In this document: positions 1-64,000 of the stretch, in pieces
Numbering within the stretch: position 1 is the stretch's first letter
How the letters are laid out: each line of letters opens with the position of its first letter
From: an uncultured Clostridia bacterium
GTDB taxonomy: Bacteria; Bacillota; Clostridia; TANB77; CAG-508
Length of the DNA: 64,000 nt
Assembly (NCBI GenBank): GCA_934141445.1
Contig: CAKPCF010000008.1
Span: 99 to 64,098, forward strand
Direction: 5' to 3'
The notes under the pieces: model-generated
Database searches by the model: none
Told to the model about the DNA's origin: nothing
The model's input: the letters and a program-made list of their open reading frames with translations, nothing else
Program-made: the position numbers and the translations under genes

Positions 1-1
1 A

Positions 2-3000
2 GAAAATATAGCTTTTGGAACAGACAATAATACAAAATCATTATGGTTATATCCATTAAGCACATCAAATTACCAATTAGCAGAAACGGAATATTTGAAA
101 TACATCAATCTAGGTTTGGAAGAAAGAGAAGATGTAGATATCTCAATAACAAAAGATGTATATCAAGTAAAAACAACAATAAATGGTGAAGAGGTAATTT
201 ATGATTATAATCAAGAAAATGTAAATAATGAATATAAAAACGATTATGTAATAAAGAGTCCTTATAATTTAGAATTTTATGAATCAGACTTTAAATATAG
301 ACGTGATGTATATACAAATGAAGCTGTGAGAAATTATAAGGGAGAAGAAAGCGAGTTAAATGTAGAAGTAACATTTAAAATAGCAATTACAAATGAAAAA
401 ATAGAAAATGATGAACCATACAGACAGAATAAAGATATACCAATAGAAGTAACAATAGATGAACTTGCAGACTACTATGATGAAAACTTTATTAAATATA
501 CAGGAGAAGAAAATAATACATTAAAAGTAAGGACAAAGGATGGAGATTACTTAAAGGATAAACAAATAAAGATAGCAGAAGCATGGTATAAATCAAGTGA
601 GACATCAAATGAATCAATGCCATTAACATTATCAAATACATCAAATTATAATGAAGAACGAAACTTTACAACAAATGGTTATAACACTTTATACATCAGA
701 GGCTTTGACAATGTGAAATTAAAAGAAGGCGAAACAGGATATGTATTTGTAAAATATGTATTGGATAAGATTGAAGATAGAGCAGATGATACTGAATTCC
801 AATTGGGAAGAACATTAAAAATTAGAGATCAGAAAAAATCTGATAATATAATAGAAGGTATATCAGAAATCAATGCATACTCAACATGGTATGGAGATGT
901 ATCAGAAGAATATAAACAAGAAAATCCAGCTTATGAAGTAGGATATCCAGCAGGACTAGTAGATAAAGATTCAAACCCAGGCAATATAGGAGATGACAAT
1001 GGATTATCTACATCAGAAACTTTAGCAAGAAATAAGAGTGCAGATGACACTGATTTATATGAGGATGATACATATAAGACAGGTATAGTAATGGATGTCG
1101 CAACAGTTCAAACTCCACCAACAGATGAAACTACACCACCACCTAAAGATAGTGATACTCCAAATGAAAATGATACACCAGGAGTTAAAGGATATAGAGT
1201 ATTATCAGGATTTGTATGGGATGATGCAAGAACAGAAGCAATAACAGATAATGATACAAATGGAAATACATTAAATATTCAATATACAGGTGATGGAAAA
1301 TATAACAATAGTGCTACTAAAAATACAGAAGCAAAATCTAATAGCAATGTTCTAGATTTGATAAATAACAATTCTTCATACAAGGGTATGTTAAATGCAA
1401 TCTTACAACAACCAGATTATCAAATTGCAGAAAATAAGGATTTTGTAGTAAAAGATGCAAAAGCGCAATTGGTTGAGATTGTAAAAATACCAGTATATAA
1501 TCCAGATGGCTCATTAAAGGAAACAAGGTATTATGAAGAAACATTAAATCCAACAGAGGTAAAATGGACAAGAGTACAAAACATAAGAACAAATGACAAT
1601 GGTAGATATGTACTTGGAGGTTTCATACCAGGATATTATATAGTAAGATTTAGCTATGGAGATACAACATCAGAAACAATGCTTACATTTAATGGTCAAG
1701 ATTATAAATCAACTAAGTATACAGCAACATATACTGGAACAGATAATAAAGAACATATAATTGACAATGTTACATATAGTTCAACTGATGAAGAGTTTTA
1801 TAATGGATATGATACAATAATGACAACATTAGAGAAGAAAAATAATTCAGATGCAAGAGATGATGAGATAGACAGATTAAATTCAATATCATATTCAGAA
1901 GTAATGACAAATGCAAAAGCAGAAGTGTTAAAAGGTTTAGGTATTCAAGGTTCAGATGAAGAAAAAAATCGTATGAAGCAAGAATTAGTAAATAATACAA
2001 AGATGAATGCAGAAACTGTAACATTCTATGTAAAACCAGAAAAATTAAATAATTATACTGAAAGTACAACTTATGCAAGATGTACAAATATCCCTTATAG
2101 TCAAATTTCTATAAGAACTTATAATATTAGAAATGTAGACTTTGGTATTGAATATAGGCCAGAATCAGCATTTAATCTAGACATAGAAATAAAAGAAATA
2201 AGACTTGTAACTTCTGACCAAGAAACTTTAATAAAAATTGTATTTAAGAATGCTTTAGATGCAGATGAACAAATACAAGAAAACCCTGTTACCGGAAGAA
2301 TTGTACGAGAAGTTGATTTGGAGCATAGTATAGGATTTAATAATTTACAATTTATTTGTAATAATGATAATTATGCTTTACAAGGTTTTGTATACATAAA
2401 TGTAGATGATACTATGTTACAAGGTTGTAGAATAAATGTTGATTATGAACTTACTGTAAAAAATAAGAGTGAAGTTGATAGGATTAGCATTAACTTAGAC
2501 AAATTGAGATATAAAGAAAATATAGACTCTAGTGAGAGAAGCAATGTAAGTGCAATAAATCATACAGGTTCAGCAACAGCAATGAGAAATCTTAAATTTG
2601 ATACTTATGCTATTGATGGCACATATAGAAAGACTGAAAAAACAATGACAACAGGTAATAGCAATTACTATGGTAAATATTTAGGAACTACATATTTCTT
2701 AGGCGAAGGTGTTTCAGATGAACAAAAAGAAGTACGAGAAAGTTGGGATACAATAGTAGATTTAAAGATTGATAAGATTTTAGACTACATAGATACAAAT
2801 TTAACTTTCCCATCAGCAAAGAATAAAGACACAGACCATTCTTGGGCAACAACTACTACTGAAGCTTTAAAGAATGGAGATGGTCAAAATGGTTCTTTAT
2901 TAAATGGAAGTCTATTTAAAGATAGTGATGGAAATGCAATGTCAAGTTTAACTAACTTAAAAGGAGTTTCTTTTGAAACAAATTTATCAAGTAATTTGGT

Positions 3001-3502
3001 AGTATCAATGGATGATAGAACTAGTGACAATCAAAATATAGAAACAATTGTAAACCAAAGCTTATCAAAATTCTTAGAACCATTTATGACAGAAAATTAT
3101 GATACTGAAAAATATCTTGGAAGGATAGTATTAACAACAGAAAAATTGGTATCTTCTGAAACTGATACAGATAACTTAAGATTTGAAAATATGGCAGAGA
3201 TAGTCCAATATACTTCAACAACAGGTAGAAGAACAAATTATGATATAACAATAGGAAATGCAGATATTAGAAATGGTGAATATATGACAAGTTTGAAAGA
3301 AGTTGATTCATCAGCACCAGAAGTAATAACTTTAACTCCACCAACAGGTTTGGATAGAAGAATACAAAATATGGTAATGTATGCAGTAGAAAAAAACATA
3401 AACAAAGTGATAATTGCTATAATATTATTTATATGCTTAATTACTTCAGGATTTGCAGTACCAAGAATGGTAAGAAAGTATAAAAATAAACCTATAAAAT
3501 AA
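2..3502 (+). CDS. Large surface adhesin-like protein, 5' end outside window; C-terminal membrane anchor
   Basis: The frame of listed ORF 95..3502 stays open back to nt 2, so the TTG at 95 is not the start. Asn/Thr/Asp-rich extracellular-type composition. DKDSNPGN motif and a Pro/Thr linker (TPPTDETTPPPKDSDTPNENDTPG). Cna-B/SdrD-B-like pattern (GFVWDD...NGRYVLGGFIPGYYIVRFSYGD). C-terminal TPPTG, then a hydrophobic helix and basic tail (RKYKNKPIK). Confidence 0.75.
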   Translation, partial: ENIAFGTDNNTKSLWLYPLSTSNYQLAETEYLKYINLGLEEREDVDISITKDVYQVKTTINGEEVIYDYNQENVNNEYKNDYVIKSPYNLEFYESDFKYRRDVYTNEAVRNYKGEESELNVEVTFKIAITNEKIENDEPYRQNKDIPIEVTIDELADYYDENFIKYTGEENNTLKVRTKDGDYLKDKQIKIAEAWYKSSETSNESMPLTLSNTSNYNEERNFTTNGYNTLYIRGFDNVKLKEGETGYVFVKYVLDKIEDRADDTEFQLGRTLKIRDQKKSDNIIEGISEINAYSTWYGDVSEEYKQENPAYEVGYPAGLVDKDSNPGNIGDDNGLSTSETLARNKSADDTDLYEDDTYKTGIVMDVATVQTPPTDETTPPPKDSDTPNENDTPGVKGYRVLSGFVWDDARTEAITDNDTNGNTLNIQYTGDGKYNNSATKNTEAKSNSNVLDLINNNSSYKGMLNAILQQPDYQIAENKDFVVKDAKAQLVEIVKIPVYNPDGSLKETRYYEETLNPTEVKWTRVQNIRTNDNGRYVLGGFIPGYYIVRFSYGDTTSETMLTFNGQDYKSTKYTATYTGTDNKEHIIDNVTYSSTDEEFYNGYDTIMTTLEKKNNSDARDDEIDRLNSISYSEVMTNAKAEVLKGLGIQGSDEEKNRMKQELVNNTKMNAETVTFYVKPEKLNNYTESTTYARCTNIPYSQISIRTYNIRNVDFGIEYRPESAFNLDIEIKEIRLVTSDQETLIKIVFKNALDADEQIQENPVTGRIVREVDLEHSIGFNNLQFICNNDNYALQGFVYINVDDTMLQGCRINVDYELTVKNKSEVDRISINLDKLRYKENIDSSERSNVSAINHTGSATAMRNLKFDTYAIDGTYRKTEKTMTTGNSNYYGKYLGTTYFLGEGVSDEQKEVRESWDTIVDLKIDKILDYIDTNLTFPSAKNKDTDHSWATTTTEALKNGDGQNGSLLNGSLFKDSDGNAMSSLTNLKGVSFETNLSSNLVVSMDDRTSDNQNIETIVNQSLSKFLEPFMTENYDTEKYLGRIVLTTEKLVSSETDTDNLRFENMAEIVQYTSTTGRRTNYDITIGNADIRNGEYMTSLKEVDSSAPEVITLTPPTGLDRRIQNMVMYAVEKNINKVIIAIILFICLITSGFAVPRMVRKYKNKPIK

Positions 3503-3519
3503 TATGCAAAAAATATAAT

Positions 3520-3574
3520 TTAAGTGAATTCAAAATATTAAAATTTTAATATTGAGAGTTCACTTAATTTTTTT
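3520..3574 (+). terminator. Rho-independent terminator after adhesin gene
   Basis: TTAAGTGAA (3520-3528) pairs with TTCACTTAA (3559-3567). AT-rich inner stem, then a T7 run (3568-3574). Confidence 0.7.
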
Positions 3575-3888
3575 GAAAAAAATGTCGCCTTAAAAGACAA
3601 ATAAAAGTTGCAAAGGGTATAAAAAAGGGCAAAAAAATGTCAAAAATAAAATGAGAACAATTCCTAATTTGCTTTGAAAGTCAACAAACAGGCTGGTAAA
3701 AATTTTGAAATTTTAAAAATGTAATAAAAAAGTTACAATTGAAAAATAAAAAATGATATATTCTTAGAGTAGAAAGAGATAATCAAAATGTAACCGAACA
3801 AAAAAGAACAAAAGAACAAAAACACACAAATTTTGTATGCTTAGAACTGCAAAGGATACACACTTGCGTAAACATAAAAACTATTCGT

Positions 3889-3916
3889 TTGACATTACTT
3901 TTTATTGTGTTAGAAT
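3889..3916 (+). promoter_or_regulatory. Candidate sigma-A promoter of nrdDG
   Basis: TTGACA (3889-3894), 16-nt spacer, TAGAAT (3911-3916) preceded by TGT. Lies about 60 nt upstream of the nrdD ATG. Confidence 0.45.
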
Positions 3917-3977
3917 AAATTCAACGAACAGAAAAAAGGCAAAACACGCTATGTTCTATAATACAGGGGGTAGAAAA

Positions 3978-6095
3978 ATGAAGGTTATAAAAAGAGACGG
4001 AAGAAAAGTTGAATACGATAGTGACAAAATAGTAATAGCAATAAGCCAAGCAAACAAAGAGGTTGGTGGAAAAGATAAATTATCTAGAGCAGATATTGAA
4101 TTTATCACAAAATATATTGAAAATTTAGGAAAAACAACAATTTCAGTAGAAGACATACAAGATATTATAGAGCGTAAGTTAATGGAATTTGGAAAATTTA
4201 CATTAGCCAAAAAATACATTTTATATAGAGAAAAACATGCTATGATTCGTCAATCAAATACAACAGATGAAAGCATATTAAGTTTAGTTAGAAATACTAA
4301 CAAAGAAACTATGGAAGAAAATAGTAATAAAAATGCATTTTTAGCAGCAACTCAAAGAGATTTAATTGCTGGAGAAGTATCAAAAGATATTACAGACCGT
4401 TTAATATTACCAGCAAGAATTGTAAAAGCTCATAATGATGGTGTTTTACACTTCCATGATAAAGATTATTTTATTCAACCAATACATAACTGTTGTTTAG
4501 TAAACATTGGTGATATGTTAGATAATGGAACTGTTATGAATGGAAAAATGATAGAAAGCCCTAAGAGTTTCCAAGTAGCATGCACAGTTACAACACAAAT
4601 TATTGCAGCTGTTGCAAGTAACCAATATGGTGGACAATCTATAGATATTCGTCATTTAGGTAAATATTTAAGAAAAACTTATGATAAAGCTTATAATCAT
4701 TATAGAAAAATGGGATATGGAGAAAAAGAAGCTGATGTTCTTGCAAAAGATAAGAGACAAGAAGATTTAAAATCAGGCGTTCAAACAATCCAATATCAAA
4801 TAAATACTTTAATGACAACAAATGGACAGAGCCCATTCGTAACATTATTTATGTACTTAGATGAAAAGAATGAATATATTGAAGAAATTGCTTTAATTAT
4901 TGAAGAAATTTTAAAACAAAGAATTCAAGGAATTAAAAATGATGCAGGTGTTTATGTTACACCAGCTTTCCCAAAACTAGTTTATGTTTTAGATGAAAAT
5001 AACTGCTTAAAAGGTGGTAAATATGATTATTTAACAAAACTTGCAGTTTCATGTTCAGCAAAAAGAATGTATCCTGATTATATATCAGCAAAAAAAATGC
5101 GTGAGAATTATGAAGGAAATGTATTCAGTCCAATGGGTTGCAGAAGTTTTTTAAGTCCTTGGAAAGATGAAAATGGAAATTATAAATTTGAAGGTAGATT
5201 CAATCAAGGTGTTGTAAGTATAAATCTTCCTCAAATCGGAATAATAGCAAATGGTGATGAAGAAAAATTCTGGAAATTATTTGACCAAAGACTAGAACTT
5301 TGCAAAGAAGCTTTAATGTGCAGACATAATGCTTTACTTGGAACAAAATCAGATGTAAGCCCAATTCACTGGCAATATGGTGGATTAGCAAGACTTGCAA
5401 AAGGTGAAACAATAGATAAATTACTTTATGGAGGATATTCATCAATTTCATTAGGATATATTGGTTTATATGAATTAACAAAACTAATGAAAGGTGTTTC
5501 TCATACAGATCCTAAAGGTGAAGAATTTGCATTAAGAGTTATGAAACATTTACAAGAAAAAACAGAAGAATGGAAAAAGGAAACAAATATTGGATTTGGA
5601 TTATATGGTACACCAGCTGAATCTTTATGTTATCGTTTCGCAAGAGTTGATAAAGAGAGATTTGGAGACATTGAAGATGTAACAGATAAAGGATATTATA
5701 CAAATTCATATCATGTAGATGTTAGAGAAAAAATCAATGCTTTTGATAAATTAAAATTTGAAAGTCAATTCCAACCAATATCTAGTGGTGGTGCAATTTC
5801 TTATATTGAAATACCAAATATGAAAAATAATATTCCTGCACTAGAAACAGTTGTTAAATTTATTTATGATAATATCCAATATGCTGAATTTAACACAAAA
5901 TCTGATTATTGTCATATTTGCGGATTTGATGGAGAAATTATTATCAACGATAATAATGAATGGGAATGTCCACAATGCGGAAATAAAGACCATAACAAAA
6001 TGAATGTAACAAGAAGAACATGCGGATATTTAGGTGAAAATTTCTGGAATGTTGGAAAAACAAAAGAAATTAAATCTAGAGTATTACATTTGTAA
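3978..6095 (+). CDS. nrdD: Anaerobic ribonucleoside-triphosphate reductase (class III RNR)
   Basis: ATG at 3978 is preceded by GGGGGT. N-terminal ATP-cone (MKVIKRDGRKVEYDSDKI). C-terminal Zn ribbon CHICG...CPQCG and glycyl-radical motif RRTCGYLG. The listed ORF start at 3837 is an upstream in-frame extension. Confidence 0.95.
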   Translation: MKVIKRDGRKVEYDSDKIVIAISQANKEVGGKDKLSRADIEFITKYIENLGKTTISVEDIQDIIERKLMEFGKFTLAKKYILYREKHAMIRQSNTTDESILSLVRNTNKETMEENSNKNAFLAATQRDLIAGEVSKDITDRLILPARIVKAHNDGVLHFHDKDYFIQPIHNCCLVNIGDMLDNGTVMNGKMIESPKSFQVACTVTTQIIAAVASNQYGGQSIDIRHLGKYLRKTYDKAYNHYRKMGYGEKEADVLAKDKRQEDLKSGVQTIQYQINTLMTTNGQSPFVTLFMYLDEKNEYIEEIALIIEEILKQRIQGIKNDAGVYVTPAFPKLVYVLDENNCLKGGKYDYLTKLAVSCSAKRMYPDYISAKKMRENYEGNVFSPMGCRSFLSPWKDENGNYKFEGRFNQGVVSINLPQIGIIANGDEEKFWKLFDQRLELCKEALMCRHNALLGTKSDVSPIHWQYGGLARLAKGETIDKLLYGGYSSISLGYIGLYELTKLMKGVSHTDPKGEEFALRVMKHLQEKTEEWKKETNIGFGLYGTPAESLCYRFARVDKERFGDIEDVTDKGYYTNSYHVDVREKINAFDKLKFESQFQPISSGGAISYIEIPNMKNNIPALETVVKFIYDNIQYAEFNTKSDYCHICGFDGEIIINDNNEWECPQCGNKDHNKMNVTRRTCGYLGENFWNVGKTKEIKSRVLHL

Positions 6096-6154
6096 TAGAT
6101 TAACCAATGAAAAAATATAAATACACAAAAGACTATAATTAACTACCCAATATA

Positions 6155-6194
6155 GGCCGTTTGCCAAATTATATTATGCAAACGGTCTAATTTT
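6155..6194 (+). terminator. Hairpin between nrdD and nrdG (terminator/attenuator-like)
   Basis: GGCCGTTTGC (6155-6164) pairs with GCAAACGGTC (6178-6187), including one G-U pair, with a 13-nt loop. Followed by TAATTTTAAAAA. The T tract is weak, so it may act in processing or attenuation rather than as a full stop. Confidence 0.45.
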
Positions 6195-6215
6195 AAAAAT
6201 CTTAAGGAGAAAAAC

Positions 6216-7007
6216 ATGAATTACGCAGATATAAAAGATATAGATATACAAGATGGATATGGAGTTAGAACTTCATTATATGTAAGTGGGTGTCATTTTC
6301 ATTGCCCAGAATGTCACAATAAAGAAGCATGGGATTTTAACTATGGCAAGAAATTTGATGATTCAGCAAAAGAGAGAATTTTTAAAAACCTAGAACATGA
6401 TTATATAGAAGGTCTATCTATTTTGGGTGGAGAACCATTTGAAAAAATAAATCAACAAACATTAGCTGGTTTTGTTAGTGAAGTAAAAGCAAAATTTCCT
6501 AACAAATCAATTTGGTGTTGGACTGGATATGATTTTGATAAAGATATATTAAATGATATGTACAAAAAATATGATTATACAAAAGAGCTTTTAAATAATA
6601 TTGATATAATTGTTGATGGACAATTTGAAGTTGATAAACATATTGTTGATTTAAAATTTAGAGGTTCTTATAATCAAAGAAAAATAGATGTACAAGCAAG
6701 TATAAAGCAAAATAAAATGGTAAGATTACCTTTTGGAGATGAAGAAAGATACGAAGAAGAAGTTAAGAAACCTAAAATTTATAAAGAAATTGTTACCAAA
6801 GAAAAGGTTTCAGAAGTTACAAATTCTAAAGAAAGTGTTTCAAAATCAACTAATGATAAGATTATCACATTTATTCCAGAAACAGTTGGTAAGTCAAGTT
6901 TCGTAGAGCAAGAAGTTACAGAACAAATTGCAGCAAAATCTAATAATGAAAGTTTTATTGAAAATACAGGAAACATTACGGATAACAAGAATACAAGAAA
7001 AGTATAA
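6216..7007 (+). CDS. nrdG: Anaerobic RNR activating enzyme (radical SAM) with ~95-aa C-terminal extension
   Basis: RBS AAGGAGA. Cluster motif CHFHCPECHN, then GGEPF. Position is directly after nrdD. The tail beyond about aa 165 is Lys/Glu/Ser-rich low complexity. Confidence 0.9.
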   Translation: MNYADIKDIDIQDGYGVRTSLYVSGCHFHCPECHNKEAWDFNYGKKFDDSAKERIFKNLEHDYIEGLSILGGEPFEKINQQTLAGFVSEVKAKFPNKSIWCWTGYDFDKDILNDMYKKYDYTKELLNNIDIIVDGQFEVDKHIVDLKFRGSYNQRKIDVQASIKQNKMVRLPFGDEERYEEEVKKPKIYKEIVTKEKVSEVTNSKESVSKSTNDKIITFIPETVGKSSFVEQEVTEQIAAKSNNESFIENTGNITDNKNTRKV

Positions 7008-7095
7008 TAAATTGCTTACACAATATTTTAAAACATATATTATAAAATTGAATATGTAAAAATGTAAAAAAAGATATAAAAGATTTGGAGGTATT

Positions 7096-8043
7096 ATGGA
7101 AAATATTAAGATTTTTTCATGTAGTGAATCGGCAGACAAATTTACAAAGGAAGTATGCAATTACTTAAAGCTCGAACCAGGCGAAATGACAAGAATGAAG
7201 TTTAAAAATGATAACAACTTTGTTCAAATTAAAGAAACCGTAAGAGAAAGTGACGTATTTTTAATACAAACTACAACACCACCTGTAAACGAAAGAATAA
7301 TGGAACTTTTAATTACAATTGATGCAGTTAAAAGAGCTTCTGCTAAAAGAATTACTGTAGTATTACCATATTACATATATTCTAGATCAGATAAAAAAGA
7401 CCAACCTCGTATACCAGTTACAGCAAAATTATTTGCACAACTAATTGAGGCAGCTGGTGCAAATAGAGTTTTAACTTGCGATTTACACAATCCAGCAATA
7501 TCAGCTTACTTCAATATAAATTGTGATGTTCTAACAGGAAAATCTTTACTAGAAAAATACTTTGATGCAAAAGATATTGAAAATAAAGTTGTTGTTGCCA
7601 CAGATGCTGGAAGTTCAAAAAAAGCATATAAATATGCAGAACATTTCAAATGTCCAATTGCTCTAATAGATAAGAGAAGAGATGGAAACAATGATAAGGC
7701 AATAGCTACTAGTGTTATTGGTGAAATTGAAGGAAAAAATGCTTTAATATTTGATGATGAAGTAGATACAGCAGGTTCAATAATGGAAACTGTTGATGTA
7801 ATAAAGAAATATGGAGCAAAGGATATATATGTGGGTTGTACACATGGAGTATTATCTGGTCTAGCAATTGAAAGAATTAGTAATTCATCAATAAAAGAAT
7901 TGGTTATGACGAATACAATTCCTCTTACAAAGGAAAAACAAATAGATAAAATTGTTGTAGTATCAATTTCAGAATTATTTGGTGAGGCTATAAAAAAGAT
8001 AAATGAAGCCACTTCAATTGGAGAATTATTTGAAGCAAATTAA
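7096..8043 (+). CDS. prs: Ribose-phosphate pyrophosphokinase
   Basis: RBS GGAGG. 315 aa. Motifs VVLPYYIYSRSDKKD, DLHN and PRPP loop DDEVDTAGS. Confidence 0.95.
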   Translation: MENIKIFSCSESADKFTKEVCNYLKLEPGEMTRMKFKNDNNFVQIKETVRESDVFLIQTTTPPVNERIMELLITIDAVKRASAKRITVVLPYYIYSRSDKKDQPRIPVTAKLFAQLIEAAGANRVLTCDLHNPAISAYFNINCDVLTGKSLLEKYFDAKDIENKVVVATDAGSSKKAYKYAEHFKCPIALIDKRRDGNNDKAIATSVIGEIEGKNALIFDDEVDTAGSIMETVDVIKKYGAKDIYVGCTHGVLSGLAIERISNSSIKELVMTNTIPLTKEKQIDKIVVVSISELFGEAIKKINEATSIGELFEAN

Positions 8044-8098
8044 CAACCATTAAATACCGAAAAACCCATTAAATATTGAATTTAAAGTAAATTTGGTA

Positions 8099-8128
8099 TT
8101 GACAAGTACCCTGAAAATAATGTATAAT
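8099..8128 (+). promoter_or_regulatory. Sigma-A promoter of rpsU
   Basis: TTGACA (8099-8104), 18-nt spacer, TATAAT (8123-8128). About 80 nt upstream of the rpsU ATG. Confidence 0.6.
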
Positions 8129-8206
8129 AAGAAACAGTTAAGAAGTCTAAAGGATTATTACATAAATCCCACAAGATGGTTTCGAGCTTCGGAAGGAGGG
8201 GAAATA

Positions 8207-8377
8207 ATGTCAGAGGTTAAAGTAAATAATGGTAATATAGAAGACGCTTTAAAGAGATTTAAAAGACAATGTGCTAGAAATGGCGTATTACAAGAAGTAA
8301 GAAAAAGAGAACATTATGAAAAACCAAGTGTTAGAAGAAAGAAAAAATCAGAGGCTGCAAGAAAAAGAAAATTCTAA
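8207..8377 (+). CDS. rpsU: 30S ribosomal protein S21
   Basis: ATG at 8207 follows [52 protein letters not shown]...RKRKF is typical bS21. The listed ORF start at 8093 overlaps the promoter. Confidence 0.9.
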
Positions 8378-8406
8378 AAGCTAATATAGATTTTATAAGG
8401 TTGTAG

Positions 8407-8440
8407 AGGACGGATATTTATATCCGTTCTTTGTTTTTTT
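8407..8440 (+). terminator. Rho-independent terminator after rpsU
   Basis: AGGACGGATA pairs with TATCCGTTCT as a 10-bp stem with a 4-nt loop. Followed by TTGTTTTTTT. Confidence 0.8.
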
Positions 8441-8546
8441 GAAAAAGAGAAAAAAAGAAGTATTTAGATTTACTCGATTACTAGAATAAGTTCATTAAAT
8501 TAAAATATAAAAATGTTATTTATAACATTAGAAGGGAAGGGTAAAA

Positions 8547-8987
8547 ATGTTAAAAGAACAATTGATGAATGATTTAAAATCTGCAATGAAGGAGAAAGAT
8601 GAAATAAAGAAAAATACTGTTCAAATGGTTAGAGCAGGAATTTTACAAATTGAAAAAGATAAAGGAATTGAAGTTGATGATAGTCAAATTATAGATATCA
8701 TTGCTAAAGAAGTAAAAAAGAGAAAAGATGCAGCAGTTGACTTTGAAAAAGGTGGAAGAGAAGATTTAGTTGAAAAGAATAATAAAGAAATAGAAATCTT
8801 ATCTGCTTACTTACCAAAGCAATTATCAGTAAAAGAAATTGAAGAAATAGTTAAAGCTGTAATATCTGAGACTGGTGCAACAAGTATTAAAGATATGGGA
8901 AAAGTTATGAAAGGTGCAAAAGATAAAATAGGAGCAGCTGCTGATGGAAAAACTATCAATGAAGTAGTAAAAACATTGCTTGGATAA
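8547..8987 (+). CDS. yqeY: GatB/YqeY domain protein
   Basis: 146 aa. MLKEQLMNDLKSAMKEKDEIKKNTVQMVRAGILQ... matches the YqeY family pattern. The rpsU-yqeY neighbourhood is conserved in Firmicutes. Confidence 0.85.
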   Translation: MLKEQLMNDLKSAMKEKDEIKKNTVQMVRAGILQIEKDKGIEVDDSQIIDIIAKEVKKRKDAAVDFEKGGREDLVEKNNKEIEILSAYLPKQLSVKEIEEIVKAVISETGATSIKDMGKVMKGAKDKIGAAADGKTINEVVKTLLG

Positions 8988-8995
8988 TAAAAATG

Positions 8996-9024
8996 TTGAA
9001 AATGTAGCTATTCTGTGCTATACT
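8996..9024 (+). promoter_or_regulatory. Candidate promoter of the 9132 gene
   Basis: TTGAAA (8996-9001), 17-nt spacer, TATACT (9019-9024). Confidence 0.5.
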
Positions 9025-9131
9025 AACAAAGTACGCAATTGGTTTTTTGAATTATATAATCATTAAAATAATTTTTGATAGTAAGTTCAATAAGCCAATG
9101 TATTATTTGACAGAAAAGAAAGGACAATACT

Positions 9132-10373
9132 ATGCGGTACTTCGAATCGGAATTTGTAGTTAACAAAGAGTTGGCAACGAAACTGGTTAAAGAATTTTTT
9201 GCAAGTTTTAATCCTAGAAATGTAATACAATTGGATGGGCAGAGTGCAAAAGTTAAGATTTTCTTTGAGGATGCTCATAAGTGTGGAATTGTTGATATAA
9301 TTGGTGAGGCAAGTGAAATTCAAAAATTCACTTACAAAGGTGATGATGAGGTTCAGGTGATATCTCCGAAAGATGAAGATAAAGAGATACAAGCAGAAGT
9401 TGCTATAGAACCTAAACCGACAGCAGAGCCTAGTGATGTTAAAAAGTCTTCTAAAAGGAGTAAGCGTAAGAGTAAGGCTAAAAGACATCCTACTAAGGCT
9501 AAAGATTCTAATGAACCTGGTATCTACAAATCTACTTCCCAAAGGTTCTATCCTTGGATTGATAAGTTTGCACAAGACCGTTCTGGAGAAGAATTTTTCA
9601 AAGATATTGGACATGAATTAGGTTTTGCAGAAGGAACTTCTGAATGGAAGGAGTATGCTGAAGCAATTAAGATTGCATTAAGAATGACAGAACATCAAAC
9701 ATTTGTTAATTTTGTAAAAAAGCTGGGATTTAATGAAAGAGATAAGCTTATTTCGTTCCGTGGAAAAATTAACGATTCGATTGAAAAACGTTATCAGGGT
9801 AGCACTCTTAAAGGGACTATAGTTATTTCGAGAGTTGTACATTTTCTTAAAGAAAAAGGTTTTTCTTTTGATGAAAGTGATAAGACTGCTGAAAAAAATG
9901 CTGAATCTGATACGAGTGAGGCAGACCCAAAAAACGATAATACGAGTGAGCCTGTTTCCAATGAATCAGATTTAAAAGAGGACCATGTTGTTCCAGAAGA
10001 GAAAAAAGCAAAAGAGCTGTTGCCGAGTTTGCAAAAATCAGAGAAAATCAATCAGATTTTGAATTCGCAATATGATATTCTTGAGCAATTTATTGATGCT
10101 TTAGTGTCAGCAATGATGATTGACAAACCTGAAAATGCAAAGAAAGAAATGAGTAGGGCTTTGAATGTTATTGTAGCTGATACAGAGCAGAAAAAGACTC
10201 TTGATGATGTTGCATGTGAGCTTGGTGGTGAGTCGAAGAAGGGAATTGAACTTCAAATGAAAATTGCTAAGATGGTAAACGATTACCAGAAAGCAAATGG
10301 AAGTAATAAATTGGTAAAGACAGCAAGTTTTTTGAATGAATTGAGAGGAGCATGGATTGAACTTAAAAAATAA
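9132..10373 (+). CDS. Hypothetical protein, highly charged, in a G+C-elevated gene
   Basis: 413-aa ORF with RBS AAAGGA. Lys/Arg patch KKSSKRSKRKSKAKRHPTKAK. I recognise no family motif. Hand-counted samples give 32-39% G+C, against about 26% in the next gene. Confidence 0.7.
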   Translation: MRYFESEFVVNKELATKLVKEFFASFNPRNVIQLDGQSAKVKIFFEDAHKCGIVDIIGEASEIQKFTYKGDDEVQVISPKDEDKEIQAEVAIEPKPTAEPSDVKKSSKRSKRKSKAKRHPTKAKDSNEPGIYKSTSQRFYPWIDKFAQDRSGEEFFKDIGHELGFAEGTSEWKEYAEAIKIALRMTEHQTFVNFVKKLGFNERDKLISFRGKINDSIEKRYQGSTLKGTIVISRVVHFLKEKGFSFDESDKTAEKNAESDTSEADPKNDNTSEPVSNESDLKEDHVVPEEKKAKELLPSLQKSEKINQILNSQYDILEQFIDALVSAMMIDKPENAKKEMSRALNVIVADTEQKKTLDDVACELGGESKKGIELQMKIAKMVNDYQKANGSNKLVKTASFLNELRGAWIELKK

Positions 10374-10387
10374 TACATAGGTTTATA

Positions 10388-10435
10388 GGCAGAGCCCTGT
10401 TTTGGAGTAAATTTACTCCGAATAGGGCTCTTGCC
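10388..10435 (+). terminator. Two-tier GC-rich hairpin after the 9132 gene
   Basis: GGCAGAGCCCT pairs with AGGGCTCTTGCC as the outer stem. It encloses the perfect palindrome GGAGTAAATTTACTCC. There is no long T run. Confidence 0.6.
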
Positions 10436-10438
10436 GTA

Positions 10439-10467
10439 TTTACAATTTACTAATATCGTGGTATAAT
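10439..10467 (+). promoter_or_regulatory. Sigma-A promoter of the 10520 gene
   Basis: TTTACA (10439-10444), 17-nt spacer, TATAAT (10462-10467). Confidence 0.55.
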
Positions 10468-10519
10468 GGCAAATACTTAATATAGATTTATTATTAAAAG
10501 AATAGGATGTAAAAATGCA

Positions 10520-11929
10520 ATGAGAGAAAATATTAAAGAGTTAGAAGACTTAATTCAAAAAGGATATGAATTAGAACTTATGTCTTTTGAACTGGATATT
10601 CCATTAGAAGAATTACAAAGTATAAGAGAAAATATAAATCGAAGAAAACAATTAGCAATTCTTGCAGAAAAAGATGCAATTGATACAAGTATAATAAATA
10701 TGCATACACCATCTGCTACAAAGCCAAAAACTACAGCAACGAACAAAAAACAAAATAAACCATCTAGTAGAACACAAGAAACTGGAACTGAAAGACTAAT
10801 TGGTTTCCAAAAAGTTAGAGCAAAATATTATGAGCTATATGGTGCATCAACAATGCCAGAAAGAACAGAGTTTGTAGAAAATGAAGAACTTAATAAGATT
10901 ATAGATGTATTGGAAGCAAAAGTGCAAGTATTGGAAGGTAGTACAAGAAAAGAAAGAAGACAAGGAGTAAAAATAATTCATGATGTAGTAGATAAAATTT
11001 CAGACCAAGAATTTTCAATTTCACAATTAAAAAGATTAGTTGATATTTTATATAGACCATGCTTAATGAATAATAAGTTGTTTAAAAGAGATACGATTGA
11101 CTATGCCATGTATTCACAAAGAAGAACAATACTCCCAAAATTCATAAATAAAATTATAGCTGAAGTTCCTTACGTAAATACTAAAGAAGAATTAAAAAAT
11201 CTAGAAGGAATGGTAACTCAAGCAATGAAAGATGAAAATCGAGTTTTGGTTGGTAGCTTAGAATTGAAATTAGCAAGTAAAAACAAAGAAATTGATAATA
11301 AAAACTTTGCAAAAATCAATAGCTTAACGCCAGAATTACAAGAAGTGGTTAAAAAATTAGTTGATGGTAATTTAGATTTTCAAGAGGGACAAAAAGCGGT
11401 TGTTGATGAGGCAAATAAAAGATTCGAATTAACAAAAGGAAATAGATTTTCTTTAACAGCAGAGCAACAAGAAAAACAAGTATATTTGAATATTGGAGAT
11501 TATATAGCAAATAATGGAACTAGTTTAAGTATAAAATCTCCAAAAGATTTTATGAAGAAATTTATGGAATTTACAGGTTGCGATTTAGCAAGAGCAATAT
11601 TCGTAACAAGTGAAAATCTTATTAGTGCTACAAGATATGATGAAGCAATGAGCTTATGCAATGATTTCTTAGCTAAAACTGGTCAAGATAGTCCATTAAG
11701 ACCATTATTAAGAAGTAAAATTGGAAAAATAAAGAATGTAATGCTTGGTAAAAGAATTTTAGATGTTATACATGCAAATGATAGTCAAGAAGATAGAAAA
11801 ATGTATAGAGAATTAACAGAATTGATAAGAAGTGAAAAAATAGATACATCTTATGTTCCACTTGGCAAAAACTGTGATGGAAGTAAAAATATACTTTTAA
11901 GAGAAGTTATTACAGATAGAATTAGATAA
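10520..11929 (+). CDS. Hypothetical protein (469 aa, helical/charged)
   Basis: Long ORF with host-like AT-rich composition. No recognisable motif. Confidence 0.7.
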   Translation: MRENIKELEDLIQKGYELELMSFELDIPLEELQSIRENINRRKQLAILAEKDAIDTSIINMHTPSATKPKTTATNKKQNKPSSRTQETGTERLIGFQKVRAKYYELYGASTMPERTEFVENEELNKIIDVLEAKVQVLEGSTRKERRQGVKIIHDVVDKISDQEFSISQLKRLVDILYRPCLMNNKLFKRDTIDYAMYSQRRTILPKFINKIIAEVPYVNTKEELKNLEGMVTQAMKDENRVLVGSLELKLASKNKEIDNKNFAKINSLTPELQEVVKKLVDGNLDFQEGQKAVVDEANKRFELTKGNRFSLTAEQQEKQVYLNIGDYIANNGTSLSIKSPKDFMKKFMEFTGCDLARAIFVTSENLISATRYDEAMSLCNDFLAKTGQDSPLRPLLRSKIGKIKNVMLGKRILDVIHANDSQEDRKMYRELTELIRSEKIDTSYVPLGKNCDGSKNILLREVITDRIR

Positions 11930-11936
11930 AAAATTG

Positions 11937-11983
11937 AAAAAAACTGTAAATAGAATGTTAAATTTTCTATTTACAGTTTTTTT
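11937..11983. terminator. Bidirectional terminator between convergent genes
   Basis: CTGTAAATAGAA (11944-11955) pairs with TTCTATTTACAG (11965-11976). Flanked by an A7 run on the left and a T7 run on the right. Confidence 0.8.
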
Positions 11984-11987
11984 GCAG

Positions 11988-12785
11988 TTATTTTCCAATA
12001 AATAATTCAACTAAAATTTTTCCATATATAGGACTGTTTACAACACCTACGCCAGTATAATTAAAAGTATTACTTAGAATATTATTTTTATGTGTTTCTG
12101 AAGCCATCAATGCTTCAAATGCACCGGAAACACTTGAATTACCAGCAATATTTTCATTAGCGGTTTTATATTTTATGCCACAGTTGTCTAACATTTTATA
12201 TAAATCTCCATAAGTTGGTGATGTGTGTGAAAAATAGTTGTTTTTAACTAAATCTTCTGCTTTTAACCTAGCTGTATTTTGCAATTCTTCATCAATTTCT
12301 AATTCAGGTAAATTATTCTTTTTTCTTTCAGTATTTATTAAATTTATAAATTCTTGTTCATCTTCTGTATAATTTATAAGTGGAGTATCTAATGCTACTG
12401 TTTCATTAGTTTGAGTGCTTGATGTTGCAACCGAAGAAGTTTCAGAAGAAACTTTAAAAGGAGAAGTTGTATCTTCACTACAAGGCTCTACATAGTCACA
12501 ATAGACTGTTCCTATAATATTTTTTTCTGTTTGAATTACATACCAGTTACCAATTTTAGCAAATACTCGTATGTAATCATCCTTTTTTAATAGTCCAACT
12601 GCTTGATATGAAATCCCTGGCCCTCTACGGACATTTAAAGTTGATGCTGTTACTTTAGCATATTCGAAATCTGTTTTTTCATAATCTTCAGTACCAAAAG
12701 AAATTGAGAAAATACTAATACATAATGCAATTAAAATAGAAATTACACAAATAGTGTTTTTGTGTTCAATAAAAAAATCTTTCAT
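11988..12785 (-). CDS. SH3b + CAP/SCP domain protein (YkwD-like, sporulation-associated family)
   Basis: Start MKDFF follows GGAGG. N-terminal TM. SH3_3-like segment (VTASTLNVRRGPGISYQAVGLLKKDDYIRVFAKIGNWYVIQ). CAP domain (INTERKKNNLPEL...YFSHTSPTYG...ENIA...SETHKNNIL). Confidence 0.85.
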   Translation of the reverse strand: MKDFFIEHKNTICVISILIALCISIFSISFGTEDYEKTDFEYAKVTASTLNVRRGPGISYQAVGLLKKDDYIRVFAKIGNWYVIQTEKNIIGTVYCDYVEPCSEDTTSPFKVSSETSSVATSSTQTNETVALDTPLINYTEDEQEFINLINTERKKNNLPELEIDEELQNTARLKAEDLVKNNYFSHTSPTYGDLYKMLDNCGIKYKTANENIAGNSSVSGAFEALMASETHKNNILSNTFNYTGVGVVNSPIYGKILVELFIGK

Positions 12786-12924
12786 AAAAACCTCCAATCT
12801 TGTTTAAATAAATTATCGACATAAAAAAGGTAACTTATACCAAAAATATAAAATCATATAAAAGAAATTTTTACATATTTATAAGATAGAATAAAATGTT
12901 TACTGGAAAGGATTAGATAACATT

Positions 12925-14145
12925 ATGAGTAAGGTAGTTTGTAAGATAATTAGTATCTTTTTAATATGTATAATTTTAGTTCAAGGGATTTGCTTTGCGG
13001 ATGTAGAAAATGAAGAATTAGAGGAGAATATAGAAGTATCTTCTTATGAAGAAAAAAATATTCCAAAAGTAGCTTCAAAACATACAATTTGTATTGAAAG
13101 AAGTACAGAAACAATTTTATTTGAAAATAATGGCTTTGAAAAAACTGCAATGGCATCAACTACTAAGATTATGACTGCGATAATTGCTATTGAAAAAGGT
13201 AATCTTAATAATATTGTAAAGATTTCAAAAAATGCTGCGCAAACAAGAGGTTCAAGGTTAGAATTAAGTGAAAATATGGAAATATCTTTAAAAGATTTAT
13301 TGTATGGTCTAATGCTTCGTTCAGGTAATGATGCAGCTGTTGCAATTGCAGAACATATTGCAGGTAATGTTGAAAATTTTGCAAACTTAATGAATCAAAA
13401 AGCTACGGAAATAGGAATGAAGAACTCTCATTTTGTTACACCAAATGGACTTGATGAAGATGAGCATTATTCAACTGCTTATGACATGGCAATTTTAGCA
13501 AATTATGCTTTGAAAAATCAAACTTTTAGAGAAATTGTTGGAACTAAGAATACTAATATTTCATGGAAAGGAGCAACTAAAAATATATCAAATACAAATG
13601 AATTGCTAGGAAACTATGAAGGAGTATATGGTGTAAAAACTGGTTTTACGTTTAATGCTGGAAGATGCTTAATAACAGCTTGTAAGAAAAATGATTTAGA
13701 TGTAATTGTTGTTGTATTAGGTGCAAATACAAAGAAAGATAGAACAACAGATTCAGTAAAAATATTAAACTATGTAAATAGTAATTATAAAATGAAAGAT
13801 TTATCTTCTATTATAAATAGTAGTTTTAAAAAAGAAGAAGAAAGCTTTTATAATATGATAAGATGTGATAAATTAGTAAATGTACCAAGTATATATTTAG
13901 TTACTGACAGCAATACAACTTTTCCAATATTAAAAAATGAAGAAGCTTATATATCTACAAAGTGCTTTGCATTTAATAAATTTGCTGAAAGTATAGAAAA
14001 AGACACAAAAGTTGGAGAAATGCAGATATATGTTGGAAATAATTTACTTACGAGATATAGTATTTGCTTGAAAGAAAAAGTGGAACGAAAAAACTTTTTA
14101 AATTTTATGTTAGAAATTTTAAAACAGTATAATAATTTGTCATAA
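12925..14145 (+). CDS. D-alanyl-D-alanine carboxypeptidase (S11, PBP5/DacB/DacF family)
   Basis: Signal peptide. SxxK (ASTTK), SxN (SGND) and KTG (VKTGFT) motifs. C-terminal PBP5_C-like region. Confidence 0.9.
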   Translation: MSKVVCKIISIFLICIILVQGICFADVENEELEENIEVSSYEEKNIPKVASKHTICIERSTETILFENNGFEKTAMASTTKIMTAIIAIEKGNLNNIVKISKNAAQTRGSRLELSENMEISLKDLLYGLMLRSGNDAAVAIAEHIAGNVENFANLMNQKATEIGMKNSHFVTPNGLDEDEHYSTAYDMAILANYALKNQTFREIVGTKNTNISWKGATKNISNTNELLGNYEGVYGVKTGFTFNAGRCLITACKKNDLDVIVVVLGANTKKDRTTDSVKILNYVNSNYKMKDLSSIINSSFKKEEESFYNMIRCDKLVNVPSIYLVTDSNTTFPILKNEEAYISTKCFAFNKFAESIEKDTKVGEMQIYVGNNLLTRYSICLKEKVERKNFLNFMLEILKQYNNLS

Positions 14146-14315
14146 AAGCTTGATTTAGAGGGTGAAATGTAATATAATTGTCATATGATGGGTAAATTGT
14201 AGGAACCCTAAAACTACAAGGTTTTAATCTAATGATTACCAGATAATTGGTATTGACTTAAAATGTAGTTAGATTAAAATATAATTATATTACTATGTAA
14301 AGGAAGGATAAATAT

Positions 14316-17300
14316 ATGTTGAAGAGCAAAGTTAAAAAATTGCTAGCAGCTTTATGTATAGTAACAATTATTTTACCATATACATCTGAAGTACTAGCAG
14401 CAAGTTTAACACACGAAACAGAAAAAGCTTTAATTGAAACTTCAAGACTTCATGAAGGTGGAGAAGAATCAAGCGGAACATTATCAGGTGATTATGCATC
14501 TGAATATGATACAAATCCTTATACTTATAGAATCAAAGATACAATCATATTCAAACTTATGCAATCAGGTGATGTAAATTTTGAAGATGCAATGTACTGT
14601 TTGAATGCTGAAAAGTCATTCCCAGGACAAGAAAGTCTAGAATATGAAAACAAAGGTGATTTCAAAGATGCTACAAACTCAAGTGTACAAGCATTAGGAC
14701 TTTCAACTGAAGATTATAAAGCATTAGTTTGGTTAGTAAATAACATCTATTTAAGAAAACAAAATCCAGAATATAAAGATGAATTTTTAGCTAAAGCTTT
14801 TGCAGACAAAATTGAAGAAGAGAAAAATAATATACCACCAACAACAGTTGATTTAATAAAATCAAGATTAACAGATGACGATATTGAAGTTGTTCAACAA
14901 TGGGCTATGTGGTATTTCACAAATAGAAGTGTAGAAAAATATGCATCATTTGGTTCTGTTTTAATTACAGGATTAGATGTAGAAACAATGCAAGAAGTTT
15001 CTGGTAGTTATCTAGATGTAACAGGTTCTGCAATTAGACAAGAATATGCTACAACACTTTATAACTATTTAGTAAAATCAGCAATTGAAGGAAAAGAAGA
15101 AGCTACTGTAACTTATCCAAGTATTGCAGTAACAAACACAGATATTAAAAGTGATGTTGATGGAAAATTCTATAAGGTTGGACCATTTAAAGTTAATAGT
15201 GGTACAGCACCAGCTAGTGCTTATACAATTAAGCTAACTGATGGAGAAAAAGAATTAAGTACAGATAAATATTCAATTTTAATTGAAGGCGAAGATGAAT
15301 TTACTACTAAAAAAGTAAACGAAATTTTTGATAAAAATTATTACATATATTTACCTATAGAAAATAATGAAGTAACAAGAGTTCAACTAAACTTAAATTA
15401 CAACAAATATGAAACAAAAGCTAGTCTATGGGAAACAAACGATAGTAGATATCAACCAATAGTATTAATTACAAAAGAAAATACACCAGTTGAAGAAAAA
15501 GTATTTAAAGATGTAGAAGAAAAAACAGCTGACTTAGCATTAAAGAAATATATTATTTCAGTAAATGGTGAAGAAGTTCGTCGTTCAAATAATACTAATG
15601 CTAACCAACCACTTGTAGATGCTAGAGATTTAGTATCTGGTGGAACTGATGCAAAATATTATGCAGAAAAGTCACCAGTTGAAGTATCTGTAGGTGATAA
15701 AGTTGTTTTTGAAATAAGAGTATATAATGAAGGTCAAATAGAAGGAAAGGCAACACAAATTGTCGACTATTTACCAGAAGGATTAACTCTTACAGAAAAT
15801 AGCGAAATAAATAATAGATATGGTTGGACAGAATCAGCTAATAAAAGAGTTGCTTCAACAACAATATTATCAAATGTAACTATACCAGCATTTAATGTAG
15901 AAGAAAATATAATCACAAGTACATCAGTACAAATTGAATGTACTATTTCTAAAGATTTAAATTCTGGAAAAGTATTAACAAATGTTGCTGAAATAACAGC
16001 AGATGATATAACAGATAGAGATTCAACACCAGGTTCTATTAAACAAGAAGATATAAATACTGAAACATATACAGGAAATAAAGATAACAAACAAGATTTA
16101 ACAGATAAAAATTACAACTACAAGGGTATTGAAGATGATGATGACTTTGAAAAATTAGTTGTAAAAGGTGGAACTTTTGATTTAGCTTTAAAGAAATTTA
16201 TTTCAAGAGTAAATGATAAAGCTACAAGTGGTAGAGAACCAGTTGTAGATGTAAAACCACTTAAAGATGGATTAAAGAATGCAACATATACAGGTTCAAA
16301 AACTCCATTAACAGTAAAAAAAGGAGATATAGTATTATATACAATTAGAGTATATAATGAAGGAACAAATAGCGGATATGCAGAAGAAGTTGCAGATTAT
16401 TTACCAGAAGGTTTAGGTTTCTTAGTAAACCATACAGTAAATATCGATAATTATTGGGCAATTCCAACAGATGGAAAAACAATCAAATTATCAGATATTG
16501 AAAATGGAACAGCAAATTTATCAAAAGATGATTTTACAGGAATAACTGATTTAAAAGATGTAGAAATTGTTACAGGAAAAAATGTTAAATTAACATCTAC
16601 AAAACTTAAATCAAATGCAAGTGATACAAAGAATTTAATCAACGGTTTTGATCCAGAAAATGGAACAGAATTAGATTACAGAGATATTCAAGTTGCTTGT
16701 ATAGTTCTTGCAGATAAAGTAGAAAACAATAACTGCAGAAATATTGCAGAAATTGTAAAACATTCAAACGAAGATAGAGAAGATGTAACAGATAGAGATT
16801 CAACACCAGATACAGTAAAACCAGACAATTATCCAGGTAATGATAAAAATCAAGATGATAATGATTATGAAGATTTAACAATGGAAGAACCAAAAATATT
16901 TGATTTAGCTTTACAAAAATTTATTACAGCATTAAATGGAAATCAAATTACAAACAGAGTTCCAACAGTTACTAAAAATTCAGATGGAACATTAAGATAT
17001 AGTCATTCGTCAGAAGCTTTATCAGTTGCAAATAATGATTTGATTACATATACAATTAGAGTATATAATGAAGGCGAACAAGATGGATATGCAAAAGAAA
17101 TTGGAGATGATATTCCAAGTGGACTTGTATATTTGCCAGATAATGAAACAAACAAAAAATATGGTTGGAAATTATATGATAAAAATGGAGAAGAAACAAC
17201 AGATATAAATCAAGCAGTTTCTGTAAAAACAGATTACTTATCAAAAGCAAAATCAGAAGCTAGAAAAGAAGATAATTTATTAAAAGCTTATGATAAAAAT

Positions 17301-18149
17301 GCAGAAATAAGTACAGAAGCTGGAAAAGCAAATCCAGATTACAGAGATGTACAAATAGTATTCCAAGTTTCTGAAACAAACTTATCAAAAGATACAACTA
17401 AAAAAGAAGATAGACAAATAATAAATACAGCAGAAATTACAGATGATGAAGACAAAGATGGAAATCCAGTAGATGATATTGATTCTACACCAGGAAACAA
17501 TAAAGATGGTGAAGATGATATTGATAAAGAAAAAGTATATGTAAAATATTTCGACTTAGCATTAAGAAAAGATTTAGTAAAAATAATAATTACTGAAGAT
17601 GGTCAAACAAAAGAAATAAATGTTGATGATCCAGATAAACTAATGAAAGTTGAAATAAACAGAAAGAAAATAGATTCTACAGTAGTTAAGTTTGTATACA
17701 AAATAACAATTACAAATGAAGGCGAAATAGAAGGCTATGCTAAAGAGATTAAAGACTATATTCCAGATGGTTTAAAATTTGTTCAAGAAGATAATAAATC
17801 TTGGTCACAAGTTTCAGATAAAGTAATAGTTACAAGTGAACTTGCAAATACTTTATTAAAACCAGGTGAAAGTGCTTCTGTAAATGTGACTTTACAATGG
17901 GAAAATGCAGAAGACAACATGGGACAAAAAGTAAATACAGCTGAAATCAGTAAAGATTATAATGAACATGGTTCAAAAGATATAGATTCAACTCCAGACA
18001 ATAAAGTTGCAGGAGAAGATGATATAGATACAGCACCAGTAATATTAAGTATTTCAACTGGTTCAGAACAACCATATATAGTATTACCAACAGCAGTAAT
18101 TACTATATTAGCAACAGGTGTAGTTTTAATCAAAAAATATGTTTTATAA
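14316..18149 (+). CDS. Surface adhesin: signal peptide, thioester-domain (TQXA-type) head, four repeat modules, C-terminal TM anchor
   Basis: RBS AAGGAAGG. Signal peptide ...SEVLAAS. Cys95 lies in AMYCLNAE (TGT 14598-14600) and Gln195 in VVQQWAMWYF (14898-14900), matching the [YFL]C-hydrophobic-[DNE] and TQxA-hydrophobic-W thioester signatures. The protein ends ...IVLPTAVITILATGVVLIKKYVL. Confidence 0.85.
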   Translation: MLKSKVKKLLAALCIVTIILPYTSEVLAASLTHETEKALIETSRLHEGGEESSGTLSGDYASEYDTNPYTYRIKDTIIFKLMQSGDVNFEDAMYCLNAEKSFPGQESLEYENKGDFKDATNSSVQALGLSTEDYKALVWLVNNIYLRKQNPEYKDEFLAKAFADKIEEEKNNIPPTTVDLIKSRLTDDDIEVVQQWAMWYFTNRSVEKYASFGSVLITGLDVETMQEVSGSYLDVTGSAIRQEYATTLYNYLVKSAIEGKEEATVTYPSIAVTNTDIKSDVDGKFYKVGPFKVNSGTAPASAYTIKLTDGEKELSTDKYSILIEGEDEFTTKKVNEIFDKNYYIYLPIENNEVTRVQLNLNYNKYETKASLWETNDSRYQPIVLITKENTPVEEKVFKDVEEKTADLALKKYIISVNGEEVRRSNNTNANQPLVDARDLVSGGTDAKYYAEKSPVEVSVGDKVVFEIRVYNEGQIEGKATQIVDYLPEGLTLTENSEINNRYGWTESANKRVASTTILSNVTIPAFNVEENIITSTSVQIECTISKDLNSGKVLTNVAEITADDITDRDSTPGSIKQEDINTETYTGNKDNKQDLTDKNYNYKGIEDDDDFEKLVVKGGTFDLALKKFISRVNDKATSGREPVVDVKPLKDGLKNATYTGSKTPLTVKKGDIVLYTIRVYNEGTNSGYAEEVADYLPEGLGFLVNHTVNIDNYWAIPTDGKTIKLSDIENGTANLSKDDFTGITDLKDVEIVTGKNVKLTSTKLKSNASDTKNLINGFDPENGTELDYRDIQVACIVLADKVENNNCRNIAEIVKHSNEDREDVTDRDSTPDTVKPDNYPGNDKNQDDNDYEDLTMEEPKIFDLALQKFITALNGNQITNRVPTVTKNSDGTLRYSHSSEALSVANNDLITYTIRVYNEGEQDGYAKEIGDDIPSGLVYLPDNETNKKYGWKLYDKNGEETTDINQAVSVKTDYLSKAKSEARKEDNLLKAYDKNAEISTEAGKANPDYRDVQIVFQVSETNLSKDTTKKEDRQIINTAEITDDEDKDGNPVDDIDSTPGNNKDGEDDIDKEKVYVKYFDLALRKDLVKIIITEDGQTKEINVDDPDKLMKVEINRKKIDSTVVKFVYKITITNEGEIEGYAKEIKDYIPDGLKFVQEDNKSWSQVSDKVIVTSELANTLLKPGESASVNVTLQWENAEDNMGQKVNTAEISKDYNEHGSKDIDSTPDNKVAGEDDIDTAPVILSISTGSEQPYIVLPTAVITILATGVVLIKKYVL
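15531..17996 (+). repeat. Four tandem protein-repeat modules inside the adhesin gene
   Basis: Modules open with DLAL(K/Q/R)K at aa 406, 622, 863 and 1080. They close with N-x-AEI...D-x-DSTP at aa 567-572, 826-831, 1054-1059 and 1222-1227. Shared core is Y(T/K)I(R/T)(V/I)(Y/T)NEG..GYA.E..DY(L/I)P.GL. DUF11/Cna-B-like by pattern. Confidence 0.7.
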
Positions 18150-18173
18150 TTAAAGTATAAAATAATAAAAAAG

Positions 18174-18206
18174 CTCTCATAAGGATAAAACTTATGAGAG
18201 TTTTTT
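18174..18206 (+). terminator. Rho-independent terminator after adhesin gene
   Basis: CTCTCATAAG (18174-18183) pairs with CTTATGAGAG (18191-18200), then a T6 run. Confidence 0.85.
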
Positions 18207-18324
18207 GATGTAAATTATTCAACATTTTAATCCAATTTATTGCATAAATTTATTTTTTTTACATTTACAATAAAAAATGTATATGTTATAATCAATTTTG
18301 AAATAAAGTAGGAGAGGTGGTAAA

Positions 18325-19659
18325 ATGAACCAAATATTAGATTATAACCCAAATAAAGGAAATAAAACCTCATCTGGTTCAGATAAAATAGTTAAATTTT
18401 TTGCGATTGTTTTGATAATATTTGCATTATGTTTAGTGGCTAGTGGCGTATATAGAATTTATATGAGAAATCAAGAAAATAATTCTATTACAAATAATGT
18501 ACAAACTGCCAAAGCGGTGATAAATGTAGATAAATTAGATAATTCAGTAAACATTTCTGTAGTACATACAAAGGCTATTGAGAAATTGATTTATAGCTGG
18601 AATGATGGAACAGAAACAGTTGTTAAAGGTACAGGAGATAAAGTATTAGAAAAAGAAATTCAAATACCAGCTGGAACTAATGTATTACATATAAAAGTAA
18701 CGGATGTAGATGGAAACGAAACTACTTACGAAGAAGAAATTGTTGCAGAAAATGGAACAGATATATTAAATCCAGTTATTACATTAAGTGTAACAGAACA
18801 AAGAAAATTAAAAATAAGTGTAACTGATGAAACAGCATTAGATTTTGTTACATATCGCTGGGATACAGATGAAGAAGTAAAAGTTGAACCAACTGAAGAA
18901 GATAAAAAGAAAATTGAAATCGAAATTGATATATTAAAAGGAACACATGACATAACAATTATAGCAGTTGATAGCAGTAACAATACAACAACAGAAACAA
19001 AGAGCTACACAGGTTTAACTAAACCTGAAATTAAAATGACTTTATCAGCAGATAAAACAAAAGTTACTATAGAAATCAATCATGAAAATGGCATAAAAGG
19101 AATTACAGGAGCTTTAAATGGTCAAGACTTCAATGTAGATGGAATTGAACAAGACACAAAAAATGTTAGCTTCGATTTAGATTTAGCAGAAGGAAAAAAT
19201 ACTATTAAAGTAGTTGCTTCAAGTGTTGATGGAACAGAAACAACAGCTGAACAAGAATTTACTTATGGTGTTGAAGGAACAAATATTATTGGAAACAATA
19301 CAGCTAGTGATGCAAATAATACAAATACAGTTGAAAATACAAATAACACAAACACTAATACAACTAATAATACAAACAACAACACAAACAACAATCAAAC
19401 AGCTAATAAACCAAAAGTTACAGTAGAGCAAAAAGCTGATGATAACAAAAAAGTTTTTGTTGAAATTTCTTATGATAAAGGAGTACAATCTGCAACATTA
19501 CAATTCAATGGTCAAAACTATGATATAAATGTTGGAGATAATATGACTGATGGAAACTTTGAACTTGATTTAGTAACAGGTGAGAACAAAATCACTTTAA
19601 CAGTAGTTGGAAAAGATGGAGCTACTCAAGTAGTAGAAAAAACTTTTACAGTACAATAG
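18325..19659 (+). CDS. Membrane-anchored protein with four Ig-like ~85-aa repeats and an Asn/Thr-rich linker
   Basis: RBS GGAGAGGTGG. N-terminal TM (FFAIVLIIFALCLVASGVY). Four repeats share the pattern ...V.V.D..GN.T...... Low-complexity stretch NTNTVENTNNTNTNTTNNTNNNTNNNQ. Confidence 0.75.
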   Translation: MNQILDYNPNKGNKTSSGSDKIVKFFAIVLIIFALCLVASGVYRIYMRNQENNSITNNVQTAKAVINVDKLDNSVNISVVHTKAIEKLIYSWNDGTETVVKGTGDKVLEKEIQIPAGTNVLHIKVTDVDGNETTYEEEIVAENGTDILNPVITLSVTEQRKLKISVTDETALDFVTYRWDTDEEVKVEPTEEDKKKIEIEIDILKGTHDITIIAVDSSNNTTTETKSYTGLTKPEIKMTLSADKTKVTIEINHENGIKGITGALNGQDFNVDGIEQDTKNVSFDLDLAEGKNTIKVVASSVDGTETTAEQEFTYGVEGTNIIGNNTASDANNTNTVENTNNTNTNTTNNTNNNTNNNQTANKPKVTVEQKADDNKKVFVEISYDKGVQSATLQFNGQNYDINVGDNMTDGNFELDLVTGENKITLTVVGKDGATQVVEKTFTVQ

Positions 19660-19676
19660 ATAAATAGGAGATAGGT

Positions 19677-20603
19677 ATGATACAGGAAGTATATATAATT
19701 GATGATAAAAAAGAGTTAATAGAAAATTTAAAAGAACAATTTAAAGAGAATTCAGAATATCATTTTAAAACTGTTGGAACAGATAATTTGGAAGAAGCTT
19801 TGCGTAATATACCTTCTCTTATTATAATTGATGAAGATACAGCTCAAATGGAAATTTTAGAACTTTGTAAAAAAATAAGAGCGGATGAAGATAATAGTAT
19901 TACTCCAATTGTTGTAATAACATCAAATCAAGATAGAGCACATAGAATAGAAGTTTTAAAAACACATGTAGAATATTATATAAAAAAACCAATTGATGAT
20001 GAATATTTATATTACACAATTAAAAACATAACATCTTTAATGTATATCAATAGAAGAGTAAGCCCATTAACTGGTTTACCAGGCAATGTTCAAATTCAAG
20101 CAGAAATGAAAAAAAGATTATTAAATAAAGAAGTTTTTGCTATGATGTACTTTGATTTAGACAATTTTAAGGCATATAATGATGTATATGGTTTTGCTAA
20201 TGGAGATGAAATTATAAAATTTACTGCAAAAGTAATATCAAAACATATTCATAATATTGGTGGTGGAAATAATTTTATAGGACATATTGGTGGAGATGAT
20301 TTTGTTGCAATTGTCGAAGAAACTGATTATGATAGAGTGTGTCAAGACATTATAGCTGAATTTGACAAAGAAGCTGTAAACTTTTATAGTGAAGAAGATG
20401 TTGAAAGAGGATATGTTGAAGTAGCAAATAGAAGGGGAATAATAGAACAATTTCCTTTAACATCAATTTCAATTGGAGTTGTTGAAGTAGATAACAAGAC
20501 AATTAAAACTGCTTTAGAGATCGGCGAAGTTGCTGCACAAGTAAAGCATCTTGCTAAAACTATAATGGGCAGTACTTATGTTATAAATAAAAGAAAATTT
20601 TAA
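19677..20603 (+). CDS. Response regulator receiver + GGDEF-family domain (GGDDF variant)
   Basis: REC domain (LIIIDED...). PLTGLPGN, DLDNFKAYNDVYGFANGD, and an active-site position that reads GHIGGDDFVAIV. Confidence 0.85.
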   Translation: MIQEVYIIDDKKELIENLKEQFKENSEYHFKTVGTDNLEEALRNIPSLIIIDEDTAQMEILELCKKIRADEDNSITPIVVITSNQDRAHRIEVLKTHVEYYIKKPIDDEYLYYTIKNITSLMYINRRVSPLTGLPGNVQIQAEMKKRLLNKEVFAMMYFDLDNFKAYNDVYGFANGDEIIKFTAKVISKHIHNIGGGNNFIGHIGGDDFVAIVEETDYDRVCQDIIAEFDKEAVNFYSEEDVERGYVEVANRRGIIEQFPLTSISIGVVEVDNKTIKTALEIGEVAAQVKHLAKTIMGSTYVINKRKF

Positions 20604-20606
20604 AAT

Positions 20607-20682
20607 AAAAGTTATAATATATTGTTTAAATATTGTATAGATTAGTTTATCAGCAATATTAAATAAATATATTATAACTTTT
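20607..20682. terminator. Long-loop perfect 17-bp inverted repeat between convergent genes
   Basis: AAAAGTTATAATATATT (20607-20623) pairs with AATATATTATAACTTTT (20666-20682). Confidence 0.5.
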
Positions 20683-20687
20683 TTTAT

Positions 20688-21404
20688 TTAAGAATTATTA
20701 TCAAAATAATCCATTATTCCACAATATATTCCCCATGCAATTTTATCTTGATAATCATCTTGAGTTAGAAGTTGAGCTTCATTTTTATTAGATAGAAATC
20801 CACATTCAACAATAACAGTTGGAATTTTTAAATTTTCAATAATATATTTACCACTAATAGTTTGCGGTACACGTTTATTTTCAATTTGAATGCTTTGATT
20901 CAAATTTTCTTGTATATAATTACTTAAATTTTTCCCATCTTCAGAATCTTTTTTATAAAATGTTTGCCAGCCATAGTATTGATTTTGAGGAATTTTATTT
21001 AAGTGAATTGAAACAAATATATCGCTATTGCTAGAATTACCAATTTTAACTCTATTTTTCATATCACTAACTTTCATTTCTCGCAAGCTTTTACTATCCA
21101 TATCATATATTCCGTTTTCATCAGAACGAGTTAAAATTACAGTACAATCACTAATTTCTAATAGTTTTTGAACCTTTAATGCGATTTTCAGATTTATTCC
21201 AGATTCTGTAAGACCATTTTCATTTTGAGCTCCTTCATCTGGAATTCCATGACCTGCATCTATTGTTACTGTATGAGAAGCAACTGGAATAGAAGATGTT
21301 GAAATTGTATCATTTGTAGATTTGTTCATAATAGTTGCAATAAATATTGAAAATATAAGTGAAATTTCAATGAAAATCAATCTTTTCTTGTTAATTATAA
21401 TCAT
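20688..21404 (-). CDS. cwlD: Germination-specific N-acetylmuramoyl-L-alanine amidase (Amidase_3)
   Basis: N-terminal TM. IDAGHG..DEGA, ...ILTRSDE, ...DIFVSIHLN, ...VECGFLSN..E motifs. About 238 aa, typical of CwlD. Confidence 0.85.
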   Translation of the reverse strand: MIIINKKRLIFIEISLIFSIFIATIMNKSTNDTISTSSIPVASHTVTIDAGHGIPDEGAQNENGLTESGINLKIALKVQKLLEISDCTVILTRSDENGIYDMDSKSLREMKVSDMKNRVKIGNSSNSDIFVSIHLNKIPQNQYYGWQTFYKKDSEDGKNLSNYIQENLNQSIQIENKRVPQTISGKYIIENLKIPTVIVECGFLSNKNEAQLLTQDDYQDKIAWGIYCGIMDYFDNNS

Positions 21405-21537
21405 AAATTACCTCACTATGGAAATGTTTATAATAATATATGATTCATATTAAATAAAATTCGGAAATTTTTTATAAAAAGAATAAATTTTGAAAAAATT
21501 GTAGAAAATATTTCTAGCAAAATTTAAGGAGATTTTT

Positions 21538-24500
21538 ATGAAAAATTATAAAGAATTAAGTATTTCAGGAACTTTATTGGATAATGTGCAATTAGAAAAA
21601 TATATGGAAAAAATTGCATCTGAACACAATGTATGTAATTATAGTGATGCAGATACTTATCCATTACAAACTTTAAAAAATAAATATCATATAATATTAG
21701 AAACTTATAATTTGCTGTCTAAACATATAAAAATGGGAATAAAGATTCATTCAGCAGGTGAGTGGATATTAGATAATTTTTATATTATAGAGGAAAATGT
21801 GAAGGCAATTCAAAAAAAATTGACTATAAAAAGATATAAACAAATGCCAGGTATTTCTAGTGGAAAATATCAAGGTTTTGCAAGATGTTATGTATTAGCG
21901 TCTGAAATAGTTGCATTTACTGATAGCAAAATTGATTCGGAAAATGTAAATTTTTGTTTGAAAGCTTATCAGAAAAAGAAACTATTAAGTATGCAAGAAA
22001 TATGGGATTTGAATGTTTTTTTGAAATTAGCTTTAATTTCTCAAATAAGTGAAATGTGTGAAAAGATATATTTATCACAAATTCAAAAATTAAAAGTTGA
22101 AAACATAATAAAAAAAATTATAGAAAAACAAGAAGATAATGAATATAAAATAGGATATAAAATAAAAGTAAATGATTCAGAACCGAAATATCCATTTATT
22201 GAATATATGTCATATAAATTAAAGGAATATGGAAAAGAAGCAGTAGAATATCAAAAGATTTTGGAAAAGGAAGTTGCAAAACTTGGAATGACTGTTTCTG
22301 AAGTAATTCAAAAAGAACACTTTCAAATAGCAAATATAAAAATTACAATAGGAAATGGAATAAAAAGTTTAAAAGAGATTGGTCATATAAATTTTGGAGA
22401 ATTATTTTCTTTTACTAATGCAACAGAAGAAATTTTAAATCTTGACCCTGCAAAAGTATACCAAAATATGGATGAAGAAAGTAAAAACTTCTATAGGGAA
22501 AAGATATCAAAATTATCAAAGAAAAGTAAAATTTCAGAAGTATATATTGCAGAGAGAATAATTGAATTAGCAAAAAGATATGAAAATAAAAAAGATTTAG
22601 AAGAAAAAAGAAAATCACATATAGGATATTATCTAGTAGATGATGGATTATATGAATTAAAAGAAAAATTGGAAATAAAAAGTAAAAGAAAGACTATAAA
22701 TATTACTAATTTATATATATCATCATTAACTTTTATACCAATCTATTTTTGTTTTTGTTTAGGAATTACAATTTATAATTTTTATAAAAATATATGGTTG
22801 TCAATATTTTTTGCAATCATTTTATATGTGCCAATATCAGAAATTTGTACAAAATTATTTAACTATGTATTAAGTAAATGCAAAAAGCCGGAAGTAATAC
22901 CTAAAATGAACTATGAAGATGGTTTACCTGAAGAGGCAGCGACATTTGTTGTTATTCCAACTATATTAAAAAGCAAAGAAAAAGTAGCAGAAATGCTAAA
23001 GAAATTAGAAGTATATTATTTAGCTAATAAACTTGAAAATGTATATTTTGCACTACTTGGAGATTGTTCAGAAGAAAAAAGTCAAAGTATGAATTTTGAT
23101 GATGAAGTTGTATCAGAAGGAGAAAAAATAGTAGAACAGCTAAATGCTAAATATAAAAAGAATGATTTTCCAAGATTTCATTTTTTATATAGAAATAGAG
23201 TATGGAATCAAAACGAGAATTCATATATTGGTTGGGAAAGAAAAAGAGGCTTATTAGTAACATTTAATGAATATATACTAAAAAACATAGATGATAATTT
23301 TCGTGTAAACACAATAGAAAAAAATAAAGAAAAAATGCCTAAAATTAAATATATAATAACATTAGATAGTGATACTAATTTGATAATGAATTCAGTTTCT
23401 AAATTAGTTGGAGCTATGGACCATATATTAAATCAACCAATTATAAAGAAGCAAAAAGTTGTTAAAGGATATGGAATAATGCAACCAAGAATAGGGTTAG
23501 ATTTAGAAATTGCTCAAAAAACATATTTTGTTGAATTATTTAGTATGCAAGGAGGAATTGATTTATATTCAAATGCTATATCAGACATTTATCAAGATTA
23601 TTTTAAGGAGGGAATATTTACTGGTAAGGGAATATACAATTTAAAAGTTTATGATGATATATTAAAAAACGAAATTCCAGAAAATACAGTATTAAGTCAT
23701 GATTTACTAGAGGGTAATTATTTAAGATGCGGTCTACTTACAGATGTTACATTATTAGATGGTTATCCACTTAAATATGTTCCTTATATAAAAAGAAATC
23801 ACAGATGGGTTAGAGGAGATTGGCAAATATTCAAATGGTTATTTAGTGATAAGCTAAATGAAATATCTAAATTTAAAATATATGATAATTTAAGAAGAAG
23901 TTTGGTTAATGTAATAGCTTTTCTTGGAATTATATTAGGTACAATTTGCTTAAATAGTTTTGGTAAAAGTTTGATTTGGATATCTGTTATTTCACTAATA
24001 GTATCATATTGTTTAGATATATTAAATATTATAATCTTTAAAGAAAGCTATATTGAAGGCGAAATTTATGCTGATAAAAAATATTCAAAAGATATTGGCA
24101 ATGTAAAAAAGAGCATAATAAGATTGATTTTACAAATATCTTTTCTACCTTATGAAGCTATAGAAAATCTTGATGCAATTATTAGAAGTTTGTATAGAAT
24201 GAAAAAGAAATCAAAACTTCTAGAGTGGGTAACTGCAGAAGATGGAGAGAAACAAAGTAAAAATGATTTGAAGTCAATTTATAAAGAGATGTTTGTAAAT
24301 GTGATATTTGGCGTACTTTTTTTATTTAATAAATATACATGTATATTTGCAATTTTATGGCTAATTGGGCCAGCAATAGCATGGTATATTAGTTTAAACA
24401 GAGAAAGCAAAAGAAAGATATCTTATGAAAATGAAGAATATCTAAAAGATATTGCTAAAAGAACTTGGGGATTTTTTGAAACTTATATCACACCAGAAAA

Positions 24501-27500
24501 TCATTATTTGATGATAGATAATTATCAAGAAGATAGAGAAAAAGCAATTGTTAATAGGACATCTTCTACTAATATAGGATTGTCGCTTATTGCAGTAATA
24601 TCAGCTTATGATTTAGAGTTTATATCTTTTGATAGAGCTAAAAAATATATAGAAGATATAATTGGAACAATAAACAATTTGGCAAAATGGAATGGACATT
24701 TATATAATTGGTATGATACAAGGACTTTAGCTCCTTTAATTCCAAGATATATTTCAACTGTTGATAGTGGAAATTATGTTGGATATTTGTATATATTAAA
24801 AGAATTTTTAATTGAAAATAAAGAAAAAGGCGAATTTGACTTTTTAATTAAAAACGTAGAAAATCTTATAAATGATGTTGATTTTTCTGTATTATATAGT
24901 AAAGAAAATAAATTATTTTCAATAGGATTTAATCTTGAAGAAAATAAATTAACAGATTCATATTATGATTTTTTAGCTTCTGAAGCTAGGCAAGCTAGCT
25001 TAATTGCAATTGCTAAAAGAGATGTACCAAGTAAGCATTGGAATGCATTAAGTAGAACTTTGACTAGTTTGAAAGGCTATAAAGGCTTAATTTCATGGTC
25101 TGGAACAGCCTTTGAATATTTAATGCCAAATATCAATTTGAAAAATTATAAAGGTAGTTTAATTGATGAATCAAGTAAGTTTGCTGTAATGTGTCAGATT
25201 GAATATGCTAAAAGATTAAATGTACCATGGGGAATTTCTGAATCTGCTTATGGTTTAAAAGATTTATATAATAATTATCAATATAAAGCTTTTGGAATAC
25301 CATGGCTAGGTTTAAAAAGAGGATTGGAAAATGATATTGTTATATCACCTTATAGTACTTTTTTAGCATTAGATGAAGCAAATGAATTGGCTATAAAAAA
25401 TGCAAAAGAACTAGAAAAAATAGGTGCATATCAAGAATTTGGCTTTTATGAATCAATTGATTTCACTAAAAGTAGAATGAAGAAAAATCAGAAATATGAA
25501 TTGGTTAAAACTTATATGGCACATCATCAGGCTTTAATTTTATTATCAATAAATAATTATTTAAATGATGAAATATTAAAACAGAGATTTAATAGAAATG
25601 CAGAAATTGAAGCTGTTGATATTCTACTTCAAGAGAGAATGCCAATAAATATGATTTTAACTAAAGAGTATAAAGAAAAAATAGAAAATATTAAATTATT
25701 GAATGAAAATGCATATAATGAAAGAATTATCCAAAGGCATCACCCTGTATATAGAAATATAGGTGTTATTTCTAATGGTGATTATAGAGTAATCGTAGAT
25801 GATTTAGGAAACAGTTGTAGTGAATTTAGAAAAAATTTAATCTACAAATATAAGCCTACTGATGAAGGAAAACAAGGAATATTTTTCTATATTAAAAATG
25901 TTAAAACAAAAGATATAGTTAATGTTTATGAAAATTCAACTGTTATTTTTGCACCAGATAAAATTTCTTATGTGAAAAATGAAGGAAAATTGAAACTTTC
26001 AACAGAAATCATTCTTGACCCGAATAAACCATTAGAAATTAGGAATATAGAAATAGAAAATATAGGTAGTACAGAAGAAATTTATGAACTTGTATCTGAA
26101 TTTGAACCGATTTTAAGCCCTAAAATGCAAGAATATTCACATCCTGCATTTAATAAGCTTTTTTTGCAAATTGAAAAAAGTGGAGAAGTATTTTATATCA
26201 CAAGAAAAAATCGTTTAGGAGAAGAAGATATATATTTAGGCACAACTTTATACACAAATAATGAACAAATTGTGGATACTGAATATGAAATAGATAAAGA
26301 AAAATATTATGGAAGAAATAATATTGATATACCAGATATGTTAAAAGAAAATAAAAAATTTTCAAATGAAATGAAAGAAACAACAGATTTAATTTTGGCT
26401 ATTAAAAAAATATTCAAAATATTACCAGGAGAAAAGATAAAATTTACCATGTTAGTCATGCCATCTTTAAATAAAAACGAATTAAAAGATGAAATGAAAA
26501 AATTACTATCTTCACAGGAAATATCTAGAATAATTGATGTAGCTAAAGTGAGAAGCGAGGAAGAGCTTCAATTTTTACAGATAAGAAGAAAGGAACTTGC
26601 ACTTTACCAAAAAATTCTTGATTATATTTTCTTATCTGCGCCAAACTATAAAATGTCGCAAGGAAAGAAATACAAAAAAGATTATTTGTGGAGACATGGA
26701 ATTTCTGGCGACAATCCTATTATTTCTGTGAAATTAAGAAAAATGGAAGAAGTAAATGGACTAAAACAAATATTAAAAGCTTATGAATATTTTAGGGCAA
26801 AATCAACATTTGTAGATATAGTAATTATTGATGAAGAAGATAATATATATGAAAAATATGTATTAAATAGTATTGAAGAATTGATTTCAGAAAAGCAAAT
26901 GCAATATTTGAAAAATATAAATGGTGGAATCTTTATAATAGAGAGCAATCCTAATAATAAAGATGAAATTGAAACTATTATACTAAAATCGAAATTGATA
27001 ATTGATTTAGGAAAGACAGATTTAGAGAGTTATGTAGAAAAAATTGTCAATAGAAGAGAAAAAAGTTATAAAAAATCAAGAAGCAATAATGTTAAAAAGA
27101 ATACAACTGAGATTTTGCCTTTACAAAAAGAAGATTTGCTATATTTTAATGGATATGGAGGCTTTACTCAAGATGGAAAAGAATATCATATTTATACAAA
27201 TAAGCAAAATAAAACACCTTTTGCATGGTCTCATATATTAGCAAATAAATTCTTTGGAACGCTTGTTACTGATAACTTTAGTGGTTATACTTGGAGTAAA
27301 AATAGTAGGTTGAATAGACTTACAGCTTGGGGAAATAAACCTATATCAAATGTGCCATCAGAAATATGGTATGTTGTAGAAAATGACATGATGTGGACTA
27401 TAAATAGTGGTGTCAATCCAAATGAAAATTACTATTATATTAGTTATGGGTTTGGATATGCGAAATTCAAGAATACTAACAATGAGTTAGTTCAAGAGAT

Positions 27501-29511
27501 AGAAACTTTTATACCACAAAATGAAAGCTTTAAAGTCAATAATGTAAAAATTAGAAATACAGCAAACAAATCTAGGAATTTGAAATTGTTAATATATATA
27601 AAACCAGTTTTAGGTGAAGATGAAATTTTTACTAATTCTGATATAGAAGTTAATAAAAAAGAAAATGTAATTATAGCAAAAAATATTTTGAGAGATGAAA
27701 TTTACGATAAAACATTTTTTATCACTAGTGATTTAAAAATAAAAAGTTTTACAGGAAATAAAGATATATTTTTAGGAACTAATGGTTTGAAAAATCCTAG
27801 AGCTTTATATGAAAAGCTAGATGAAAAAAATGGACTTGGAAAAAATTCATGTATTGCTCTAGAATTTGAAATAATGCTAAATGCTTATGAAAATAAAGAA
27901 TTTACAATTATTTTAGGTGAAGAAAAAGAAGAAAATATTATACAAAGTACAAATAGTTTCTTAAGCAAAACAGATAGAGAAAAAGCTTTAGATGAAGTTA
28001 AACAGAATTGGAATAATATAATTCAAACATTAACTGTAAATACTCCATCTGAAAGCATAAATTTACTAATAAATGGTTGGTTAATATATCAAACATTATC
28101 TAGTAGAATATATGGTAGAACAGGTTTTTATCAGTCTGGAGGAGCTTTTGGATTTAGAGACCAATTACAAGATTCTTTAGGAATGAAGTTGATTGATATA
28201 AACATTTTAAAAGAACAAATTGTAAATTGTGCTGGTCATCAATTTATAGAAGGAGATGTACTTCATTGGTGGCATAGTGATACCAAAAGAGGAATAAGGA
28301 CAAGGTTTTCAGATGATTTATTATGGCTTGTTTATGCGACTTTGGAATATATAGAATTTACAAATGATAATTCTATATTAGATGTAGAAGTTGAATATCT
28401 ATCTGGAGAAGAATTAAAAGATGATGAATTTGAAGTTTATAATATTTTTTATAATAGTGAAATAAAAGAAAATATTTATTCACATTGTAATAGAGCTATA
28501 GAAAAAGTTATTGCTAGAGGAATAGAACCTTTTCCAAAGATAGGAACCGGCGACTGGAATGATGGCTTTAGTGAAGTGGGTTCTAAAGGAAAAGGACAAA
28601 GTATATGGCTTGGATTCTTCTTATATGATATTTTGAATAGATGGAACTTAATTTGTACTTTGAAAAATGATGAAGAAAGAGCTAAAAGATATATTGAAAT
28701 AAAAGAAAAGTTGAAAAAATCTCTAAACACTGAGGCATGGGATGGAAGATGGTATAAAAGAGCTATAACAGATGATGGACAAGTGATAGGAAGTATGAAT
28801 TCAGAAGAAGCTAAAATTGACAGTTTAAGTCAGAGTTGGGCTGTAATATCTAATGCTGGTGATAATGATAAAAAATTTATTGCATTAGAGTCAGTAAAAA
28901 ATAATCTAGTAGATTATGAAAATCAATTGATAAAACTTTTTGACCCTCCTTTTGAAAAAGGAAATATCAAACCCGGATATATTCGTGGATATAAACCAGG
29001 TGTAAGAGAAAATGGAGGTCAATATACTCACGCTGCAATTTGGTTTATTATGGCTGAAGCTTTACTTGGATTTGGAGATGAAGCAGTTAAATTATTGGAA
29101 CTAATCAATCCAATAAATCATTCAAATAATCTTGAGAAAGCACAAAAATATAAACTGGAACCATATAGTATTGCAGCAGATGTGTATTCAAACAGAGATT
29201 TAGTTGGAAGAGGTGGATGGAGTTTATATACAGGTTCTAGTAGTTGGTATTATAAAGTAACAATTGAAAATATATTGGGACTAAAATTGAAAAATGGATA
29301 TCTTTATATAGAGCCTTGTATATCAAAAGATTGGAAAGAGTATGAAATTCGATACAAGTATAAAACAAGTATTTATCAGATAAAAGTGAAAAATTTAAAT
29401 GGTAAAAATACTGGTGTATCTAAATTTATATTAAATGGAGAAGAAATAAAAGAAAAAAGAGTAATGTTACAAGATGACGGAAAAATTTATGCAATTGACA
29501 TTTTTATGTAA
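21538..29511 (+). CDS. Giant cyclic beta-1,2-glucan synthase-like protein (GT domain + TM blocks + GH94 phosphorylase-like domain)
   Basis: 2657 aa. RBS AAGGAG. IITLDSDTNL and HRWVRGDWQ (glycosyltransferase D,D / RW-type motifs). Hydrophobic blocks. C-terminal GH94-type motifs GGAFGFRDQLQD, GTGDWNDG and ENGGQYTHAA. Confidence 0.85.
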   Translation: MKNYKELSISGTLLDNVQLEKYMEKIASEHNVCNYSDADTYPLQTLKNKYHIILETYNLLSKHIKMGIKIHSAGEWILDNFYIIEENVKAIQKKLTIKRYKQMPGISSGKYQGFARCYVLASEIVAFTDSKIDSENVNFCLKAYQKKKLLSMQEIWDLNVFLKLALISQISEMCEKIYLSQIQKLKVENIIKKIIEKQEDNEYKIGYKIKVNDSEPKYPFIEYMSYKLKEYGKEAVEYQKILEKEVAKLGMTVSEVIQKEHFQIANIKITIGNGIKSLKEIGHINFGELFSFTNATEEILNLDPAKVYQNMDEESKNFYREKISKLSKKSKISEVYIAERIIELAKRYENKKDLEEKRKSHIGYYLVDDGLYELKEKLEIKSKRKTINITNLYISSLTFIPIYFCFCLGITIYNFYKNIWLSIFFAIILYVPISEICTKLFNYVLSKCKKPEVIPKMNYEDGLPEEAATFVVIPTILKSKEKVAEMLKKLEVYYLANKLENVYFALLGDCSEEKSQSMNFDDEVVSEGEKIVEQLNAKYKKNDFPRFHFLYRNRVWNQNENSYIGWERKRGLLVTFNEYILKNIDDNFRVNTIEKNKEKMPKIKYIITLDSDTNLIMNSVSKLVGAMDHILNQPIIKKQKVVKGYGIMQPRIGLDLEIAQKTYFVELFSMQGGIDLYSNAISDIYQDYFKEGIFTGKGIYNLKVYDDILKNEIPENTVLSHDLLEGNYLRCGLLTDVTLLDGYPLKYVPYIKRNHRWVRGDWQIFKWLFSDKLNEISKFKIYDNLRRSLVNVIAFLGIILGTICLNSFGKSLIWISVISLIVSYCLDILNIIIFKESYIEGEIYADKKYSKDIGNVKKSIIRLILQISFLPYEAIENLDAIIRSLYRMKKKSKLLEWVTAEDGEKQSKNDLKSIYKEMFVNVIFGVLFLFNKYTCIFAILWLIGPAIAWYISLNRESKRKISYENEEYLKDIAKRTWGFFETYITPENHYLMIDNYQEDREKAIVNRTSSTNIGLSLIAVISAYDLEFISFDRAKKYIEDIIGTINNLAKWNGHLYNWYDTRTLAPLIPRYISTVDSGNYVGYLYILKEFLIENKEKGEFDFLIKNVENLINDVDFSVLYSKENKLFSIGFNLEENKLTDSYYDFLASEARQASLIAIAKRDVPSKHWNALSRTLTSLKGYKGLISWSGTAFEYLMPNINLKNYKGSLIDESSKFAVMCQIEYAKRLNVPWGISESAYGLKDLYNNYQYKAFGIPWLGLKRGLENDIVISPYSTFLALDEANELAIKNAKELEKIGAYQEFGFYESIDFTKSRMKKNQKYELVKTYMAHHQALILLSINNYLNDEILKQRFNRNAEIEAVDILLQERMPINMILTKEYKEKIENIKLLNENAYNERIIQRHHPVYRNIGVISNGDYRVIVDDLGNSCSEFRKNLIYKYKPTDEGKQGIFFYIKNVKTKDIVNVYENSTVIFAPDKISYVKNEGKLKLSTEIILDPNKPLEIRNIEIENIGSTEEIYELVSEFEPILSPKMQEYSHPAFNKLFLQIEKSGEVFYITRKNRLGEEDIYLGTTLYTNNEQIVDTEYEIDKEKYYGRNNIDIPDMLKENKKFSNEMKETTDLILAIKKIFKILPGEKIKFTMLVMPSLNKNELKDEMKKLLSSQEISRIIDVAKVRSEEELQFLQIRRKELALYQKILDYIFLSAPNYKMSQGKKYKKDYLWRHGISGDNPIISVKLRKMEEVNGLKQILKAYEYFRAKSTFVDIVIIDEEDNIYEKYVLNSIEELISEKQMQYLKNINGGIFIIESNPNNKDEIETIILKSKLIIDLGKTDLESYVEKIVNRREKSYKKSRSNNVKKNTTEILPLQKEDLLYFNGYGGFTQDGKEYHIYTNKQNKTPFAWSHILANKFFGTLVTDNFSGYTWSKNSRLNRLTAWGNKPISNVPSEIWYVVENDMMWTINSGVNPNENYYYISYGFGYAKFKNTNNELVQEIETFIPQNESFKVNNVKIRNTANKSRNLKLLIYIKPVLGEDEIFTNSDIEVNKKENVIIAKNILRDEIYDKTFFITSDLKIKSFTGNKDIFLGTNGLKNPRALYEKLDEKNGLGKNSCIALEFEIMLNAYENKEFTIILGEEKEENIIQSTNSFLSKTDREKALDEVKQNWNNIIQTLTVNTPSESINLLINGWLIYQTLSSRIYGRTGFYQSGGAFGFRDQLQDSLGMKLIDINILKEQIVNCAGHQFIEGDVLHWWHSDTKRGIRTRFSDDLLWLVYATLEYIEFTNDNSILDVEVEYLSGEELKDDEFEVYNIFYNSEIKENIYSHCNRAIEKVIARGIEPFPKIGTGDWNDGFSEVGSKGKGQSIWLGFFLYDILNRWNLICTLKNDEERAKRYIEIKEKLKKSLNTEAWDGRWYKRAITDDGQVIGSMNSEEAKIDSLSQSWAVISNAGDNDKKFIALESVKNNLVDYENQLIKLFDPPFEKGNIKPGYIRGYKPGVRENGGQYTHAAIWFIMAEALLGFGDEAVKLLELINPINHSNNLEKAQKYKLEPYSIAADVYSNRDLVGRGGWSLYTGSSSWYYKVTIENILGLKLKNGYLYIEPCISKDWKEYEIRYKYKTSIYQIKVKNLNGKNTGVSKFILNGEEIKEKRVMLQDDGKIYAIDIFM

Positions 29512-29626
29512 TGATGTAATAAAAATGAAAAAAAATTGAAAAAAACTTGTGCAAAATGTTGAAATATGATATAACTTAATTTGTAAAAAAGAGTACAGTA
29601 TAGAATTTCAGAAAGGCGGGAAACTT

Positions 29627-30382
29627 GTGGAAAATATAGTGGGTGAAAAAGATAAAAAAACAATTTTAGTTGTCGATGACGAAGAAAATATTAGAGAATT
29701 GCTTGTTTTTAACTTACAAAAAGAGGGATATAATACCTTAGAAGCACAAGATGGAATTACTGCAGTTGATATGGCTCTTGAGAAGAAACCAGATTTAATT
29801 TTGTTAGATGTAATGATACCAAAATTAGATGGAATTTCAGTTTGTAAAAAGATTCGTTATGCTTTAAATATTTCTAATATTCCAATTTTAATGATTTCTG
29901 CTAAAGATAGTGAATCAGATAAAATTGTAGGATTAGAAATGGGAGCAGATGATTATATTACAAAACCTTTTCAAATTAGAGAAGTAATGGCTAGAATAAA
30001 AGCAAATTTAAGAAAAGCTGAACTAAATTCTAATTATGAAAGTTCTCAAAATGCTAAAGCAAATGATAAAAGCAATATAATAAAAGTTGGAGATTTGACA
30101 TTAGACACAAAGAAAGTTGAAGTAAGAGTAAAAGGTGAAGTAATAAACCTAACAAAGAAAGAATTTGATGTACTAAAATATTTAGCTAGTCAACCAGGCC
30201 AAGTTGTTACAAGAGAGATGTTACTTCGTGAGGTTTGGGAATATGAAGAATATGTTGGTGCAATTAGAACAATAGATGTTACAATGAATCGTATTAGAGA
30301 CAAAATAGAAAAGGATAAAGCAAACCCTAAAATATTGATTACAAAAAGAGGCGTTGGCTATTATGTAACTGATAAGAGTTAA
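29627..30382 (+). CDS. OmpR/PhoB-family response regulator
   Basis: GTG start. REC domain (ILVVDDEENI...LILLDVMIPKLDG). Winged helix (TKKEFDVLKYL...RTIDVTMNRIRDKIE...RGVGY). Confidence 0.9.
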   Translation: MENIVGEKDKKTILVVDDEENIRELLVFNLQKEGYNTLEAQDGITAVDMALEKKPDLILLDVMIPKLDGISVCKKIRYALNISNIPILMISAKDSESDKIVGLEMGADDYITKPFQIREVMARIKANLRKAELNSNYESSQNAKANDKSNIIKVGDLTLDTKKVEVRVKGEVINLTKKEFDVLKYLASQPGQVVTREMLLREVWEYEEYVGAIRTIDVTMNRIRDKIEKDKANPKILITKRGVGYYVTDKS

Positions 30383-30395
30383 TAAAGATGTATTG

Positions 30396-30435
30396 AAAAC
30401 TACTAACAAATATAAAAATTTGTTAGTAGTTTTTT
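30396..30435 (+). terminator. Strong hairpin + T run between response regulator and kinase genes
   Basis: AAAACTACTAACAAAT pairs with ATTTGTTAGTAGTTTT (16-bp stem, 6-nt loop), then a T run. Confidence 0.7.
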
Positions 30436-30537
30436 AAATTTTTTATACCAAATAAAAAATTTACTTGAATATAGAAAAAGATAAGTATATAATAGTAACG
30501 AAAAATGGGTGATTTCACTCTAAAAATAGGAGCAATT

Positions 30538-32010
30538 ATGTTAAAAAATATACAAACCAAAATAATAATGGTTTTTGTGATTTTTGGAATACTTGTTACA
30601 ACTGCAATAGGAACATTAAATATTTTTAACATAAGGAAACTAGAGAGTACAAGTAATTTACAAAATGAAATTACTAGTGAACAAATAGCTATTGAAGCTG
30701 AAAAAACAGAAAAACAAATATTATATAGTTCTATTTTTTTTCTTGGTAGTTCACTAGCTTTAGGAATTATTGTTTCTAAGATATTGATTAGTCCATTTTC
30801 AAAGCTTTTAAAAAGTGCTGAAAAAATAGTAAAAGGTGAAGAAATTGAAAATAACATTGAAAAAAATCAAGCTGTAGGGAAAAGTGAAATAGATGAATTA
30901 GTAAAAGCTCTTGGTACTATGAATAAGGAATTAAAAGAAAATCTTAATGAGGTAACAAGACAGAAAAAGCAAATTGAAACTATTTTACTTCACATGACAG
31001 ATGGAATTATAGCCTTTAATATTGATGGAAATATTATTCATATAAATCATGCAGCTAAAACACTTTTAAATATTCAAGAAAATGAAAAATTTGAAAGTAT
31101 ATTTGAAAAATTTAATGTAGACATCAATATGGAAAAAATTATCTATTTAGAAAATTGGACATCTTCAGAGAAAAAAATCAATGTGAATGAAAAAACAATA
31201 AATCTATTTTTTGCACCATTTAAAAATGAAAATGAACGTCCAGCAGGCGTAATAGTAGTAATTCAAGATATTACAGAACATGTTAAATTAGATAGTATGC
31301 GAAAAGAATTTGTAGCAGATGTATCTCATGAATTAAAAACACCAATTACATCAATAATGGGGTATGCAGATACTATATTAGAGAATGATTTAGATGAAGA
31401 AACTCAAAAAAATTTTTTAAAAAGGATATCTTCAGAAGCTCAAAGAATGTCTAATTTAGTATATGATTTATTAACTTTATCTAGATATGATAGTTCAAAA
31501 GTTAGAATAGAAAAAACAGAATTTGATTTAGGTGAATTAGTAAAGTATACTTTTGATGGTTTAAAACTTGAAATGGAGAAAAAGTCCATTATAGGTGAAT
31601 GTTTTGTAACATCTAATGTACCATTAGTTTATGCAGATAAAAGTGGAATTCAAAGAGTAATTATTAACATTTTAACAAATGCAATAAAATATACTAAAGA
31701 AAACGGAAATGTCAAAGCTTATGTTGGTTTTGTGTACAATGATGCTTATATAAAAATAATAGATACTGGTATAGGTATATCAAAAGAAGATTTGGAAAGA
31801 ATTTTTGATAGATTTTATAGAGTTGATAAGTCTAGAACAAGAGAAATGGGTGGAACAGGATTAGGGCTTTCAATTGCTAAAGAAATTTTAGATAAAAATG
31901 ATGGAAGAATTGATATAAAAAGTGAGCTAGGTAAAGGTACAGAGGTTGTTATTAGAATACCAACAAAACAAGGATTAGAAAAATATAATAAAGATGAAAA
32001 TAAAGAGTAA
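30538..32010 (+). CDS. Sensor histidine kinase (TM-HAMP-PAS-HisKA-HATPase)
   Basis: ATG at 30538 follows AGGAG. Two TM segments. H-box SHELKTPITSI. N-box NAIKYT. G-boxes DTGIGI and GGTGLGLSI. Confidence 0.9.
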   Translation: MLKNIQTKIIMVFVIFGILVTTAIGTLNIFNIRKLESTSNLQNEITSEQIAIEAEKTEKQILYSSIFFLGSSLALGIIVSKILISPFSKLLKSAEKIVKGEEIENNIEKNQAVGKSEIDELVKALGTMNKELKENLNEVTRQKKQIETILLHMTDGIIAFNIDGNIIHINHAAKTLLNIQENEKFESIFEKFNVDINMEKIIYLENWTSSEKKINVNEKTINLFFAPFKNENERPAGVIVVIQDITEHVKLDSMRKEFVADVSHELKTPITSIMGYADTILENDLDEETQKNFLKRISSEAQRMSNLVYDLLTLSRYDSSKVRIEKTEFDLGELVKYTFDGLKLEMEKKSIIGECFVTSNVPLVYADKSGIQRVIINILTNAIKYTKENGNVKAYVGFVYNDAYIKIIDTGIGISKEDLERIFDRFYRVDKSRTREMGGTGLGLSIAKEILDKNDGRIDIKSELGKGTEVVIRIPTKQGLEKYNKDENKE

Positions 32011-32038
32011 CAAAAGAAAATAATTTGGAGGTAATTGT

Positions 32039-33148
32039 ATGAAGGGAAACAATGGAAAAAAATTGCTAGCTGGTTTAGCAAGTTCTTTAATATTTTTTGG
32101 AAAGAATGTATATGCAGTATCAGATACTACTTCAAGTAGTTCTTCAGGTGGAAAAACAATTTTATTAGTTGGTGGTTTGGCTTTAATTTTAGCTATATTA
32201 GGTTTGAGCTATAAAATGGATAAAAATGCTGATAAAGAGCCAAAGGAAATAAAAGAACCAAAAGCAAAAAAAGAAAAGAAAACTAAAAAAGAGAAAAAAC
32301 AAGAAAAAGTAGAAACTAAAAAAGCTCTTAATGATAATGATGTACCTTATGAAGCTGAAAAAGATGAAAAATATGAGCCAGAAAAAGCAGAAGTAAAATC
32401 CATTCAAGATGAAGTAGAAGATACTGAATTTGAAGAGGAAAGTCTATTCCCTTCAAAAAATTCTGCTAAGTCAAATTTTGATTCAACAATGGTATTTAAT
32501 ATGAATGAAGATTCAAAAGAAGATGAAAATTCTAATGAGGAAGAAAACTCAGAATATGAAATAGGTGATTTAAATCAAAAAATTGATGAGCTTGATGATT
32601 TAGATGATATTGATGATGAAGTTGTAAATAAGAAAATGGCTGAATTAGAAAAAAGCAATAATGAAGTAGAAAATCCACAAGATTTCTTAAATAATTTGAA
32701 AAAATATGAGCAAGATGCTGATGACTTTGCTGGATTCTCAACTAAGGAAGAAAACAATAATTCTGATGATGAAGAAGTAACATCATTCTCTTTTGGAAAT
32801 ACAAATACAACAAATGTAGAAGAAAATAAAACAGAACATAAAAAATATACTAGAAAAAAGGTTAAAGAAGATAAAGTAGAAGAAACAGTAAATAATACAA
32901 AAAATGAATATGATAATACTGATAGATTATCAGCTGAAATTGATGATTTACCAGATATTACTTTTACTCATGAAGAAGATAATAAAAAAGAAGAAGTTGT
33001 AGAAGATGAAGAAGAACCAAAATTAGACATTGGATTCTTAAATCAAATGGAACAAAATCTAATGAAAAATCAAGCAGAAAGAATGAATAAGACTGCTGAA
33101 AAAACAAAAAAAGACTCTAAAGAAAAAACAACTAGAAAAAAGAAATAG
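32039..33148 (+). CDS. Membrane-anchored, extremely Glu/Asp/Lys-rich protein
   Basis: RBS GGAGG. Signal-like N-terminus and TM (ILLVGGLALILAILGL). The remainder is low-complexity and charged. Confidence 0.65.
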   Translation: MKGNNGKKLLAGLASSLIFFGKNVYAVSDTTSSSSSGGKTILLVGGLALILAILGLSYKMDKNADKEPKEIKEPKAKKEKKTKKEKKQEKVETKKALNDNDVPYEAEKDEKYEPEKAEVKSIQDEVEDTEFEEESLFPSKNSAKSNFDSTMVFNMNEDSKEDENSNEEENSEYEIGDLNQKIDELDDLDDIDDEVVNKKMAELEKSNNEVENPQDFLNNLKKYEQDADDFAGFSTKEENNNSDDEEVTSFSFGNTNTTNVEENKTEHKKYTRKKVKEDKVEETVNNTKNEYDNTDRLSAEIDDLPDITFTHEEDNKKEEVVEDEEEPKLDIGFLNQMEQNLMKNQAERMNKTAEKTKKDSKEKTTRKKK

Positions 33149-33181
33149 AAGTGCATTGAAAAGGAGCTGGGTAAAGAAAAT

Positions 33182-33799
33182 ATGAAAAATATTTTGGAAT
33201 GGGTTTATTGTATAGTAATAGCTTTAGTTTTAGCTTTGATTTTTAGGTATTTTGTAGCAACACCAACAATAGTAAGACAAAGAAGTATGTATCCAACACT
33301 ACAAGAAAATCAAAGACTAATTTTGAATAGAACTTTTAGATTGGGAAATAGTTTACCAAAAAGAGGTCAAATAATTACATTTGAAGCACCTAGTAAAAAT
33401 TATAGTAAATTAGATGCTGACCAATCTAATCCAGTAGCTATTTATAATAATGAGCCAAGAGGAATATTTAGCAAATTTGTATATAATGTTTTAGAATTAA
33501 CTAAAAAAAGTTATATAAAAAGGGTTATTGCTTTACCTGGTGAACATGTAAAAATTCAAAATGGTTATGTGTACATAAATGGTCAATTATTCGAAGAAGA
33601 TTATTTAGGTTCAGATGTTATTACAGAAACAGATATATTTAATGATTTTATAGTACCAGATGGATATGTATTTGCTATGGGAGATAACAGAACTAAAAGT
33701 ACAGATTGTAGAGATTTTGGATGTATACCAGCAGATAAAATTGAAGGAATTGTAATTTTTAGATTTTGGCCATTTAATGTTTTCGGAAAAATAAAATAA
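33182..33799 (+). CDS. lepB: Signal peptidase I
   Basis: SMYPTL (catalytic Ser box), YIKRVIALPGE (Lys box) and GDNRTKSTDCRDFG (box E). Confidence 0.9.
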   Translation: MKNILEWVYCIVIALVLALIFRYFVATPTIVRQRSMYPTLQENQRLILNRTFRLGNSLPKRGQIITFEAPSKNYSKLDADQSNPVAIYNNEPRGIFSKFVYNVLELTKKSYIKRVIALPGEHVKIQNGYVYINGQLFEEDYLGSDVITETDIFNDFIVPDGYVFAMGDNRTKSTDCRDFGCIPADKIEGIVIFRFWPFNVFGKIK

Positions 33800-33811
33800 T
33801 AAGGATTTAAT

Positions 33812-34720
33812 ATGGAAATAAATAATATTATAGGAAATAATGAAATAAAGGATTATTTGTATAATTCAGTTAAAACAAATAATGTTTTACATAGTTATTT
33901 ATTTTTAGGAACAGAAGGAATTGGAAAAAGAAGAATTGCTGAAAACTTTGCAAAATCTATTTTATGCAAGGAAAACGGTGAAACAGATTGCAAATGTAAA
34001 TCATGTATTTGCTTTGATGGTGGAAATCATCCAGATTACAATTTTGTAAATGATGAAGGTGAAGCTATTAAGATTGAGCAAATAAGAGAGATAACTAAAA
34101 AAGTTATTGAAAAACCAATTGTTTCAGAGAAGAAAGTCTATATAATAAATGATTGTGAAAAAATGACAAAAGAGGCACAAAACTGCTTATTAAAAACTCT
34201 AGAAGAGCCACCAGAATTTGTTACTATAATATTGATATCTTCAAATGAAAATTTATTATTAAATACAATAAAATCAAGATGCATGAAACTAAAATTTCAA
34301 GATATACCAGATTCTGAATTAAAAGAATTTGCTTTAAAAGAATTACAATATGATGAAATTTCAGATAATATGTTAAAGTCATTTGGTGGAAGTATTGGAA
34401 GAGCAGAAAAGTTAAAAGAAAATAGTGAAAAATACAAAAAAATAGAAGAATTTACAAATGCTTTAGTAAAGAAAAACAAAGCAGAAATAATTCAAGCTGG
34501 TAATATACTATATGATAAAGAAAATATATATGATATTTTAGATTATTTAATAGTGTGTTTATATTCGAACGGAAAGCAAAATAAAATTTACTTAAATTGT
34601 ATAGACATTGTAAATGAATGTATTACAAGATTAAAAGTTAATAGTAATTTTGATATGAGTATAGATTCTCTTATAATGAAAATGTGGGAGGAATTAAATG
34701 AAAAAAGTTACAGGAGTTAG
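33812..34720 (+). CDS. holB: DNA polymerase III subunit delta'
   Basis: HSYLFLGTEGIGKRR, Zn module CKCKSCICFDGGNHPD, NCLLKTLEEPP and IKSRC (SRC motif). Confidence 0.85.
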   Translation: MEINNIIGNNEIKDYLYNSVKTNNVLHSYLFLGTEGIGKRRIAENFAKSILCKENGETDCKCKSCICFDGGNHPDYNFVNDEGEAIKIEQIREITKKVIEKPIVSEKKVYIINDCEKMTKEAQNCLLKTLEEPPEFVTIILISSNENLLLNTIKSRCMKLKFQDIPDSELKEFALKELQYDEISDNMLKSFGGSIGRAEKLKENSEKYKKIEEFTNALVKKNKAEIIQAGNILYDKENIYDILDYLIVCLYSNGKQNKIYLNCIDIVNECITRLKVNSNFDMSIDSLIMKMWEELNEKSYRS

Positions 34721-35618
34721 ATTTAAGAGACCAGGAAAAATCTACTATTTTGAAAAAGGCGATTTAGAGCTAGAAAGAGGAATGCATGTTATTGTAGATA
34801 CTGCAATGGGCGAAGAATATGGTGAGGTTGTATTTCCTGAAAAAGAGGTAGAAGATGAAGATGTAACTGAACCTATAAAAAGTGTAATAAGAATAGCAAA
34901 TGAAAAAGATGAAGCTATGCTTAAGGAGTTTAAAGAAAAAGAAAGCAATGCTTTTAATATTTGTTTAGAGAAAATAAAAAAACATAAATTACCAATGAAG
35001 TTAATTGATGTTGAATATAAATTTGATGGTTCAAAGGTAATTTTTTATTTTACAGCAGATGGAAGAATTGACTTTAGAGAACTTGTTAAGGATTTGGCAG
35101 CAGTTTTTAGAACAAGAATAGAACTTAGACAAATTGGTGTTAGAGATGAAGTAAAAAGAATGGGTGGAAATGGCATTTGTGGTAGACAATTATGTTGCTG
35201 TTCTTTTTTAAGTAATTTTGAAACAGTTTCTATAAAAATGGCTAAAGAGCAAAATATTTCACTAAATCCATCAAAAATTTCAGGTAATTGTGGTAGATTG
35301 ATGTGCTGTTTAAAATATGAAGAAGAAGTTTATACTGAAAAGACAAAGAGATTACCTAAAGTTGGGGCTATTGTAAAATCAGAAGAAGGAACAGGAGAAG
35401 TTGTTTCAGTTGAGACTTTAAAAGAAGTAATTAGGGTAAAATATAAAGATGGAGATGAAACATTCTTTAAAAAACATAATGTAAAAGATATCGTTGTAAT
35501 TAAAGATGCTCAAGAGGATGATAGAATCATTGCTGATAGTGCTGAAGATTTAGAAGAATTAAAGAAACTTGAAAAGCTAGAAAAAGCTGATAAAAAGAAT
35601 CAAACAGATGATATTTAA
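34698..35618 (+). CDS. ricT: PSP1-domain protein (stage 0 sporulation protein YaaT / RicT)
   Basis: RBS GGGAGG. Overlaps the holB end, matching the conserved holB-yaaT order. Cys-rich GNGICGRQLCCCSF...GNCGRLMCCLKYE. Confidence 0.85.
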   Translation: MKKVTGVRFKRPGKIYYFEKGDLELERGMHVIVDTAMGEEYGEVVFPEKEVEDEDVTEPIKSVIRIANEKDEAMLKEFKEKESNAFNICLEKIKKHKLPMKLIDVEYKFDGSKVIFYFTADGRIDFRELVKDLAAVFRTRIELRQIGVRDEVKRMGGNGICGRQLCCCSFLSNFETVSIKMAKEQNISLNPSKISGNCGRLMCCLKYEEEVYTEKTKRLPKVGAIVKSEEGTGEVVSVETLKEVIRVKYKDGDETFFKKHNVKDIVVIKDAQEDDRIIADSAEDLEELKKLEKLEKADKKNQTDDI

Positions 35619-35730
35619 ATTTATAAAATACAAAGGAAAAGTTGCTTGAAATAAGTTATAAGCTGAAAATAAAAAATGAAGATAATTAAAATATGTCATT
35701 TTTATAATGTACTATAAGGGGAAATAGAAA

Positions 35731-37014
35731 ATGAAAACTTTGATAAAGCATGCTTATATTTTGGATATGGTTGGTGAAGTGCCTAATATTCAAAAGAAAG
35801 ATATACTAATAGAAAATAATATAATAAAAGAAATAGAAAAGGATATAGAAGTAGATGCAGATGAAAAAATAAATGCTAAAAATATGTTGGTTATGCCAGG
35901 TTTGGTAAATACTCATACACATTTAGCAATGAGCATTTTTAGAGGTTATAAAGATGACAGAAAGTTAATGGATTGGCTTGAAAATGCTATATTTCCAGTT
36001 GAAGACAAACTTCAACCAGATGATATATATTGGAATTCATATTTGTCTTGCTTAGAAATGATTAAATCTGGAACAACAACTTGCAATGATATGTATTTTG
36101 GAATGAATAAGGTTATTGAAGCAATTGAAGCAACTGGATTGAGAGCTGTTGTTGCGTGGTGCTTGACAGATGATTCAATTAGAGACAAAATAGAAAGAAC
36201 AAGAGAATATGCTAAAATTTATAATAATAAAGAAGATAGTAAAATAACAATATTTACATCTCCTCATGCACCGTATTCATGTAATCCAGATACTATAAAA
36301 TTATGTGTAGATTTAGCAAAGGAATTAAATACAGGTTTGCATATTCATTTAGCAGAAACTCAAAATGAAGTTACTACAATTAGAGATAGATATGGAAAAA
36401 CAGCAACAGAATATTTAGCAGATTTAGATGTTTTTGATGTTCCAGTTGTATTAGCACATGGCATATACATTTCTGAAAGTGATATAGAAATTCTAAAAAA
36501 GCATAATATTAGAGGCGGAATATCTCATAATCCGATTAGTAATTGTAAGCTTTCTTCAGGTATATGTGATGTAGTAAATTTAAGAAAAAATGGAATAAAT
36601 GTAGGACTTGGTACAGATGGTATTGGCAGTACAACAACTTTAGATATGTTTGAGGAAATGAAGACTGCAGCATATTTGCAAAAAATAAATACAATGGAAC
36701 CTACTTCAATCAATGCTTATGATATATTAAAGATGGCTACAATAGAGGGAGCTAAAGTTTTAGGATTAGATAATCAAATAGGAACAATTGAAGTTGGTAA
36801 AAAGGCAGACTTAATTTTCATTAAAACAGATAAAATTCATTTATGCCCTGAAAATGATATTTGTACAAATATTGTTTATTCTGCAAATGGTGCAGATGTT
36901 GATAGCGTTATGATTGATGGAAAAATGATTATGCAAAATAGAAAAATGCGTAATATCAATGAAAAAGAGGTAATGAAACAAGTAAAGAAGATAGCAAAAA
37001 GATTGTGTAAATAA
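35731..37014 (+). CDS. mtaD: Amidohydrolase, 5-methylthioadenosine/S-adenosylhomocysteine deaminase-like
   Basis: 427 aa. Metal motif PGLVNTHTHLAM, HLAET and GTDG. Overall MtaD/TrzA-type layout. Confidence 0.7.
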   Translation: MKTLIKHAYILDMVGEVPNIQKKDILIENNIIKEIEKDIEVDADEKINAKNMLVMPGLVNTHTHLAMSIFRGYKDDRKLMDWLENAIFPVEDKLQPDDIYWNSYLSCLEMIKSGTTTCNDMYFGMNKVIEAIEATGLRAVVAWCLTDDSIRDKIERTREYAKIYNNKEDSKITIFTSPHAPYSCNPDTIKLCVDLAKELNTGLHIHLAETQNEVTTIRDRYGKTATEYLADLDVFDVPVVLAHGIYISESDIEILKKHNIRGGISHNPISNCKLSSGICDVVNLRKNGINVGLGTDGIGSTTTLDMFEEMKTAAYLQKINTMEPTSINAYDILKMATIEGAKVLGLDNQIGTIEVGKKADLIFIKTDKIHLCPENDICTNIVYSANGADVDSVMIDGKMIMQNRKMRNINEKEVMKQVKKIAKRLCK

Positions 37015-37133
37015 GGTAAAGTTTAACAATTGCTAAAAAGTACTTGAAAAAAATATAAAATTGTAAGATAATATTAGTGTGTTGAAAGCATAAAATATAT
37101 TTATATATAATACTTTTTAAGGAGGAAATCAAA

Positions 37134-37310
37134 ATGGCTTACGTAATTTCAGATGCTTGTATTAGTTGTGGAGCTTGTGTAGGAGCTTGCCCAATGAGTT
37201 GCATATCACAAGGTGAAGATAAAATGGTTATAGACAAAAATGCTTGCATTGAGTGTGGAACTTGTGCAGGAGTTTGCCCAGTAGGAGCACCACATTTAGA
37301 TAATAACTAA
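37134..37310 (+). CDS. fdx: Clostridial-type 2x[4Fe-4S] ferredoxin (58 aa; not in supplied ORF track)
   Basis: RBS GGAGG 8 nt upstream. MAYVISDACISCGACVGACPMSCISQGEDKMVIDKNACIECGTCAGVCPVGAPHLDNN has two CxxCxxCxxxCP motifs. Confidence 0.85.
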   Translation: MAYVISDACISCGACVGACPMSCISQGEDKMVIDKNACIECGTCAGVCPVGAPHLDNN

Positions 37311-37492
37311 TAAAACATAAATTTATTATATAAGAGATTATAAAATTAAGTGAACTAAAATAATAAAACTTTTTAATAAAGTAAGTATAGTTTGCTTAAT
37401 TTATACTCTCTTAATTTTTTGCAAAAAATACTTTCATTTTACTAATACATATGATACAATATACGAAAATATGTTCGTAAAGGAAGTGGGCT

Positions 37493-37828
37493 ATGAAACC
37501 AGATATAACTACAGAAAGTTTAATAGATGGAAAAGATATAATTCTTAAATCTTTAGGTGTTCAATTAAGTAAAATTAGAAAAAGTAAGAATGTCACATTA
37601 GAAAAAATAGCAGATATAACTTTTTTGTCTGAAAGTTATATAAGAGCAGTAGAAAAAGGAATATATGCTTGCTCAATTATAAACTTTCTTAAATTGTGTT
37701 TAGCATTACAGGTAAATCCAAATGTATTATTAAACGAACTAATGAATAATGAACCAAATGATATAATTTTTAATGGGGATAAGGATATTGGTAAGAATAT
37801 AGTAGAATATTTAAAGAATTTTGAATAA
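37493..37828 (+). CDS. XRE-family helix-turn-helix protein
   Basis: RBS AAGGAAG. 111 aa. HTH_3-like segment LSKIRKSKNVTLEKIADITFLSESYIRAVEKG. Confidence 0.65.
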   Translation: MKPDITTESLIDGKDIILKSLGVQLSKIRKSKNVTLEKIADITFLSESYIRAVEKGIYACSIINFLKLCLALQVNPNVLLNELMNNEPNDIIFNGDKDIGKNIVEYLKNFE

Positions 37829-37925
37829 AAATAATCAATACATTGTTTATAATTTATTTTGTTTTATTTTATTTTATATACAAACAAATTATATATGTTA
37901 TATAAATTATATATAGCAAAAATAT

Positions 37926-38005
37926 ATGGGCTGAAATTTATATTTTAATATTTAAAGGAATTTAGATAATATTAAATAAATTTAATCAGCCCATTTTGTT
38001 TTTTA
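37926..38005. terminator. Bidirectional terminator hairpin
   Basis: ATGGGCTGA (37926-37934) pairs with TCAGCCCAT (37986-37994), with an inner AT stem. T-rich run on the right and A-rich run on the left. Lies between the convergent XRE and LOG genes. Confidence 0.6.
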
Positions 38006-38019
38006 TTTGAATATAAAAA

Positions 38020-38580
38020 TTATTTTTGTAAGTTTAATATATACTGTTTTGCTTCATCAAAAGAATTTGCAACAAAATATAATTCTCTACTTTTATTGTC
38101 AGCTAGTTTAAGATTGTATATTTTTTCAAACATATCTAAAACTGGATCAAAGAAACCATCTATATTTATTATAATAATAGGAACAGTATAGTCTTTGCTT
38201 CTGCAAGCTTCAATTGCAGTAAAAAGTTCATCAATTGTACCTATTCCACCAGGAATAAAAATCATTATATCTGATAAACTGATAAATCCATTTTTTCTTT
38301 CATTAACTGTATTATATAAATAAGATTTACTGTATGATAATCCTTTTAATTCTTCTTCATATGCTTTTGCCATTGTAACGATTATGTCACTATTGCTATT
38401 TTTAACAATAGAATAAATTTTTCCCATTAATCCATCTTTACAACCACCAAAAACATAGTTAAGATTATTTTCAACTATAAAGTTTCCAATATCTTCTGCT
38501 AATTTATTAAAATTATTATTGTCTATGTCTCTAGATGAACAGCCAACAAATATATTTTTTATTTCAGATTTATTTTCCAT
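38020..38580 (-). CDS. LOG-family (TIGR00730) nucleotide phosphoribohydrolase-like protein
   Basis: PGGIGTIDELFTAIE (PGGxGTxxE), GGCKDGLMG and NERK motifs. The start at 38580 (MENKSE) has better SD spacing to GAAGGGG than the ATG at 38586. Confidence 0.8.
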   Translation of the reverse strand: MENKSEIKNIFVGCSSRDIDNNNFNKLAEDIGNFIVENNLNYVFGGCKDGLMGKIYSIVKNSNSDIIVTMAKAYEEELKGLSYSKSYLYNTVNERKNGFISLSDIMIFIPGGIGTIDELFTAIEACRSKDYTVPIIIINIDGFFDPVLDMFEKIYNLKLADNKSRELYFVANSFDEAKQYILNLQK

Positions 38581-38722
38581 AATCATTTCCCCTTCAATTT
38601 CATTTACATATTATTATTCGACAAAAAAAGCTATAATCCTTTTGAGGAAATTTGATGCAATGTAAGCTATAAAATTATTTTAAATGAAAAAACATAAAAG
38701 AGCAAACAACATAATTTGAAAG

Positions 38723-38751
38723 TTGACAATTTATGTAAAATATGTTACAAT
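38723..38751 (+). promoter_or_regulatory. Sigma-A promoter of the 38797 gene
   Basis: TTGACA (38723-38728), 17-nt spacer, TACAAT (38746-38751). It lies inside the listed ORF 38716, so that start is not real. Confidence 0.6.
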
Positions 38752-38796
38752 ATATTTGTCCGAATTTCTATTTTGGTTGCAATGAAAGGGTTTTTT

Positions 38797-39687
38797 ATGA
38801 AAAAGAAATGCACAGTGTTTATGGAAGGCTACATTGACTACTTGGAAGACAAGAAACGTGAGGCTATCGAAAAAGCTGAAGCGGAAAAACAAAAGGAAGA
38901 AGCTGAAGCATTGAAAGCACACGAAATCGAGTTGGCATATGATGAGCACAATCCGAATGTGTATTCTGAAGTATGTATCCAGCAGGAGATGAACAAGGCA
39001 TGGCGAACTCACATGATCGATGATGGTTATGCATTGATGTTTGATGCAGAACGGTCTACTGAAGAAGCCAAGAAGGCATATTTTGCCACTGCAATGCGTT
39101 GCAAGGAGTATCCTGAGTGGGCTAATGAGCTCACTGTGAACTCCGAAGTTATGAGCTTTGAAGACTATATGAAGCTCGCATATCTGGATGAGCATGCAGG
39201 CGAGTACGATTTCTATAATACTAGTTTTATCATTATGGGATTTAATTACAATGTGGAACAGGACGAAGTAAATGGTTACTTCGGTATGTCTGCAGTATGT
39301 GATGATGACAAATCCAGTGATGAAATTATGGATGAAGTGAGATCACTGGATTGGGAGTTCAACCGTGTTGATGCAGTGAAGCATCGCAAAGATAAGGCTG
39401 GCAAGCGTTATAACGCTCTGCTTCGTGAGAAGCGGCATGTCAAGGCAATCGGTGCGATTGCAAATCATAGGCATTTCAAAGATGAATGTGAGGATTATCA
39501 GTACTTGTTGTCTCCGGACAAGAAGTTCAACTATGTGCGGGGGCCTGTAGTACATCCTCGCCAGGCATCTTGGCATGACGAAAAGTTGCAGAAGAATGCA
39601 AGTAAGATCCGTGTGGTGCGCCATAAGGCACATAAGCATGTTAACAAGTACAAGAACATGCAGAAGCGGGCCAACAAGAAGCGTTAA
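38797..39687 (+). CDS. Hypothetical protein in a G+C-rich single-gene island (basic C-terminal tail)
   Basis: ATG at 38797 follows AAAGGG. 296 aa. Hand-counted 100-nt samples give 42-45% G+C, against about 22% in the adjacent LOG gene. Frequent CTG/GCG/CGG codons. The tail is ...HKAHKHVNKYKNMQKRANKKR. Confidence 0.65.
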   Translation: MKKKCTVFMEGYIDYLEDKKREAIEKAEAEKQKEEAEALKAHEIELAYDEHNPNVYSEVCIQQEMNKAWRTHMIDDGYALMFDAERSTEEAKKAYFATAMRCKEYPEWANELTVNSEVMSFEDYMKLAYLDEHAGEYDFYNTSFIIMGFNYNVEQDEVNGYFGMSAVCDDDKSSDEIMDEVRSLDWEFNRVDAVKHRKDKAGKRYNALLREKRHVKAIGAIANHRHFKDECEDYQYLLSPDKKFNYVRGPVVHPRQASWHDEKLQKNASKIRVVRHKAHKHVNKYKNMQKRANKKR

Positions 39688-39751
39688 ACTTCAAGAGTTT
39701 TAAGAAAGCAGGGATATAAAAAAGAAAAAAATTTTTTCACGGCAGGAAAGG

Positions 39752-39777
39752 GAGCCTCCAGACTGGGGGCTCTTTTT
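39752..39777 (+). terminator. GC-rich rho-independent terminator of the island gene
   Basis: GAGCCTCC (39752-39759) pairs with GGGGGCTC (39765-39772), then a T5 run. Confidence 0.75.
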
Positions 39778-39805
39778 CCATGGGAAAAATCATATCTAAA
39801 ATACA

Positions 39806-39850
39806 TTTACAATTGTGCCACAAAATAATAAAAATGGGCACAATTGTAAA
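39806..39850. terminator. Perfect 14-bp inverted repeat downstream of the radical-SAM gene
   Basis: TTTACAATTGTGCC (39806-39819) pairs with GGCACAATTGTAAA (39837-39850). It ends 3 nt from the minus-strand stop codon. Confidence 0.6.
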
Positions 39851-39852
39851 TA

Positions 39853-40819
39853 TTAAAATTTGCATCCTTGCCATAAATCTTTCTCACGTAGTATTTTATC
39901 AATTCCATTTAAAATCCATTTTTTATGAGAGTTCCATTCAGGAGCAACTAGCAATTCTTTGGGAGCATCACCATTTATTCTATGAATTATTATGTTAGGG
40001 TTTAGGTTAGTAAGAATCATTTCTAAACAGTTTAAGTAGTATTCAAGAGATATAGGAATATATTGCTTGTTTAAATACATTTCTTCCAATTTAGTGTTTT
40101 TAACAATGTATGTAGAATGAATTTTTATACCTTGAATATCAAAGCTATTTATGAATTTTACAGTGTTCATAACATCTTTAATTGTTTCATTTGGTAATCC
40201 TACCATGATGTGAGAAACTATATCTATGTTATATTTTCTTAATAGATGTACAGCTTTTTCAAAATCTGTAGTGTTATATCCACGATTTATCAAATTTCCT
40301 GTAATGTTATTAGAGGTTTGTAAGCCTAATTCTACGCATACATAATATTTTTGGGAATATGAATGTAAAAGTTTTACAATTTCTTCATTGATACAATCTG
40401 GGCGTGTTGCAACTTCAATTCCAACAATTCTTTTATCTATAAGAGCAGAATCATATTTTTGTTTTAAATTTTCAATTGTATCATAGGTATTAGTAAAATT
40501 TTGAAAATATACAATAAATTTATTTGCACGAGTACTTTTGTAGCTGTTAAAATAATTTTCAACTTGTTTTCTAATTGAGTTAGTAACTTCTGTAATATAT
40601 GATGTATTAGATAAGCTATTTATTACATCAGAGTTTCCGGCAATTCTACGGATGTGTTCGCCAGAACCTTTTTCACTACAAAAAATACAGCCACTTGTTC
40701 CGACATGATCCATCTCTGTTTGGACATGTAAAATGACCATCAATACATATTTTTAAAGTTCTCTCTCCAAATTTTTCTTTTAAAAATTTATTTAAATGAT
40801 TATATCTATCTTTTTCCAT
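39853..40819 (-). pseudogene. TIGR01212-type radical SAM protein (YhcC-like), frameshifted near the CxxxCxxC region
   Basis: The N-terminal 47 codons run from ATG 40819 (MEKDRYNHLNKFLKEKFGERTLKICIDGHFTCPNRDGS...) and stop at 40676. The remainder (....VGTSGCIFCSEKGSGEH...) is in another frame (ORF 39853..40743). Joining them needs a 1-nt correction around 40702-40712. Confidence 0.75.
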
Positions 40820-41059
40820 AAATGTAGTATACCAAAATAATGCTTGGAATACAAATAAAATATAATATTTTATATTAAGTAATAGCTTTTTACCAAAAAT
40901 GTGATATAATAATTAATGCAAAACTGACTGAACCGTATATTGATTTTTGCAAATATATCTCATATAATATTTTTGCAAATTGATTAGTAAAAAATAAAAT
41001 TATAGTATGATTCAGAAATACTGTTATTCATAATATATAAATAAAGTTAGGAGGTAATT

Positions 41060-41641
41060 ATGAACAACTTAATAGAAATTCGTTGGCATGGTAGAGGCGG
41101 ACAAGGTGCAAAAACAGCTTCTTTACTTTTAGCTGATGCTGCATTTAATACAGGAAAATATATTCAAGGCTTTCCAGAATATGGACCAGAAAGAATGGGT
41201 GCTCCAATTACGGCATACAATCGTATAAGTGATGAACCAATAACTGTTCATAGCAATATTTATTATCCAGATTATGTTGTAGTTGTTGATGATACTTTAT
41301 TAGATTCTGTTGATGTTACAGCAGGATTAAAAGAAGATGGAGCAATAGTAATAAATTCAACTTTAGAAAATAGTGTTTTAAAAGAAAAATTAAAAGGATA
41401 TTCTGGAGCAATTTATAAAATTGATGCAAGAAAAATTTCAATGGAAACTTTAGGAAGATATTTCCCTAATACACCAATGCTTGCAGCAATTGTAAAAGTT
41501 TCAAAAGTTATGCCAGAAGAAGCTTTCTTAGAAGATATGATTGGTTCATTTAAACATAAATTTGCTAAAAAACCAGATGTTATAGATGGAAATATGAAAG
41601 CTTTACAAATGGCTTTAAAAGAAGTAGAAAAAATCAATTAG
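41060..41641 (+). CDS. 2-oxoacid:ferredoxin oxidoreductase, gamma subunit (Por/Vor type)
   Basis: RBS GGAGG. IRWHGRGGQGAKTAS motif. First gene of a gamma-delta-alpha-beta operon. Confidence 0.9.
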   Translation: MNNLIEIRWHGRGGQGAKTASLLLADAAFNTGKYIQGFPEYGPERMGAPITAYNRISDEPITVHSNIYYPDYVVVVDDTLLDSVDVTAGLKEDGAIVINSTLENSVLKEKLKGYSGAIYKIDARKISMETLGRYFPNTPMLAAIVKVSKVMPEEAFLEDMIGSFKHKFAKKPDVIDGNMKALQMALKEVEKIN

Positions 41642-41656
41642 AAAGGATAAATAGAT

Positions 41657-41947
41657 ATGACTGAAGATAGAATAAATAAAAATACTCCATATCAAGATTT
41701 AACAATTGGAGGAAATATTTATGAAGCTGGTAATGCAAGAGAATTTAAGACAGGTGATTGGCGTTCTTCAAAACCTATTTTTAAATCAGAACTTTGTAAA
41801 CAATGCGGACTTTGTTTTCCAGTATGTCCAGATGATGCAATACCAGTAAATAAAGATTGTAAAAGAGAAGATTTTAATTATGATGCTTGTAAAGGTTGTG
41901 GCGTTTGTGCAAAAGTTTGTCCTTTTAAAGCAATAGTAATGGAATAG
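41657..41947 (+). CDS. 2-oxoacid:ferredoxin oxidoreductase, delta subunit (2x4Fe-4S)
   Basis: 96 aa. CKQCGLCFPVCP and CKGCGVCAKVCP motifs. Confidence 0.9.
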   Translation: MTEDRINKNTPYQDLTIGGNIYEAGNAREFKTGDWRSSKPIFKSELCKQCGLCFPVCPDDAIPVNKDCKREDFNYDACKGCGVCAKVCPFKAIVME

Positions 41948-41960
41948 AAAGGAAGTTAAT

Positions 41961-43148
41961 ATGGGAATAAGAGAAAGATTAAGTGGTAACGAAGCTGCCG
42001 CAACAGCAATGAAACAAATAAATCCAGATGTTGTTGCTGCATTTCCAATTACACCATCAACAGAGATACCTCAATATTTTTCAACTTTTGTAAGTAATGG
42101 ATTAGTAGATACAGAATTTGTTGCAGTTGAAAGTGAACATAGTGCTATGAGTGCTTGTATTGGTGCTGAAGCGGCTGGTGTAAGAGCAATGACAGCTACA
42201 TCAGCAAATGGACTATCTTTAATGTGGGAAATGATATACATAGCATCAAGTTTAAGATTACCAATAGTAATGTCTTTAGTAAATAGAGCTGTTTCAGGAC
42301 CTTTAAATATTCATTGTGATCATTCTGATGCAATGGGAGTTAGAGATAGTGGTTGGATACAATTATTTTCAGAAACAAACCAAGAAGCTTATGATAATTT
42401 AATTATGGCTCATAGAATTGCAGAACATAAAGATGTTTTACTTCCACTTATGGTTTGCCAAGATGGATTTATCACATCACATTCAATTGAAAATATTGAA
42501 CTTATTGAAGATGAAAAAGTAAAAGAGTTTGTTGGAAAATATCAACCAGAGCATTATTTATTAAATAAACAAGAGCCTATGGCTGTAGGACCTTTAGATT
42601 TGCAAGCATATTTGTTTGAACATAAAGCACAACAAGGCAAAGCAATGGAAAAGGCAAAAGATGTTATATTAGAAGTTGCTAAAGACTTTGAAAAATTAAC
42701 AGGAAGAAAATATGGTTTCTTTGAAGAATATAAATTAGATGATGCTGAAATAGCAATAGTCTGCATGAATTCAACTGCTGGAACAGCAAAAGCTACTGTA
42801 AATAAATTAAGAGAAAAAGGTATAAAGGCTGGACTATTAAAGATTAGAGTATTTAGACCTTTCCCAGCAAAAGAAATTGCAGAAGCATTAAAAGGTTTAA
42901 AAGCCGTTGCAGTTTTAGATAAAGCTGATTCATTAAATGCTGCTGGTGGAGCTTTATTTGAAGATGTTACTTCAGGAATGTTTGTAAATAATATTCAAGT
43001 TCCAACAGTAAATTACATTTACGGAATTGGTGGAAGAGATACAACTGTTGAAGATTTAGAGACAGTTTATGAAGATTTATTAAAAATAAAAGATGAAGGA
43101 AAAATTGAAAGACCTTATAGATATTTGGGATTAAGGGGGGATAAATAA
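41961..43148 (+). CDS. 2-oxoacid:ferredoxin oxidoreductase, alpha subunit
   Basis: 395 aa. LSGNEAAATAMKQINPDVVAAFPITPSTEI is a typical PorA N-terminus. Confidence 0.9.
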   Translation: MGIRERLSGNEAAATAMKQINPDVVAAFPITPSTEIPQYFSTFVSNGLVDTEFVAVESEHSAMSACIGAEAAGVRAMTATSANGLSLMWEMIYIASSLRLPIVMSLVNRAVSGPLNIHCDHSDAMGVRDSGWIQLFSETNQEAYDNLIMAHRIAEHKDVLLPLMVCQDGFITSHSIENIELIEDEKVKEFVGKYQPEHYLLNKQEPMAVGPLDLQAYLFEHKAQQGKAMEKAKDVILEVAKDFEKLTGRKYGFFEEYKLDDAEIAIVCMNSTAGTAKATVNKLREKGIKAGLLKIRVFRPFPAKEIAEALKGLKAVAVLDKADSLNAAGGALFEDVTSGMFVNNIQVPTVNYIYGIGGRDTTVEDLETVYEDLLKIKDEGKIERPYRYLGLRGDK

Positions 43149-44104
43149 TGGCATATAATCATAAAGAAGTTGTTGCAAATAGACCATCAAGATTTACTTC
43201 AGGACATAGAATGTGTGCAGGCTGTGGAGCACCAGCTGTTGCAAGAATGATACTTCGTGCGGTAAAACCAGAAGACCATGTTGTTGTTTCAAATGCTACT
43301 GGTTGTATGGAAGTTTCTACATTTTTATATCCATATTCAGCTTGGACTGATTCATATATTCATACAGCTTTTGAGAATGCCGCAGCAACATTATCAGGAG
43401 TTGAAGCAGCTTATAAAGCAATGAAAGCAACAGGAAAATTACCAAAAGACGAAGTTACCAAATTTATAGCTTTTGGTGGAGATGGTGGCACTTATGATAT
43501 TGGACTTCAAAGTTTATCTGGCGCAATGGAAAGAGGACATGATATGCTTTATGTTTGCTATGATAATGGAGCATATATGAATACTGGTATTCAACGTTCA
43601 TCAGCAACACCAAGATTTGCAGATACTACAACATCACCAGCAGGTACAAAGATACCTGGAAAGATGCAATCACGTAAAGATTTAGCAAAAATTATGGTTG
43701 GACATCATTTACCTTATGTAGCTCAAACTTTAGCTTATACAAACTTTAAAGATTTGTATGAAAAAGCAGAAAAAGCAATTTATACAGAAGGACCAACTTT
43801 CTTAAATGTATTAGCTCCTTGCCCAAGAGGTTGGGGATATAATACAGAAGATTTAATGCAAATAAACAAACTTGCTGTAGAAACTTGCTACTGGCCTCTA
43901 TATGAAGTTGTAGATGGAGTATATCATATAACATATAAACCAGCTAAAAAGCTTCCAATAGAAGAATTTTTGAAACCACAAAAAAGATTTAAACACATGT
44001 TTAAACCAGGAAATGAGTGGATGATTGAAGCATTCCAAAAAGAAGTTGATGATAGATGGCAAGAGCTTTTAGATTTAGAGGAAATGACTAATAAAAAAGA
44101 TTAA
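43148..44104 (+). CDS. 2-oxoacid:ferredoxin oxidoreductase, beta subunit (TPP-binding)
   Basis: CAGCG, GGDGGTYDIG (TPP motif) and CYDNGAYMNTG. ATG overlaps the alpha-subunit stop. Confidence 0.9.
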   Translation: MAYNHKEVVANRPSRFTSGHRMCAGCGAPAVARMILRAVKPEDHVVVSNATGCMEVSTFLYPYSAWTDSYIHTAFENAAATLSGVEAAYKAMKATGKLPKDEVTKFIAFGGDGGTYDIGLQSLSGAMERGHDMLYVCYDNGAYMNTGIQRSSATPRFADTTTSPAGTKIPGKMQSRKDLAKIMVGHHLPYVAQTLAYTNFKDLYEKAEKAIYTEGPTFLNVLAPCPRGWGYNTEDLMQINKLAVETCYWPLYEVVDGVYHITYKPAKKLPIEEFLKPQKRFKHMFKPGNEWMIEAFQKEVDDRWQELLDLEEMTNKKD

Positions 44105-44132
44105 GATGATAAATTTGTATATATAGGGAAAT

Positions 44133-44171
44133 AAGCGGTATATTGAGTGAGAACTGAATATATCGCTTTTT
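44133..44171 (+). terminator. Terminator after oxidoreductase operon
   Basis: AAGCGGTATATT pairs with AATATATCGCTT (one mismatch), followed by TTTT. Confidence 0.65.
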
Positions 44172-44296
44172 ATATAATGAAAGAGAGTATTAAACTCAAA
44201 TCTGAATATTTGAAGATAAATTAGAGGCAGAATGATTAAAAATATCGAATAGTAACAAATTGTTACAAAAATATTACAAAAAAAATCTTATACGCA

Positions 44297-44325
44297 TTGA
44301 CTTTTTATGAAAAAAAATATAATAT
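44297..44325 (+). promoter_or_regulatory. Candidate promoter of minDE-rodA
   Basis: TTGACT (44297-44302), 17-nt spacer, TAATAT (44320-44325). Confidence 0.45.
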
Positions 44326-44423
44326 ATATAAGTAAAATTAAGATGAGATTTTTTGATTTTAAATCACAAGATTTTTTAAAACTGAAAAAAGTATTATCGA
44401 ATGGATTTTAAGGAGGATAACTA

Positions 44424-45218
44424 ATGGGAGAAGTTATTGTAATAACATCAGGAAAAGGTGGAGTTGGAAAAACAACGACAACAGCGAATTTAGGTTCTGC
44501 ATTAGCTTTAGCTGGAAAAAAAGTAGCTTTAGTAGATACAGACATTGGATTAAGAAATTTAGATGTTGTTATGGGACTAGAAAACAGAATTGTATATGAT
44601 TTAGTAGATGTAATTGAAGAAAAGTGTAAATTAAGACAAGCTTTAATAAAAGATAAGAGATTTAAAGAACTTTTCTTACTTCCTGCTGCACAAACTAAAG
44701 ATAAAACTGCAATTAACGAAGAACAAATGAAGGAATTAGTTAAAAAATTAAAAGAAGAATTTGATTATATATTGATTGATTGTCCAGCTGGAATCGAACA
44801 AGGTTTTAAGAATGCAATTGCTGGTGCTGATAGAGCTTTAGTTGTAACAACTGCTGAAATATCAGCAATTCGTGATGCAGATAGAATAATCGGTTTATTA
44901 GAATCATCTGAAATTAAAAATCCAGAGTTAATAGTAAATAGATTAAAACCTAATATGGTTAGACGTGGTGAAATGATGGATGTTGATGATATAGTTGATT
45001 TATTATCAATTAGTTTAATTGGAGTAGTTCCAGATGATGAATACATTATCACACAAACTAATAAAGGAGAGCCTGTTATTTCTAATAAAAAGGCTCCAGC
45101 AGGAAAAGCTTATATAGAAATATCAAGAAGAATATTAGGAGAGAATATAGAAGTTACAGTACCTGGAAAGGAAACTGGTTTCTTTGCAAGACTAAAAAGA
45201 TTATTTGGAAAAGCTTAA
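44424..45218 (+). CDS. minD: Septum site-determining ATPase MinD
   Basis: RBS AAGGAGG. Deviant Walker A GKGGVGKTT. C-terminal amphipathic helix FFARLKRLFGKA. Confidence 0.95.
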   Translation: MGEVIVITSGKGGVGKTTTTANLGSALALAGKKVALVDTDIGLRNLDVVMGLENRIVYDLVDVIEEKCKLRQALIKDKRFKELFLLPAAQTKDKTAINEEQMKELVKKLKEEFDYILIDCPAGIEQGFKNAIAGADRALVVTTAEISAIRDADRIIGLLESSEIKNPELIVNRLKPNMVRRGEMMDVDDIVDLLSISLIGVVPDDEYIITQTNKGEPVISNKKAPAGKAYIEISRRILGENIEVTVPGKETGFFARLKRLFGKA

Positions 45219-45245
45219 ATCATAATCAGAGGGGAAGAAAAGAAG

Positions 45246-46064
45246 ATGTTTGAAAATTTTGGAAATTTTTTCAAAAAAATGGTTAAGCCAGAAAATGTAG
45301 AAGAAGTAGAATCTAAAGAAGCAGCAAAAGAAAGATTACAATTAGTTTTAATGCAAGATAGAGCTAATGTATCAGCTGATTTTTTAGAACTTATGAAACA
45401 AGAAATTATAGATGTTATTAAGAAATATATAGAAGTTGATGAAAAAGCAATTGATGTCAGATTAACAACGCAAGTCAATTCAGATGGTACAAATGGAGCT
45501 CCTCTATTATACGCAAATATTCCAATAGTAAATATAAAGAATGAGGCAAAAGGTGAAAAAAATAGAGAACTATTAAAGAACGAAAATAAAGAAGTAATTC
45601 CTACAGAACATGAAAAAATAGAAGAAAAAATTGAAAAAAATATAGAAGATACAAGAGCTAATTTAATAGATGAGAAAATATTAAAAGAATTAAATGGTGA
45701 AATTATTTCTGATGAAAATAACTCAAAAATTGTTGAAGAAAATATAGAAGTTTCTTTGCCAAATGAAACAGAGGAAGATAAAGAAATAAAAGAAGTGATT
45801 CCTGAAGATAATACAAAATCTGATTTGAAAGATAAAGAAGATGTGGAAACACCTAAGGAAGTAGAGAAAATTGTAATATCAACAGAATATGATATGAATG
45901 ATGAACTTCTTAAAAATATAGATGAATTAGACTATGATGATGACGATGATGATGATGTAACATTTGATGATTTATTAAAAGCTGCTGAAGAAGCAGATTT
46001 AGAAGAAAATATAAAAGAAGAAAAAGCTAAAACAGAGAAGAAAAAAACTAAAAAGAAAAAATAA
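45246..46064 (+). CDS. minE: MinE topological specificity factor with ~170-aa acidic/Lys-rich C-terminal extension
   Basis: The first ~95 aa look like MinE (FFKK...SKEAAKERLQLVLMQDRANVSADFLELMKQEIIDVIKKYIEV). The rest is Glu/Lys/Asp low complexity and includes DYDDDDDDDV. Confidence 0.8.
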   Translation: MFENFGNFFKKMVKPENVEEVESKEAAKERLQLVLMQDRANVSADFLELMKQEIIDVIKKYIEVDEKAIDVRLTTQVNSDGTNGAPLLYANIPIVNIKNEAKGEKNRELLKNENKEVIPTEHEKIEEKIEKNIEDTRANLIDEKILKELNGEIISDENNSKIVEENIEVSLPNETEEDKEIKEVIPEDNTKSDLKDKEDVETPKEVEKIVISTEYDMNDELLKNIDELDYDDDDDDDVTFDDLLKAAEEADLEENIKEEKAKTEKKKTKKKK

Positions 46065-46105
46065 TTTTAACGAAAGAAAACAAAAGAATTTGAAGGGAAG
46101 AAAGA

Positions 46106-47212
46106 ATGAGAAATAAATTACTGAAAAATACGGAATGGGCTGTATTGATTGTGAGTATAATCTTATTCATAATTGGGGCTGTAGCTTTATTTTCAGCAAC
46201 TCAAACTACAGAATTAGATGAGTTTATAAAGCAGATAAGATGGTTTTGTATAAGTATTCCTTTTCTAATATTAGCTATGACAATAGACTACAATATAATA
46301 GTAAAATTTTCACCTTTGCTGTATGTAATTAGTATAGGCATGTTGATAGGTGTATTATTTACAAAACCAATAAGTGGAGCTTCCAGCTGGTTTAAAATAG
46401 GAAAATCTTTTACTTTTCAACCTTCGGAAATAGCTAAAATTGCAGTAATTTTATTTATGGCTTTTATATTAAATAAGTTACAACTAAAAGGAAGAAAAGA
46501 AATAAACAAAATTTGGAAATTATTTATATATTTTTTATTTATGGCAATACCAATTCTTTTGGTAATTAAGCAACCAGATTATGGAACTGCTATGGCTTTT
46601 ATTACAGCTTTATTATGTATGTTATTTGTGTCTGGATTAGATAAAAGATATATTATATTTGCAGTTATAGTAATTGCAGTTGCAGCTCCAATTATTTATA
46701 CGCATTTACCAGCACATGCTATATCAAGAATTGATAGCTTCTTACATCCAGAAAAGGATATAAGAGGTGCTTCATATAATATGTATCAATCAAAACTTGC
46801 AATAGGAGCAGGACAGGCTTTTGGAATGGGATTACTAAAAGGAAATCAAACTCAACTTGGTTTTTTATATCCAAAGACAACTGATTTTATATTTGCTGTT
46901 ATTGGTGAGGAACTTGGATTTGTTGCAACAGGTACAATTGTTATTTTATATATAATTCTTATAACAAAGGCAATATATATAGCTAAAACGGCAAAGGATA
47001 ATATTGGTTCATATATAGCAATAGGAATTGCTGGCATGTTCATTTTTTACATGGTAGAAAATATAGGAATGACAATAGGACTTTTACCAATTACTGGTGT
47101 TCCATTACCATTTGTAAGCTATGGTGGAACTTCATTAGTAACGAATTTTATAAGTATAGGACTATTATTAAACATTAGTTCTAGACGACAAAAAGCAATT
47201 TTTATGGGGTAA
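46106..47212 (+). CDS. rodA: SEDS-family peptidoglycan polymerase RodA
   Basis: 368 aa, about 10 TM. QPDYGTA and PLPFVSYGGTS motifs. Position after minDE. Confidence 0.9.
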   Translation: MRNKLLKNTEWAVLIVSIILFIIGAVALFSATQTTELDEFIKQIRWFCISIPFLILAMTIDYNIIVKFSPLLYVISIGMLIGVLFTKPISGASSWFKIGKSFTFQPSEIAKIAVILFMAFILNKLQLKGRKEINKIWKLFIYFLFMAIPILLVIKQPDYGTAMAFITALLCMLFVSGLDKRYIIFAVIVIAVAAPIIYTHLPAHAISRIDSFLHPEKDIRGASYNMYQSKLAIGAGQAFGMGLLKGNQTQLGFLYPKTTDFIFAVIGEELGFVATGTIVILYIILITKAIYIAKTAKDNIGSYIAIGIAGMFIFYMVENIGMTIGLLPITGVPLPFVSYGGTSLVTNFISIGLLLNISSRRQKAIFMG

Positions 47213-47215
47213 AAT

Positions 47216-48193
47216 ATGTATTTAAAAAAATTAAAAATTGGAAATTTAACTTTAGATAACAATTTGATATTAGCTCCAATGGCAGGTGTAACAGACCTGC
47301 CTTTTCGTATTATTTGTAAGAAATATGGAAATCCAGGACTAATATGTAATGAAATGGTTAGTGCAAAAGCGATTTGCTATAATGATGAGAAAACTAAAGC
47401 AATGCTTAATTATAATGAAATCGAAAGACCAATATCTATGCAAATATTTGGAAATGAACCTGAAATAATGGGGAAAGCGGCTGGAATAGTTAGCGAAATT
47501 TCAGATATTTTAGATATAAATATGGGATGTCCAGCACCAAAAGTGGTAAAAAATGGAGATGGAAGCAAACTTTTGCTAAATTTAGAATTAGTAGAAAATA
47601 TTGTAAAAGAAGTTGTAAAAAACTCTAAAAAACCTGTAACAGTTAAGATAAGAAAAGGCTGGGATAGTGAACATATAGTTGCAGTTCAAGCTGCTCAAAT
47701 AATTGAAAAAGCTGGAGCTTCAGCAATTGTAATACATGGAAGAACTAGGGAAGAATATTATTCAGGAACTGCTGATTGGAATATTATAAAAGATGTAAAA
47801 GATGCTGTAAAAATACCTGTAATAGGAAATGGAGATATAAAGTCTGAAGAAGATGCTAAAAGGATGTTTGAAGAAACAGGTGTTGACGGAATAATGATTG
47901 GAAGAGCTAGCTTAGGAAATCCATGGATATTTTCAAAGATTAGATATTATTTAGAAACAGGGGAAAAATTGCTTCAAATTTCAAATGAAGAAATAAAATC
48001 TGTAATTTTAGAACATTTTAGTCTATTATTAGAAGAAAAAGGAGAATATGTAGCTACAAGAGAAATAAGAAAACATATTGCATGGTATGTTAAAGGTATG
48101 AAAAATGCTAGTGTATTTAGAGATGCAATAAATCAAGTAGACACAGCAAATAAGTTTTTTGAAATATTAGATGAATATTTTGGTACTTTATAA
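47216..48193 (+). CDS. dusB: tRNA-dihydrouridine synthase
   Basis: LAPMAGVTDLPFR, DINMGCP and HGRTR motifs. 325 aa. Confidence 0.9.
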   Translation: MYLKKLKIGNLTLDNNLILAPMAGVTDLPFRIICKKYGNPGLICNEMVSAKAICYNDEKTKAMLNYNEIERPISMQIFGNEPEIMGKAAGIVSEISDILDINMGCPAPKVVKNGDGSKLLLNLELVENIVKEVVKNSKKPVTVKIRKGWDSEHIVAVQAAQIIEKAGASAIVIHGRTREEYYSGTADWNIIKDVKDAVKIPVIGNGDIKSEEDAKRMFEETGVDGIMIGRASLGNPWIFSKIRYYLETGEKLLQISNEEIKSVILEHFSLLLEEKGEYVATREIRKHIAWYVKGMKNASVFRDAINQVDTANKFFEILDEYFGTL

Positions 48194-48224
48194 AATCATA
48201 AAAAATCATATTGAGAATATAATG

Positions 48225-48256
48225 AAACCGGATAGAGTTAATCTATTCGGTTTTTT
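48225..48256 (+). terminator. Terminator after dusB
   Basis: AAACCGGATAGA pairs with TCTATTCGGTTT (one mismatch), then a T run. Confidence 0.75.
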
Positions 48257-48302
48257 GTGATGTTATGAAAGGAGTTAGTAATTAGCTCTTAAAGGGTTAA
48301 TT

Positions 48303-48917
48303 ATGGCAAATATGAAGTTATTTAAAGAAAAGAAAATTTTGATTTTTTTAATTTTTACTATTTTAATAATTTTTATATTTTTTTATTATAAAAATTATAT
48401 TACTGGTAATAATATAAGTATCAAAAACAATGAAGATGTTATTGCTTATGTTAAAAATATAAAGAATTATAAAGCAAATGCAATTGTTGTTATAAATAGT
48501 AATAAAACAGAAAATAGGTATGAAGTATATCAAGAAGTAAAATCAAATGGTAGTATTCAAATAGTAAAATCGCCAGAAGAATTGAAAAATCTAACGATAG
48601 AAAACGATTTAGGTGTAATAAAAGTAAAGAAAAGTAACTCTAATTTAGAAAAAGTATATAATGATTATGGAAAATATTTTTTAAATACAATGTATTTGAC
48701 AACTTTTTCAAAAAACTTAGAAAATGGAATTTTAGAAAGCTATGAAGAAAATGAAGATTTAATAGTAACAGTAAAAAATCTAGAAAATAATACATACGGT
48801 AAATATATTCAACTAATATTTAGCAAGAAAGAAAAAAGACCTGTGAAAATCGAAGTTAAAGATGAAAACAAAAAAACAACAATTTGCATATTATATACAG
48901 ATATAGAAATAAACTAA
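48303..48917 (+). CDS. Membrane-anchored hypothetical protein (possibly LolA-fold YdcC/GerS-like)
   Basis: N-terminal TM (ILIFLIFTILIIFIFFYY). Beta-rich 170-aa ectodomain. Its position upstream of mazF mirrors Bacillus ydcC. The family call is weak. Confidence 0.55.
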   Translation: MANMKLFKEKKILIFLIFTILIIFIFFYYKNYITGNNISIKNNEDVIAYVKNIKNYKANAIVVINSNKTENRYEVYQEVKSNGSIQIVKSPEELKNLTIENDLGVIKVKKSNSNLEKVYNDYGKYFLNTMYLTTFSKNLENGILESYEENEDLIVTVKNLENNTYGKYIQLIFSKKEKRPVKIEVKDENKKTTICILYTDIEIN

Positions 48918-48966
48918 ATAAGCATAGCAATAATTGCGTTCTATATGTAAAATAGGAGTGAAGAAA

Positions 48967-49317
48967 ATGGTAATAAAAAGAGGAGATATGTTTTATGCAG
49001 ATTTGAGCCCTGTAATAGGTTCAGAACAAGGTGGAATAAGACCAGTATTGATTATACAAAATGATATGGGAAATAAATATAGTCCAACAGTAATTGCAGC
49101 AGCGATTACATCACAAACTGGAAAAAATAAATTGCCAACTCATATAGAAATTGCATCAGATGCTAATGGTTTGAAATCTGATTCTGTAGTTCTTGCTGAA
49201 CAAATAAGAACTATTGATAAAAGTAGACTGAAAGAAAAAATAGGACATATTGATGATACAAATATTATGAGTAGAGTAAATAATGCAATAGGTATAAGTT
49301 TCGGACTGGAAGAGTGA
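48967..49317 (+). CDS. mazF: MazF/PemK (EndoA-like) endoribonuclease toxin
   Basis: ATG at 48967 follows [56 protein letters not shown]... matches the EndoA pattern closely. Confidence 0.9.
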
Positions 49318-49324
49318 TATATAG

Positions 49325-49363
49325 AAATCTCGTGGTTAGAATATAACTTCGAGATTTTTTTTT
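49325..49363 (+). terminator. Terminator after mazF
   Basis: AAATCTCG pairs with CGAGATTT as an 8-bp stem with a 17-nt loop. The T run extends to 49363. Confidence 0.75.
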
Positions 49364-49558
49364 GCAATTATTATGATTTCCACTTTTGTTATAGAAAGTT
49401 GTGTTGGAAATTTTTGGAAAACAAATTCATTTGATAATGCAATTTATAAATAGCTTAAAAATATAACAATTGTATAACATTATTGTCTTTAATTGAAGAG
49501 AAATTTTTTATATGGTAATATATTTATATAAATAATAGAGATTTAATTGAGGTAATGT

Positions 49559-52495
49559 ATGGAAGAAGAAATTATTATTTCAGATAGTGCGGAAAAAAGG
49601 AGATTCGATAAGGGGAATACAGGAGAGATAATTGAAATAATAAATCCTGATGGAAATAGATATTTGTTTAAACCAGCACAAGATAAGAGTGGTAATTTAA
49701 AGGAATATAGGGCATATATTCAAGTTGCTGCCTCAAAACTACAACAAATAATTTCACCGGATACAGCTGTAAAAGTTTCTTTAGCAACTGTTGATGGTAG
49801 ATTTGGTGCTGTTCAAGAATATAAAGAGGGTAGAAACCTTTACTTGTATAATGATGAAAAAAAAGAAATATACGAGCAATTATTAGGAGAATATGTAGTA
49901 GATTATTTGCTTTGCAATTATGACTCTCATAGTAGAAATTTTATAGTTACAAACGATAATAGAGTTTTTGGAGTTGATAAAGAACAAGCTTTTAGATATA
50001 TAGATGAACCAGATAGTAAAGATTTATATATGTCAACAAATTTTAATACTCTATATAAAGAAGAAGCTCCAATATATAATTATGTTGTTAGTAATGCAAT
50101 TTTTGGAATATATGGAATTGATTTTTTAGAAGAAATGCAAAAATATATTGAACGTCTACAAAGTATATCTAAAGCTGATTACATGGCTATATTTCATGAT
50201 TATGCTTTTTCAAAATGCAAAGGAGATGAAGCTAAAACACAAGAATTACTTAATAAAATTGTAGAAAGAAAAGAATTTTTTCAAGATAAATTTAAACAGG
50301 CATTTAGAAAGAAAGAAGAATTAGCAGAAAAAGGTGAGAAATATTTTCCAGATAGAGATCCTGATTTTTATGGAAAAAATATTCCAGAACCAGTCGAAGT
50401 TGATTATAATTATTTGTGGAGTGGTATTGATACACCTACAATTTATAAACAAGCATTTAGAAGTTTAGAATCATATAAAAATGATATTAGAGTAATACCA
50501 TTAAGTGGTGAAATTCCAGCAATATATTTTAGATGTGAAAACAATGATGATTATATAATTAGATTTGGTTCAGCAGAAAATGTTCAAGCAGACACAGAAC
50601 AAATTATTTTAAATTATGTGTTGGCAATGAGAGAAAATGGAAAATTTAATGTGACTTGTAATGAAGATTATGAAAATGTAGAAATTCAGACTAGAAGATA
50701 TGCATATCCGAATTCTTTGATTAAAAAATTACAAGAAGCTTTTCCAGAAACGAGTGATGATGCTGTAAGAAAATTAGCAATTCAGGATATAGAATATAAC
50801 AGAAGGAAAGGTGTAACTGGAAAAAGTTTACAAGAATCTGTTGCATATAGTTGTGATATGCTCGAAAAAGAATATAATCCTAAAAAAGTTGAACAACTTG
50901 AAGACCTTGCAAATGAATTTGATAATTTTTATAATAGAAAAACATATGCAAGACTAATAAATATTAGTGACATTAAAACTATTAATGGCAGACCACTTTT
51001 GACTTCAAGAAATGCAGCCAATAGACTTATTAAATATTCATTAAGAGATATTGATGGAACAAAAGTAGCTGATTTAAATGAGTTTTCTGAAAGTATACAA
51101 GAATATTTATTGAAAAACTTATATGATGGTAAAATAAAGATACCTGAAGAATATAAAAAAGCTTTAGATTTTTATAAAGGTACTCAATATGAGCCTATAA
51201 ATTCATTGACAAGGGGTGTATATGGGAAAGTTGAAAATGCAGCAATTTCAGTTCTGGATATCACAGAAGGTTTACTAAGGTTAGATGCTTTAGCTAATAA
51301 TATGCCATCAAGAAAATATGACATGATTATTAGAAGAATGGGAACTGGCACAAGTCAGACTATTGAAGAAGGAAGAAATAATCGATATGAAAGTTTAGTG
51401 TCTTTTGGTACAGATTTAGGTTCTGCTACAACTATGAATGCTGGAGTACGATATTGTAGAATTTTGAAAAAAGATGATAAGGCTTTTCCGGTTGAACAGC
51501 TTGCTCCTGAACAACAATTGAATGAAAAATCTGAAAATGAAGTTTTAACTATGCCATTTGAATATGTTACGGGGAAAGTAACAGAAGTGCAAGAAAAGTC
51601 GGGAAGAGTAAAAGAAGTTGAAATGACAAATATTAAAGATATTTCAATGGTTGATATGCTGTCAAAAAGAATCGAAGAGTTTAGTAAATATGAGGAAGAT
51701 AGATTAGCTAGAAGACTAAATGCTGAAAGAAAATTACAAGATAAATTAGGAAATATAGAAGAATGTAAAGAACTAAATATATTTTCAAAAAAAGATGAAC
51801 TTAGAGAAGAATACGAAAGCATATTATCTTCAAGTGTATCAGAAGAAAAAAAGAATGAATTATTGCGAAAAGCTTTTTTAAAAAAGGCTATGTTTGTAAG
51901 TATGGGATATGGTTTAAAAGTTTTATTAAGACTAATTGATGATCCAAATTTTTTAGCAGGACAAGAACAAGAGGAACTTTTAATTGATATGTTGAATGAA
52001 CCTAAAATAACTGAACAGGTTGCTAATAAATATAATATGGACTCTGAAACAATAAAGAAGATAAGAGATTACTTTAAATTAAACTCTGATACATCAGTGA
52101 AATCAACAGAACTTGAATCAGAAGTGGGAAAAACATTGGCTGGAGTTAATGAAGTTGCTAAAACTGATGCAATAACAGTATTAGATTATTATACAATTGA
52201 TAAAGAAAGAGTTAGCGCAAATATAACTGATGCTCAAAGAGCAAAAGATTTAATTGAAAAATATAAACAGCAACCATATATGCCTGAAGTTACAGTAGAG
52301 AAGTACCAAGATGAGGTATCTCCATCAATTACTACAGGTGATTTACAACAATTGACAGAAACAAGAAGATTTTCTAAAATTCAAGCAACAATTATAGGTG
52401 CAAAAAATTTTCTTTCTAATATATTTAGCAAAAAACATCATGTTAATGGAGAAATCGAACTACAAGATAAAAAGAGTGAAGGAAACGATAGATAA
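49559..52495 (+). CDS. Multidomain protein: N-terminal PI3K/PI4K-like atypical kinase motifs + central R-S-E ADP-ribosyltransferase domain
   Basis: No signal peptide or TM. Kinase-like: LFKPA (Lys38), AVQEY hinge, DSHSRN (aa 122-127, DxHxxN catalytic loop), GVDKEQAF (Asp140). ART: YKGTQYEPINSLTRG (aa 539-553), MIIRRMG (Arg), SLVSFGT, and ENEVL with Glu659/Glu661 (51533-51541). Confidence 0.75.
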   Translation: MEEEIIISDSAEKRRFDKGNTGEIIEIINPDGNRYLFKPAQDKSGNLKEYRAYIQVAASKLQQIISPDTAVKVSLATVDGRFGAVQEYKEGRNLYLYNDEKKEIYEQLLGEYVVDYLLCNYDSHSRNFIVTNDNRVFGVDKEQAFRYIDEPDSKDLYMSTNFNTLYKEEAPIYNYVVSNAIFGIYGIDFLEEMQKYIERLQSISKADYMAIFHDYAFSKCKGDEAKTQELLNKIVERKEFFQDKFKQAFRKKEELAEKGEKYFPDRDPDFYGKNIPEPVEVDYNYLWSGIDTPTIYKQAFRSLESYKNDIRVIPLSGEIPAIYFRCENNDDYIIRFGSAENVQADTEQIILNYVLAMRENGKFNVTCNEDYENVEIQTRRYAYPNSLIKKLQEAFPETSDDAVRKLAIQDIEYNRRKGVTGKSLQESVAYSCDMLEKEYNPKKVEQLEDLANEFDNFYNRKTYARLINISDIKTINGRPLLTSRNAANRLIKYSLRDIDGTKVADLNEFSESIQEYLLKNLYDGKIKIPEEYKKALDFYKGTQYEPINSLTRGVYGKVENAAISVLDITEGLLRLDALANNMPSRKYDMIIRRMGTGTSQTIEEGRNNRYESLVSFGTDLGSATTMNAGVRYCRILKKDDKAFPVEQLAPEQQLNEKSENEVLTMPFEYVTGKVTEVQEKSGRVKEVEMTNIKDISMVDMLSKRIEEFSKYEEDRLARRLNAERKLQDKLGNIEECKELNIFSKKDELREEYESILSSSVSEEKKNELLRKAFLKKAMFVSMGYGLKVLLRLIDDPNFLAGQEQEELLIDMLNEPKITEQVANKYNMDSETIKKIRDYFKLNSDTSVKSTELESEVGKTLAGVNEVAKTDAITVLDYYTIDKERVSANITDAQRAKDLIEKYKQQPYMPEVTVEKYQDEVSPSITTGDLQQLTETRRFSKIQATIIGAKNFLSNIFSKKHHVNGEIELQDKKSEGNDR

Positions 52496-52504
52496 GGATA
52501 AAAT

Positions 52505-52954
52505 ATGAATAAAGTTGAATGTAATTATGCAAAAATGTTTTCTGAATTATACGAAATTTTCAATTATTTACCAAATGAGCTACTGAGTAAAATACCAGAA
52601 GAACTTAAAGAAAATATTATAAATAACAGAGATAAATTATATAAATATCAATATAATTCAGAGTTAAAAATATATGAAAATCAAATGATGGATGAAACCA
52701 AGGATTTTATAGCAGGCTTATATTTAAATTATATGTGTGATCAATCAGAAAAAGATGTGCTACTTAAAGAATGTACAGAAAATGATATGAAATACGAAAA
52801 AATGTTAAGAGAAAAGTATAATCCAGATGATATTTTTAAAAATGAAATTATGGTAGAAAAAACTTCAAAAAATAATGAATTGATAGAGTATAAAGAAACT
52901 TTTTTAAAGAAAATAATAAATAAAATTAAAGGAATATGGCATATAAATTTATAG
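52505..52954 (+). CDS. Small hypothetical protein coupled to the kinase-ART gene
   Basis: Starts 10 nt after the upstream stop, with RBS AAGGA. 149 aa, acidic and helical. No recognised motif. Confidence 0.7.
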   Translation: MNKVECNYAKMFSELYEIFNYLPNELLSKIPEELKENIINNRDKLYKYQYNSELKIYENQMMDETKDFIAGLYLNYMCDQSEKDVLLKECTENDMKYEKMLREKYNPDDIFKNEIMVEKTSKNNELIEYKETFLKKIINKIKGIWHINL

Positions 52955-52985
52955 TTTACTATATATTCAATTTATGTTACAATAT
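52947..52985 (+). repeat. Promoter-like direct repeat, copy 1
   Basis: ATTTATAGTTTACTATATATTC (22/22 identical to 54497-54518), then TTACAATAT. Reads as -35 TTTACT (52955-52960), 17-nt spacer, -10 TACAAT (52978-52983), upstream of the 53019 gene. Confidence 0.6.
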
Positions 52986-53018
52986 TATGTAGTATTATAT
53001 TATTGAAAGAGGGATTTT

Positions 53019-53600
53019 ATGAAAGAAAATGAAGAAATTAAAATAGGTTTAAAATTTGCAATTATAATAATTATTATTGGAGTAATGGCAGGAATATTTT
53101 TTAAAATTTACAAATTAAATGGTGTTAAGAATTCAAATGATATTATGGCGAAACAAGAAAATACAACTGGGGGAAACAATATATTAAATACGGAAGATAT
53201 AGAAAATAAAGAAAATACAAAAGATAATGAAAATAAAGAAAATAGGGAAGATACAAATGATAAACAAATTCAAATAACAGATGAAATCTTAAAAGGTGAT
53301 TGGAAATTTGAAAAAGTAACAGATAAAAATGGCAATGAAATTAGTCCAATGACTATATTTGGTTCATTAGGTATTACAGGTGATTTTACATTCTATGATA
53401 ATAAAAAATTTACTAACAACATTACAGGTGGTAGATCTTCTGAATTTATAGATGATGGAATTTATACAATAAAAAATAATACTACAATAGAATTAAAATA
53501 TGATGATGGAAGAAACGGCGAATTAACTTATGATGTTGAAAATGAATTTTTAATAGATAATGAAAATGACTATATATTATATATGTCAAAGAGAACCTAA
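53019..53600 (+). CDS. Membrane-anchored hypothetical protein
   Basis: RBS AGAGGG. TM (FAIIIIIIGVMAGIFF). ENKEN repeats. Beta-rich C-terminal domain. Confidence 0.7.
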   Translation: MKENEEIKIGLKFAIIIIIIGVMAGIFFKIYKLNGVKNSNDIMAKQENTTGGNNILNTEDIENKENTKDNENKENREDTNDKQIQITDEILKGDWKFEKVTDKNGNEISPMTIFGSLGITGDFTFYDNKKFTNNITGGRSSEFIDDGIYTIKNNTTIELKYDDGRNGELTYDVENEFLIDNENDYILYMSKRT

Positions 53601-53624
53601 ATAAATAGAAAATAAGGCAATAAT

Positions 53625-53653
53625 AAAAGTTCCAGCTCACGCTGGAACTTTTT
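53625..53653. terminator. Bidirectional terminator between convergent genes
   Basis: AAAAGTTCCAGC (53625-53636) pairs with GCTGGAACTTTT (53641-53652), with a 4-nt loop. Confidence 0.85.
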
Positions 53654-53665
53654 AGTTATATGTTA

Positions 53666-54463
53666 TTATTGTATTGAACCAACATTTTTGATTTCTGTGA
53701 TTTTTCCTGTAGTATAATCTTTACTTAATCTATATACTTGTGTTTTAGAATTTTCACCTTCAGTTTCAGATATTAAAACAACTTTACCAAAATTAAAAAT
53801 ATCTATAATACTTGTATTAGTAATTGTAGTTGACATTTCAAATTCTTTTGAGATTGTTTCATTATTTATTTTTGCATTTATGATTGCTGTGTTTTTATTT
53901 TTGTTTGTAACTGTATAAGTAGCATCTTTAACCATATCAGCACCACAATTTATAGTTCCAACTAATTTAATTTCATTGTTAACTAATTGATATATACTTA
54001 CACCACAATATTCGCCACCTGAATCAGCAACTAATGCAACAGTACCTAAAGTTGGAAGTTCCATTGTACCAGTATTTAAAATTTCAGCAGACATTTCAAA
54101 CTCTTTTGTAACAGTTTTATCATCTTTAGTAGCAGTTATTGTTGCAAATATTCCATCTTTAGTGTTAATTGAATAAGTTACTTTTGATGCTGTATTATTA
54201 GTTGTTTCTGAATTGTTAGAAGAATTTGTCTGTGTTGTTGAGTTCTCATTTACAGTTTCTGATATTTTATTTATTTTTTCTTGTAAATTTGTAAGTTTTT
54301 CATTTAAGATATTTACTTGAGATTGAAGAACAGATGACTTATTTACTTCAGTCATTTTTTCATTATAAAGTTTGAACATAAATGTAGACATTACTATTAT
54401 TACTAGTATTGCTAATATTAAAAATAATGTTGATAAATTTAACTTTGTAACTTTTTTCTCCAT
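53666..54463 (-). CDS. Membrane-anchored hypothetical protein with internal duplication
   Basis: RBS GGAGG. N-terminal TM, coiled coil, and two similar ~70-aa halves (TKEFEMSAEILNTGTMELPTLGTVALV and SKEFEMSTTITNTSIIDIFNFGKVVLI). Confidence 0.7.
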   Translation of the reverse strand: MEKKVTKLNLSTLFLILAILVIIVMSTFMFKLYNEKMTEVNKSSVLQSQVNILNEKLTNLQEKINKISETVNENSTTQTNSSNNSETTNNTASKVTYSINTKDGIFATITATKDDKTVTKEFEMSAEILNTGTMELPTLGTVALVADSGGEYCGVSIYQLVNNEIKLVGTINCGADMVKDATYTVTNKNKNTAIINAKINNETISKEFEMSTTITNTSIIDIFNFGKVVLISETEGENSKTQVYRLSKDYTTGKITEIKNVGSIQ

Positions 54464-54496
54464 ATTGATTTTCCTCCAATTTTAATAAAATTATAT

Positions 54497-54534
54497 ATTT
54501 ATAGTTTACTATATATTCTATTTTTTTACAATAT
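54497..54534 (+). repeat. Promoter-like direct repeat, copy 2
   Basis: Same 22-mer as 52947-52968, plus TTACAATAT at 54526-54534. It points rightward toward attL and has no downstream gene. Confidence 0.55.
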
Positions 54535-54566
54535 ATTTATGGAGTTGCTCTAAAGAAAAATTATGA

Positions 54567-54656
54567 TAAATAGCAAAACAAAAAAGCTTGATATTTCAAG
54601 CTTTTTTTTGTGGTAGCGAAGATGTGATTTGAACACATGACCTGCCGGGTATGAAC
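54567..54656. repeat. attL: 90-nt direct repeat (displaced tRNA-Met 3' end plus its terminator)
   Basis: Matches 62926-63014 except for one loop base (TATT vs TAAT) and T8G vs T7A. Similarity stops at ...GGGTATGAAC|A (left) vs |C (right). Confidence 0.85.
54611..54656 (-). pseudogene. Orphan 3' fragment (46 nt) of tRNA-Met left by prophage insertion
   Basis: Identical to 62969-63014. It covers the anticodon-stem 3' side through CCA and lacks the 5' half. Confidence 0.8.
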
Positions 54657-54703
54657 AATGAAATAGATTTGAAAATCTAATTTAATTGATTTGCGTGTCG
54701 AGT

Positions 54704-54731
54704 AGGTGCAAAGCACCTAGTGGAACGAAAC
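54704..54731. repeat. Conserved hairpin motif, copy A (just inside attL)
   Basis: AGGTGCaaaGCACCTAgtGGAacGAAaC. Matches 59800-59827 at 21/28 positions. The core is the palindrome AGGTGC-N3-GCACCT. Confidence 0.6.
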
Positions 54732-54743
54732 GAGATAGCAAAG

Positions 54744-55475
54744 TTAAATTTTTCTATAAGTTTCTGCAAGTATTCTTGAAAATGTTTTATCTAAAAATTC
54801 TAAACTATATATGTTACTTGTTTTTATATGAATTAGTTCTAATTGAGCTTCATCAAAAATTTCATCTAAGAAAGCATCTCTTTCTTGTCTTTTTTTCTTA
54901 TAATGCGTTTTGTCATCTAATTCTATACAAAAAAGTATTTTACCTAAATTATTACATATTGTAAAATCAATACTTTTTCTATTTATTTTATTTTGAAGAG
55001 AATTAAATCTTGAACTCCAATGGTTTGACTCATTAACTTCTAATATTTCGTAAAGAATTACTTGGGCAAATACAGTACATTTGTATTTAATAGCAATTTC
55101 TTTTAAAACTTTGTAAAATTTTGTTTCATTTTCTGTCATTAGATATTCTTTTCTTTTATATCTAGGTACTACTCTATATTGTAAAACATTGTCAGCATTA
55201 TATATATTTCTGACAACTCTTGTTTCTGTTTGGATTAGTTTATTGTATTTATCAATATTTTCTTGTTCTAATTTTTTGTCATTTTCTTCTTGTTTTTTCT
55301 TTAAATTTTCTTCTTTAGATTTGAAGTACAATTTTTGTTTTAATAGAGCATCTTGTCTTTTTTGATATTCTTTTATTTTCTTTATTATCCATTTGCCTAC
55401 ATAATAATAAAATAATATTTCAATAAGGCAAGCTATTAGTGCTCCAACATATTTAATATAATTCATATTTTTCAC
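54744..55475 (-). CDS. Membrane-anchored DUF2726-like (nuclease-fold) protein, prophage accessory gene
   Basis: GTG start overlaps the repressor stop by 4 nt. TM, coiled coil, then a DUF2726-type pattern (TENETKFYKVL...VFAQV...INRKSIDFTICN...LFCIELDDKTH...RDAFLDE). Confidence 0.7.
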   Translation of the reverse strand: MKNMNYIKYVGALIACLIEILFYYYVGKWIIKKIKEYQKRQDALLKQKLYFKSKEENLKKKQEENDKKLEQENIDKYNKLIQTETRVVRNIYNADNVLQYRVVPRYKRKEYLMTENETKFYKVLKEIAIKYKCTVFAQVILYEILEVNESNHWSSRFNSLQNKINRKSIDFTICNNLGKILFCIELDDKTHYKKKRQERDAFLDEIFDEAQLELIHIKTSNIYSLEFLDKTFSRILAETYRKI

Positions 55476-55684
55476 TTTCTTTTGTATGGATTTGGATTAT
55501 CTGTCAATTCAACAATGTAGTCAATTGATGTTTTATAAATTATTGCTAATTTTTTTAAACTTTCTATTGGTATTTGTCTTTTTTCACTTTCATATTGCTG
55601 ATATGTATTTTGCTTACAATTTAGCAATTCAGCAATTTGATTTTGCGTATAGTCGTTATCTTCTCTTAAATCTTTTAATCTCAT
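55472..55684 (-). CDS. XRE-family repressor (prophage)
   Basis: 70 aa. HTH_3 segment LKDLREDNDYTQNQIAELLNCKQNTYQQYESEKRQIPIESLKKLA. Divergent from the structural operon. Confidence 0.85.
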   Translation of the reverse strand: MRLKDLREDNDYTQNQIAELLNCKQNTYQQYESEKRQIPIESLKKLAIIYKTSIDYIVELTDNPNPYKRK

Positions 55685-55711
55685 ATTATCGCCTCACCAT
55701 TATTATAAAAT

Positions 55712-55783
55712 ATCTCTAATTGAGATATTGACAATTATCTCATAATGTGATAATAATAAATACGATAAATCTCATTTCGAGAT
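55712..55783. promoter_or_regulatory. Divergent control region: two ATCTC-N5-GAGAT operators flanking a rightward promoter
   Basis: ATCTCTAATTGAGAT (55712-55726). TTGACA (55728-55733), then TGTGATAAT/TAATAA around 55746-55756. ATCTCATTTCGAGAT (55769-55783) sits directly before RBS AGGAGA. Confidence 0.6.
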
Positions 55784-55794
55784 AGGAGAAACAA

Positions 55795-55944
55795 ATGAAA
55801 GAAGATTTTGTAAATGTAAAAAGAGATTGTTTCGCATATAAAAGAGGCTATGAACCCGAGCCACCTCATTGTGAAGCTTTAAACAAGTTATATTGTGAAA
55901 CAGAAGAATGTAAATTTTATAAGAAAAGAGGAAAAACAAAATGA
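55795..55944 (+). CDS. Small Cys4 protein (49 aa; not in ORF track)
   Basis: RBS AGGAGA. MKEDFVNVKRDCFAYKRGYEPEPPHCEALNKLYCETEECKFYKKRGKTK. ATGA overlap with the next ORF. Confidence 0.5.
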   Translation: MKEDFVNVKRDCFAYKRGYEPEPPHCEALNKLYCETEECKFYKKRGKTK

Positions 55945-56201
55945 AATTTGTTGAAGATTGTAGATTTTTAAAATTAGAGATTGCTAAAACAAAGAAAGAC
56001 AATAAGGAATATGGTTTGTTATCTGTACTTGATTCAGATAATAACTCACATAAATTTTATATTTTTGATGATTTGAAAAACAGATTCTTGCAAGCTGGCT
56101 TAAAAGAATTTGAACCTTTTAAAATTGTTTTTGAAACATATGAATCTGATAAGGCGTGGGCAGTAAGGATTTTAGACTTTGGAAGAAGAGACAACAAATA
56201 A
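55941..56201 (+). CDS. 86-aa protein, size and position of a phage ssDNA-binding (g5p-like) protein
   Basis: Translationally coupled. About 87 aa, like Ff gVp. Beta-rich. The call rests on position only. Confidence 0.4.
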   Translation: MKFVEDCRFLKLEIAKTKKDNKEYGLLSVLDSDNNSHKFYIFDDLKNRFLQAGLKEFEPFKIVFETYESDKAWAVRILDFGRRDNK

Positions 56202-56373
56202 TACAACTTTAGATACGCCAGCATATAATCCAGAAATTGCTGAAAGATTAGATACAATAATTCAATATGAAAATGCTCATTACTCAATATCTTTATTTAC
56301 TATTGCAGTAATTTCAGCAATATTTGTAATCTATCTTTTATATAAGTTTATAACTCATTTTTTTGAGTTTTAA
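56179..56373 (+). CDS. Small protein with C-terminal TM (minor-coat-like)
   Basis: TTG start. 64 aa. Hydrophobic stretch SLFTIAVISAIFVIYLLYKFI. Confidence 0.4.
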   Translation: MEEETTNNTTLDTPAYNPEIAERLDTIIQYENAHYSISLFTIAVISAIFVIYLLYKFITHFFEF

Positions 56374-56467
56374 TAAATAGTTTTTGAACTTGTACTATAA
56401 CAAGCTCCTCTTTGGTTTTATCGATAAAATACACAAAAGAAAAAATTGAAGAAAGGAGATACAAAAG

Positions 56468-56626
56468 ATGAACGAAGTATTATATACAGTAACTGCAGAG
56501 ACAGTAGCACCAATCACAAGTGCTATTTCATCTGGTTTAACTACTTTAATGCCAATAGGAATTGGTATTATGGCAACATTTATTGGTATAGGAATTATAA
56601 AAAGAGTAATTTACTCATTCTTATAA
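56468..56626 (+). CDS. Major coat protein candidate (52 aa, Pf3-like, no signal peptide; not in ORF track)
   Basis: RBS AAAGGAGA 7 nt upstream. MNEVLYTVTAETVAPITSAISSGLTTLMPIGIGIMATFIGIGIIKRVIYSFL has an acidic N-terminus, a Gly/Ile-rich TM and a basic C-terminus. The listed ORF 56446..56748 is in another frame. Confidence 0.65.
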   Translation: MNEVLYTVTAETVAPITSAISSGLTTLMPIGIGIMATFIGIGIIKRVIYSFL

Positions 56627-56744
56627 TTCATAAAACTTTTTCCAATAAGAACATCCAATTGAATATTTTTACAGAAGATAACAGAATTGCTCTTAAATTT
56701 TTGTTATCTTCTTTTACTTTAAAGAAAGGAGAAAATAAATACAA

Positions 56745-58045
56745 ATGAAAACAAAAAATAAAATACTAATAATATTAGCAAGTTTTATTTTATTACTGTT
56801 ACTATTTAATAGCAAAGCTTTTGCAGCAGAAGAAACAACAGAATTGCCAGAATTACCAGAAACTACACAAGAGTTTTTAAAAGATAAGTATTATATTATT
56901 GTAGATAGGTCAGATTTTATTTTTTATTATATTTGTGAACAACCTTTAATATATACAGCTGATTGTTATGACTCAGATATTTTAAATGGTTTTTTATACC
57001 CTTCAGCATCATATTGTAAAAGCTGGAATTTTAGCTATAAGGTTGCTACTTCTACATTTTTAGGCTTGGAAAATGATTTGCCAAAAGAACATACAACTAC
57101 TTCTCAATATAATGTAATTGATGATATTGGTTATGTTAATGTTAATACTGGAAAATATAATATTTTACAAGCTAATTATGATGTTTATAATTTTAAATTT
57201 AAAAAGGATAGTTCTAATAGATATATTTTAGACACAAATACTAAAAAATTGGTTTTTCAAGCACCTCCTCAGGGACTGACTCAGGTTCTGGAGGAGGGAT
57301 ATCAAACAGCACAGGTAATAACAACACAGTCGATAACTCAACAACTGGGGGTTCTAGTTCCAGTGGGGATAGTGATAATGGCAACGATAATACTGGTTTT
57401 TTTAATAAAATCATTTCATTTTTGGAAACCATAGTAAATGGAATTAAAAATTTAGTTAATTTTCTAAATCCACTTAATTGGATACCAAATTTAGTTGAAA
57501 ATATAGGCAAATTCTTTAATGGCGATGTAGATGAAGGTACAAAAGGTGTATTTGGTTTTTTTAATGATATTTTAACAAGGTTTTCAAGTATTATTGATTG
57601 GCTTGCAAATTTTATGCAATTCATTTTTGATTGTGCATTTCATTTAGTTGTACCAACTGATAGTCAATGGGCTGAAATAAAAGATAGTTTTTCAAATTTA
57701 GGTACAACAATAACGAATCATATTCCATTTTGGAGTTTTATACAAAATACAATTACAGATGTTCAAAATGAAGTATTTCAACCAGAAGATTTCTTAATAA
57801 TAAAAATGCCTTCTTTTAAATTCTTTGGAGTTGAAACAGGAGAAATTGAGTGTCTTAATGTAATGCAAGCTTATGAACCATATAGAATACAAATAAGAGG
57901 TTTACTTGCTTTAGTTGTTTATGCGTGTGGTTTCGTTTATATTGTTAAAGTTATTACTAGTTATGGAGTAACACAACATGCCAATGCAATTATTGCAAAT
58001 GTAAATGCTGTTGAACAATCTAAAAAGGCAGGTGGTAAAAAGTGA
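56745..58045 (+). CDS. g3p-like adsorption protein; two overlapping ORFs joined only by a -1 shift at A6 (57243-57248)
   Basis: ORF 56745..57434 has a signal peptide (...NSKAFA|AEE) and an N-terminal domain. The -1 frame is open from 57245 and encodes a Ser/Gly/Asn/Asp linker (SSTSSGTDSGSGGGISNSTGNNN...GGSSSSGDSDNGNDN). It continues into ORF 57422..58045, which has a C-terminal TM (LLALVVYACGFVYIVKVI). The fused product would be about 433 aa. Confidence 0.55.
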
Positions 58046-58293
58046 TAATTTATTGGATATTGCAATTTTTTGATACTATTATTACATTTGTTTTTTCAAT
58101 TGTTCCAGTAATAGAAACACCAGCTTGGCTTGTTTCAAATTTACCAAAGATTTTTACTACTGCTTTTGGTTTTAATCAATATTTACCACTTACTGAAGCT
58201 TTTGCCGTTGCTGTATTTTTAATAAGTTTTACAATGCAATATAAGATTTTTAAAATCTTATTAAATAAATTTGGAATTGATTTAACAAAATAA
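58042..58293 (+). CDS. Small polytopic membrane protein (g6p-like position)
   Basis: GTG start follows AGGTGG and overlaps the upstream TGA. 83 aa with 2-3 TM segments. Confidence 0.55.
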   Translation: MIIYWILQFFDTIITFVFSIVPVIETPAWLVSNLPKIFTTAFGFNQYLPLTEAFAVAVFLISFTMQYKIFKILLNKFGIDLTK

Positions 58294-58300
58294 ATTGCTT

Positions 58301-58329
58301 GCAACAACGGACTTTATGTCCGTTGCTGC
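58301..58329 (+). other. GC-rich hairpin upstream of the Zot-like gene
   Basis: GCAACAACGGAC pairs with GTCCGTTGCTGC (11/12 bp, 5-nt loop) in otherwise AT-rich DNA. Confidence 0.6.
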
Positions 58330-58349
58330 AATTATTTGAAAGGAACAAA

Positions 58350-59324
58350 ATGTTAAATATATTTTTTACTTATACAAAAATCTTGTTTTGGGTTTTCTTG
58401 GGATTGCTTGTTATTTTAGATGTAGCAAAAAAAGGATTTATACATAATTTTATTTTTAAATTTATTGAAGCTTTTCCATTTTTTATAAAAGATGTGTTTA
58501 CTACTAATTGGAAAGAGTTTAGAGGATATGGCTTTCATATTTATTGTGGCTTAGGTGGTTCTGGAAAAACTATTTCAATAGTAAATTATCTTTTAGCAAT
58601 GAAACAGAAATATCCAAAACTTAAAGTCTATACAAACTTTTACTTTCCAGCTGGAGATGGAATTATAAAAGATTGGAAAGATTTAATTGAAACAACAAAT
58701 TATGAAACTGTTGAAATTACAAAAGAAGAATATGAGAAATTAAAGAAATATAAGCCTAATAAAGAAGGAAAAGAAAAAGAATATTGGGCAGAAAATATAG
58801 AATTTGTTGATGAAGAAACAGGCGAAATAATAGATACAGAAAAGTATTATAGAATTGTAAATCATGGTGTCATTTTTGGTTTTGATGAAATACATATGAC
58901 ATTAAATTCAGATAAATGGAAAGATAGACCAGATGATTTACTTTATTACATTTCACAACAAAGAAAGATGCATAAACAAATAGTTGCTAGCTCACAAGTT
59001 TTTACTAGAATTGATAAAATTTTAAGAGAACAAACAAACTATGTTGTAGAGTGTAGTTCGTTTTTAATGGGTAGATTGGTTGTAAATCGTTTTTACCATA
59101 CTGAGGAATATATTGCAAATGATGAAAAGAAAGATAAAGGAACTAAAAAGAGAAAAGTAAAAGCTTATAGAATATTTATTGCAAGAGATTTTATAAGAAA
59201 TTCTTATGATACAGAAGAAATAATGAAAGATTTAAAAGTTGCAAAATCGAAAGATAAGCAACTTGTAGATTTGATAAAAGAATATAGTAAAAAGGAGATT
59301 TCATCAAATGAGTATTTTTCTTAG
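58350..59324 (+). CDS. Zot/pI-like P-loop assembly ATPase
   Basis: ATG at 58350 follows AAAGGAAC. N-terminal TM (ILFWVFLGLLVILDV). Walker A GLGGSGKT. Walker B VIFGFDEIH. Confidence 0.75.
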   Translation: MLNIFFTYTKILFWVFLGLLVILDVAKKGFIHNFIFKFIEAFPFFIKDVFTTNWKEFRGYGFHIYCGLGGSGKTISIVNYLLAMKQKYPKLKVYTNFYFPAGDGIIKDWKDLIETTNYETVEITKEEYEKLKKYKPNKEGKEKEYWAENIEFVDEETGEIIDTEKYYRIVNHGVIFGFDEIHMTLNSDKWKDRPDDLLYYISQQRKMHKQIVASSQVFTRIDKILREQTNYVVECSSFLMGRLVVNRFYHTEEYIANDEKKDKGTKKRKVKAYRIFIARDFIRNSYDTEEIMKDLKVAKSKDKQLVDLIKEYSKKEISSNEYFS

Positions 59325-59484
59325 TTTAGCATATTTTATATCACTTATTTTTATTCTTATAGGAATAGAGTTAATTGATAGAAGATTACAAAATCAAATT
59401 GATACTTTAAGAAGTTATATTGTAGATATTAGATTAGAACAATTGAAAGATGAAGAAAGGATAGAAGAATTATGGAAAAAATAG
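59308..59484 (+). CDS. Small TM protein (58 aa; not in ORF track)
   Basis: RBS AAGGAGA. MSIFLSLAYFISLIFILIGIELIDRRL.... Overlaps the Zot-like gene end. Confidence 0.4.
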   Translation: MSIFLSLAYFISLIFILIGIELIDRRLQNQIDTLRSYIVDIRLEQLKDEERIEELWKK

Positions 59485-59624
59485 TTTGGTTTATATTTGG
59501 TAGTTTAAGTGCTACTTTAGTAGATATGATACAGTATAAAAAGATGAAAGATAGTTATGAAGCAGAAAAAGAGAAAATGCAGAAGGATATAAAAATATTG
59601 AAAGGAAGTAAGACAAATGGATAA
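59472..59624 (+). CDS. Small TM protein (50 aa; not in ORF track)
   Basis: MEKIVWFIFGSLSATLVDMIQYKKMK.... Overlaps its neighbours, consistent with coupled translation. Confidence 0.35.
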   Translation: MEKIVWFIFGSLSATLVDMIQYKKMKDSYEAEKEKMQKDIKILKGSKTNG

Positions 59625-59766
59625 TGAAGAAAAATATATAACATTTAGACTTTCAATAAAAGATTTAAAAACATTGGTATCAATGCTGGAAATGGGCAAA
59701 TATAGGTATAATTTAGGACAAAGAAATATATATCAGAACTTTGAAGAGATTTTAAAGAAGTTATAA
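59617..59766 (+). CDS. Small soluble protein (49 aa; not in ORF track)
   Basis: RBS GGAAG. MDNEEKYITFRLSIKDLKTLVSMLEMGKYRYNLGQRNIYQNFEEILKKL. Confidence 0.35.
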   Translation: MDNEEKYITFRLSIKDLKTLVSMLEMGKYRYNLGQRNIYQNFEEILKKL

Positions 59767-59799
59767 AAATTTGTTCTTAAAAGATGTGCAAATTTTTGC

Positions 59800-59827
59800 A
59801 GGTGCGCAGCACCTAACGGAGTGAAGC
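59800..59827. repeat. Conserved hairpin motif, copy B (phage intergenic region)
   Basis: AGGTGCgcaGCACCTAacGGAgtGAAgC. Preceded by the palindrome TGCAAATTTTTGCA. Confidence 0.6.
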
Positions 59828-59855
59828 AAAAATGCACAAAAGTACATTGAAATAT

Positions 59856-60459
59856 TGCACTTTATTTTGGCGTTTAGGCGTAGGTGTGTCTTTTGAGCAA
59901 TCTATGAAGTGTATATTAAAATTTATTACGAAGATATGAGCAAAAAAGAGAGTTTAGCATTCGCCAAACTCTGTAAAAAATGCGAAGTGTTTATAATCTT
60001 CTATTATAAAGTCAACTTCATCTTTAGTAATAAATTTTAATAGTTCTTCATTTGATTTTAGTTTTTCTAATTCTTTAATTCTTTTATTATATCTTTTTAT
60101 TGCTTTTCTATCTTCTTTATTCATATAAATCACCTTCCTTTGAGCTGATTTTACATATTTTTCGATAAAATCAAATAATAGCTTAATAGGTCTATGACCT
60201 TGATTTTATAAAAGAAAAATATGTTACTAGTAAATTTAAGGAAGGGGATTGAATAAAGAAATATAGTTAATAATAAAAGAAAGAATTTGTAATACAATGT
60301 TAAAATTTATTACTAAAAGAGAAGTTCTTATTATTGTATTATAAATTATAAAGAATTAAATTACAGTTTGAGAGCTAAACATTCTTTTTAAGCGAAATAG
60401 ATTTGTAATAAATTATATTATTAAAATATTGCGAAGGCTAAACGCCAAAATGTAGTGCA
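59856..60459. repeat. 24-nt imperfect inverted repeat pair flanking a ~0.56-kb segment
   Basis: TGCACTTTATTTTGGCGTTTAGGC (59856-59879) matches the reverse complement of GGCTAAACGCCAAAATGTAGTGCA (60436-60459) at 21/24 positions. Inside are three copies of (A)TTAAAATTTATTAC: 59915-59929 (+), 60027-60041 (-) and 60300-60313 (+). Confidence 0.65.
59954..60124 (-). CDS. Small charged protein (56 aa; not in ORF track), antisense to the phage structural genes
   Basis: RBS GGAAGGTGA. MNKEDRKAIKRYNKRIKELEKLKSNEELLKFITKDEVDFIIEDYKHFAFFTEFGEC. Confidence 0.4.
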   Translation of the reverse strand: MNKEDRKAIKRYNKRIKELEKLKSNEELLKFITKDEVDFIIEDYKHFAFFTEFGEC

Positions 60460-60472
60460 GAAAGGAAATTTT

Positions 60473-60640
60473 ATGATTACTTATTGTAAGTTTTGTAATT
60501 CTACTTCTCTTTTTATAGAGATTATTGGAACAAGAAAAGGTTTGTATTGTGCTGATTGCGGTAAATGGCTTAAATGGATAACAAAAGAAGAATTTCAAAT
60601 TGCAAAATATAGAAATTATCGTATTTTTGATTGGAGATAA
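60473..60640 (+). CDS. Zinc-ribbon protein (55 aa)
   Basis: ATG at 60473 follows AAAGGAAA. CKFC...CADCG. Confidence 0.5.
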   Translation: MITYCKFCNSTSLFIEIIGTRKGLYCADCGKWLKWITKEEFQIAKYRNYRIFDWR

Positions 60641-60648
60641 GAAAATAA

Positions 60649-60903
60649 ATGACGAGAGATGAATTCATAAAAAAAATTAGAAAAAATGTTCCAGAAAATT
60701 CTGAAATAGTTGGCTGTGATATTTTTTACTCTTCTTTTATTGGTTTGTGCTTAAATGATTATTCTTTATGCGAACCGTATTATAAAGATTCAATAAGAAG
60801 ATTGTTAACAATTAGATTTTGTTCAGAAGATACAGAAAAACCATATACAAATTTATTAGCAGAAAGTAATAACGACTGCCAACAAATTACGGAGGGTTCT
60901 TAG
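60649..60903 (+). CDS. Hypothetical protein (84 aa)
   Basis: ORF with tight spacing to the upstream gene. No motif. Confidence 0.5.
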   Translation: MTRDEFIKKIRKNVPENSEIVGCDIFYSSFIGLCLNDYSLCEPYYKDSIRRLLTIRFCSEDTEKPYTNLLAESNNDCQQITEGS

Positions 60904-60915
60904 TAACACCCTCCG
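60890..60915 (+). other. GC-rich hairpin upstream of rep
   Basis: CGGAGGGT (60890-60897) pairs with ACCCTCCG (60908-60915). Followed by the palindrome TCCCATACATGGGA (60920-60933). Confidence 0.6.
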
Positions 60916-60960
60916 AGTGTCCCATACATGGGAATAATTTTATACATAAGAGGTATAAAA

Positions 60961-61989
60961 ATGATAGATACAATAAAAATTTATACAATGATTTCTAAAG
61001 ATATTTACTATACGATAAAAGAAAATTCTATTGTAAAAACATCATATCAAACAAAAACTGGAGAAGTTTTTTATAATATAGTAAATGATAAATTGGAAGG
61101 TTCTTACAGTTCTTCTCTTTCTGTTAGAGTGGGAGAAGGAGGAAAATACAAATTCATAAATCAATACTATTTAGAAATAGAAGGTAGTTTTCACAAGATA
61201 ATTAGGGGCTATAATACACATAATGGTTTTTACAATTTAGTTTCTATCACAAGAACACTAATTGATATGTTAGAGAAACACTATAATGTAAAACTACCAA
61301 CTTTTGAGCATTGGTTTCTACAAAGAGTAGATATTACAAAAGTATTTGATTTAGAGAACAATGATAATGTTCGAGATTATATAAATAACTTAAGCTTTTG
61401 CAGATACCCACGAAGAAAAATCAAACACTATAATGATGAAAGCATTTATATGTCGGGAACTACAACTACATTAAAGATATATAATAAGATGTTAGAATTT
61501 AGAAAACACGATATGAAAAAACTCAATGAAAATGGATTTCCAGTATTAAAATTCTTGCCAGTAATACAGGGCTTTATTAGATTTGAGTGTGAAATAAAGA
61601 AGAAAAAATTAGAACAAGAATATAAAAAGAAATACATAAGAGTAAAAGAAATAAATTATAGAGAGTTAGAAAAAATATGGAGAGATGAGTTTATGAAAAT
61701 GATAAGATTATTTGAAAAAGATATGGAAGTTGTTAGAAAAAAGCAAGATGTTGAGAGAAGATTAAAAACACTATATAAGGAAACACAAGCAAATTTATTA
61801 TATAATTTCTATTTAGCTGTTATGGTTGATGGACTTGAAAATATAAAAAATAGAACATCTAAAAGTACATATTATAGAAATATCAAATTGCTAAAAGATG
61901 CTAACATTGATTTTTCACAAAGCACCAACATTAACTTTGATGAACACTTTATTGATTTCGACCCGTTTTCCTATCCAGAGGTAATTTAG
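60961..61989 (+). CDS. Rolling-circle replication initiator, filamentous-phage gpII/CRI type
   Basis: ATG at 60961 follows AAGAGG. MIDTIKIY N-terminus, LEIEGSFHKIIRGYNTHNG and WFLQRVDITKVF resemble the G2P/Phage_CRI pattern. Confidence 0.7.
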   Translation: MIDTIKIYTMISKDIYYTIKENSIVKTSYQTKTGEVFYNIVNDKLEGSYSSSLSVRVGEGGKYKFINQYYLEIEGSFHKIIRGYNTHNGFYNLVSITRTLIDMLEKHYNVKLPTFEHWFLQRVDITKVFDLENNDNVRDYINNLSFCRYPRRKIKHYNDESIYMSGTTTTLKIYNKMLEFRKHDMKKLNENGFPVLKFLPVIQGFIRFECEIKKKKLEQEYKKKYIRVKEINYRELEKIWRDEFMKMIRLFEKDMEVVRKKQDVERRLKTLYKETQANLLYNFYLAVMVDGLENIKNRTSKSTYYRNIKLLKDANIDFSQSTNINFDEHFIDFDPFSYPEVI

Positions 61990-62921
61990 TGAAGCTTTCA
62001 GAAGTAGTAGACATATTTATTGAAGACCAATACATATTAGGAAATACGGAAAAAACTATTCATCATAATAAAACACATCTATATTTTTTCATCAAATGGT
62101 GTACGGATATTGATATAAAAGAATTGACTTTTGAAACCTATAAAAACTATATAATTTATTTAAGAAATAAAAAGACAAAATATAATAAACTTTTAGCAAG
62201 CAGAACAATTTTTACTTATGCAGAAATATTGAAACAATTTATACATTTTTGTGAAAAGAGGGGATATATTGTGGATAGTATATATGAAAAGATACAATTA
62301 CCAAGATATAAAAAGAAAGTAATTAGAATTTTAAATGAAAATGAAATTAAGGCAATTTTAACTTTCTTTGATGATTCTACATTTATTGGAGCAAGAAACA
62401 ACTTAATCATTAGTCTAATGCTTGACTGTGGACTTCGATTAAGTGAAGTTACCAACTTGAAATTTACAGATTTTCAAATTGAAAGAAAACTTATTTTGGT
62501 AAATGGAAAAGGACAAAAACAGAGATTTGTTCCATTTTCTCCAGCAACATATAATTACTTTCAAAAATATATGTCTTTCTTTGAAAATAAATTTGTACCA
62601 ACGCAACAATTTTTTGTCGACATTGTTGGTTTTCCAATAACTAATGATGCAATAAAATCATTTTTGCAGAGAATAAGAAAGAAACTGTCAATTCAGGATT
62701 TGCACCCACATTTATTAAGACATACTTTTGCTACAATGTACATCTTAAATGGAGGAGACCCACTTAATTTGCAAATTATTTTAGGTCATACAACTTTAAC
62801 AATGACTCAACACTATGTACATTTAGCAGCACAAATGAGAATTGCAGAACAAATGCAATATAGTCCACTTTCAAATATATCACTTGCTGATACAAGTAGA
62901 AACCTATCGTGTCGCAATTAG
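61989..62921 (+). CDS. Tyrosine recombinase/integrase (XerC/D-like)
   Basis: GTG overlaps the rep stop. GLRLSEV (Arg), HPHLLRHTFAT (HxxR) and LGHTTLTMTQHYVH (His...Tyr). Adjacent to attR. Confidence 0.9.
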   Translation: MKLSEVVDIFIEDQYILGNTEKTIHHNKTHLYFFIKWCTDIDIKELTFETYKNYIIYLRNKKTKYNKLLASRTIFTYAEILKQFIHFCEKRGYIVDSIYEKIQLPRYKKKVIRILNENEIKAILTFFDDSTFIGARNNLIISLMLDCGLRLSEVTNLKFTDFQIERKLILVNGKGQKQRFVPFSPATYNYFQKYMSFFENKFVPTQQFFVDIVGFPITNDAIKSFLQRIRKKLSIQDLHPHLLRHTFATMYILNGGDPLNLQIILGHTTLTMTQHYVHLAAQMRIAEQMQYSPLSNISLADTSRNLSCRN

Positions 62922-62925
62922 AAAC

Positions 62926-63014
62926 TAAATAGCAAAACAAAAAAGCTTGATAATTCAAGCTTTTTTTATGGTAGCGAAGATGTGATTTGAACACATGACC
63001 TGCCGGGTATGAAC
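62926..63014. repeat. attR: 89-nt direct repeat overlapping the intact tRNA-Met
   Basis: Partner of 54567-54656. Confidence 0.85.
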
Positions 63015-63045
63015 CGGATGCTCTAGCCAACTGAGCTACTTCGCC
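62969..63045 (-). tRNA. tRNA-Met (anticodon CAT), elongator type
   Basis: The reverse complement GGCGAAGTAGCTCAGTTGGCTAGAGCATCCGGTTCATACCCGGCAGGTCATGTGTTCAAATCACATCTTCGCTACCA folds as a cloverleaf. Loop TTCATAC. Encoded CCA. G1-U72 wobble. It lacks the initiator features. Ile2 (lysidine) identity is not strictly excluded. Confidence 0.85.
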
Positions 63046-63078
63046 ATAAATATATTAAATTGCGTATCAACGATTTCT

Positions 63079-63107
63079 ATTATAAAATTATTTTTGACAT
63101 TTGTCAA
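63079..63107 (-). promoter_or_regulatory. Promoter of tRNA-Met
   Basis: On the minus strand: TTGACA (complement of 63102-63107), 17-nt spacer, TATAAT (complement of 63079-63084). About 30 nt upstream of the tRNA 5' end. Confidence 0.6.
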
Positions 63108-63127
63108 GATAAAATACTAAAAAAATA

Positions 63128-63156
63128 TTGAAATTTTTGGAATAATTTTATATAAT
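63128..63156 (+). promoter_or_regulatory. Promoter of asnS
   Basis: TTGAAA (63128-63133), 17-nt spacer, TATAAT (63151-63156). Confidence 0.6.
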
Positions 63157-63186
63157 AGTAAAATCATAATATGGGAGGATATCATT

Positions 63187-64000
63187 ATGGAGAATATTGT
63201 AGTAAGAGAATTATTCAAAAATTCCGAAAAGTATTACACAAAAGAAATACAAGTATCTGGTTGGGTAAGAACAGTAAGAGATTCAAAAACATTTGGTTTT
63301 ATAGAACTAAATGATGGTACTTTTTTCAAAAATTTACAAATTGTGTTTGATAATACTTTGGAGAATTTTTCAGAAATATGTAAATTAACAATTAGTTCAT
63401 CAATTATTGTTAAAGGAATATTTACAAAAACAGAAAATGCTAAACAACCTTTTGAATTAAAAGCAACAAATTTAGAAATTGTAAATTTATCAAGCTCAGA
63501 TTATCCTCTTCAAAAGAAGAGACATACAGTTGAATACTTAAGAACAGTTGCACATTTAAGACCAAGAACAAATACATTTAGTGCTGTATTTAGAGTTCGT
63601 TCAGTTTTATCTTATGCAATACACAAATTTTTCCAAGAAAAAGATTTTGTATATGTACATACTCCACTTATAACAGGTAGTGACTGTGAAGGTGCAGGAG
63701 AAATGTTTAATTTAAATACATTTGATTTGGCAAATGTTCCAAAGACAGAAGATGGAAAAGTTGATTTTTCAAAAGATTTTTTTGCAAAACCAGCACATTT
63801 AACTGTTAGTGGTCAATTAAATGCTGAAACTTATGCATCTGCATTTAGAAATGTTTATACATTTGGACCAACATTCCGTGCTGAAAATTCAAATACAGTA
63901 AAACATGCTGCAGAATTTTGGATGATTGAACCAGAAATCTGTTTTGCAGATTTAAAAGATGATATGGATTTAGCAGAAGAAATGTTAAAATATGTTATAA
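63187..64000 (+). CDS. asnS: Asparagine--tRNA ligase, 3' end outside window
   Basis: RBS GGGAGG. The ORF is open to the window end. OB-fold N-terminus ([22 protein letters not shown]) and class II motif [21 protein letters not shown]. Confidence 0.9.

Follow-up and report, generated by a model that had tools for sequence, protein, structure and literature searches.

A Clostridia gene pair encoding a kinase-like/ADP-ribosyltransferase fusion protein and a small acidic partner: a candidate toxin-immunity module

In Bacteroides stercoris, the prophage-encoded ADP-ribosyltransferase (ART) toxin Bxa is inhibited in the producer by Bsi, with BAH as an enzymatic form of immunity, and both this arrangement and that of Apk2 serve as precedents for an ART gene combined with a small immunity gene (PMC11699363). 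Small ORFs have also been found 3' of MuF toxins (Jamet 2017, PMC5576092), and in the polyvalent proteins of phages and conjugative elements, protein-modifying domains are most often ARTs (Iyer et al. 2017, PMC5512222). Here we describe a gene pair from a stretch of 64,000 nt of an uncultured Clostridia bacterium (the window), in which a large gene combining a kinase-like domain with an ART is followed by a small one. With slightly better than even confidence, we read the pair as a toxin-immunity module similar to type II toxin-antitoxin (TA) systems, i.e. a two-headed cytoplasmic enzyme together with its inhibitor.

The large gene is an ORF of 978 aa (49559..52495, + strand) that starts with ATG, has a GAGGT 7 nt 5' of this start and encodes, in this order, a kinase-like domain, a conserved domain X, an ART and a species-specific tail. 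The partner gene, an ORF of 149 aa (52505..52954, + strand), also starts with ATG and follows after a gap of 9 nt; an AAGGA just 5' of its ATG overlaps the large gene's TAA stop. Both ORFs of the original prediction are confirmed at these coordinates, and all motifs named there are present on conserved columns (with H124 itself not invariant). The large ORF is intact in nine strains, with zero stop codons, all catalytic residues kept and a pN/pS of 0.30; pN/pS values of 0.15–0.48 among the nine strains indicate functional constraint. The whole architecture is kept in homologues at ~31–33% identity (P0001–P0004, P0034 and P0037). Being intact, under purifying selection and of an architecture kept in homologues, the large ORF is not a chance reading frame. 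Its distribution is very patchy: full-length relatives form about seven protein clusters in large databases, and none was found in 185,579 species-representative genomes. The curated models of Pfam, NCBIfam, PADLOC and PHROGs recognised neither the large protein nor the partner, and in PADLOC-DB v2 neither the two proteins of the pair nor their neighbours gave a match at E <= 1, in line with the earlier view that the pair is no described defence system. The large protein had been predicted to be cytoplasmic, without a secretion tag; indeed, we found neither a TM segment nor a hydrophobic N-terminus (maximum Kyte-Doolittle 19-residue window 1.18), nor did we detect MuF, LXG, a signal peptide or any other trafficking domain.

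For aa ~525–700 (51131..51658, + strand), an R-S-E mono-ADP-ribosyltransferase domain of the C3/VIP2/Alt type, the predicted ART fold, a split beta-sandwich with an N-terminal helical bundle, was confirmed at the level of sequence and structural model, by fold match, catalytic residues and transitive sequence links. Members of this group carry their catalytic Arg in beta1, Ser-x-Ser in beta2 and Glu/Gln-x-Glu in the ARTT loop. The motif positions are Y539-K540...N548...R552-G553, R593 in MIIRRMG, S612/S615 in SLVSFGT and E659-N-E661; across 35 aligned sequences S615 and E661 never vary, while conservation is at least 90% for K540, N548, R593, Y632, E659 and P666. The Ser-motif reads S-F-G in the close ART family and S-T-S in distant members. 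With an AF2 model of aa 500–725 (pLDDT 93, pTM 0.88), the 50 best PDB matches listed by Foldseek are all C3/VIP2/C2-I/CDTa/iota/Certhrax ARTs (E ~2e-8, TM 0.6–0.65), and the BFVD matches are phage Alt/VIP2 ARTs. The window's protein itself gave no match above threshold to the ART models of Pfam and NCBIfam; the link is a transitive one, PF03496 being matched by 15 of 55 ART relatives and PF01129 also being linked. The best profile matches are SpvB, VIP2 and Tre1 (PDB profiles of SpvB/VIP2 at E 0.006–0.09).

Domain X (aa ~300–500; 50456..51058, + strand; EKIxLN ... DQIxIxGxxLxxTRxAAxxLI) and the domain with which X-ART-HD proteins begin at the N-terminus are homologous; a cellular X-ART core recruits either the kinase-like domain or an HD phosphohydrolase. 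Comparison of domain X with the ART by hhalign gave no relation (probability 0.6%), and no PDB relative was found. The enzymatic component of a binary toxin (VIP2, C2-I, iota Ia, CDTa) was rejected as an identity for the protein, as there is no adaptor (domain X is unlike an ART), no signal and no TM segment; no B-component-like gene lies near the pair. The protein ends in a helical, acidic, species-specific tail (aa 725–978; 51731..52495, + strand) with low pLDDT and a pN/pS of 0.36, which jackhmmer located in P0001 only.

The N-terminal domain (aa ~10–265; 49586..50353, + strand) had been predicted to be a PI3K/PI4K-like kinase, a claim that our analysis supports but does not prove. It contains a Gly-rich G19xxG22, K38 in LFKPA, Q86 in VQEY, D122/H124/N127 in DSHSRN (D122-x4-N127) and D140 in GVDKEQAF (D140-K-E-Q). 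In an alignment of 29 sequences spanning Firmicutes, phages and mycobacteriophages, K38, D115, N120, D122, G138, D140, K141 and Q143 are invariant and N127 is at least 90% conserved; the ATP-binding Lys, the catalytic D-x4-N loop and the metal-binding Asp (the DFG equivalent) are all conserved in the family. H124 varies, and the family thus departs from the DRHxxN signature. The window's domain matches PF00454 (PI3_PI4_kinase) below threshold (12.3 bits; cut-off 27.1), and such sub-threshold matches recur at the catalytic loop in 6 of 13 family members (best E 2e-4). PI4K2A aligns at the same loop with E 1.1–2.4 (not significant), and the loop context vvDYlLcNFDshxxNFii resembles PI4K2A VLDYIIRNTDRGNDNWLI. 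When a full-length model of low confidence (mean pLDDT 49; N-domain blocks 35–87) was used with Foldseek, the 50 best matches listed were all kinases, with CtkA as the best (E 4e-3) and a TM on target of 0.47–0.50; among the matches listed none had E <= 1e-3. Neither the Pfam profile nor PI4K2A nor Foldseek on the weak model gave a single significant match to a known kinase, and the support comes from the invariant K38/D122/D140, the recurrent sub-threshold matches and the kinase-only fold matches. The pattern Lys...D-x4-N...D is shared with CtkA (H. pylori), type II PI4K, VPS34/PI3K, MavQ and HipA, the best fold matches; compared with these, the window's domain lacks a significant sequence match, its family does not conserve the His of DxHxxN, and its model is of low confidence. 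The pN/pS of the domain is 0.145 (nine strains). We infer an atypical PI3K/PI4K-like protein-kinase-like domain, which may have kinase activity.

This domain is found mainly as a module of phage MuF head proteins (118 viral contigs), and also in 58 species genomes. MuF-type carriers, of ~1100–1150 aa, make up 80 of 80 viral loci, and in a relative's locus the MuF-kinase gene adjoins the portal gene; these observations speak for a phage origin of the module. Phage MuF head proteins are presumed to be injected effectors, and phages may inject kinases far more often than annotation shows; the kinase-like family, itself unannotated, occurs widely among the MuF head proteins of Firmicute phages. 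In the window's protein MuF (PF04233) gave no match, and it is confined to relatives sharing the kinase-like domain. A MuF polymorphic toxin was rejected as an identity, as MuF is absent and the gene does not lie in a prophage head-morphogenesis module; the trait that it shares with MuF toxins is the small ORF 9 nt downstream.

The kinase+ART architecture had not been recognised as that of a described system; it does have a precedent in mycobacteriophage virion proteins. The kinase-like profile matches Onyinye gp16 (1340 aa; E 2e-32) and McProf gp54 (1185 aa, 'minor capsid and ADP-ribosyltransferase fusion'; E 1e-37), in which a domain of this kinase-like family stands, as in the window's protein, N-terminal to an R-S-E ART in one polypeptide, the phage ARTs being C-terminal. 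Their records annotate the ART only and leave the kinase-like domain unannotated, and re-annotation is possible for mycobacteriophage and metagenomic records. The Onyinye ART matches the window's ART model in fold (E 1.2e-7), but the ARTs of both proteins are of a different subfamily, with weak matches to the window-based ART profile. Unlike the window gene, both belong to the phage head module (gp54 carries MuF and comes after the portal); their domains are twice the distance apart in sequence, and domain X and a partner-family gene are missing.

The partner is soluble and acidic (pI 5.1), with no TM segment and with no match in Pfam, PADLOC, PHROG or PDB, and belongs to an unannotated family of ~1250 small proteins. 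The expected co-occurrence of the two genes was found: in 6 of 6 kinase-ART lineages examined, the large gene has a partner-family gene next to it (3' of it in L001, L002, L003 and L064; 5' in L065) and comes after both X-ART-HD genes examined (L098, L099). Members also follow other ART-like, HD and unannotated genes, and the first genes in which no ART is recognisable encode a ~380-aa family, a 745-aa HD protein and two further proteins of 389 aa and 169 aa. A promoter-like TTGACA-17-TAAAAT (52352..52380, + strand; 11/12 consensus) lies within the 3' end of the large gene, 125 nt ahead of the start of the partner, and is possibly a separate partner promoter; its conservation in 10 strains is weak evidence, as the site lies within coding sequence.

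In all nine strain contexts retrieved, the pair sits after mazF, and the large gene lies between mazF and membrane-protein genes, with cell-division and sporulation-related genes around. The original prediction had placed the pair in an accessory stretch between an orphan mazF and the prophage; the adjacency to mazF stands, whereas the neighbouring inovirus-like (filamentous) prophage is variable among strains and unrelated to the pair, and a position fixed in 9/9 strain variants does not agree with an accessory stretch. Mobile TA or defence modules do not usually occupy such a fixed place among housekeeping genes, which counts against the toxin-immunity reading.

According to the toxin-immunity reading, the product of the large gene would be a soluble enzyme of the cytoplasm bearing two catalytic heads, the kinase-like one joined to the conserved cellular X-ART core. 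The ART, which has an ExE motif, is predicted to mono-ADP-ribosylate arginines of bacterial cytoplasmic proteins with NAD+, and the translationally coupled acidic protein would most likely be a stoichiometric inhibitor that silences the ART in the producer. In two related loci (L001, L002) the partner is followed by an ADP-ribosylhydrolase gene of the DraG/ARH family (PF03747, E 2e-67), which might provide a second, enzymatic layer of immunity, as BAH and Tri1 do; within the 64-kb window no such gene was found. The partner is probably an inhibitor (immunity protein or antitoxin) of the ART, a role assigned by analogy, since it is not toxin-specific. The large protein would be toxic unless restrained by the partner, and phage infection or stress could act as a trigger. 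One strain lacks the kinase domain and retains X-ART and the partner, which argues that the kinase is dispensable for restraining the ART; it constitutes a natural experiment. Should the pair prove to be a toxin-immunity or abortive-infection module, the known repertoire would gain a two-headed toxin that combines phosphorylation with arginine ADP-ribosylation.

Alternatively, the large protein might be an effector that is exported or released, by lysis or an unrecognised route, and acts on other bacteria or host epithelial cells, with the partner protecting the producer only. We consider this unlikely: the search for trafficking domains (MuF, LXG, a signal peptide or others) was negative, no tailed prophage contains the gene (the sole adjacent phage is filamentous and strain-variable), a binary-toxin B component is missing and domain X is unlike the VIP2-type adaptor domain. 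However, the nearest relatives of both domains are delivered effectors (MuF head proteins and phage Alt/VIP2 ARTs), the fold relatives include the eukaryote-directed toxins C3, VIP2, C2-I, CDTa, CtkA and MavQ, the organism is present in human gut metagenomes, and related loci contain arrays of several large-enzyme and small-protein pairs, resembling polymorphic toxin loci. Bxa, moreover, is a cytoplasmic ART that has no signal and is accompanied by immunity proteins, and it is able to act extracellularly (PMC11699363).

That the partner is no inhibitor but a shared adaptor, chaperone or activating/sensor subunit of many different large enzymes also appears unlikely; the pair would then be an effector with its regulator, e.g. 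an anti-phage system whose small sensor is conserved and whose effectors are swappable. Large first genes of at least six unrelated kinds are paired with its family, L065 has the two genes in the opposite order, and the small protein is conserved while the large ones vary, the opposite of classical toxin-specific immunity; yet ARTs or ART fusions make up several of the first genes, which may therefore share a target domain, the partner resembles immunity proteins in its small size, its acidity and an evolution faster than that of housekeeping genes (pN/pS 0.28), and PADLOC gave no match. Promiscuous immunity families, such as the SUKH-type, exist as well, and the pairing with first genes without a recognisable ART and the order in L065 fit such a family as well as a general adaptor or chaperone. 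The partner family is a large group of small proteins without annotation.

We regard as improbable a coupled two-step chemistry, in which the kinase-like domain and the ART would act on one substrate or on each other. Phosphorylation could make the arginine-ADP-ribose mark hydrolase-resistant or could prime the target, or the kinase-fold domain could regulate the ART, as SidJ regulates SidE; X-ART-HD would then represent a SidE-like version of ART plus phosphohydrolase (phosphoribosylation), and enzymes of this type would have a new general regulator in the partner family. The order of kinase-like domain and ART recurs in two phyla with ART domains from different subfamilies, which hints at functional coupling; chemical coupling of the activities, if real, would amount to a post-translational mechanism that is new in bacteria. 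Very improbable is an endogenous regulatory enzyme that combines reversible arginine ADP-ribosylation (as by DraT/DraG) with phosphorylation of a housekeeping process, modulated by the partner: the fixed position among cell-division and sporulation-related genes, purifying selection and the adjacent ARH gene in two relatives would fit it, but the distribution is extremely patchy, the relatives are proteins of phages and conflict systems, the kinase domain has been lost in one strain and pN/pS is 3–5 times higher than that of neighbouring housekeeping genes.

With C3 exoenzymes and VIP2/C2-I/iota/CDTa (PF03496, ADPrib_exo_Tox) the window's protein has in common the ART fold (TM 0.6–0.65), the N-terminal YxxxxYxxINxxLR helix and the catalytic Arg, Ser and ExE; identity is 12–16%, S-F-G stands in place of their S-T-S, and signal peptide, B component and ART-like adaptor are missing, the predicted target being in the bacterial cytoplasm. 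Like the polyvalent proteins, it holds several effector enzymes in one polypeptide, but their ARTs are H-Y-D (Tox-ART-HYD2), unlike the R-S-E type here, and their kinases, a C-lobe-less Ser/Thr/Tyr group of Verrucomicrobia and Bacteroidetes, also differ (PMC5512222); MuF-linked delivery applies to relatives of the kinase-like domain and not to the window gene, which is chromosomal and without packaging domains. In Bxa-Bsi-BAH, a prophage MuF polymorphic toxin system, a gut bacterium has, as here, an R-S-E ART located in the producer's own cytoplasm, with a small non-enzymatic ORF following its gene; the ART is likewise of the phage Alt/VIP2 kind, and an ARH-family hydrolase is found in the relatives L001 and L002. 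Compared with that system, the large protein has no MuF domain, its gene does not lie in a prophage head module, the window lacks the hydrolase, the partner, a putative inhibitor, has no detected similarity to annotated proteins, and the large protein adds a kinase-like domain and domain X. Rather than a new kind of system, we see in the pair a variant, so far uncharacterised, of toxin-immunity modules already known.

The two genes lie where the original prediction had placed them: ORF calls give a 978-aa ORF at 49559-52495 (the large gene) and, on the same strand, a 149-aa ORF at 52505-52954 (the partner), separated by 9 nt. A GAGGT is found 7 nt 5' of the ATG of the large gene, and an AAGGA overlaps its TAA stop just 5' of the partner ATG, which fits translational coupling. 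Both products are acidic (pI 5.1), and neither has a significant match in Pfam, NCBIfam, PADLOC, PHROGs or the PDB sequences; when the large protein and its domains were run against the same five databases as single sequences or small profiles, nothing significant emerged either. The G+C content of the window is 27%; the DNA is AT-rich and a promoter/terminator scan was uninformative. At 39001-40000 the local G+C is 0.40 (27% for the genome), possibly an RNA gene cluster.

Only one entry in the protein database, P0001, is almost the same protein (97% identity); P0002-P0004 share ~32-33% identity with the large protein over aa 1 to ~716-778, and 17 further proteins match over aa ~3-273 only. 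Those of the 17 with ~1130 aa have the kinase-like domain between MuF (PF04233) and a Rho_N motif; in those of 604-724 aa it lies in the C-terminal half, and in two of 663 aa near the N-terminus. For the region aa 500-725, a word-indexed search with a four-sequence alignment of the ADP-ribosyltransferase (ART) missed even its input proteins; an exhaustive HMMER search, used instead, gave 56 relatives. By local domain mapping the order kinase-like, X, ART is also present in two homologues (P0034 and P0037), and many of the remaining ART relatives consist of X, ART and an HD phosphohydrolase domain, domain X (aa ~300-500) being the N-terminal domain of these ART-HD proteins. The C-terminal 250 residues occur in this species alone. 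From the shared regions and the species-only tail, the large protein thus has four parts, kinase-like domain, X, ART and tail, of which X-ART is the conserved core. A reading of domain X as a degenerate, binary-toxin-like ART was rejected after comparisons with ARTs and the PDB.

The ART assignment is confirmed. Across 35 aligned sequences S615 and E661 do not vary and K540, N548, R593, Y632, E659 and P666 are at least 90% conserved; the residues named in the original prediction fall in conserved columns, and the canonical motifs VYRG, SFVSTSL and ExEILLxP appear in distant members. PF03496 (ADPrib_exo_Tox) is matched by 15 of 55 relatives, PF01129 by three and NarE by one, and the best PDB matches of the profile are SpvB (E 0.006), VIP2 (0.09) and, weakly, Tre1. 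An AlphaFold2 model of aa 500-725 from the same alignment (pLDDT 93, pTM 0.88) matches the ART fold in Foldseek: the 50 best PDB matches are all ARTs (C3, VIP2, C2-I, CDTa, iota, Certhrax, Plx2A and Vis; E ~2e-8, probability 1.00, TM 0.6-0.65). Against viral models it finds phage Alt/VIP2-type ARTs, many of them fused to minor-capsid (MuF) or portal proteins. The ExE motif of the ARTT loop is linked to arginine specificity, and on the basis of this motif the ART is predicted to be arginine-specific. A Pandoravirus dulcis 'Kinase VIP2 domain containing protein' (BFVD S4VPE6), a further, non-bacterial kinase and VIP2-ART combination, also matches the model (E 2.7e-5).

For the N-terminal domain we consider a kinase-like fold quite likely. 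In alignments of 21 and 29 sequences, which cover Firmicutes, phages and mycobacteriophages, K38, D115, N120, D122, G138, D140, K141 and Q143 are invariant and N127 nearly so; K38, D122 and D140 together with N127 thus give Lys ... D-x4-N ... D, the core protein-kinase-like pattern. The Lys, the Asp loop and the downstream Asp of the signature proposed from the sequence therefore stand, but H124 of 'DSHSRN' is not conserved. PF00454 (PI3_PI4_kinase) matches the catalytic loop of 6 of 13 members, all under the gathering score (best E 2e-4), and HipA_C is matched by one. PI4K type 2-alpha recurs with the same hinge-plus-loop alignment (vvDYlLcNFDshxxNFii vs VLDYIIRNTDRGNDNWLI, E 1-2), and with three progressively deeper profiles against the PDB it was never better than E ~1. 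The only structure of the kinase domain, used as weak support for the fold, is a poor full-length AF2 model from four sequences (mean pLDDT 49; N-domain blocks 35-87); its 50 best Foldseek matches comprise kinases only, led by CtkA (E 4e-3, TM on target 0.47-0.50), with MavQ, VPS34/PI3K, APH, RIO2 and CotH next and none at E <= 1e-3. We regard the kinase-like domain as supported, not proven, and 'PI3K/PI4K-like' as its best available description, not as family membership.

The kinase-like domain occurs mainly as a module of phages. IMG/VR has 118 relatives; in the 80 examined, ORF length is 655-1233 aa (~1100-1150 aa in most), the domain is central in 78, and X, this ART family and the partner occur in none. 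The GTDB species genomes gave 58 matches, every one limited to the kinase-like domain, and the carriers there range from stand-alone proteins (260-295 aa) through others of ~570-690 aa and MuF-type ones (~1100 aa) to giants of 1786-3061 aa; since no species-representative genome has the full kinase and ART protein, the fusion is rare. One MuF-kinase gene lies directly 3' of Portal_Mu, and the head and tail module around it is complete. The giants (up to 3061 aa) come from Bacilli, Erysipelotrichaceae and 'Tenericutes' MAGs, and in most of them the domain is at the extreme C-terminus, resembling the toxin position in polymorphic toxins (C-terminal or near-C-terminal at loci L042, L043, L045, L047, L048, L054, L059 and L062; three giant ORFs, at L046, L049 and L051, are cut by contig ends). 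Pfam searches of two giants (L042, L054) and other carriers of the domain gave nothing.

In the annotated phage collection the domain matches mycobacteriophage entries named 'ADP-ribosyltransferase' or 'minor capsid and ADP-ribosyltransferase fusion protein'. It spans aa 198-456 of Onyinye gp16 (1340 aa, E 2e-32) and aa 481-736 of McProf gp54 (1185 aa, directly after the portal, E 1e-37), and by eye both have a C-terminal R-S-E ART (VVRG / VSTSL / GEQEVLLPP and LSRG / LSTSI / HEREVILP, respectively); in BFVD, Onyinye gp16 ranks seventh among the matches of the ART model (E 1.2e-7). From the make-up of these two proteins, the order kinase-like domain then ART pre-exists in deposited phage virion proteins, and the architecture has a precedent. 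In those proteins the ART belongs to a different subfamily and the kinase part is unannotated. Three papers (PMC5512222, PMC9503650, PMC5576092) describe MuF-linked ARTs and zeta-like kinases and, in polyvalent proteins, another group of kinases; the kinase-like domain itself is not described in them. Gp195 of Mycobacterium phage Phrappuccino (L097:2917-6690; ~2000 aa, annotated hypothetical), adjoining a virion structural protein, has the kinase-like domain at its N-terminus.

Upstream of the pair lies a MazF/PemK toxin gene (48934-49317, called start 48967; Pfam E 1e-34), preceded by a gene for a YdcC/GerS-like lipoprotein; there is no MazE-like gene upstream. A look-up of identical MazF gave nine contexts (gut metagenomes and one NCBI assembly); MazF is 100% identical in all strains sampled, and the pair directly follows it in 9/9. 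To the right of the pair, a DUF2726/XRE element is present in some strains only; in strains without it, the gene next to that for a 265-aa membrane protein encodes an aminoacyl-tRNA synthetase. Between these two genes the window has an inovirus-like filamentous prophage (54744-~62921), with DUF2726 (54744-55475) and an XRE regulator (55472-55684), both on the minus strand, at its left end, and a 341-aa Zot-type ATPase (58299-59324) matching Inovirus sp. Zot/assembly ATPases (E 1e-13). Since the pair follows mazF in every context and the prophage is strain-variable, the pair has a fixed place in the chromosome of the species, is unrelated to the prophage, and is not part of an accessory stretch as first thought. 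The possibility that the large gene encodes a phage structural protein was rejected: it has no MuF and is outside any tailed prophage, and the neighbouring phage is an inovirus.

Across the nine strains, pN/pS (Nei-Gojobori) is 0.07 for RodA, 0.09 for Dus, 0.28 for the partner and 0.30 for the whole large gene (kinase-like domain 0.15; linker and domain X, aa 270-500, 0.48; ART domain 0.23; tail 0.36). All eight catalytic residues of the large gene are intact and stop codons are absent. In one strain, a natural 741-aa allele (L091:6598-8823, NCBI GCA_977057065.1) has lost aa 22-261, the kinase-like domain, in frame and retains X-ART-tail, with the partner 10 nt 3' of it. Synonymous diversity of the large gene (pS 0.042) is ~3x below that of RodA, Dus and the partner (0.11-0.15), which suggests a recent sweep or recombination there. 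Elsewhere in the window, MinE (45246-46064; 272 aa) is extended at its C-terminus by roughly 180 residues rich in Glu and Lys; between strains it shows many indels and only 81% identity, against 100% for MinD.

The pair is conserved as a unit: at five loci of kinase-ART relatives a partner-family gene adjoins the large gene, directly 3' at L001 (49% identity, E 7e-29), L002 (39%, full length), L003 (34%) and L064 (32%), and immediately upstream at L065. A family member likewise comes after each of the two X-ART-HD genes examined, at gaps of 24 and 0 nt and with E 9e-52 and 1e-39 against the family profile. Flanking the pair at L064, that of P0034, are an 85-aa gene (7483-7740) that weakly matches Imm32 and a convergent SIR2-family gene (10940-11656). 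On balance we favour a toxin-immunity, TA-like module, in which a cytoplasmic two-headed toxin would join a phage-type kinase-like effector domain to a cellular X-ART arginine ADP-ribosyltransferase and the coupled small protein would hold it in check.

At L001 and L002 a convergent ADP-ribosylglycohydrolase gene (PF03747, E 2e-67) comes right after the partner, and this three-gene layout mirrors Bxa-Bsi-BAH of a Bacteroides stercoris prophage, in which the MuF-ART Bxa modifies arginines, the small protein Bsi inhibits by binding and BAH is a hydrolase of the ARH1 type (PMC11699363). That the large protein is a released or delivered effector like Bxa seems unlikely to us. A TM segment or hydrophobic N-terminus is absent from both it and the partner. 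The partner family is almost absent from phage collections (0 matches in 50,697 phage genome records, one in IMG/VR), the small ORFs 3' of phage MuF-kinase genes being unrelated to it. The family is large (1248 matches, unannotated; no relative in a PDB search with a 46-sequence profile) and also follows genes for a 745-aa HD protein, a 389-aa protein, a 169-aa protein, a ~380-aa family (8-nt overlap), and proteins of 604 and 645 aa whose matches to the ART profile are weak but in the right place (E 3e-5 and 3e-3; FRVDR / FSTSM / GEREILV by eye). Several such pairs can share one island, a conserved arrangement (L001:10989-15216, L069:1-10209, L071) that combines 745-aa HD with 156 aa, 604-/645-aa ART-like with 166 aa and 389-aa with 157 aa, and at L001 and L002 adjoins the kinase-ART pair and the hydrolase gene. 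Beside first genes of such different kinds, some of them ART-like, the partner could be a shared adaptor, regulator or sensor instead of an inhibitor, which we hold to be rather improbable. No ADP-ribosylglycohydrolase gene occurs in the window. We hold an endogenous DraT/DraG-like regulator to be very improbable.

For the favoured toxin-immunity module, a defence or abortive-infection role as originally proposed is possible; no result supports it, and PADLOC has no match for either protein. The module is not categorically new. It combines a putative ART toxin and a small cognate gene from phage/polymorphic-toxin modules, and kinase-like and ART fusions already exist in phage genomes. What is new is that the kinase-like family is recognised, that the X-ART core is joined to either a kinase or an HD domain, that the partner belongs to a large family, and that a version exists which is chromosomally fixed and MuF-less.

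Follow-up and report, generated by a model that had tools for sequence, protein, structure and literature searches.

An inovirus-type prophage, very probably complete, at a tRNA-Met gene of an uncultured gut Clostridia bacterium

The window analysed here is the whole 64,000-nt stretch of contig CAKPCF010000008.1 (GCA_934141445.1), from an uncultured Clostridia bacterium of the human gut. It contains an insert of 8,358 bp between direct repeats of 90 and 89 nt, in agreement with a sequence-only reading that had described a block of ~8.36 kb so flanked, and every ORF listed by that reading was found where it had been placed (Table 1). The repeats consist of the 3' 46 nt of a tRNA-Met gene and 43 nt downstream, terminator hairpin included, and differ by two substitutions and one indel. 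An intact tRNA-Met lies at attR, and its 3' 46 nt match the displaced copy at attL (54611-54656) exactly; attL also holds the tRNA-Met terminator hairpin. The proposed insertion in this gene is thereby confirmed. The attR hairpin can terminate both int (+ strand) and the tRNA gene (- strand). Relatives of the element also lie at tRNA-Met, with repeats of 46-51 nt and the same end, GGGTATGAAC, the tRNA arms varying by host.

Table 1. Features of the insert and its attachment sites (window positions).
Feature	Position	Strand	Evidence or remark
attL	54567..54656	.	host (attB) version of the 90-nt repeat; same variant in empty-site contig L017
243-aa accessory protein, N-terminal TM, DUF2726 domain	54744..55475	-	Pfam DUF2726 7e-24
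70-aa XRE/Cro-CI-type HTH regulator	55472..55684	-	Pfam HTH_3 5.3e-13; PHROG transcriptional regulator 3e-18
49-aa Cys-rich basic protein, first gene of rightward operon	55795..55944	+	phrog_27214 6.6e-5
86-aa predicted OB-fold protein	55941..56201	+	AlphaFold pLDDT 90.6, b1-b2-b3-a-b4-b5 topology
64-aa protein, acidic N-terminus, single C-terminal TM	56179..56373	+	kept in L001, L002, L007
52-aa single-TM protein, major coat candidate	56468..56626	+	phrog_18198 2.7e-5
229-aa protein, signal peptide and C-terminal TM anchor	56745..57434	+	sequence features
207-aa protein, one TM near C-terminus	57422..58045	+	kept in 12/13 loci
83-aa polytopic membrane protein	58042..58293	+	kept in 12/13 loci
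GC-rich hairpin, ~14 bp, loop TTTAT	58299..58331	+	directly upstream of ribosome-binding site of ATPase gene
324-aa Zot/pI-type morphogenesis ATPase	58350..59324	+	profile, tblastn, structure and motif evidence
Three overlapping small ORFs (58, 50, 49 aa)	59308..59766	+	first with N-terminal TM
Variable accessory segment	59767..60648	.	missing from L031-L033 (84-nt gap there instead)
59-aa ORF within variable segment	59954..60133	-	ORF call
55-61-aa zinc-ribbon ORF in variable segment	60455..60640		weak Lar/zinc-ribbon matches
84-aa ORF	60649..60903	+	kept in close relative L031
Candidate (+)-strand origin	60891..60934	+	just upstream of rep
342-aa rolling-circle Rep (gpII/Phage_CRI family)	60961..61989	+	Pfam PF05144 3.6e-16; phrog_702 2e-30
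310-aa tyrosine integrase	61989..62921	+	Pfam PF00589 4.1e-33, full domain; phrog_1 7e-50
attR	62926..63014	.	left part is the phage (attP) version of the 89-nt repeat
tRNA-Met(CAT), intact, reconstituted	62969..63045	-	ARAGORN; Rfam 65.4 bits

An empty attB was found in a strain-identical background. Contig L017, from another gut metagenome, carries no insert, and its left (6,566 nt) and right (986 nt) flanks are 100% identical to the window, which indicates that the insertion was precise and recent. Since the repeat in L017 is the attL variant, the three repeat differences distinguish phage from host sequence and place the crossover within the displaced tRNA fragment (54611-54656). Prophage copies from other gut samples are 100% identical; on this ground, and from presence and absence in a 100% identical background, recent activity can be argued, and the prophage looks recently mobile. 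The observation named beforehand as speaking against an integrated phage, a block present in all relatives without flanking repeats, is not what was found, given the empty L017.

At the left end of the insert, the XRE regulator, likely the prophage repressor, is encoded divergently from the structural operon. The DUF2726 domain of its neighbour has been assigned to the PD-(D/E)XK nuclease superfamily (PMC3424549); the protein had no PADLOC match, and its homologues repeatedly adjoin a Rep or HTH gene across many related loci. The Cys-rich protein that opens the rightward operon is kept in L001 and L002. The 86-aa protein that follows had no sequence-family match in Pfam or PHROG, and its best Foldseek matches are PrgE (the ssDNA-binding protein of pCF10), Rim1, bacterial SSBs, RPA and LEF-3. 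From this modelled fold, it is a candidate ssDNA-binding protein analogous to gpV.

The 64-aa TM protein may be a minor virion protein. The candidate major coat protein, acidic in its N-terminal part, has a single TM segment and a basic K-R close to the C-terminus and lacks a signal peptide; each of the 13 related genome loci encodes a version of it at 62-88% identity. The 229-aa protein is hypervariable (24-28% identity or undetectable in relatives with conserved neighbouring genes) and could serve in adsorption in a pIII-like role; its signal peptide had been correctly recognised, and the Gly/Ser linker also ascribed to it was not recovered (at most 4 G+S per 15-residue window). The conserved 207-aa membrane protein, missing from the earlier gene list, gave weak PHROG tape-measure matches (E 0.005-0.03) and may be a minor virion or assembly protein, while the 83-aa protein is a pVI-like candidate by position. 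Thirteen Clostridia MAG loci share the gene order coat, variable 229-aa protein, 207-aa protein, 83-aa protein and ATPase. Roles as coat, adsorption and pVI-like proteins are proposed from size, topology, position and conservation, these proteins having no homology to characterised ones.

The ATPase combines an N-terminal TM anchor (residues 2-31) with Walker A (67-74) and Walker B (176-181) motifs, which are invariant throughout the family; the P-loop motifs reported earlier, GLGGSGKT and FGFDEIH, do begin at residues 67 and 176. Its start is most likely at 58350 rather than 58299; the 17 codons that open the longer ORF are a DNA hairpin. The Zot homology claimed for it was supported. The window protein itself did not match Pfam Zot (PF05707) at E <= 0.1, and the homology is borne out by its relatives, 12 of the 27 family members matching PF05707, by PHROG Zot-like profiles (2e-4), by tblastn to the ATPase/Zot genes of the GenBank circular virome genomes 'Inovirus sp.' and bajarodino virus (1e-13), and by Foldseek. 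In the latter, the best PDB match is the Neisseria Zot N-terminal domain (2r2a) and the best BFVD matches are Inoviridae Zot models (2e-8), with low TM-scores (0.24-0.40) for the structural matches. The hairpin just 5' of the ATPase gene is a new observation. Its DNA fold has z = -5.86, compensatory changes are seen in 11 of 12 pairs across 13 loci, and this covariation was reached by none of 500 shuffles; a hairpin at this position ranks within the most stable 0-0.8% of windows in loci of this ATPase clade and in no others. It may act as a packaging signal, as a minus-strand origin or in the control of pI expression.

Downstream of the ATPase, the TM-bearing small ORF is confined to near relatives. 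The region at 59767-60454, described by the sequence-only reading as hairpin-rich and noncoding, does not answer to that description: it holds a minus-strand 59-aa ORF, is only modestly more stable in folding than shuffled sequence (z = -1.0 and -2.95) and is absent from a close relative. The whole variable segment is probably not the origin, as it is not conserved, is absent from L031-L033 and folds with a modest z. The candidate origin lies further on, and the stop codon of the 84-aa ORF sits within its hairpin. Its first part is a nick-box hairpin of unvarying sequence, GGAGGGT-TCTTAGTAAC-ACCCTCC, and its second a palindrome that covaries, TCCCA-TACA-TGGGA. All 8 aligned Rep-bearing loci, whose Rep proteins are 48-84% identical, share the 23-nt motif without change, and the exact 22-mer recurs in 54 further contigs of the collection, with Rep there 50-72% identical. 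It lies directly 5' of rep in 47 of 50 metagenome matches, occurs once in the window and was found in no locus lacking this Rep. Judged from its sequence, this hairpin is likely the (+) origin, resembling the M13 gpII site. The rep start was taken as the ATG after AGAGG, which gives the 342 aa of the gene calls (the longest ORF runs from 60928), and the expected Rep homology is clear in Pfam Phage_CRI and PHROG profile searches. The integrase, located beside the reconstituted tRNA as had been noted, has all its catalytic residues (R150, K, H241-x-x-R244, H267 and Y276).

Taken together, we consider that the insert is very probably a complete temperate inovirus (order Tubulavirales), probably still functional, integrated in a Clostridia chromosome. 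The core of the sequence-only reading thus stands: an inovirus-type prophage that encodes its own tyrosine integrase and lacks a secretin is integrated in tRNA-Met of a Firmicute host. As that reading had stated, no capsid, terminase, tail, lysis or secretin family was matched in Pfam and PHROG searches. The host genes are Firmicute-looking (CwlD-like, YkwD spore family, YycF/WalK-like) and the related loci are all within Clostridia MAGs; from taxonomy labels and these few genes, the host is likely monoderm. We propose that the integrase recombined attP (the tRNA 3' 46 nt and terminator) with the host tRNA-Met gene. The crossover fell in the tRNA part, with the anticodon loop as its boundary, and left the intact tRNA at attR and the displaced 3' fragment at attL. 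During lysogeny, the leftward XRE repressor would silence the rightward operon. Excision, replication, ssDNA packaging and virion release are steps that we infer by analogy with Ff phages: after induction, the integrase would excise a circle, the gpII-type Rep would nick the invariant GTTCTTAGTAAC hairpin 5' of its own gene and so start rolling-circle (+)-strand synthesis, and the OB-fold protein would coat the (+) strands. The coat protein may then enter the membrane without a signal peptide, and the N-terminally anchored ATPase, together with the 83-, 207-, 229- and 64-aa membrane proteins, may extrude the filament across a single membrane with no secretin.

It could also be supposed that the prophage is cryptic or defective, with a recent integration or integrase-mediated loss and no virions now, or that it depends on a helper, which we regard as unlikely. 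No episomal form or circular (attP) junction pattern was found in IMG/VR or the metagenome collection, and 23/23 examined contigs with the exact ATPase have the integrated arrangement only, among the stretches listed. Prophage-bearing and host-flank contigs of one sample are similarly covered (4.07 versus 3.62, figures in the contig names), thus with no sign of extra phage copies, and some relatives are decaying, such as L009, whose integrase is broken across three frames. However, the ~18 ORFs are all intact and called identically in several samples, the structural genes are kept over 13 divergent loci, the origin motif and hairpin are intact, and the insertion polymorphism and identical copies point to recent activity. 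More improbable still is a non-viral integrative element, that is, a rolling-circle plasmid-like or mobilisable island with an FtsK/HerA-type membrane ATPase for DNA transfer. The sub-threshold Pfam Zot score, an ATPase fold that is also, though more weakly, like FlaH, RecA-like and packaging ATPases, and structural proteins devoid of characterised homologues would suit such an island, but in both sequence and structure the ATPase matches inovirus Zot/pI proteins best, among them those of complete circular pig-faecal genomes of ~4.2-5.0 kb. Moreover, the Rep belongs to the gpII family of filamentous phages and the candidate origin is Ff-like, the highly conserved 52-aa single-TM protein and the OB-fold protein stand in an Ff-like order, and family searches found no relaxase, coupling protein or conjugation family.

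The inovirus found here shares with the Ff phages (M13/f1/fd) the order of ssDNA-binding protein, small TM proteins, coat, adsorption protein, pVI-like protein and pI-type ATPase, as well as the gpII/Phage_CRI Rep. The origin core layout is also common to both, with GTTCTTTAATAGTGGACTC + TTCCAAACTGGAA in M13 (gpII cleavage site as quoted in bioRxiv 10.1101/2023.12.22.573028) and GTTCTTAGTAACACCCTCC + TCCCATACATGGGA in the window. Unlike Ff, it encodes a tyrosine integrase, has its att site in a tRNA gene and lacks a secretin, its rep is at the end of the operon instead of the start, its coat has no signal peptide, and its structural proteins show no detectable sequence similarity. The Ff pI protein has an N-terminal Walker A, with the TM segment and periplasmic domain C-terminal, whereas in the window ATPase the TM anchor is N-terminal and Walker A follows at residue 67. 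Among deposited viral genomes, the nearest are those of uncultivated gut 'Inovirus sp.' (pig faeces, MT1352xx-MT1353xx) and of 'bajarodino virus' (rodent faeces); their ATPase/Zot shares 26-31% identity across 52-60% of the protein (lowest E 1e-13). One of them, the complete circular 4,976-bp MT135308, also has strong GC-rich hairpins just 5' of the ATPase gene. These genomes are nevertheless much smaller (4.2-8.8 kb) and distant in sequence, with no nucleotide-level match to the element, and no N-terminal TM segment is present in their ATPase as annotated. Among isolated filamentous phages with a Gram-positive host, Propionibacterium phage B5 (Paulinoviridae, Bifilivirus) likewise has a small genome, no secretin and a pVI-like TM gene before the ATPase gene. 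Its ATPase match is marginal (profile E 5.5e-4 against 10 ORFs; blastp E 0.007), its proteins did not match the window Rep, integrase or coat, and it differs in its high G+C, an ATPase without TM and no stable hairpin upstream; membership of the Paulinoviridae is therefore unsupported. Among deposited phages, a detectable match to the Rep came only from Lentisphaerae phage WC36-1, a chronic filamentous phage (26% identity over 92% of the protein, E 2e-28); its host phylum differs and no further shared genes were detected.

Inovirus prophages of human-gut Enterocloster and Hungatella, also Clostridia, measure 6.5-8.5 kb and carry a pI homologue, 10-16 other ORFs and direct repeats; the main text of that report does not mention tRNA or integrase (PMC10061712). 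Secretion from gut Enterocloster has been demonstrated experimentally (Burckhardt et al, 2023; PMC10061712). An ATPase-pattern scan of species-representative genomes recovered no Enterocloster locus, and these phages probably carry a different pI lineage. The element has the pI-like ATPase, 30-90-aa single-TMD proteins and short genes that are criteria of Roux et al (2019), whose main text does not discuss origin motifs and hairpins (PMC6813254). In that study, att repeats in a tRNA or beside an integrase were recorded for 582 prophages from genomes and 44 from metagenomes; Y-recombinases figure among the inovirus integration genes, and four candidate families are linked to monoderm or wall-less hosts (PMC6813254). 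The rarity attributed to such phages by the sequence-only reading is correct in that few Gram-positive inoviruses have been isolated and is otherwise overstated, in view of this catalogue (PMC6813254) and of the Enterocloster secretion (PMC10061712); the element described here belongs to a kind already catalogued in large numbers.

The repeat-bounded block proposed in the sequence-only reading is a real insertion, which adds 8,358 bp to the single-copy site. Its two direct repeats are made up of the 3' 46 nt of a tRNA-Met gene and the 43 nt downstream, including the terminator hairpin of the tRNA, and differ from each other by two substitutions and one indel, all three lying outside the tRNA part. 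The exact 265-aa protein encoded just to the left of attL was looked up in metagenome contigs and is present on many contigs from the human gut. The same prophage is found on several of them (L014, L016 and L020-L022), in copies 100% identical to that of the window, and the gut metagenomes that carry the element include the runs behind ERZ4567702, ERZ4559741 and ERZ27286915; in the gut-metagenome contig L017, and in four similar places, the 265-aa gene, tRNA-Met and a tRNA-synthetase-family gene (Pfam tRNA-synt_2) are contiguous, with no insert. L017 thus provides a precise unoccupied attB, at 2021-2097; its left flank (6,566 nt) and its right flank (986 nt) both match the window at 100% identity. 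In a three-way alignment, the repeat of this empty site is exactly the attL variant, from which it follows that the attL variant is that of the host and the attR variant that of the phage. To judge from these sequences, strand exchange must have taken place within 54611-54656, the tRNA part that is identical in both repeats and ends on the right at the anticodon loop (GGGTATGAAC). In other hosts, relatives have repeats of 46-51 nt that end at the same anticodon-loop sequence, despite T-arms that vary by host, which indicates that this integrase lineage targets tRNA-Met, each attP matching its own host. The relatives bounded by repeats are L003, from a Clostridia MAG (6,530 bp), the close relative L031 (7,317 bp) and probably the MAG contig L002; the arrangement of a duplicated tRNA 3' part and an intact tRNA is also seen in L003 and L031. 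Within the att repeat, the hairpin lies between an A-run and a T-run and could terminate both int (+ strand) and the tRNA (- strand). The integrase itself is a phage-type tyrosine recombinase, as had been claimed, with a match to PF00589 at 4e-33 (positions 2-171/172 matched) and all of the R-K-H-R-H-Y residues in place (R150, K174/177, H241, R244, H267 and Y276).

The attP junction has no match in IMG/VR or in the metagenome collection, no circular contig of the element was found in the collections searched, and the contig coverage of one sample gives no hint of extra phage copies. L002 (7,181 bp) holds a whole related inovirus and has an exact 55-nt overlap between its ends (1-55 and 7127-7181) that corresponds to the tRNA-Met 3' part, hence to att; as proof of circularity this is ambiguous, because an att/tRNA segment would collapse in the same manner when integrated. 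The metagenome contig L057 (7,608 bp) has both ends in rep, and its overlap of 171 nt (3-173 and 7435-7605) is only 89% identical, which makes it ambiguous as a circle; two related inoviruses in tandem, a circle assembled from a mixed population and a chimera are all conceivable. In L031, attL of the prophage is directly adjoined by a 116-nt direct repeat (3885-4000 and 5410-5525) whose copies are 95% identical and spaced by 1,525 bp; this points to another small island, or to what is left of an att site, arrayed in tandem with the prophage at its tRNA-Met locus. The integrase of L009, another of the related Clostridia loci, is spread over three reading frames (6545-7491), which would reflect either decay of the prophage or errors in the assembly of the MAG.

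The host is likely to be a monoderm Firmicute, judging from taxonomy labels and from the genes of the window. All 13 related loci in species-representative genomes are labelled as Clostridia, Clostridiaceae or Eubacteriales MAGs from gut samples, and the window, with a G+C content of about 27%, encodes NrdDG, PorABC-like subunits, RodA/SpoVE-family, CwlD-like, YkwD spore-family and YycF/WalK-like proteins, together with TED-DUF11 surface proteins. A 1,277-aa surface protein (14316-18149, +) combines a thioester domain (TED), DUF11 repeats and a C-terminal TM anchor, with no LPXTG motif near the C-terminus; the predicted architecture is that of a Gram-positive-type adhesin. The 2,657-aa protein encoded at 21538-29511 (+), with GH94 catalytic and supersandwich domains and a glucoamylase-like domain, has an architecture like that of a synthase or phosphorylase of cyclic beta-1,2-glucan; such a protein seems out of the ordinary in a low-GC gut Firmicute. 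A 978-aa and then a 149-aa protein, neither with a Pfam match, are encoded at 49559-52954 (+), between the prophage and a PemK-family toxin gene that lies just upstream of 49559 and is annotated in L014 at 15147-15497. At 53176-53273, within a 193-aa ORF (53019-53600), degenerate repeats with periods of 9 and 27 nt encode a Glu/Asn/Lys-rich low-complexity stretch of a small membrane-anchored protein.

Features of the integrated element and its attachment sites, in window order; empty cells, nothing reported
Feature	Position	Strand or direction	Character and support
attL	54567-54656		direct repeat, 90 nt
DUF2726 protein	54744-55475	-	membrane-anchored; Pfam 7e-24
XRE-type HTH regulator, 70 aa		leftward	Pfam 5e-13
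49-aa protein		rightward operon	Cys-rich
86-aa candidate ssDNA-binding protein		rightward	AlphaFold pLDDT 90.6, canonical OB-fold topology
64-aa protein		rightward	one TM segment
52-aa coat candidate		rightward	acidic N-terminus, one TM segment, K-R near C-terminus, no signal peptide
229-aa adsorption candidate		rightward	signal peptide and C-terminal anchor
207-aa protein		rightward	conserved, one TM segment
83-aa protein		rightward	polytopic membrane protein
GC-rich hairpin	58299-58331		about 14 bp, loop TTTAT, z = -5.86
Zot/pI-type ATPase, 324 aa	58350-59324	+	Walker A and B motifs
Three small ORFs, then variable segment, then 84-aa ORF	downstream of ATPase		
Candidate (+) origin	60891-60934		putative Rep nick site and palindrome
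Rep	60961-61989	+	Phage_CRI replication initiator
Tyrosine integrase, 310 aa	61989-62921	+	PF00589, catalytic residues present
attR	62926-63014		direct repeat, 89 nt
tRNA-Met(CAT), intact	62969-63045	-	ARAGORN, Rfam

The element is a small genome of short genes, with about 18 ORFs. As the sequence-only reading had it, capsid, terminase, tail, lysis and secretin genes were not detected with Pfam and PHROGs, nor were conjugation families, the sole exceptions being weak tape-measure matches (E 0.005-0.03) that are not credible. The roles proposed for the structural proteins follow from topology, position and conservation only. The coat candidate is found in 13 of 13 related genome loci at 62-88% identity, and shows no similarity to the coat of phage B5 or, by tblastn, to phages. 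Together with the 64-aa and 58-aa proteins, it has a single hydrophobic segment, in the 30-90-aa single-TM class by which inoviruses are recognised. The 229-aa protein is hypervariable between relatives, as expected for a receptor-binding protein, its candidate role, and lacks the Gly/Ser linker that had been ascribed to it. The model of the 86-aa protein has its best PDB matches among ssDNA-binding proteins (PrgE of pCF10, Rim1, SSBs, RPA and LEF-3). The 58-aa TM protein, which overlaps the ATPase stop, was considered as a pXI-like partner and rejected, being present only in near relatives and replaced elsewhere by an unrelated soluble protein. The DUF2726 protein (PD-(D/E)XK superfamily) may be a nuclease that serves superinfection exclusion or is an accessory to replication; PADLOC, run on it and on the small ORFs, gave no defence-system match, generic HTH matches excepted. 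DUF2726 proteins also lie beside a Rep or HTH repressor gene in many related inovirus contigs (L027, L029, L031-L033, L037, L043, L045, L054, L059, L064, L066, L070, L074, L080 and L084).

The identification of the ATPase is supported by several lines of comparison. Its start at 58350, used by database relatives and gene callers, is almost certainly the true one on sequence grounds, and its Walker motifs are invariant across the family. The match to the Zot profile that had been anticipated is missing for the window protein itself (no Pfam match at E <= 0.1), but its Zot-like character is borne out by PHROGs (2e-4) and by tblastn matches (down to 1e-13) to the ATPase/Zot genes of genomes deposited as 'Inovirus sp.' and 'bajarodino virus'; one inovirus record from pig faeces, MT135308, is annotated as a complete circular genome. 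Among 27 family members sampled from 184 database relatives, 12 match PF05707 (best E 3.7e-8), and these are 49-57% identical to the window ATPase, so that its Zot homology is transitive. An alignment-based model (pLDDT 77.5) has as its top PDB match the Zot N-terminal domain 2r2a (probability 0.99, E 6e-4) and as its top viral matches Inoviridae Zot models (Foldseek, E 2e-8), with TM-scores that are low (0.24-0.42); the family profile found nothing meaningful among PDB sequences. [quoted passage not shown] 2019, is supported. All 27 members share an N-terminal hydrophobic segment and a Walker A motif at residues 57-71, with no C-terminal TM segment.

The Rep assignment was confirmed by a match to PF05144 (Phage_CRI) at 60 bits against a cut-off of 21.7 (E 3.6e-16) and by phrog_702, a replication protein (2e-30). 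The region 59767-60454, in turn, had been described as noncoding and rich in hairpins, a description that did not hold: 84 nt stand in its place in L031-L033, which lie at the same chromosomal locus with an ATPase 85% identical, it contains a minus-strand 59-aa ORF with a zinc-ribbon ORF next to it, and it folds only modestly better than shuffles. As an intergenic origin it was rejected for these reasons. Just 5' of rep, 60891-60925 (34 nt) is 94-100% identical in the seven Rep-bearing loci that were compared (L001-L005, L009 and L013). In the alignment, an invariant 23-mer, GAGGGTTCTTAGTAACACCCTCC, folds into a hairpin (stem of 7 bp, loop of 10 nt), after which comes a second hairpin whose stem shows compensatory substitutions; the DNA fold of this region has z = -4.27. 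The window has a single copy of the exact 22-mer, where 0 are expected, and every fetched locus with this Rep has it too; it was found in none of the six related loci (L006-L008 and L010-L012) in which no Rep of this family was detected. Further copies were found in 4 contigs of IMG/VR and 50 of the metagenome collection, in 47 of the latter directly upstream of a Rep homologue (50-72% identical), and the ATPase of the contigs that bear it is often only 23-33% identical to that of the window. The cleavage site of M13 gpII is GTTCTTTAATAGTGGACTCTTGTTCCAAACTGGAACAACA, as quoted in bioRxiv 10.1101/2023.12.22.573028, and its counterpart in the window is GTTCTTAGTAACACCCTCCGAGTGTCCCATACATGGGAATAA; the nick box is the same in the two origins, and in each a palindrome, T(T/C)CCA...TGG(A/G)A, comes after it. 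We take 60891-60934 as a candidate (+) origin, with GGAGGGTTCTTAGTAACACCCTCC as the putative Rep nick site; by analogy with Ff, the nick would be expected within TTCTT/AGTAAC.

A second structured element comes after the stop codon of the 83-aa gene and before the ribosome-binding site of the ATPase gene. The equivalent hairpin is found at the same position in L001-L011 and L031, and a strong hairpin is also present there in L024 and L013. The apical part, CGAC-(T/A)TTAT-GTCG, is near-invariant, and the lower stem covaries, with double compensatory changes in 11 of 12 pairs and pairing in 85% of cells; none of 500 shuffles reaches any of these measures. In each locus of the ATPase clade of the window, its stability ranks in the top 0-0.8% of 44-nt windows. 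The hairpin is absent from loci that share the Rep and origin but have a distant ATPase, which indicates that the origin motif moves with Rep and the hairpin with the morphogenesis module. The E-value scan of the element with Rfam returned the tRNA only. In MT135308, two very stable GC-rich hairpins lie directly upstream of the ATPase gene (977-1060, z = -5.42), so that a structured element at this position may extend beyond the Clostridia clade.

Several functions can be considered for this hairpin. A classic intrinsic terminator was set aside because most copies have no T-run after them, only the window copy being flagged, on the minus strand. The strand on which the hairpin folds is not indicated by mismatches, the counts of G-T and A-C (7 vs 11) being uninformative. 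That it acts as a packaging or assembly signal is a possible reading, to be held tentatively, and it is one that fits the linkage of the hairpin to morphogenesis and not to the Rep/origin module; control or stabilisation of ATPase expression is a possibility of the same weight. A minus-strand origin appears less likely than either. As to the packaging or assembly signal, its more specific form, in which the hairpin would mark the start of packaging or assembly for a secretin-less export machine with a membrane topology unlike that of Ff, is somewhat unlikely.

The element falls within the operational definition of inoviruses of Roux et al. 2019 (PMC6813254). In their catalogue, the inovirus prophages whose att repeats lie in tRNAs or next to integrases already number in the hundreds; it also includes Y-recombinases among inovirus integration genes and links four candidate families to monoderm or wall-less hosts. 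As an integrase-encoding, tRNA-integrating inovirus of a probable monoderm, the element is not the first of its kind, since such elements are already catalogued in silico. As this catalogue exists, and as inovirus secretion has been shown for another gut-Clostridia lineage, the gut Enterocloster (Burckhardt et al. 2023, PMC10061712), the general picture of inovirus biology is unchanged. New here are the observed empty site, an Ff-like origin motif that many inovirus contigs from the gut share, and the hairpin that in this clade precedes the ATPase gene. With attL, attR, an inferred attP and an observed attB, this is a cleanly delimited and probably still mobile inovirus of an uncultured human-gut Clostridia bacterium, for which excision assays by PCR or read mapping can be designed immediately because these sites are delimited. 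By analogy with Ff, it would be excised, replicated, packaged and released. In monoderm inoviruses, signals for replication and packaging are, to our knowledge, essentially undescribed; the element offers two cis elements of this group that can be tested, the clade-specific hairpin and the candidate Ff-type Rep nick site that dozens of inovirus contigs from the gut have in common.

With respect to known phages, megablast of the whole element against GenBank phages gave no match. The nearest deposited genomes, gut virome inoviruses, have an ATPase only 26-31% identical to that of the window, and the Rep of Lentisphaerae phage WC36-1 is 26% identical. Phage B5 (Paulinoviridae) gives a marginal ATPase match and no other matching ORF, so that gene content is essentially not shared, and its ATPase has no TM segment, whereas the window family has one at the N-terminus. 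The pI of Ff is anchored in the membrane by a C-terminal TM segment, in contrast to the N-terminal anchor of the window ATPase family. The covarying hairpin and the N-terminally anchored pI-type ATPase may together represent a distinct assembly design in this lineage of gut-Clostridia inoviruses.
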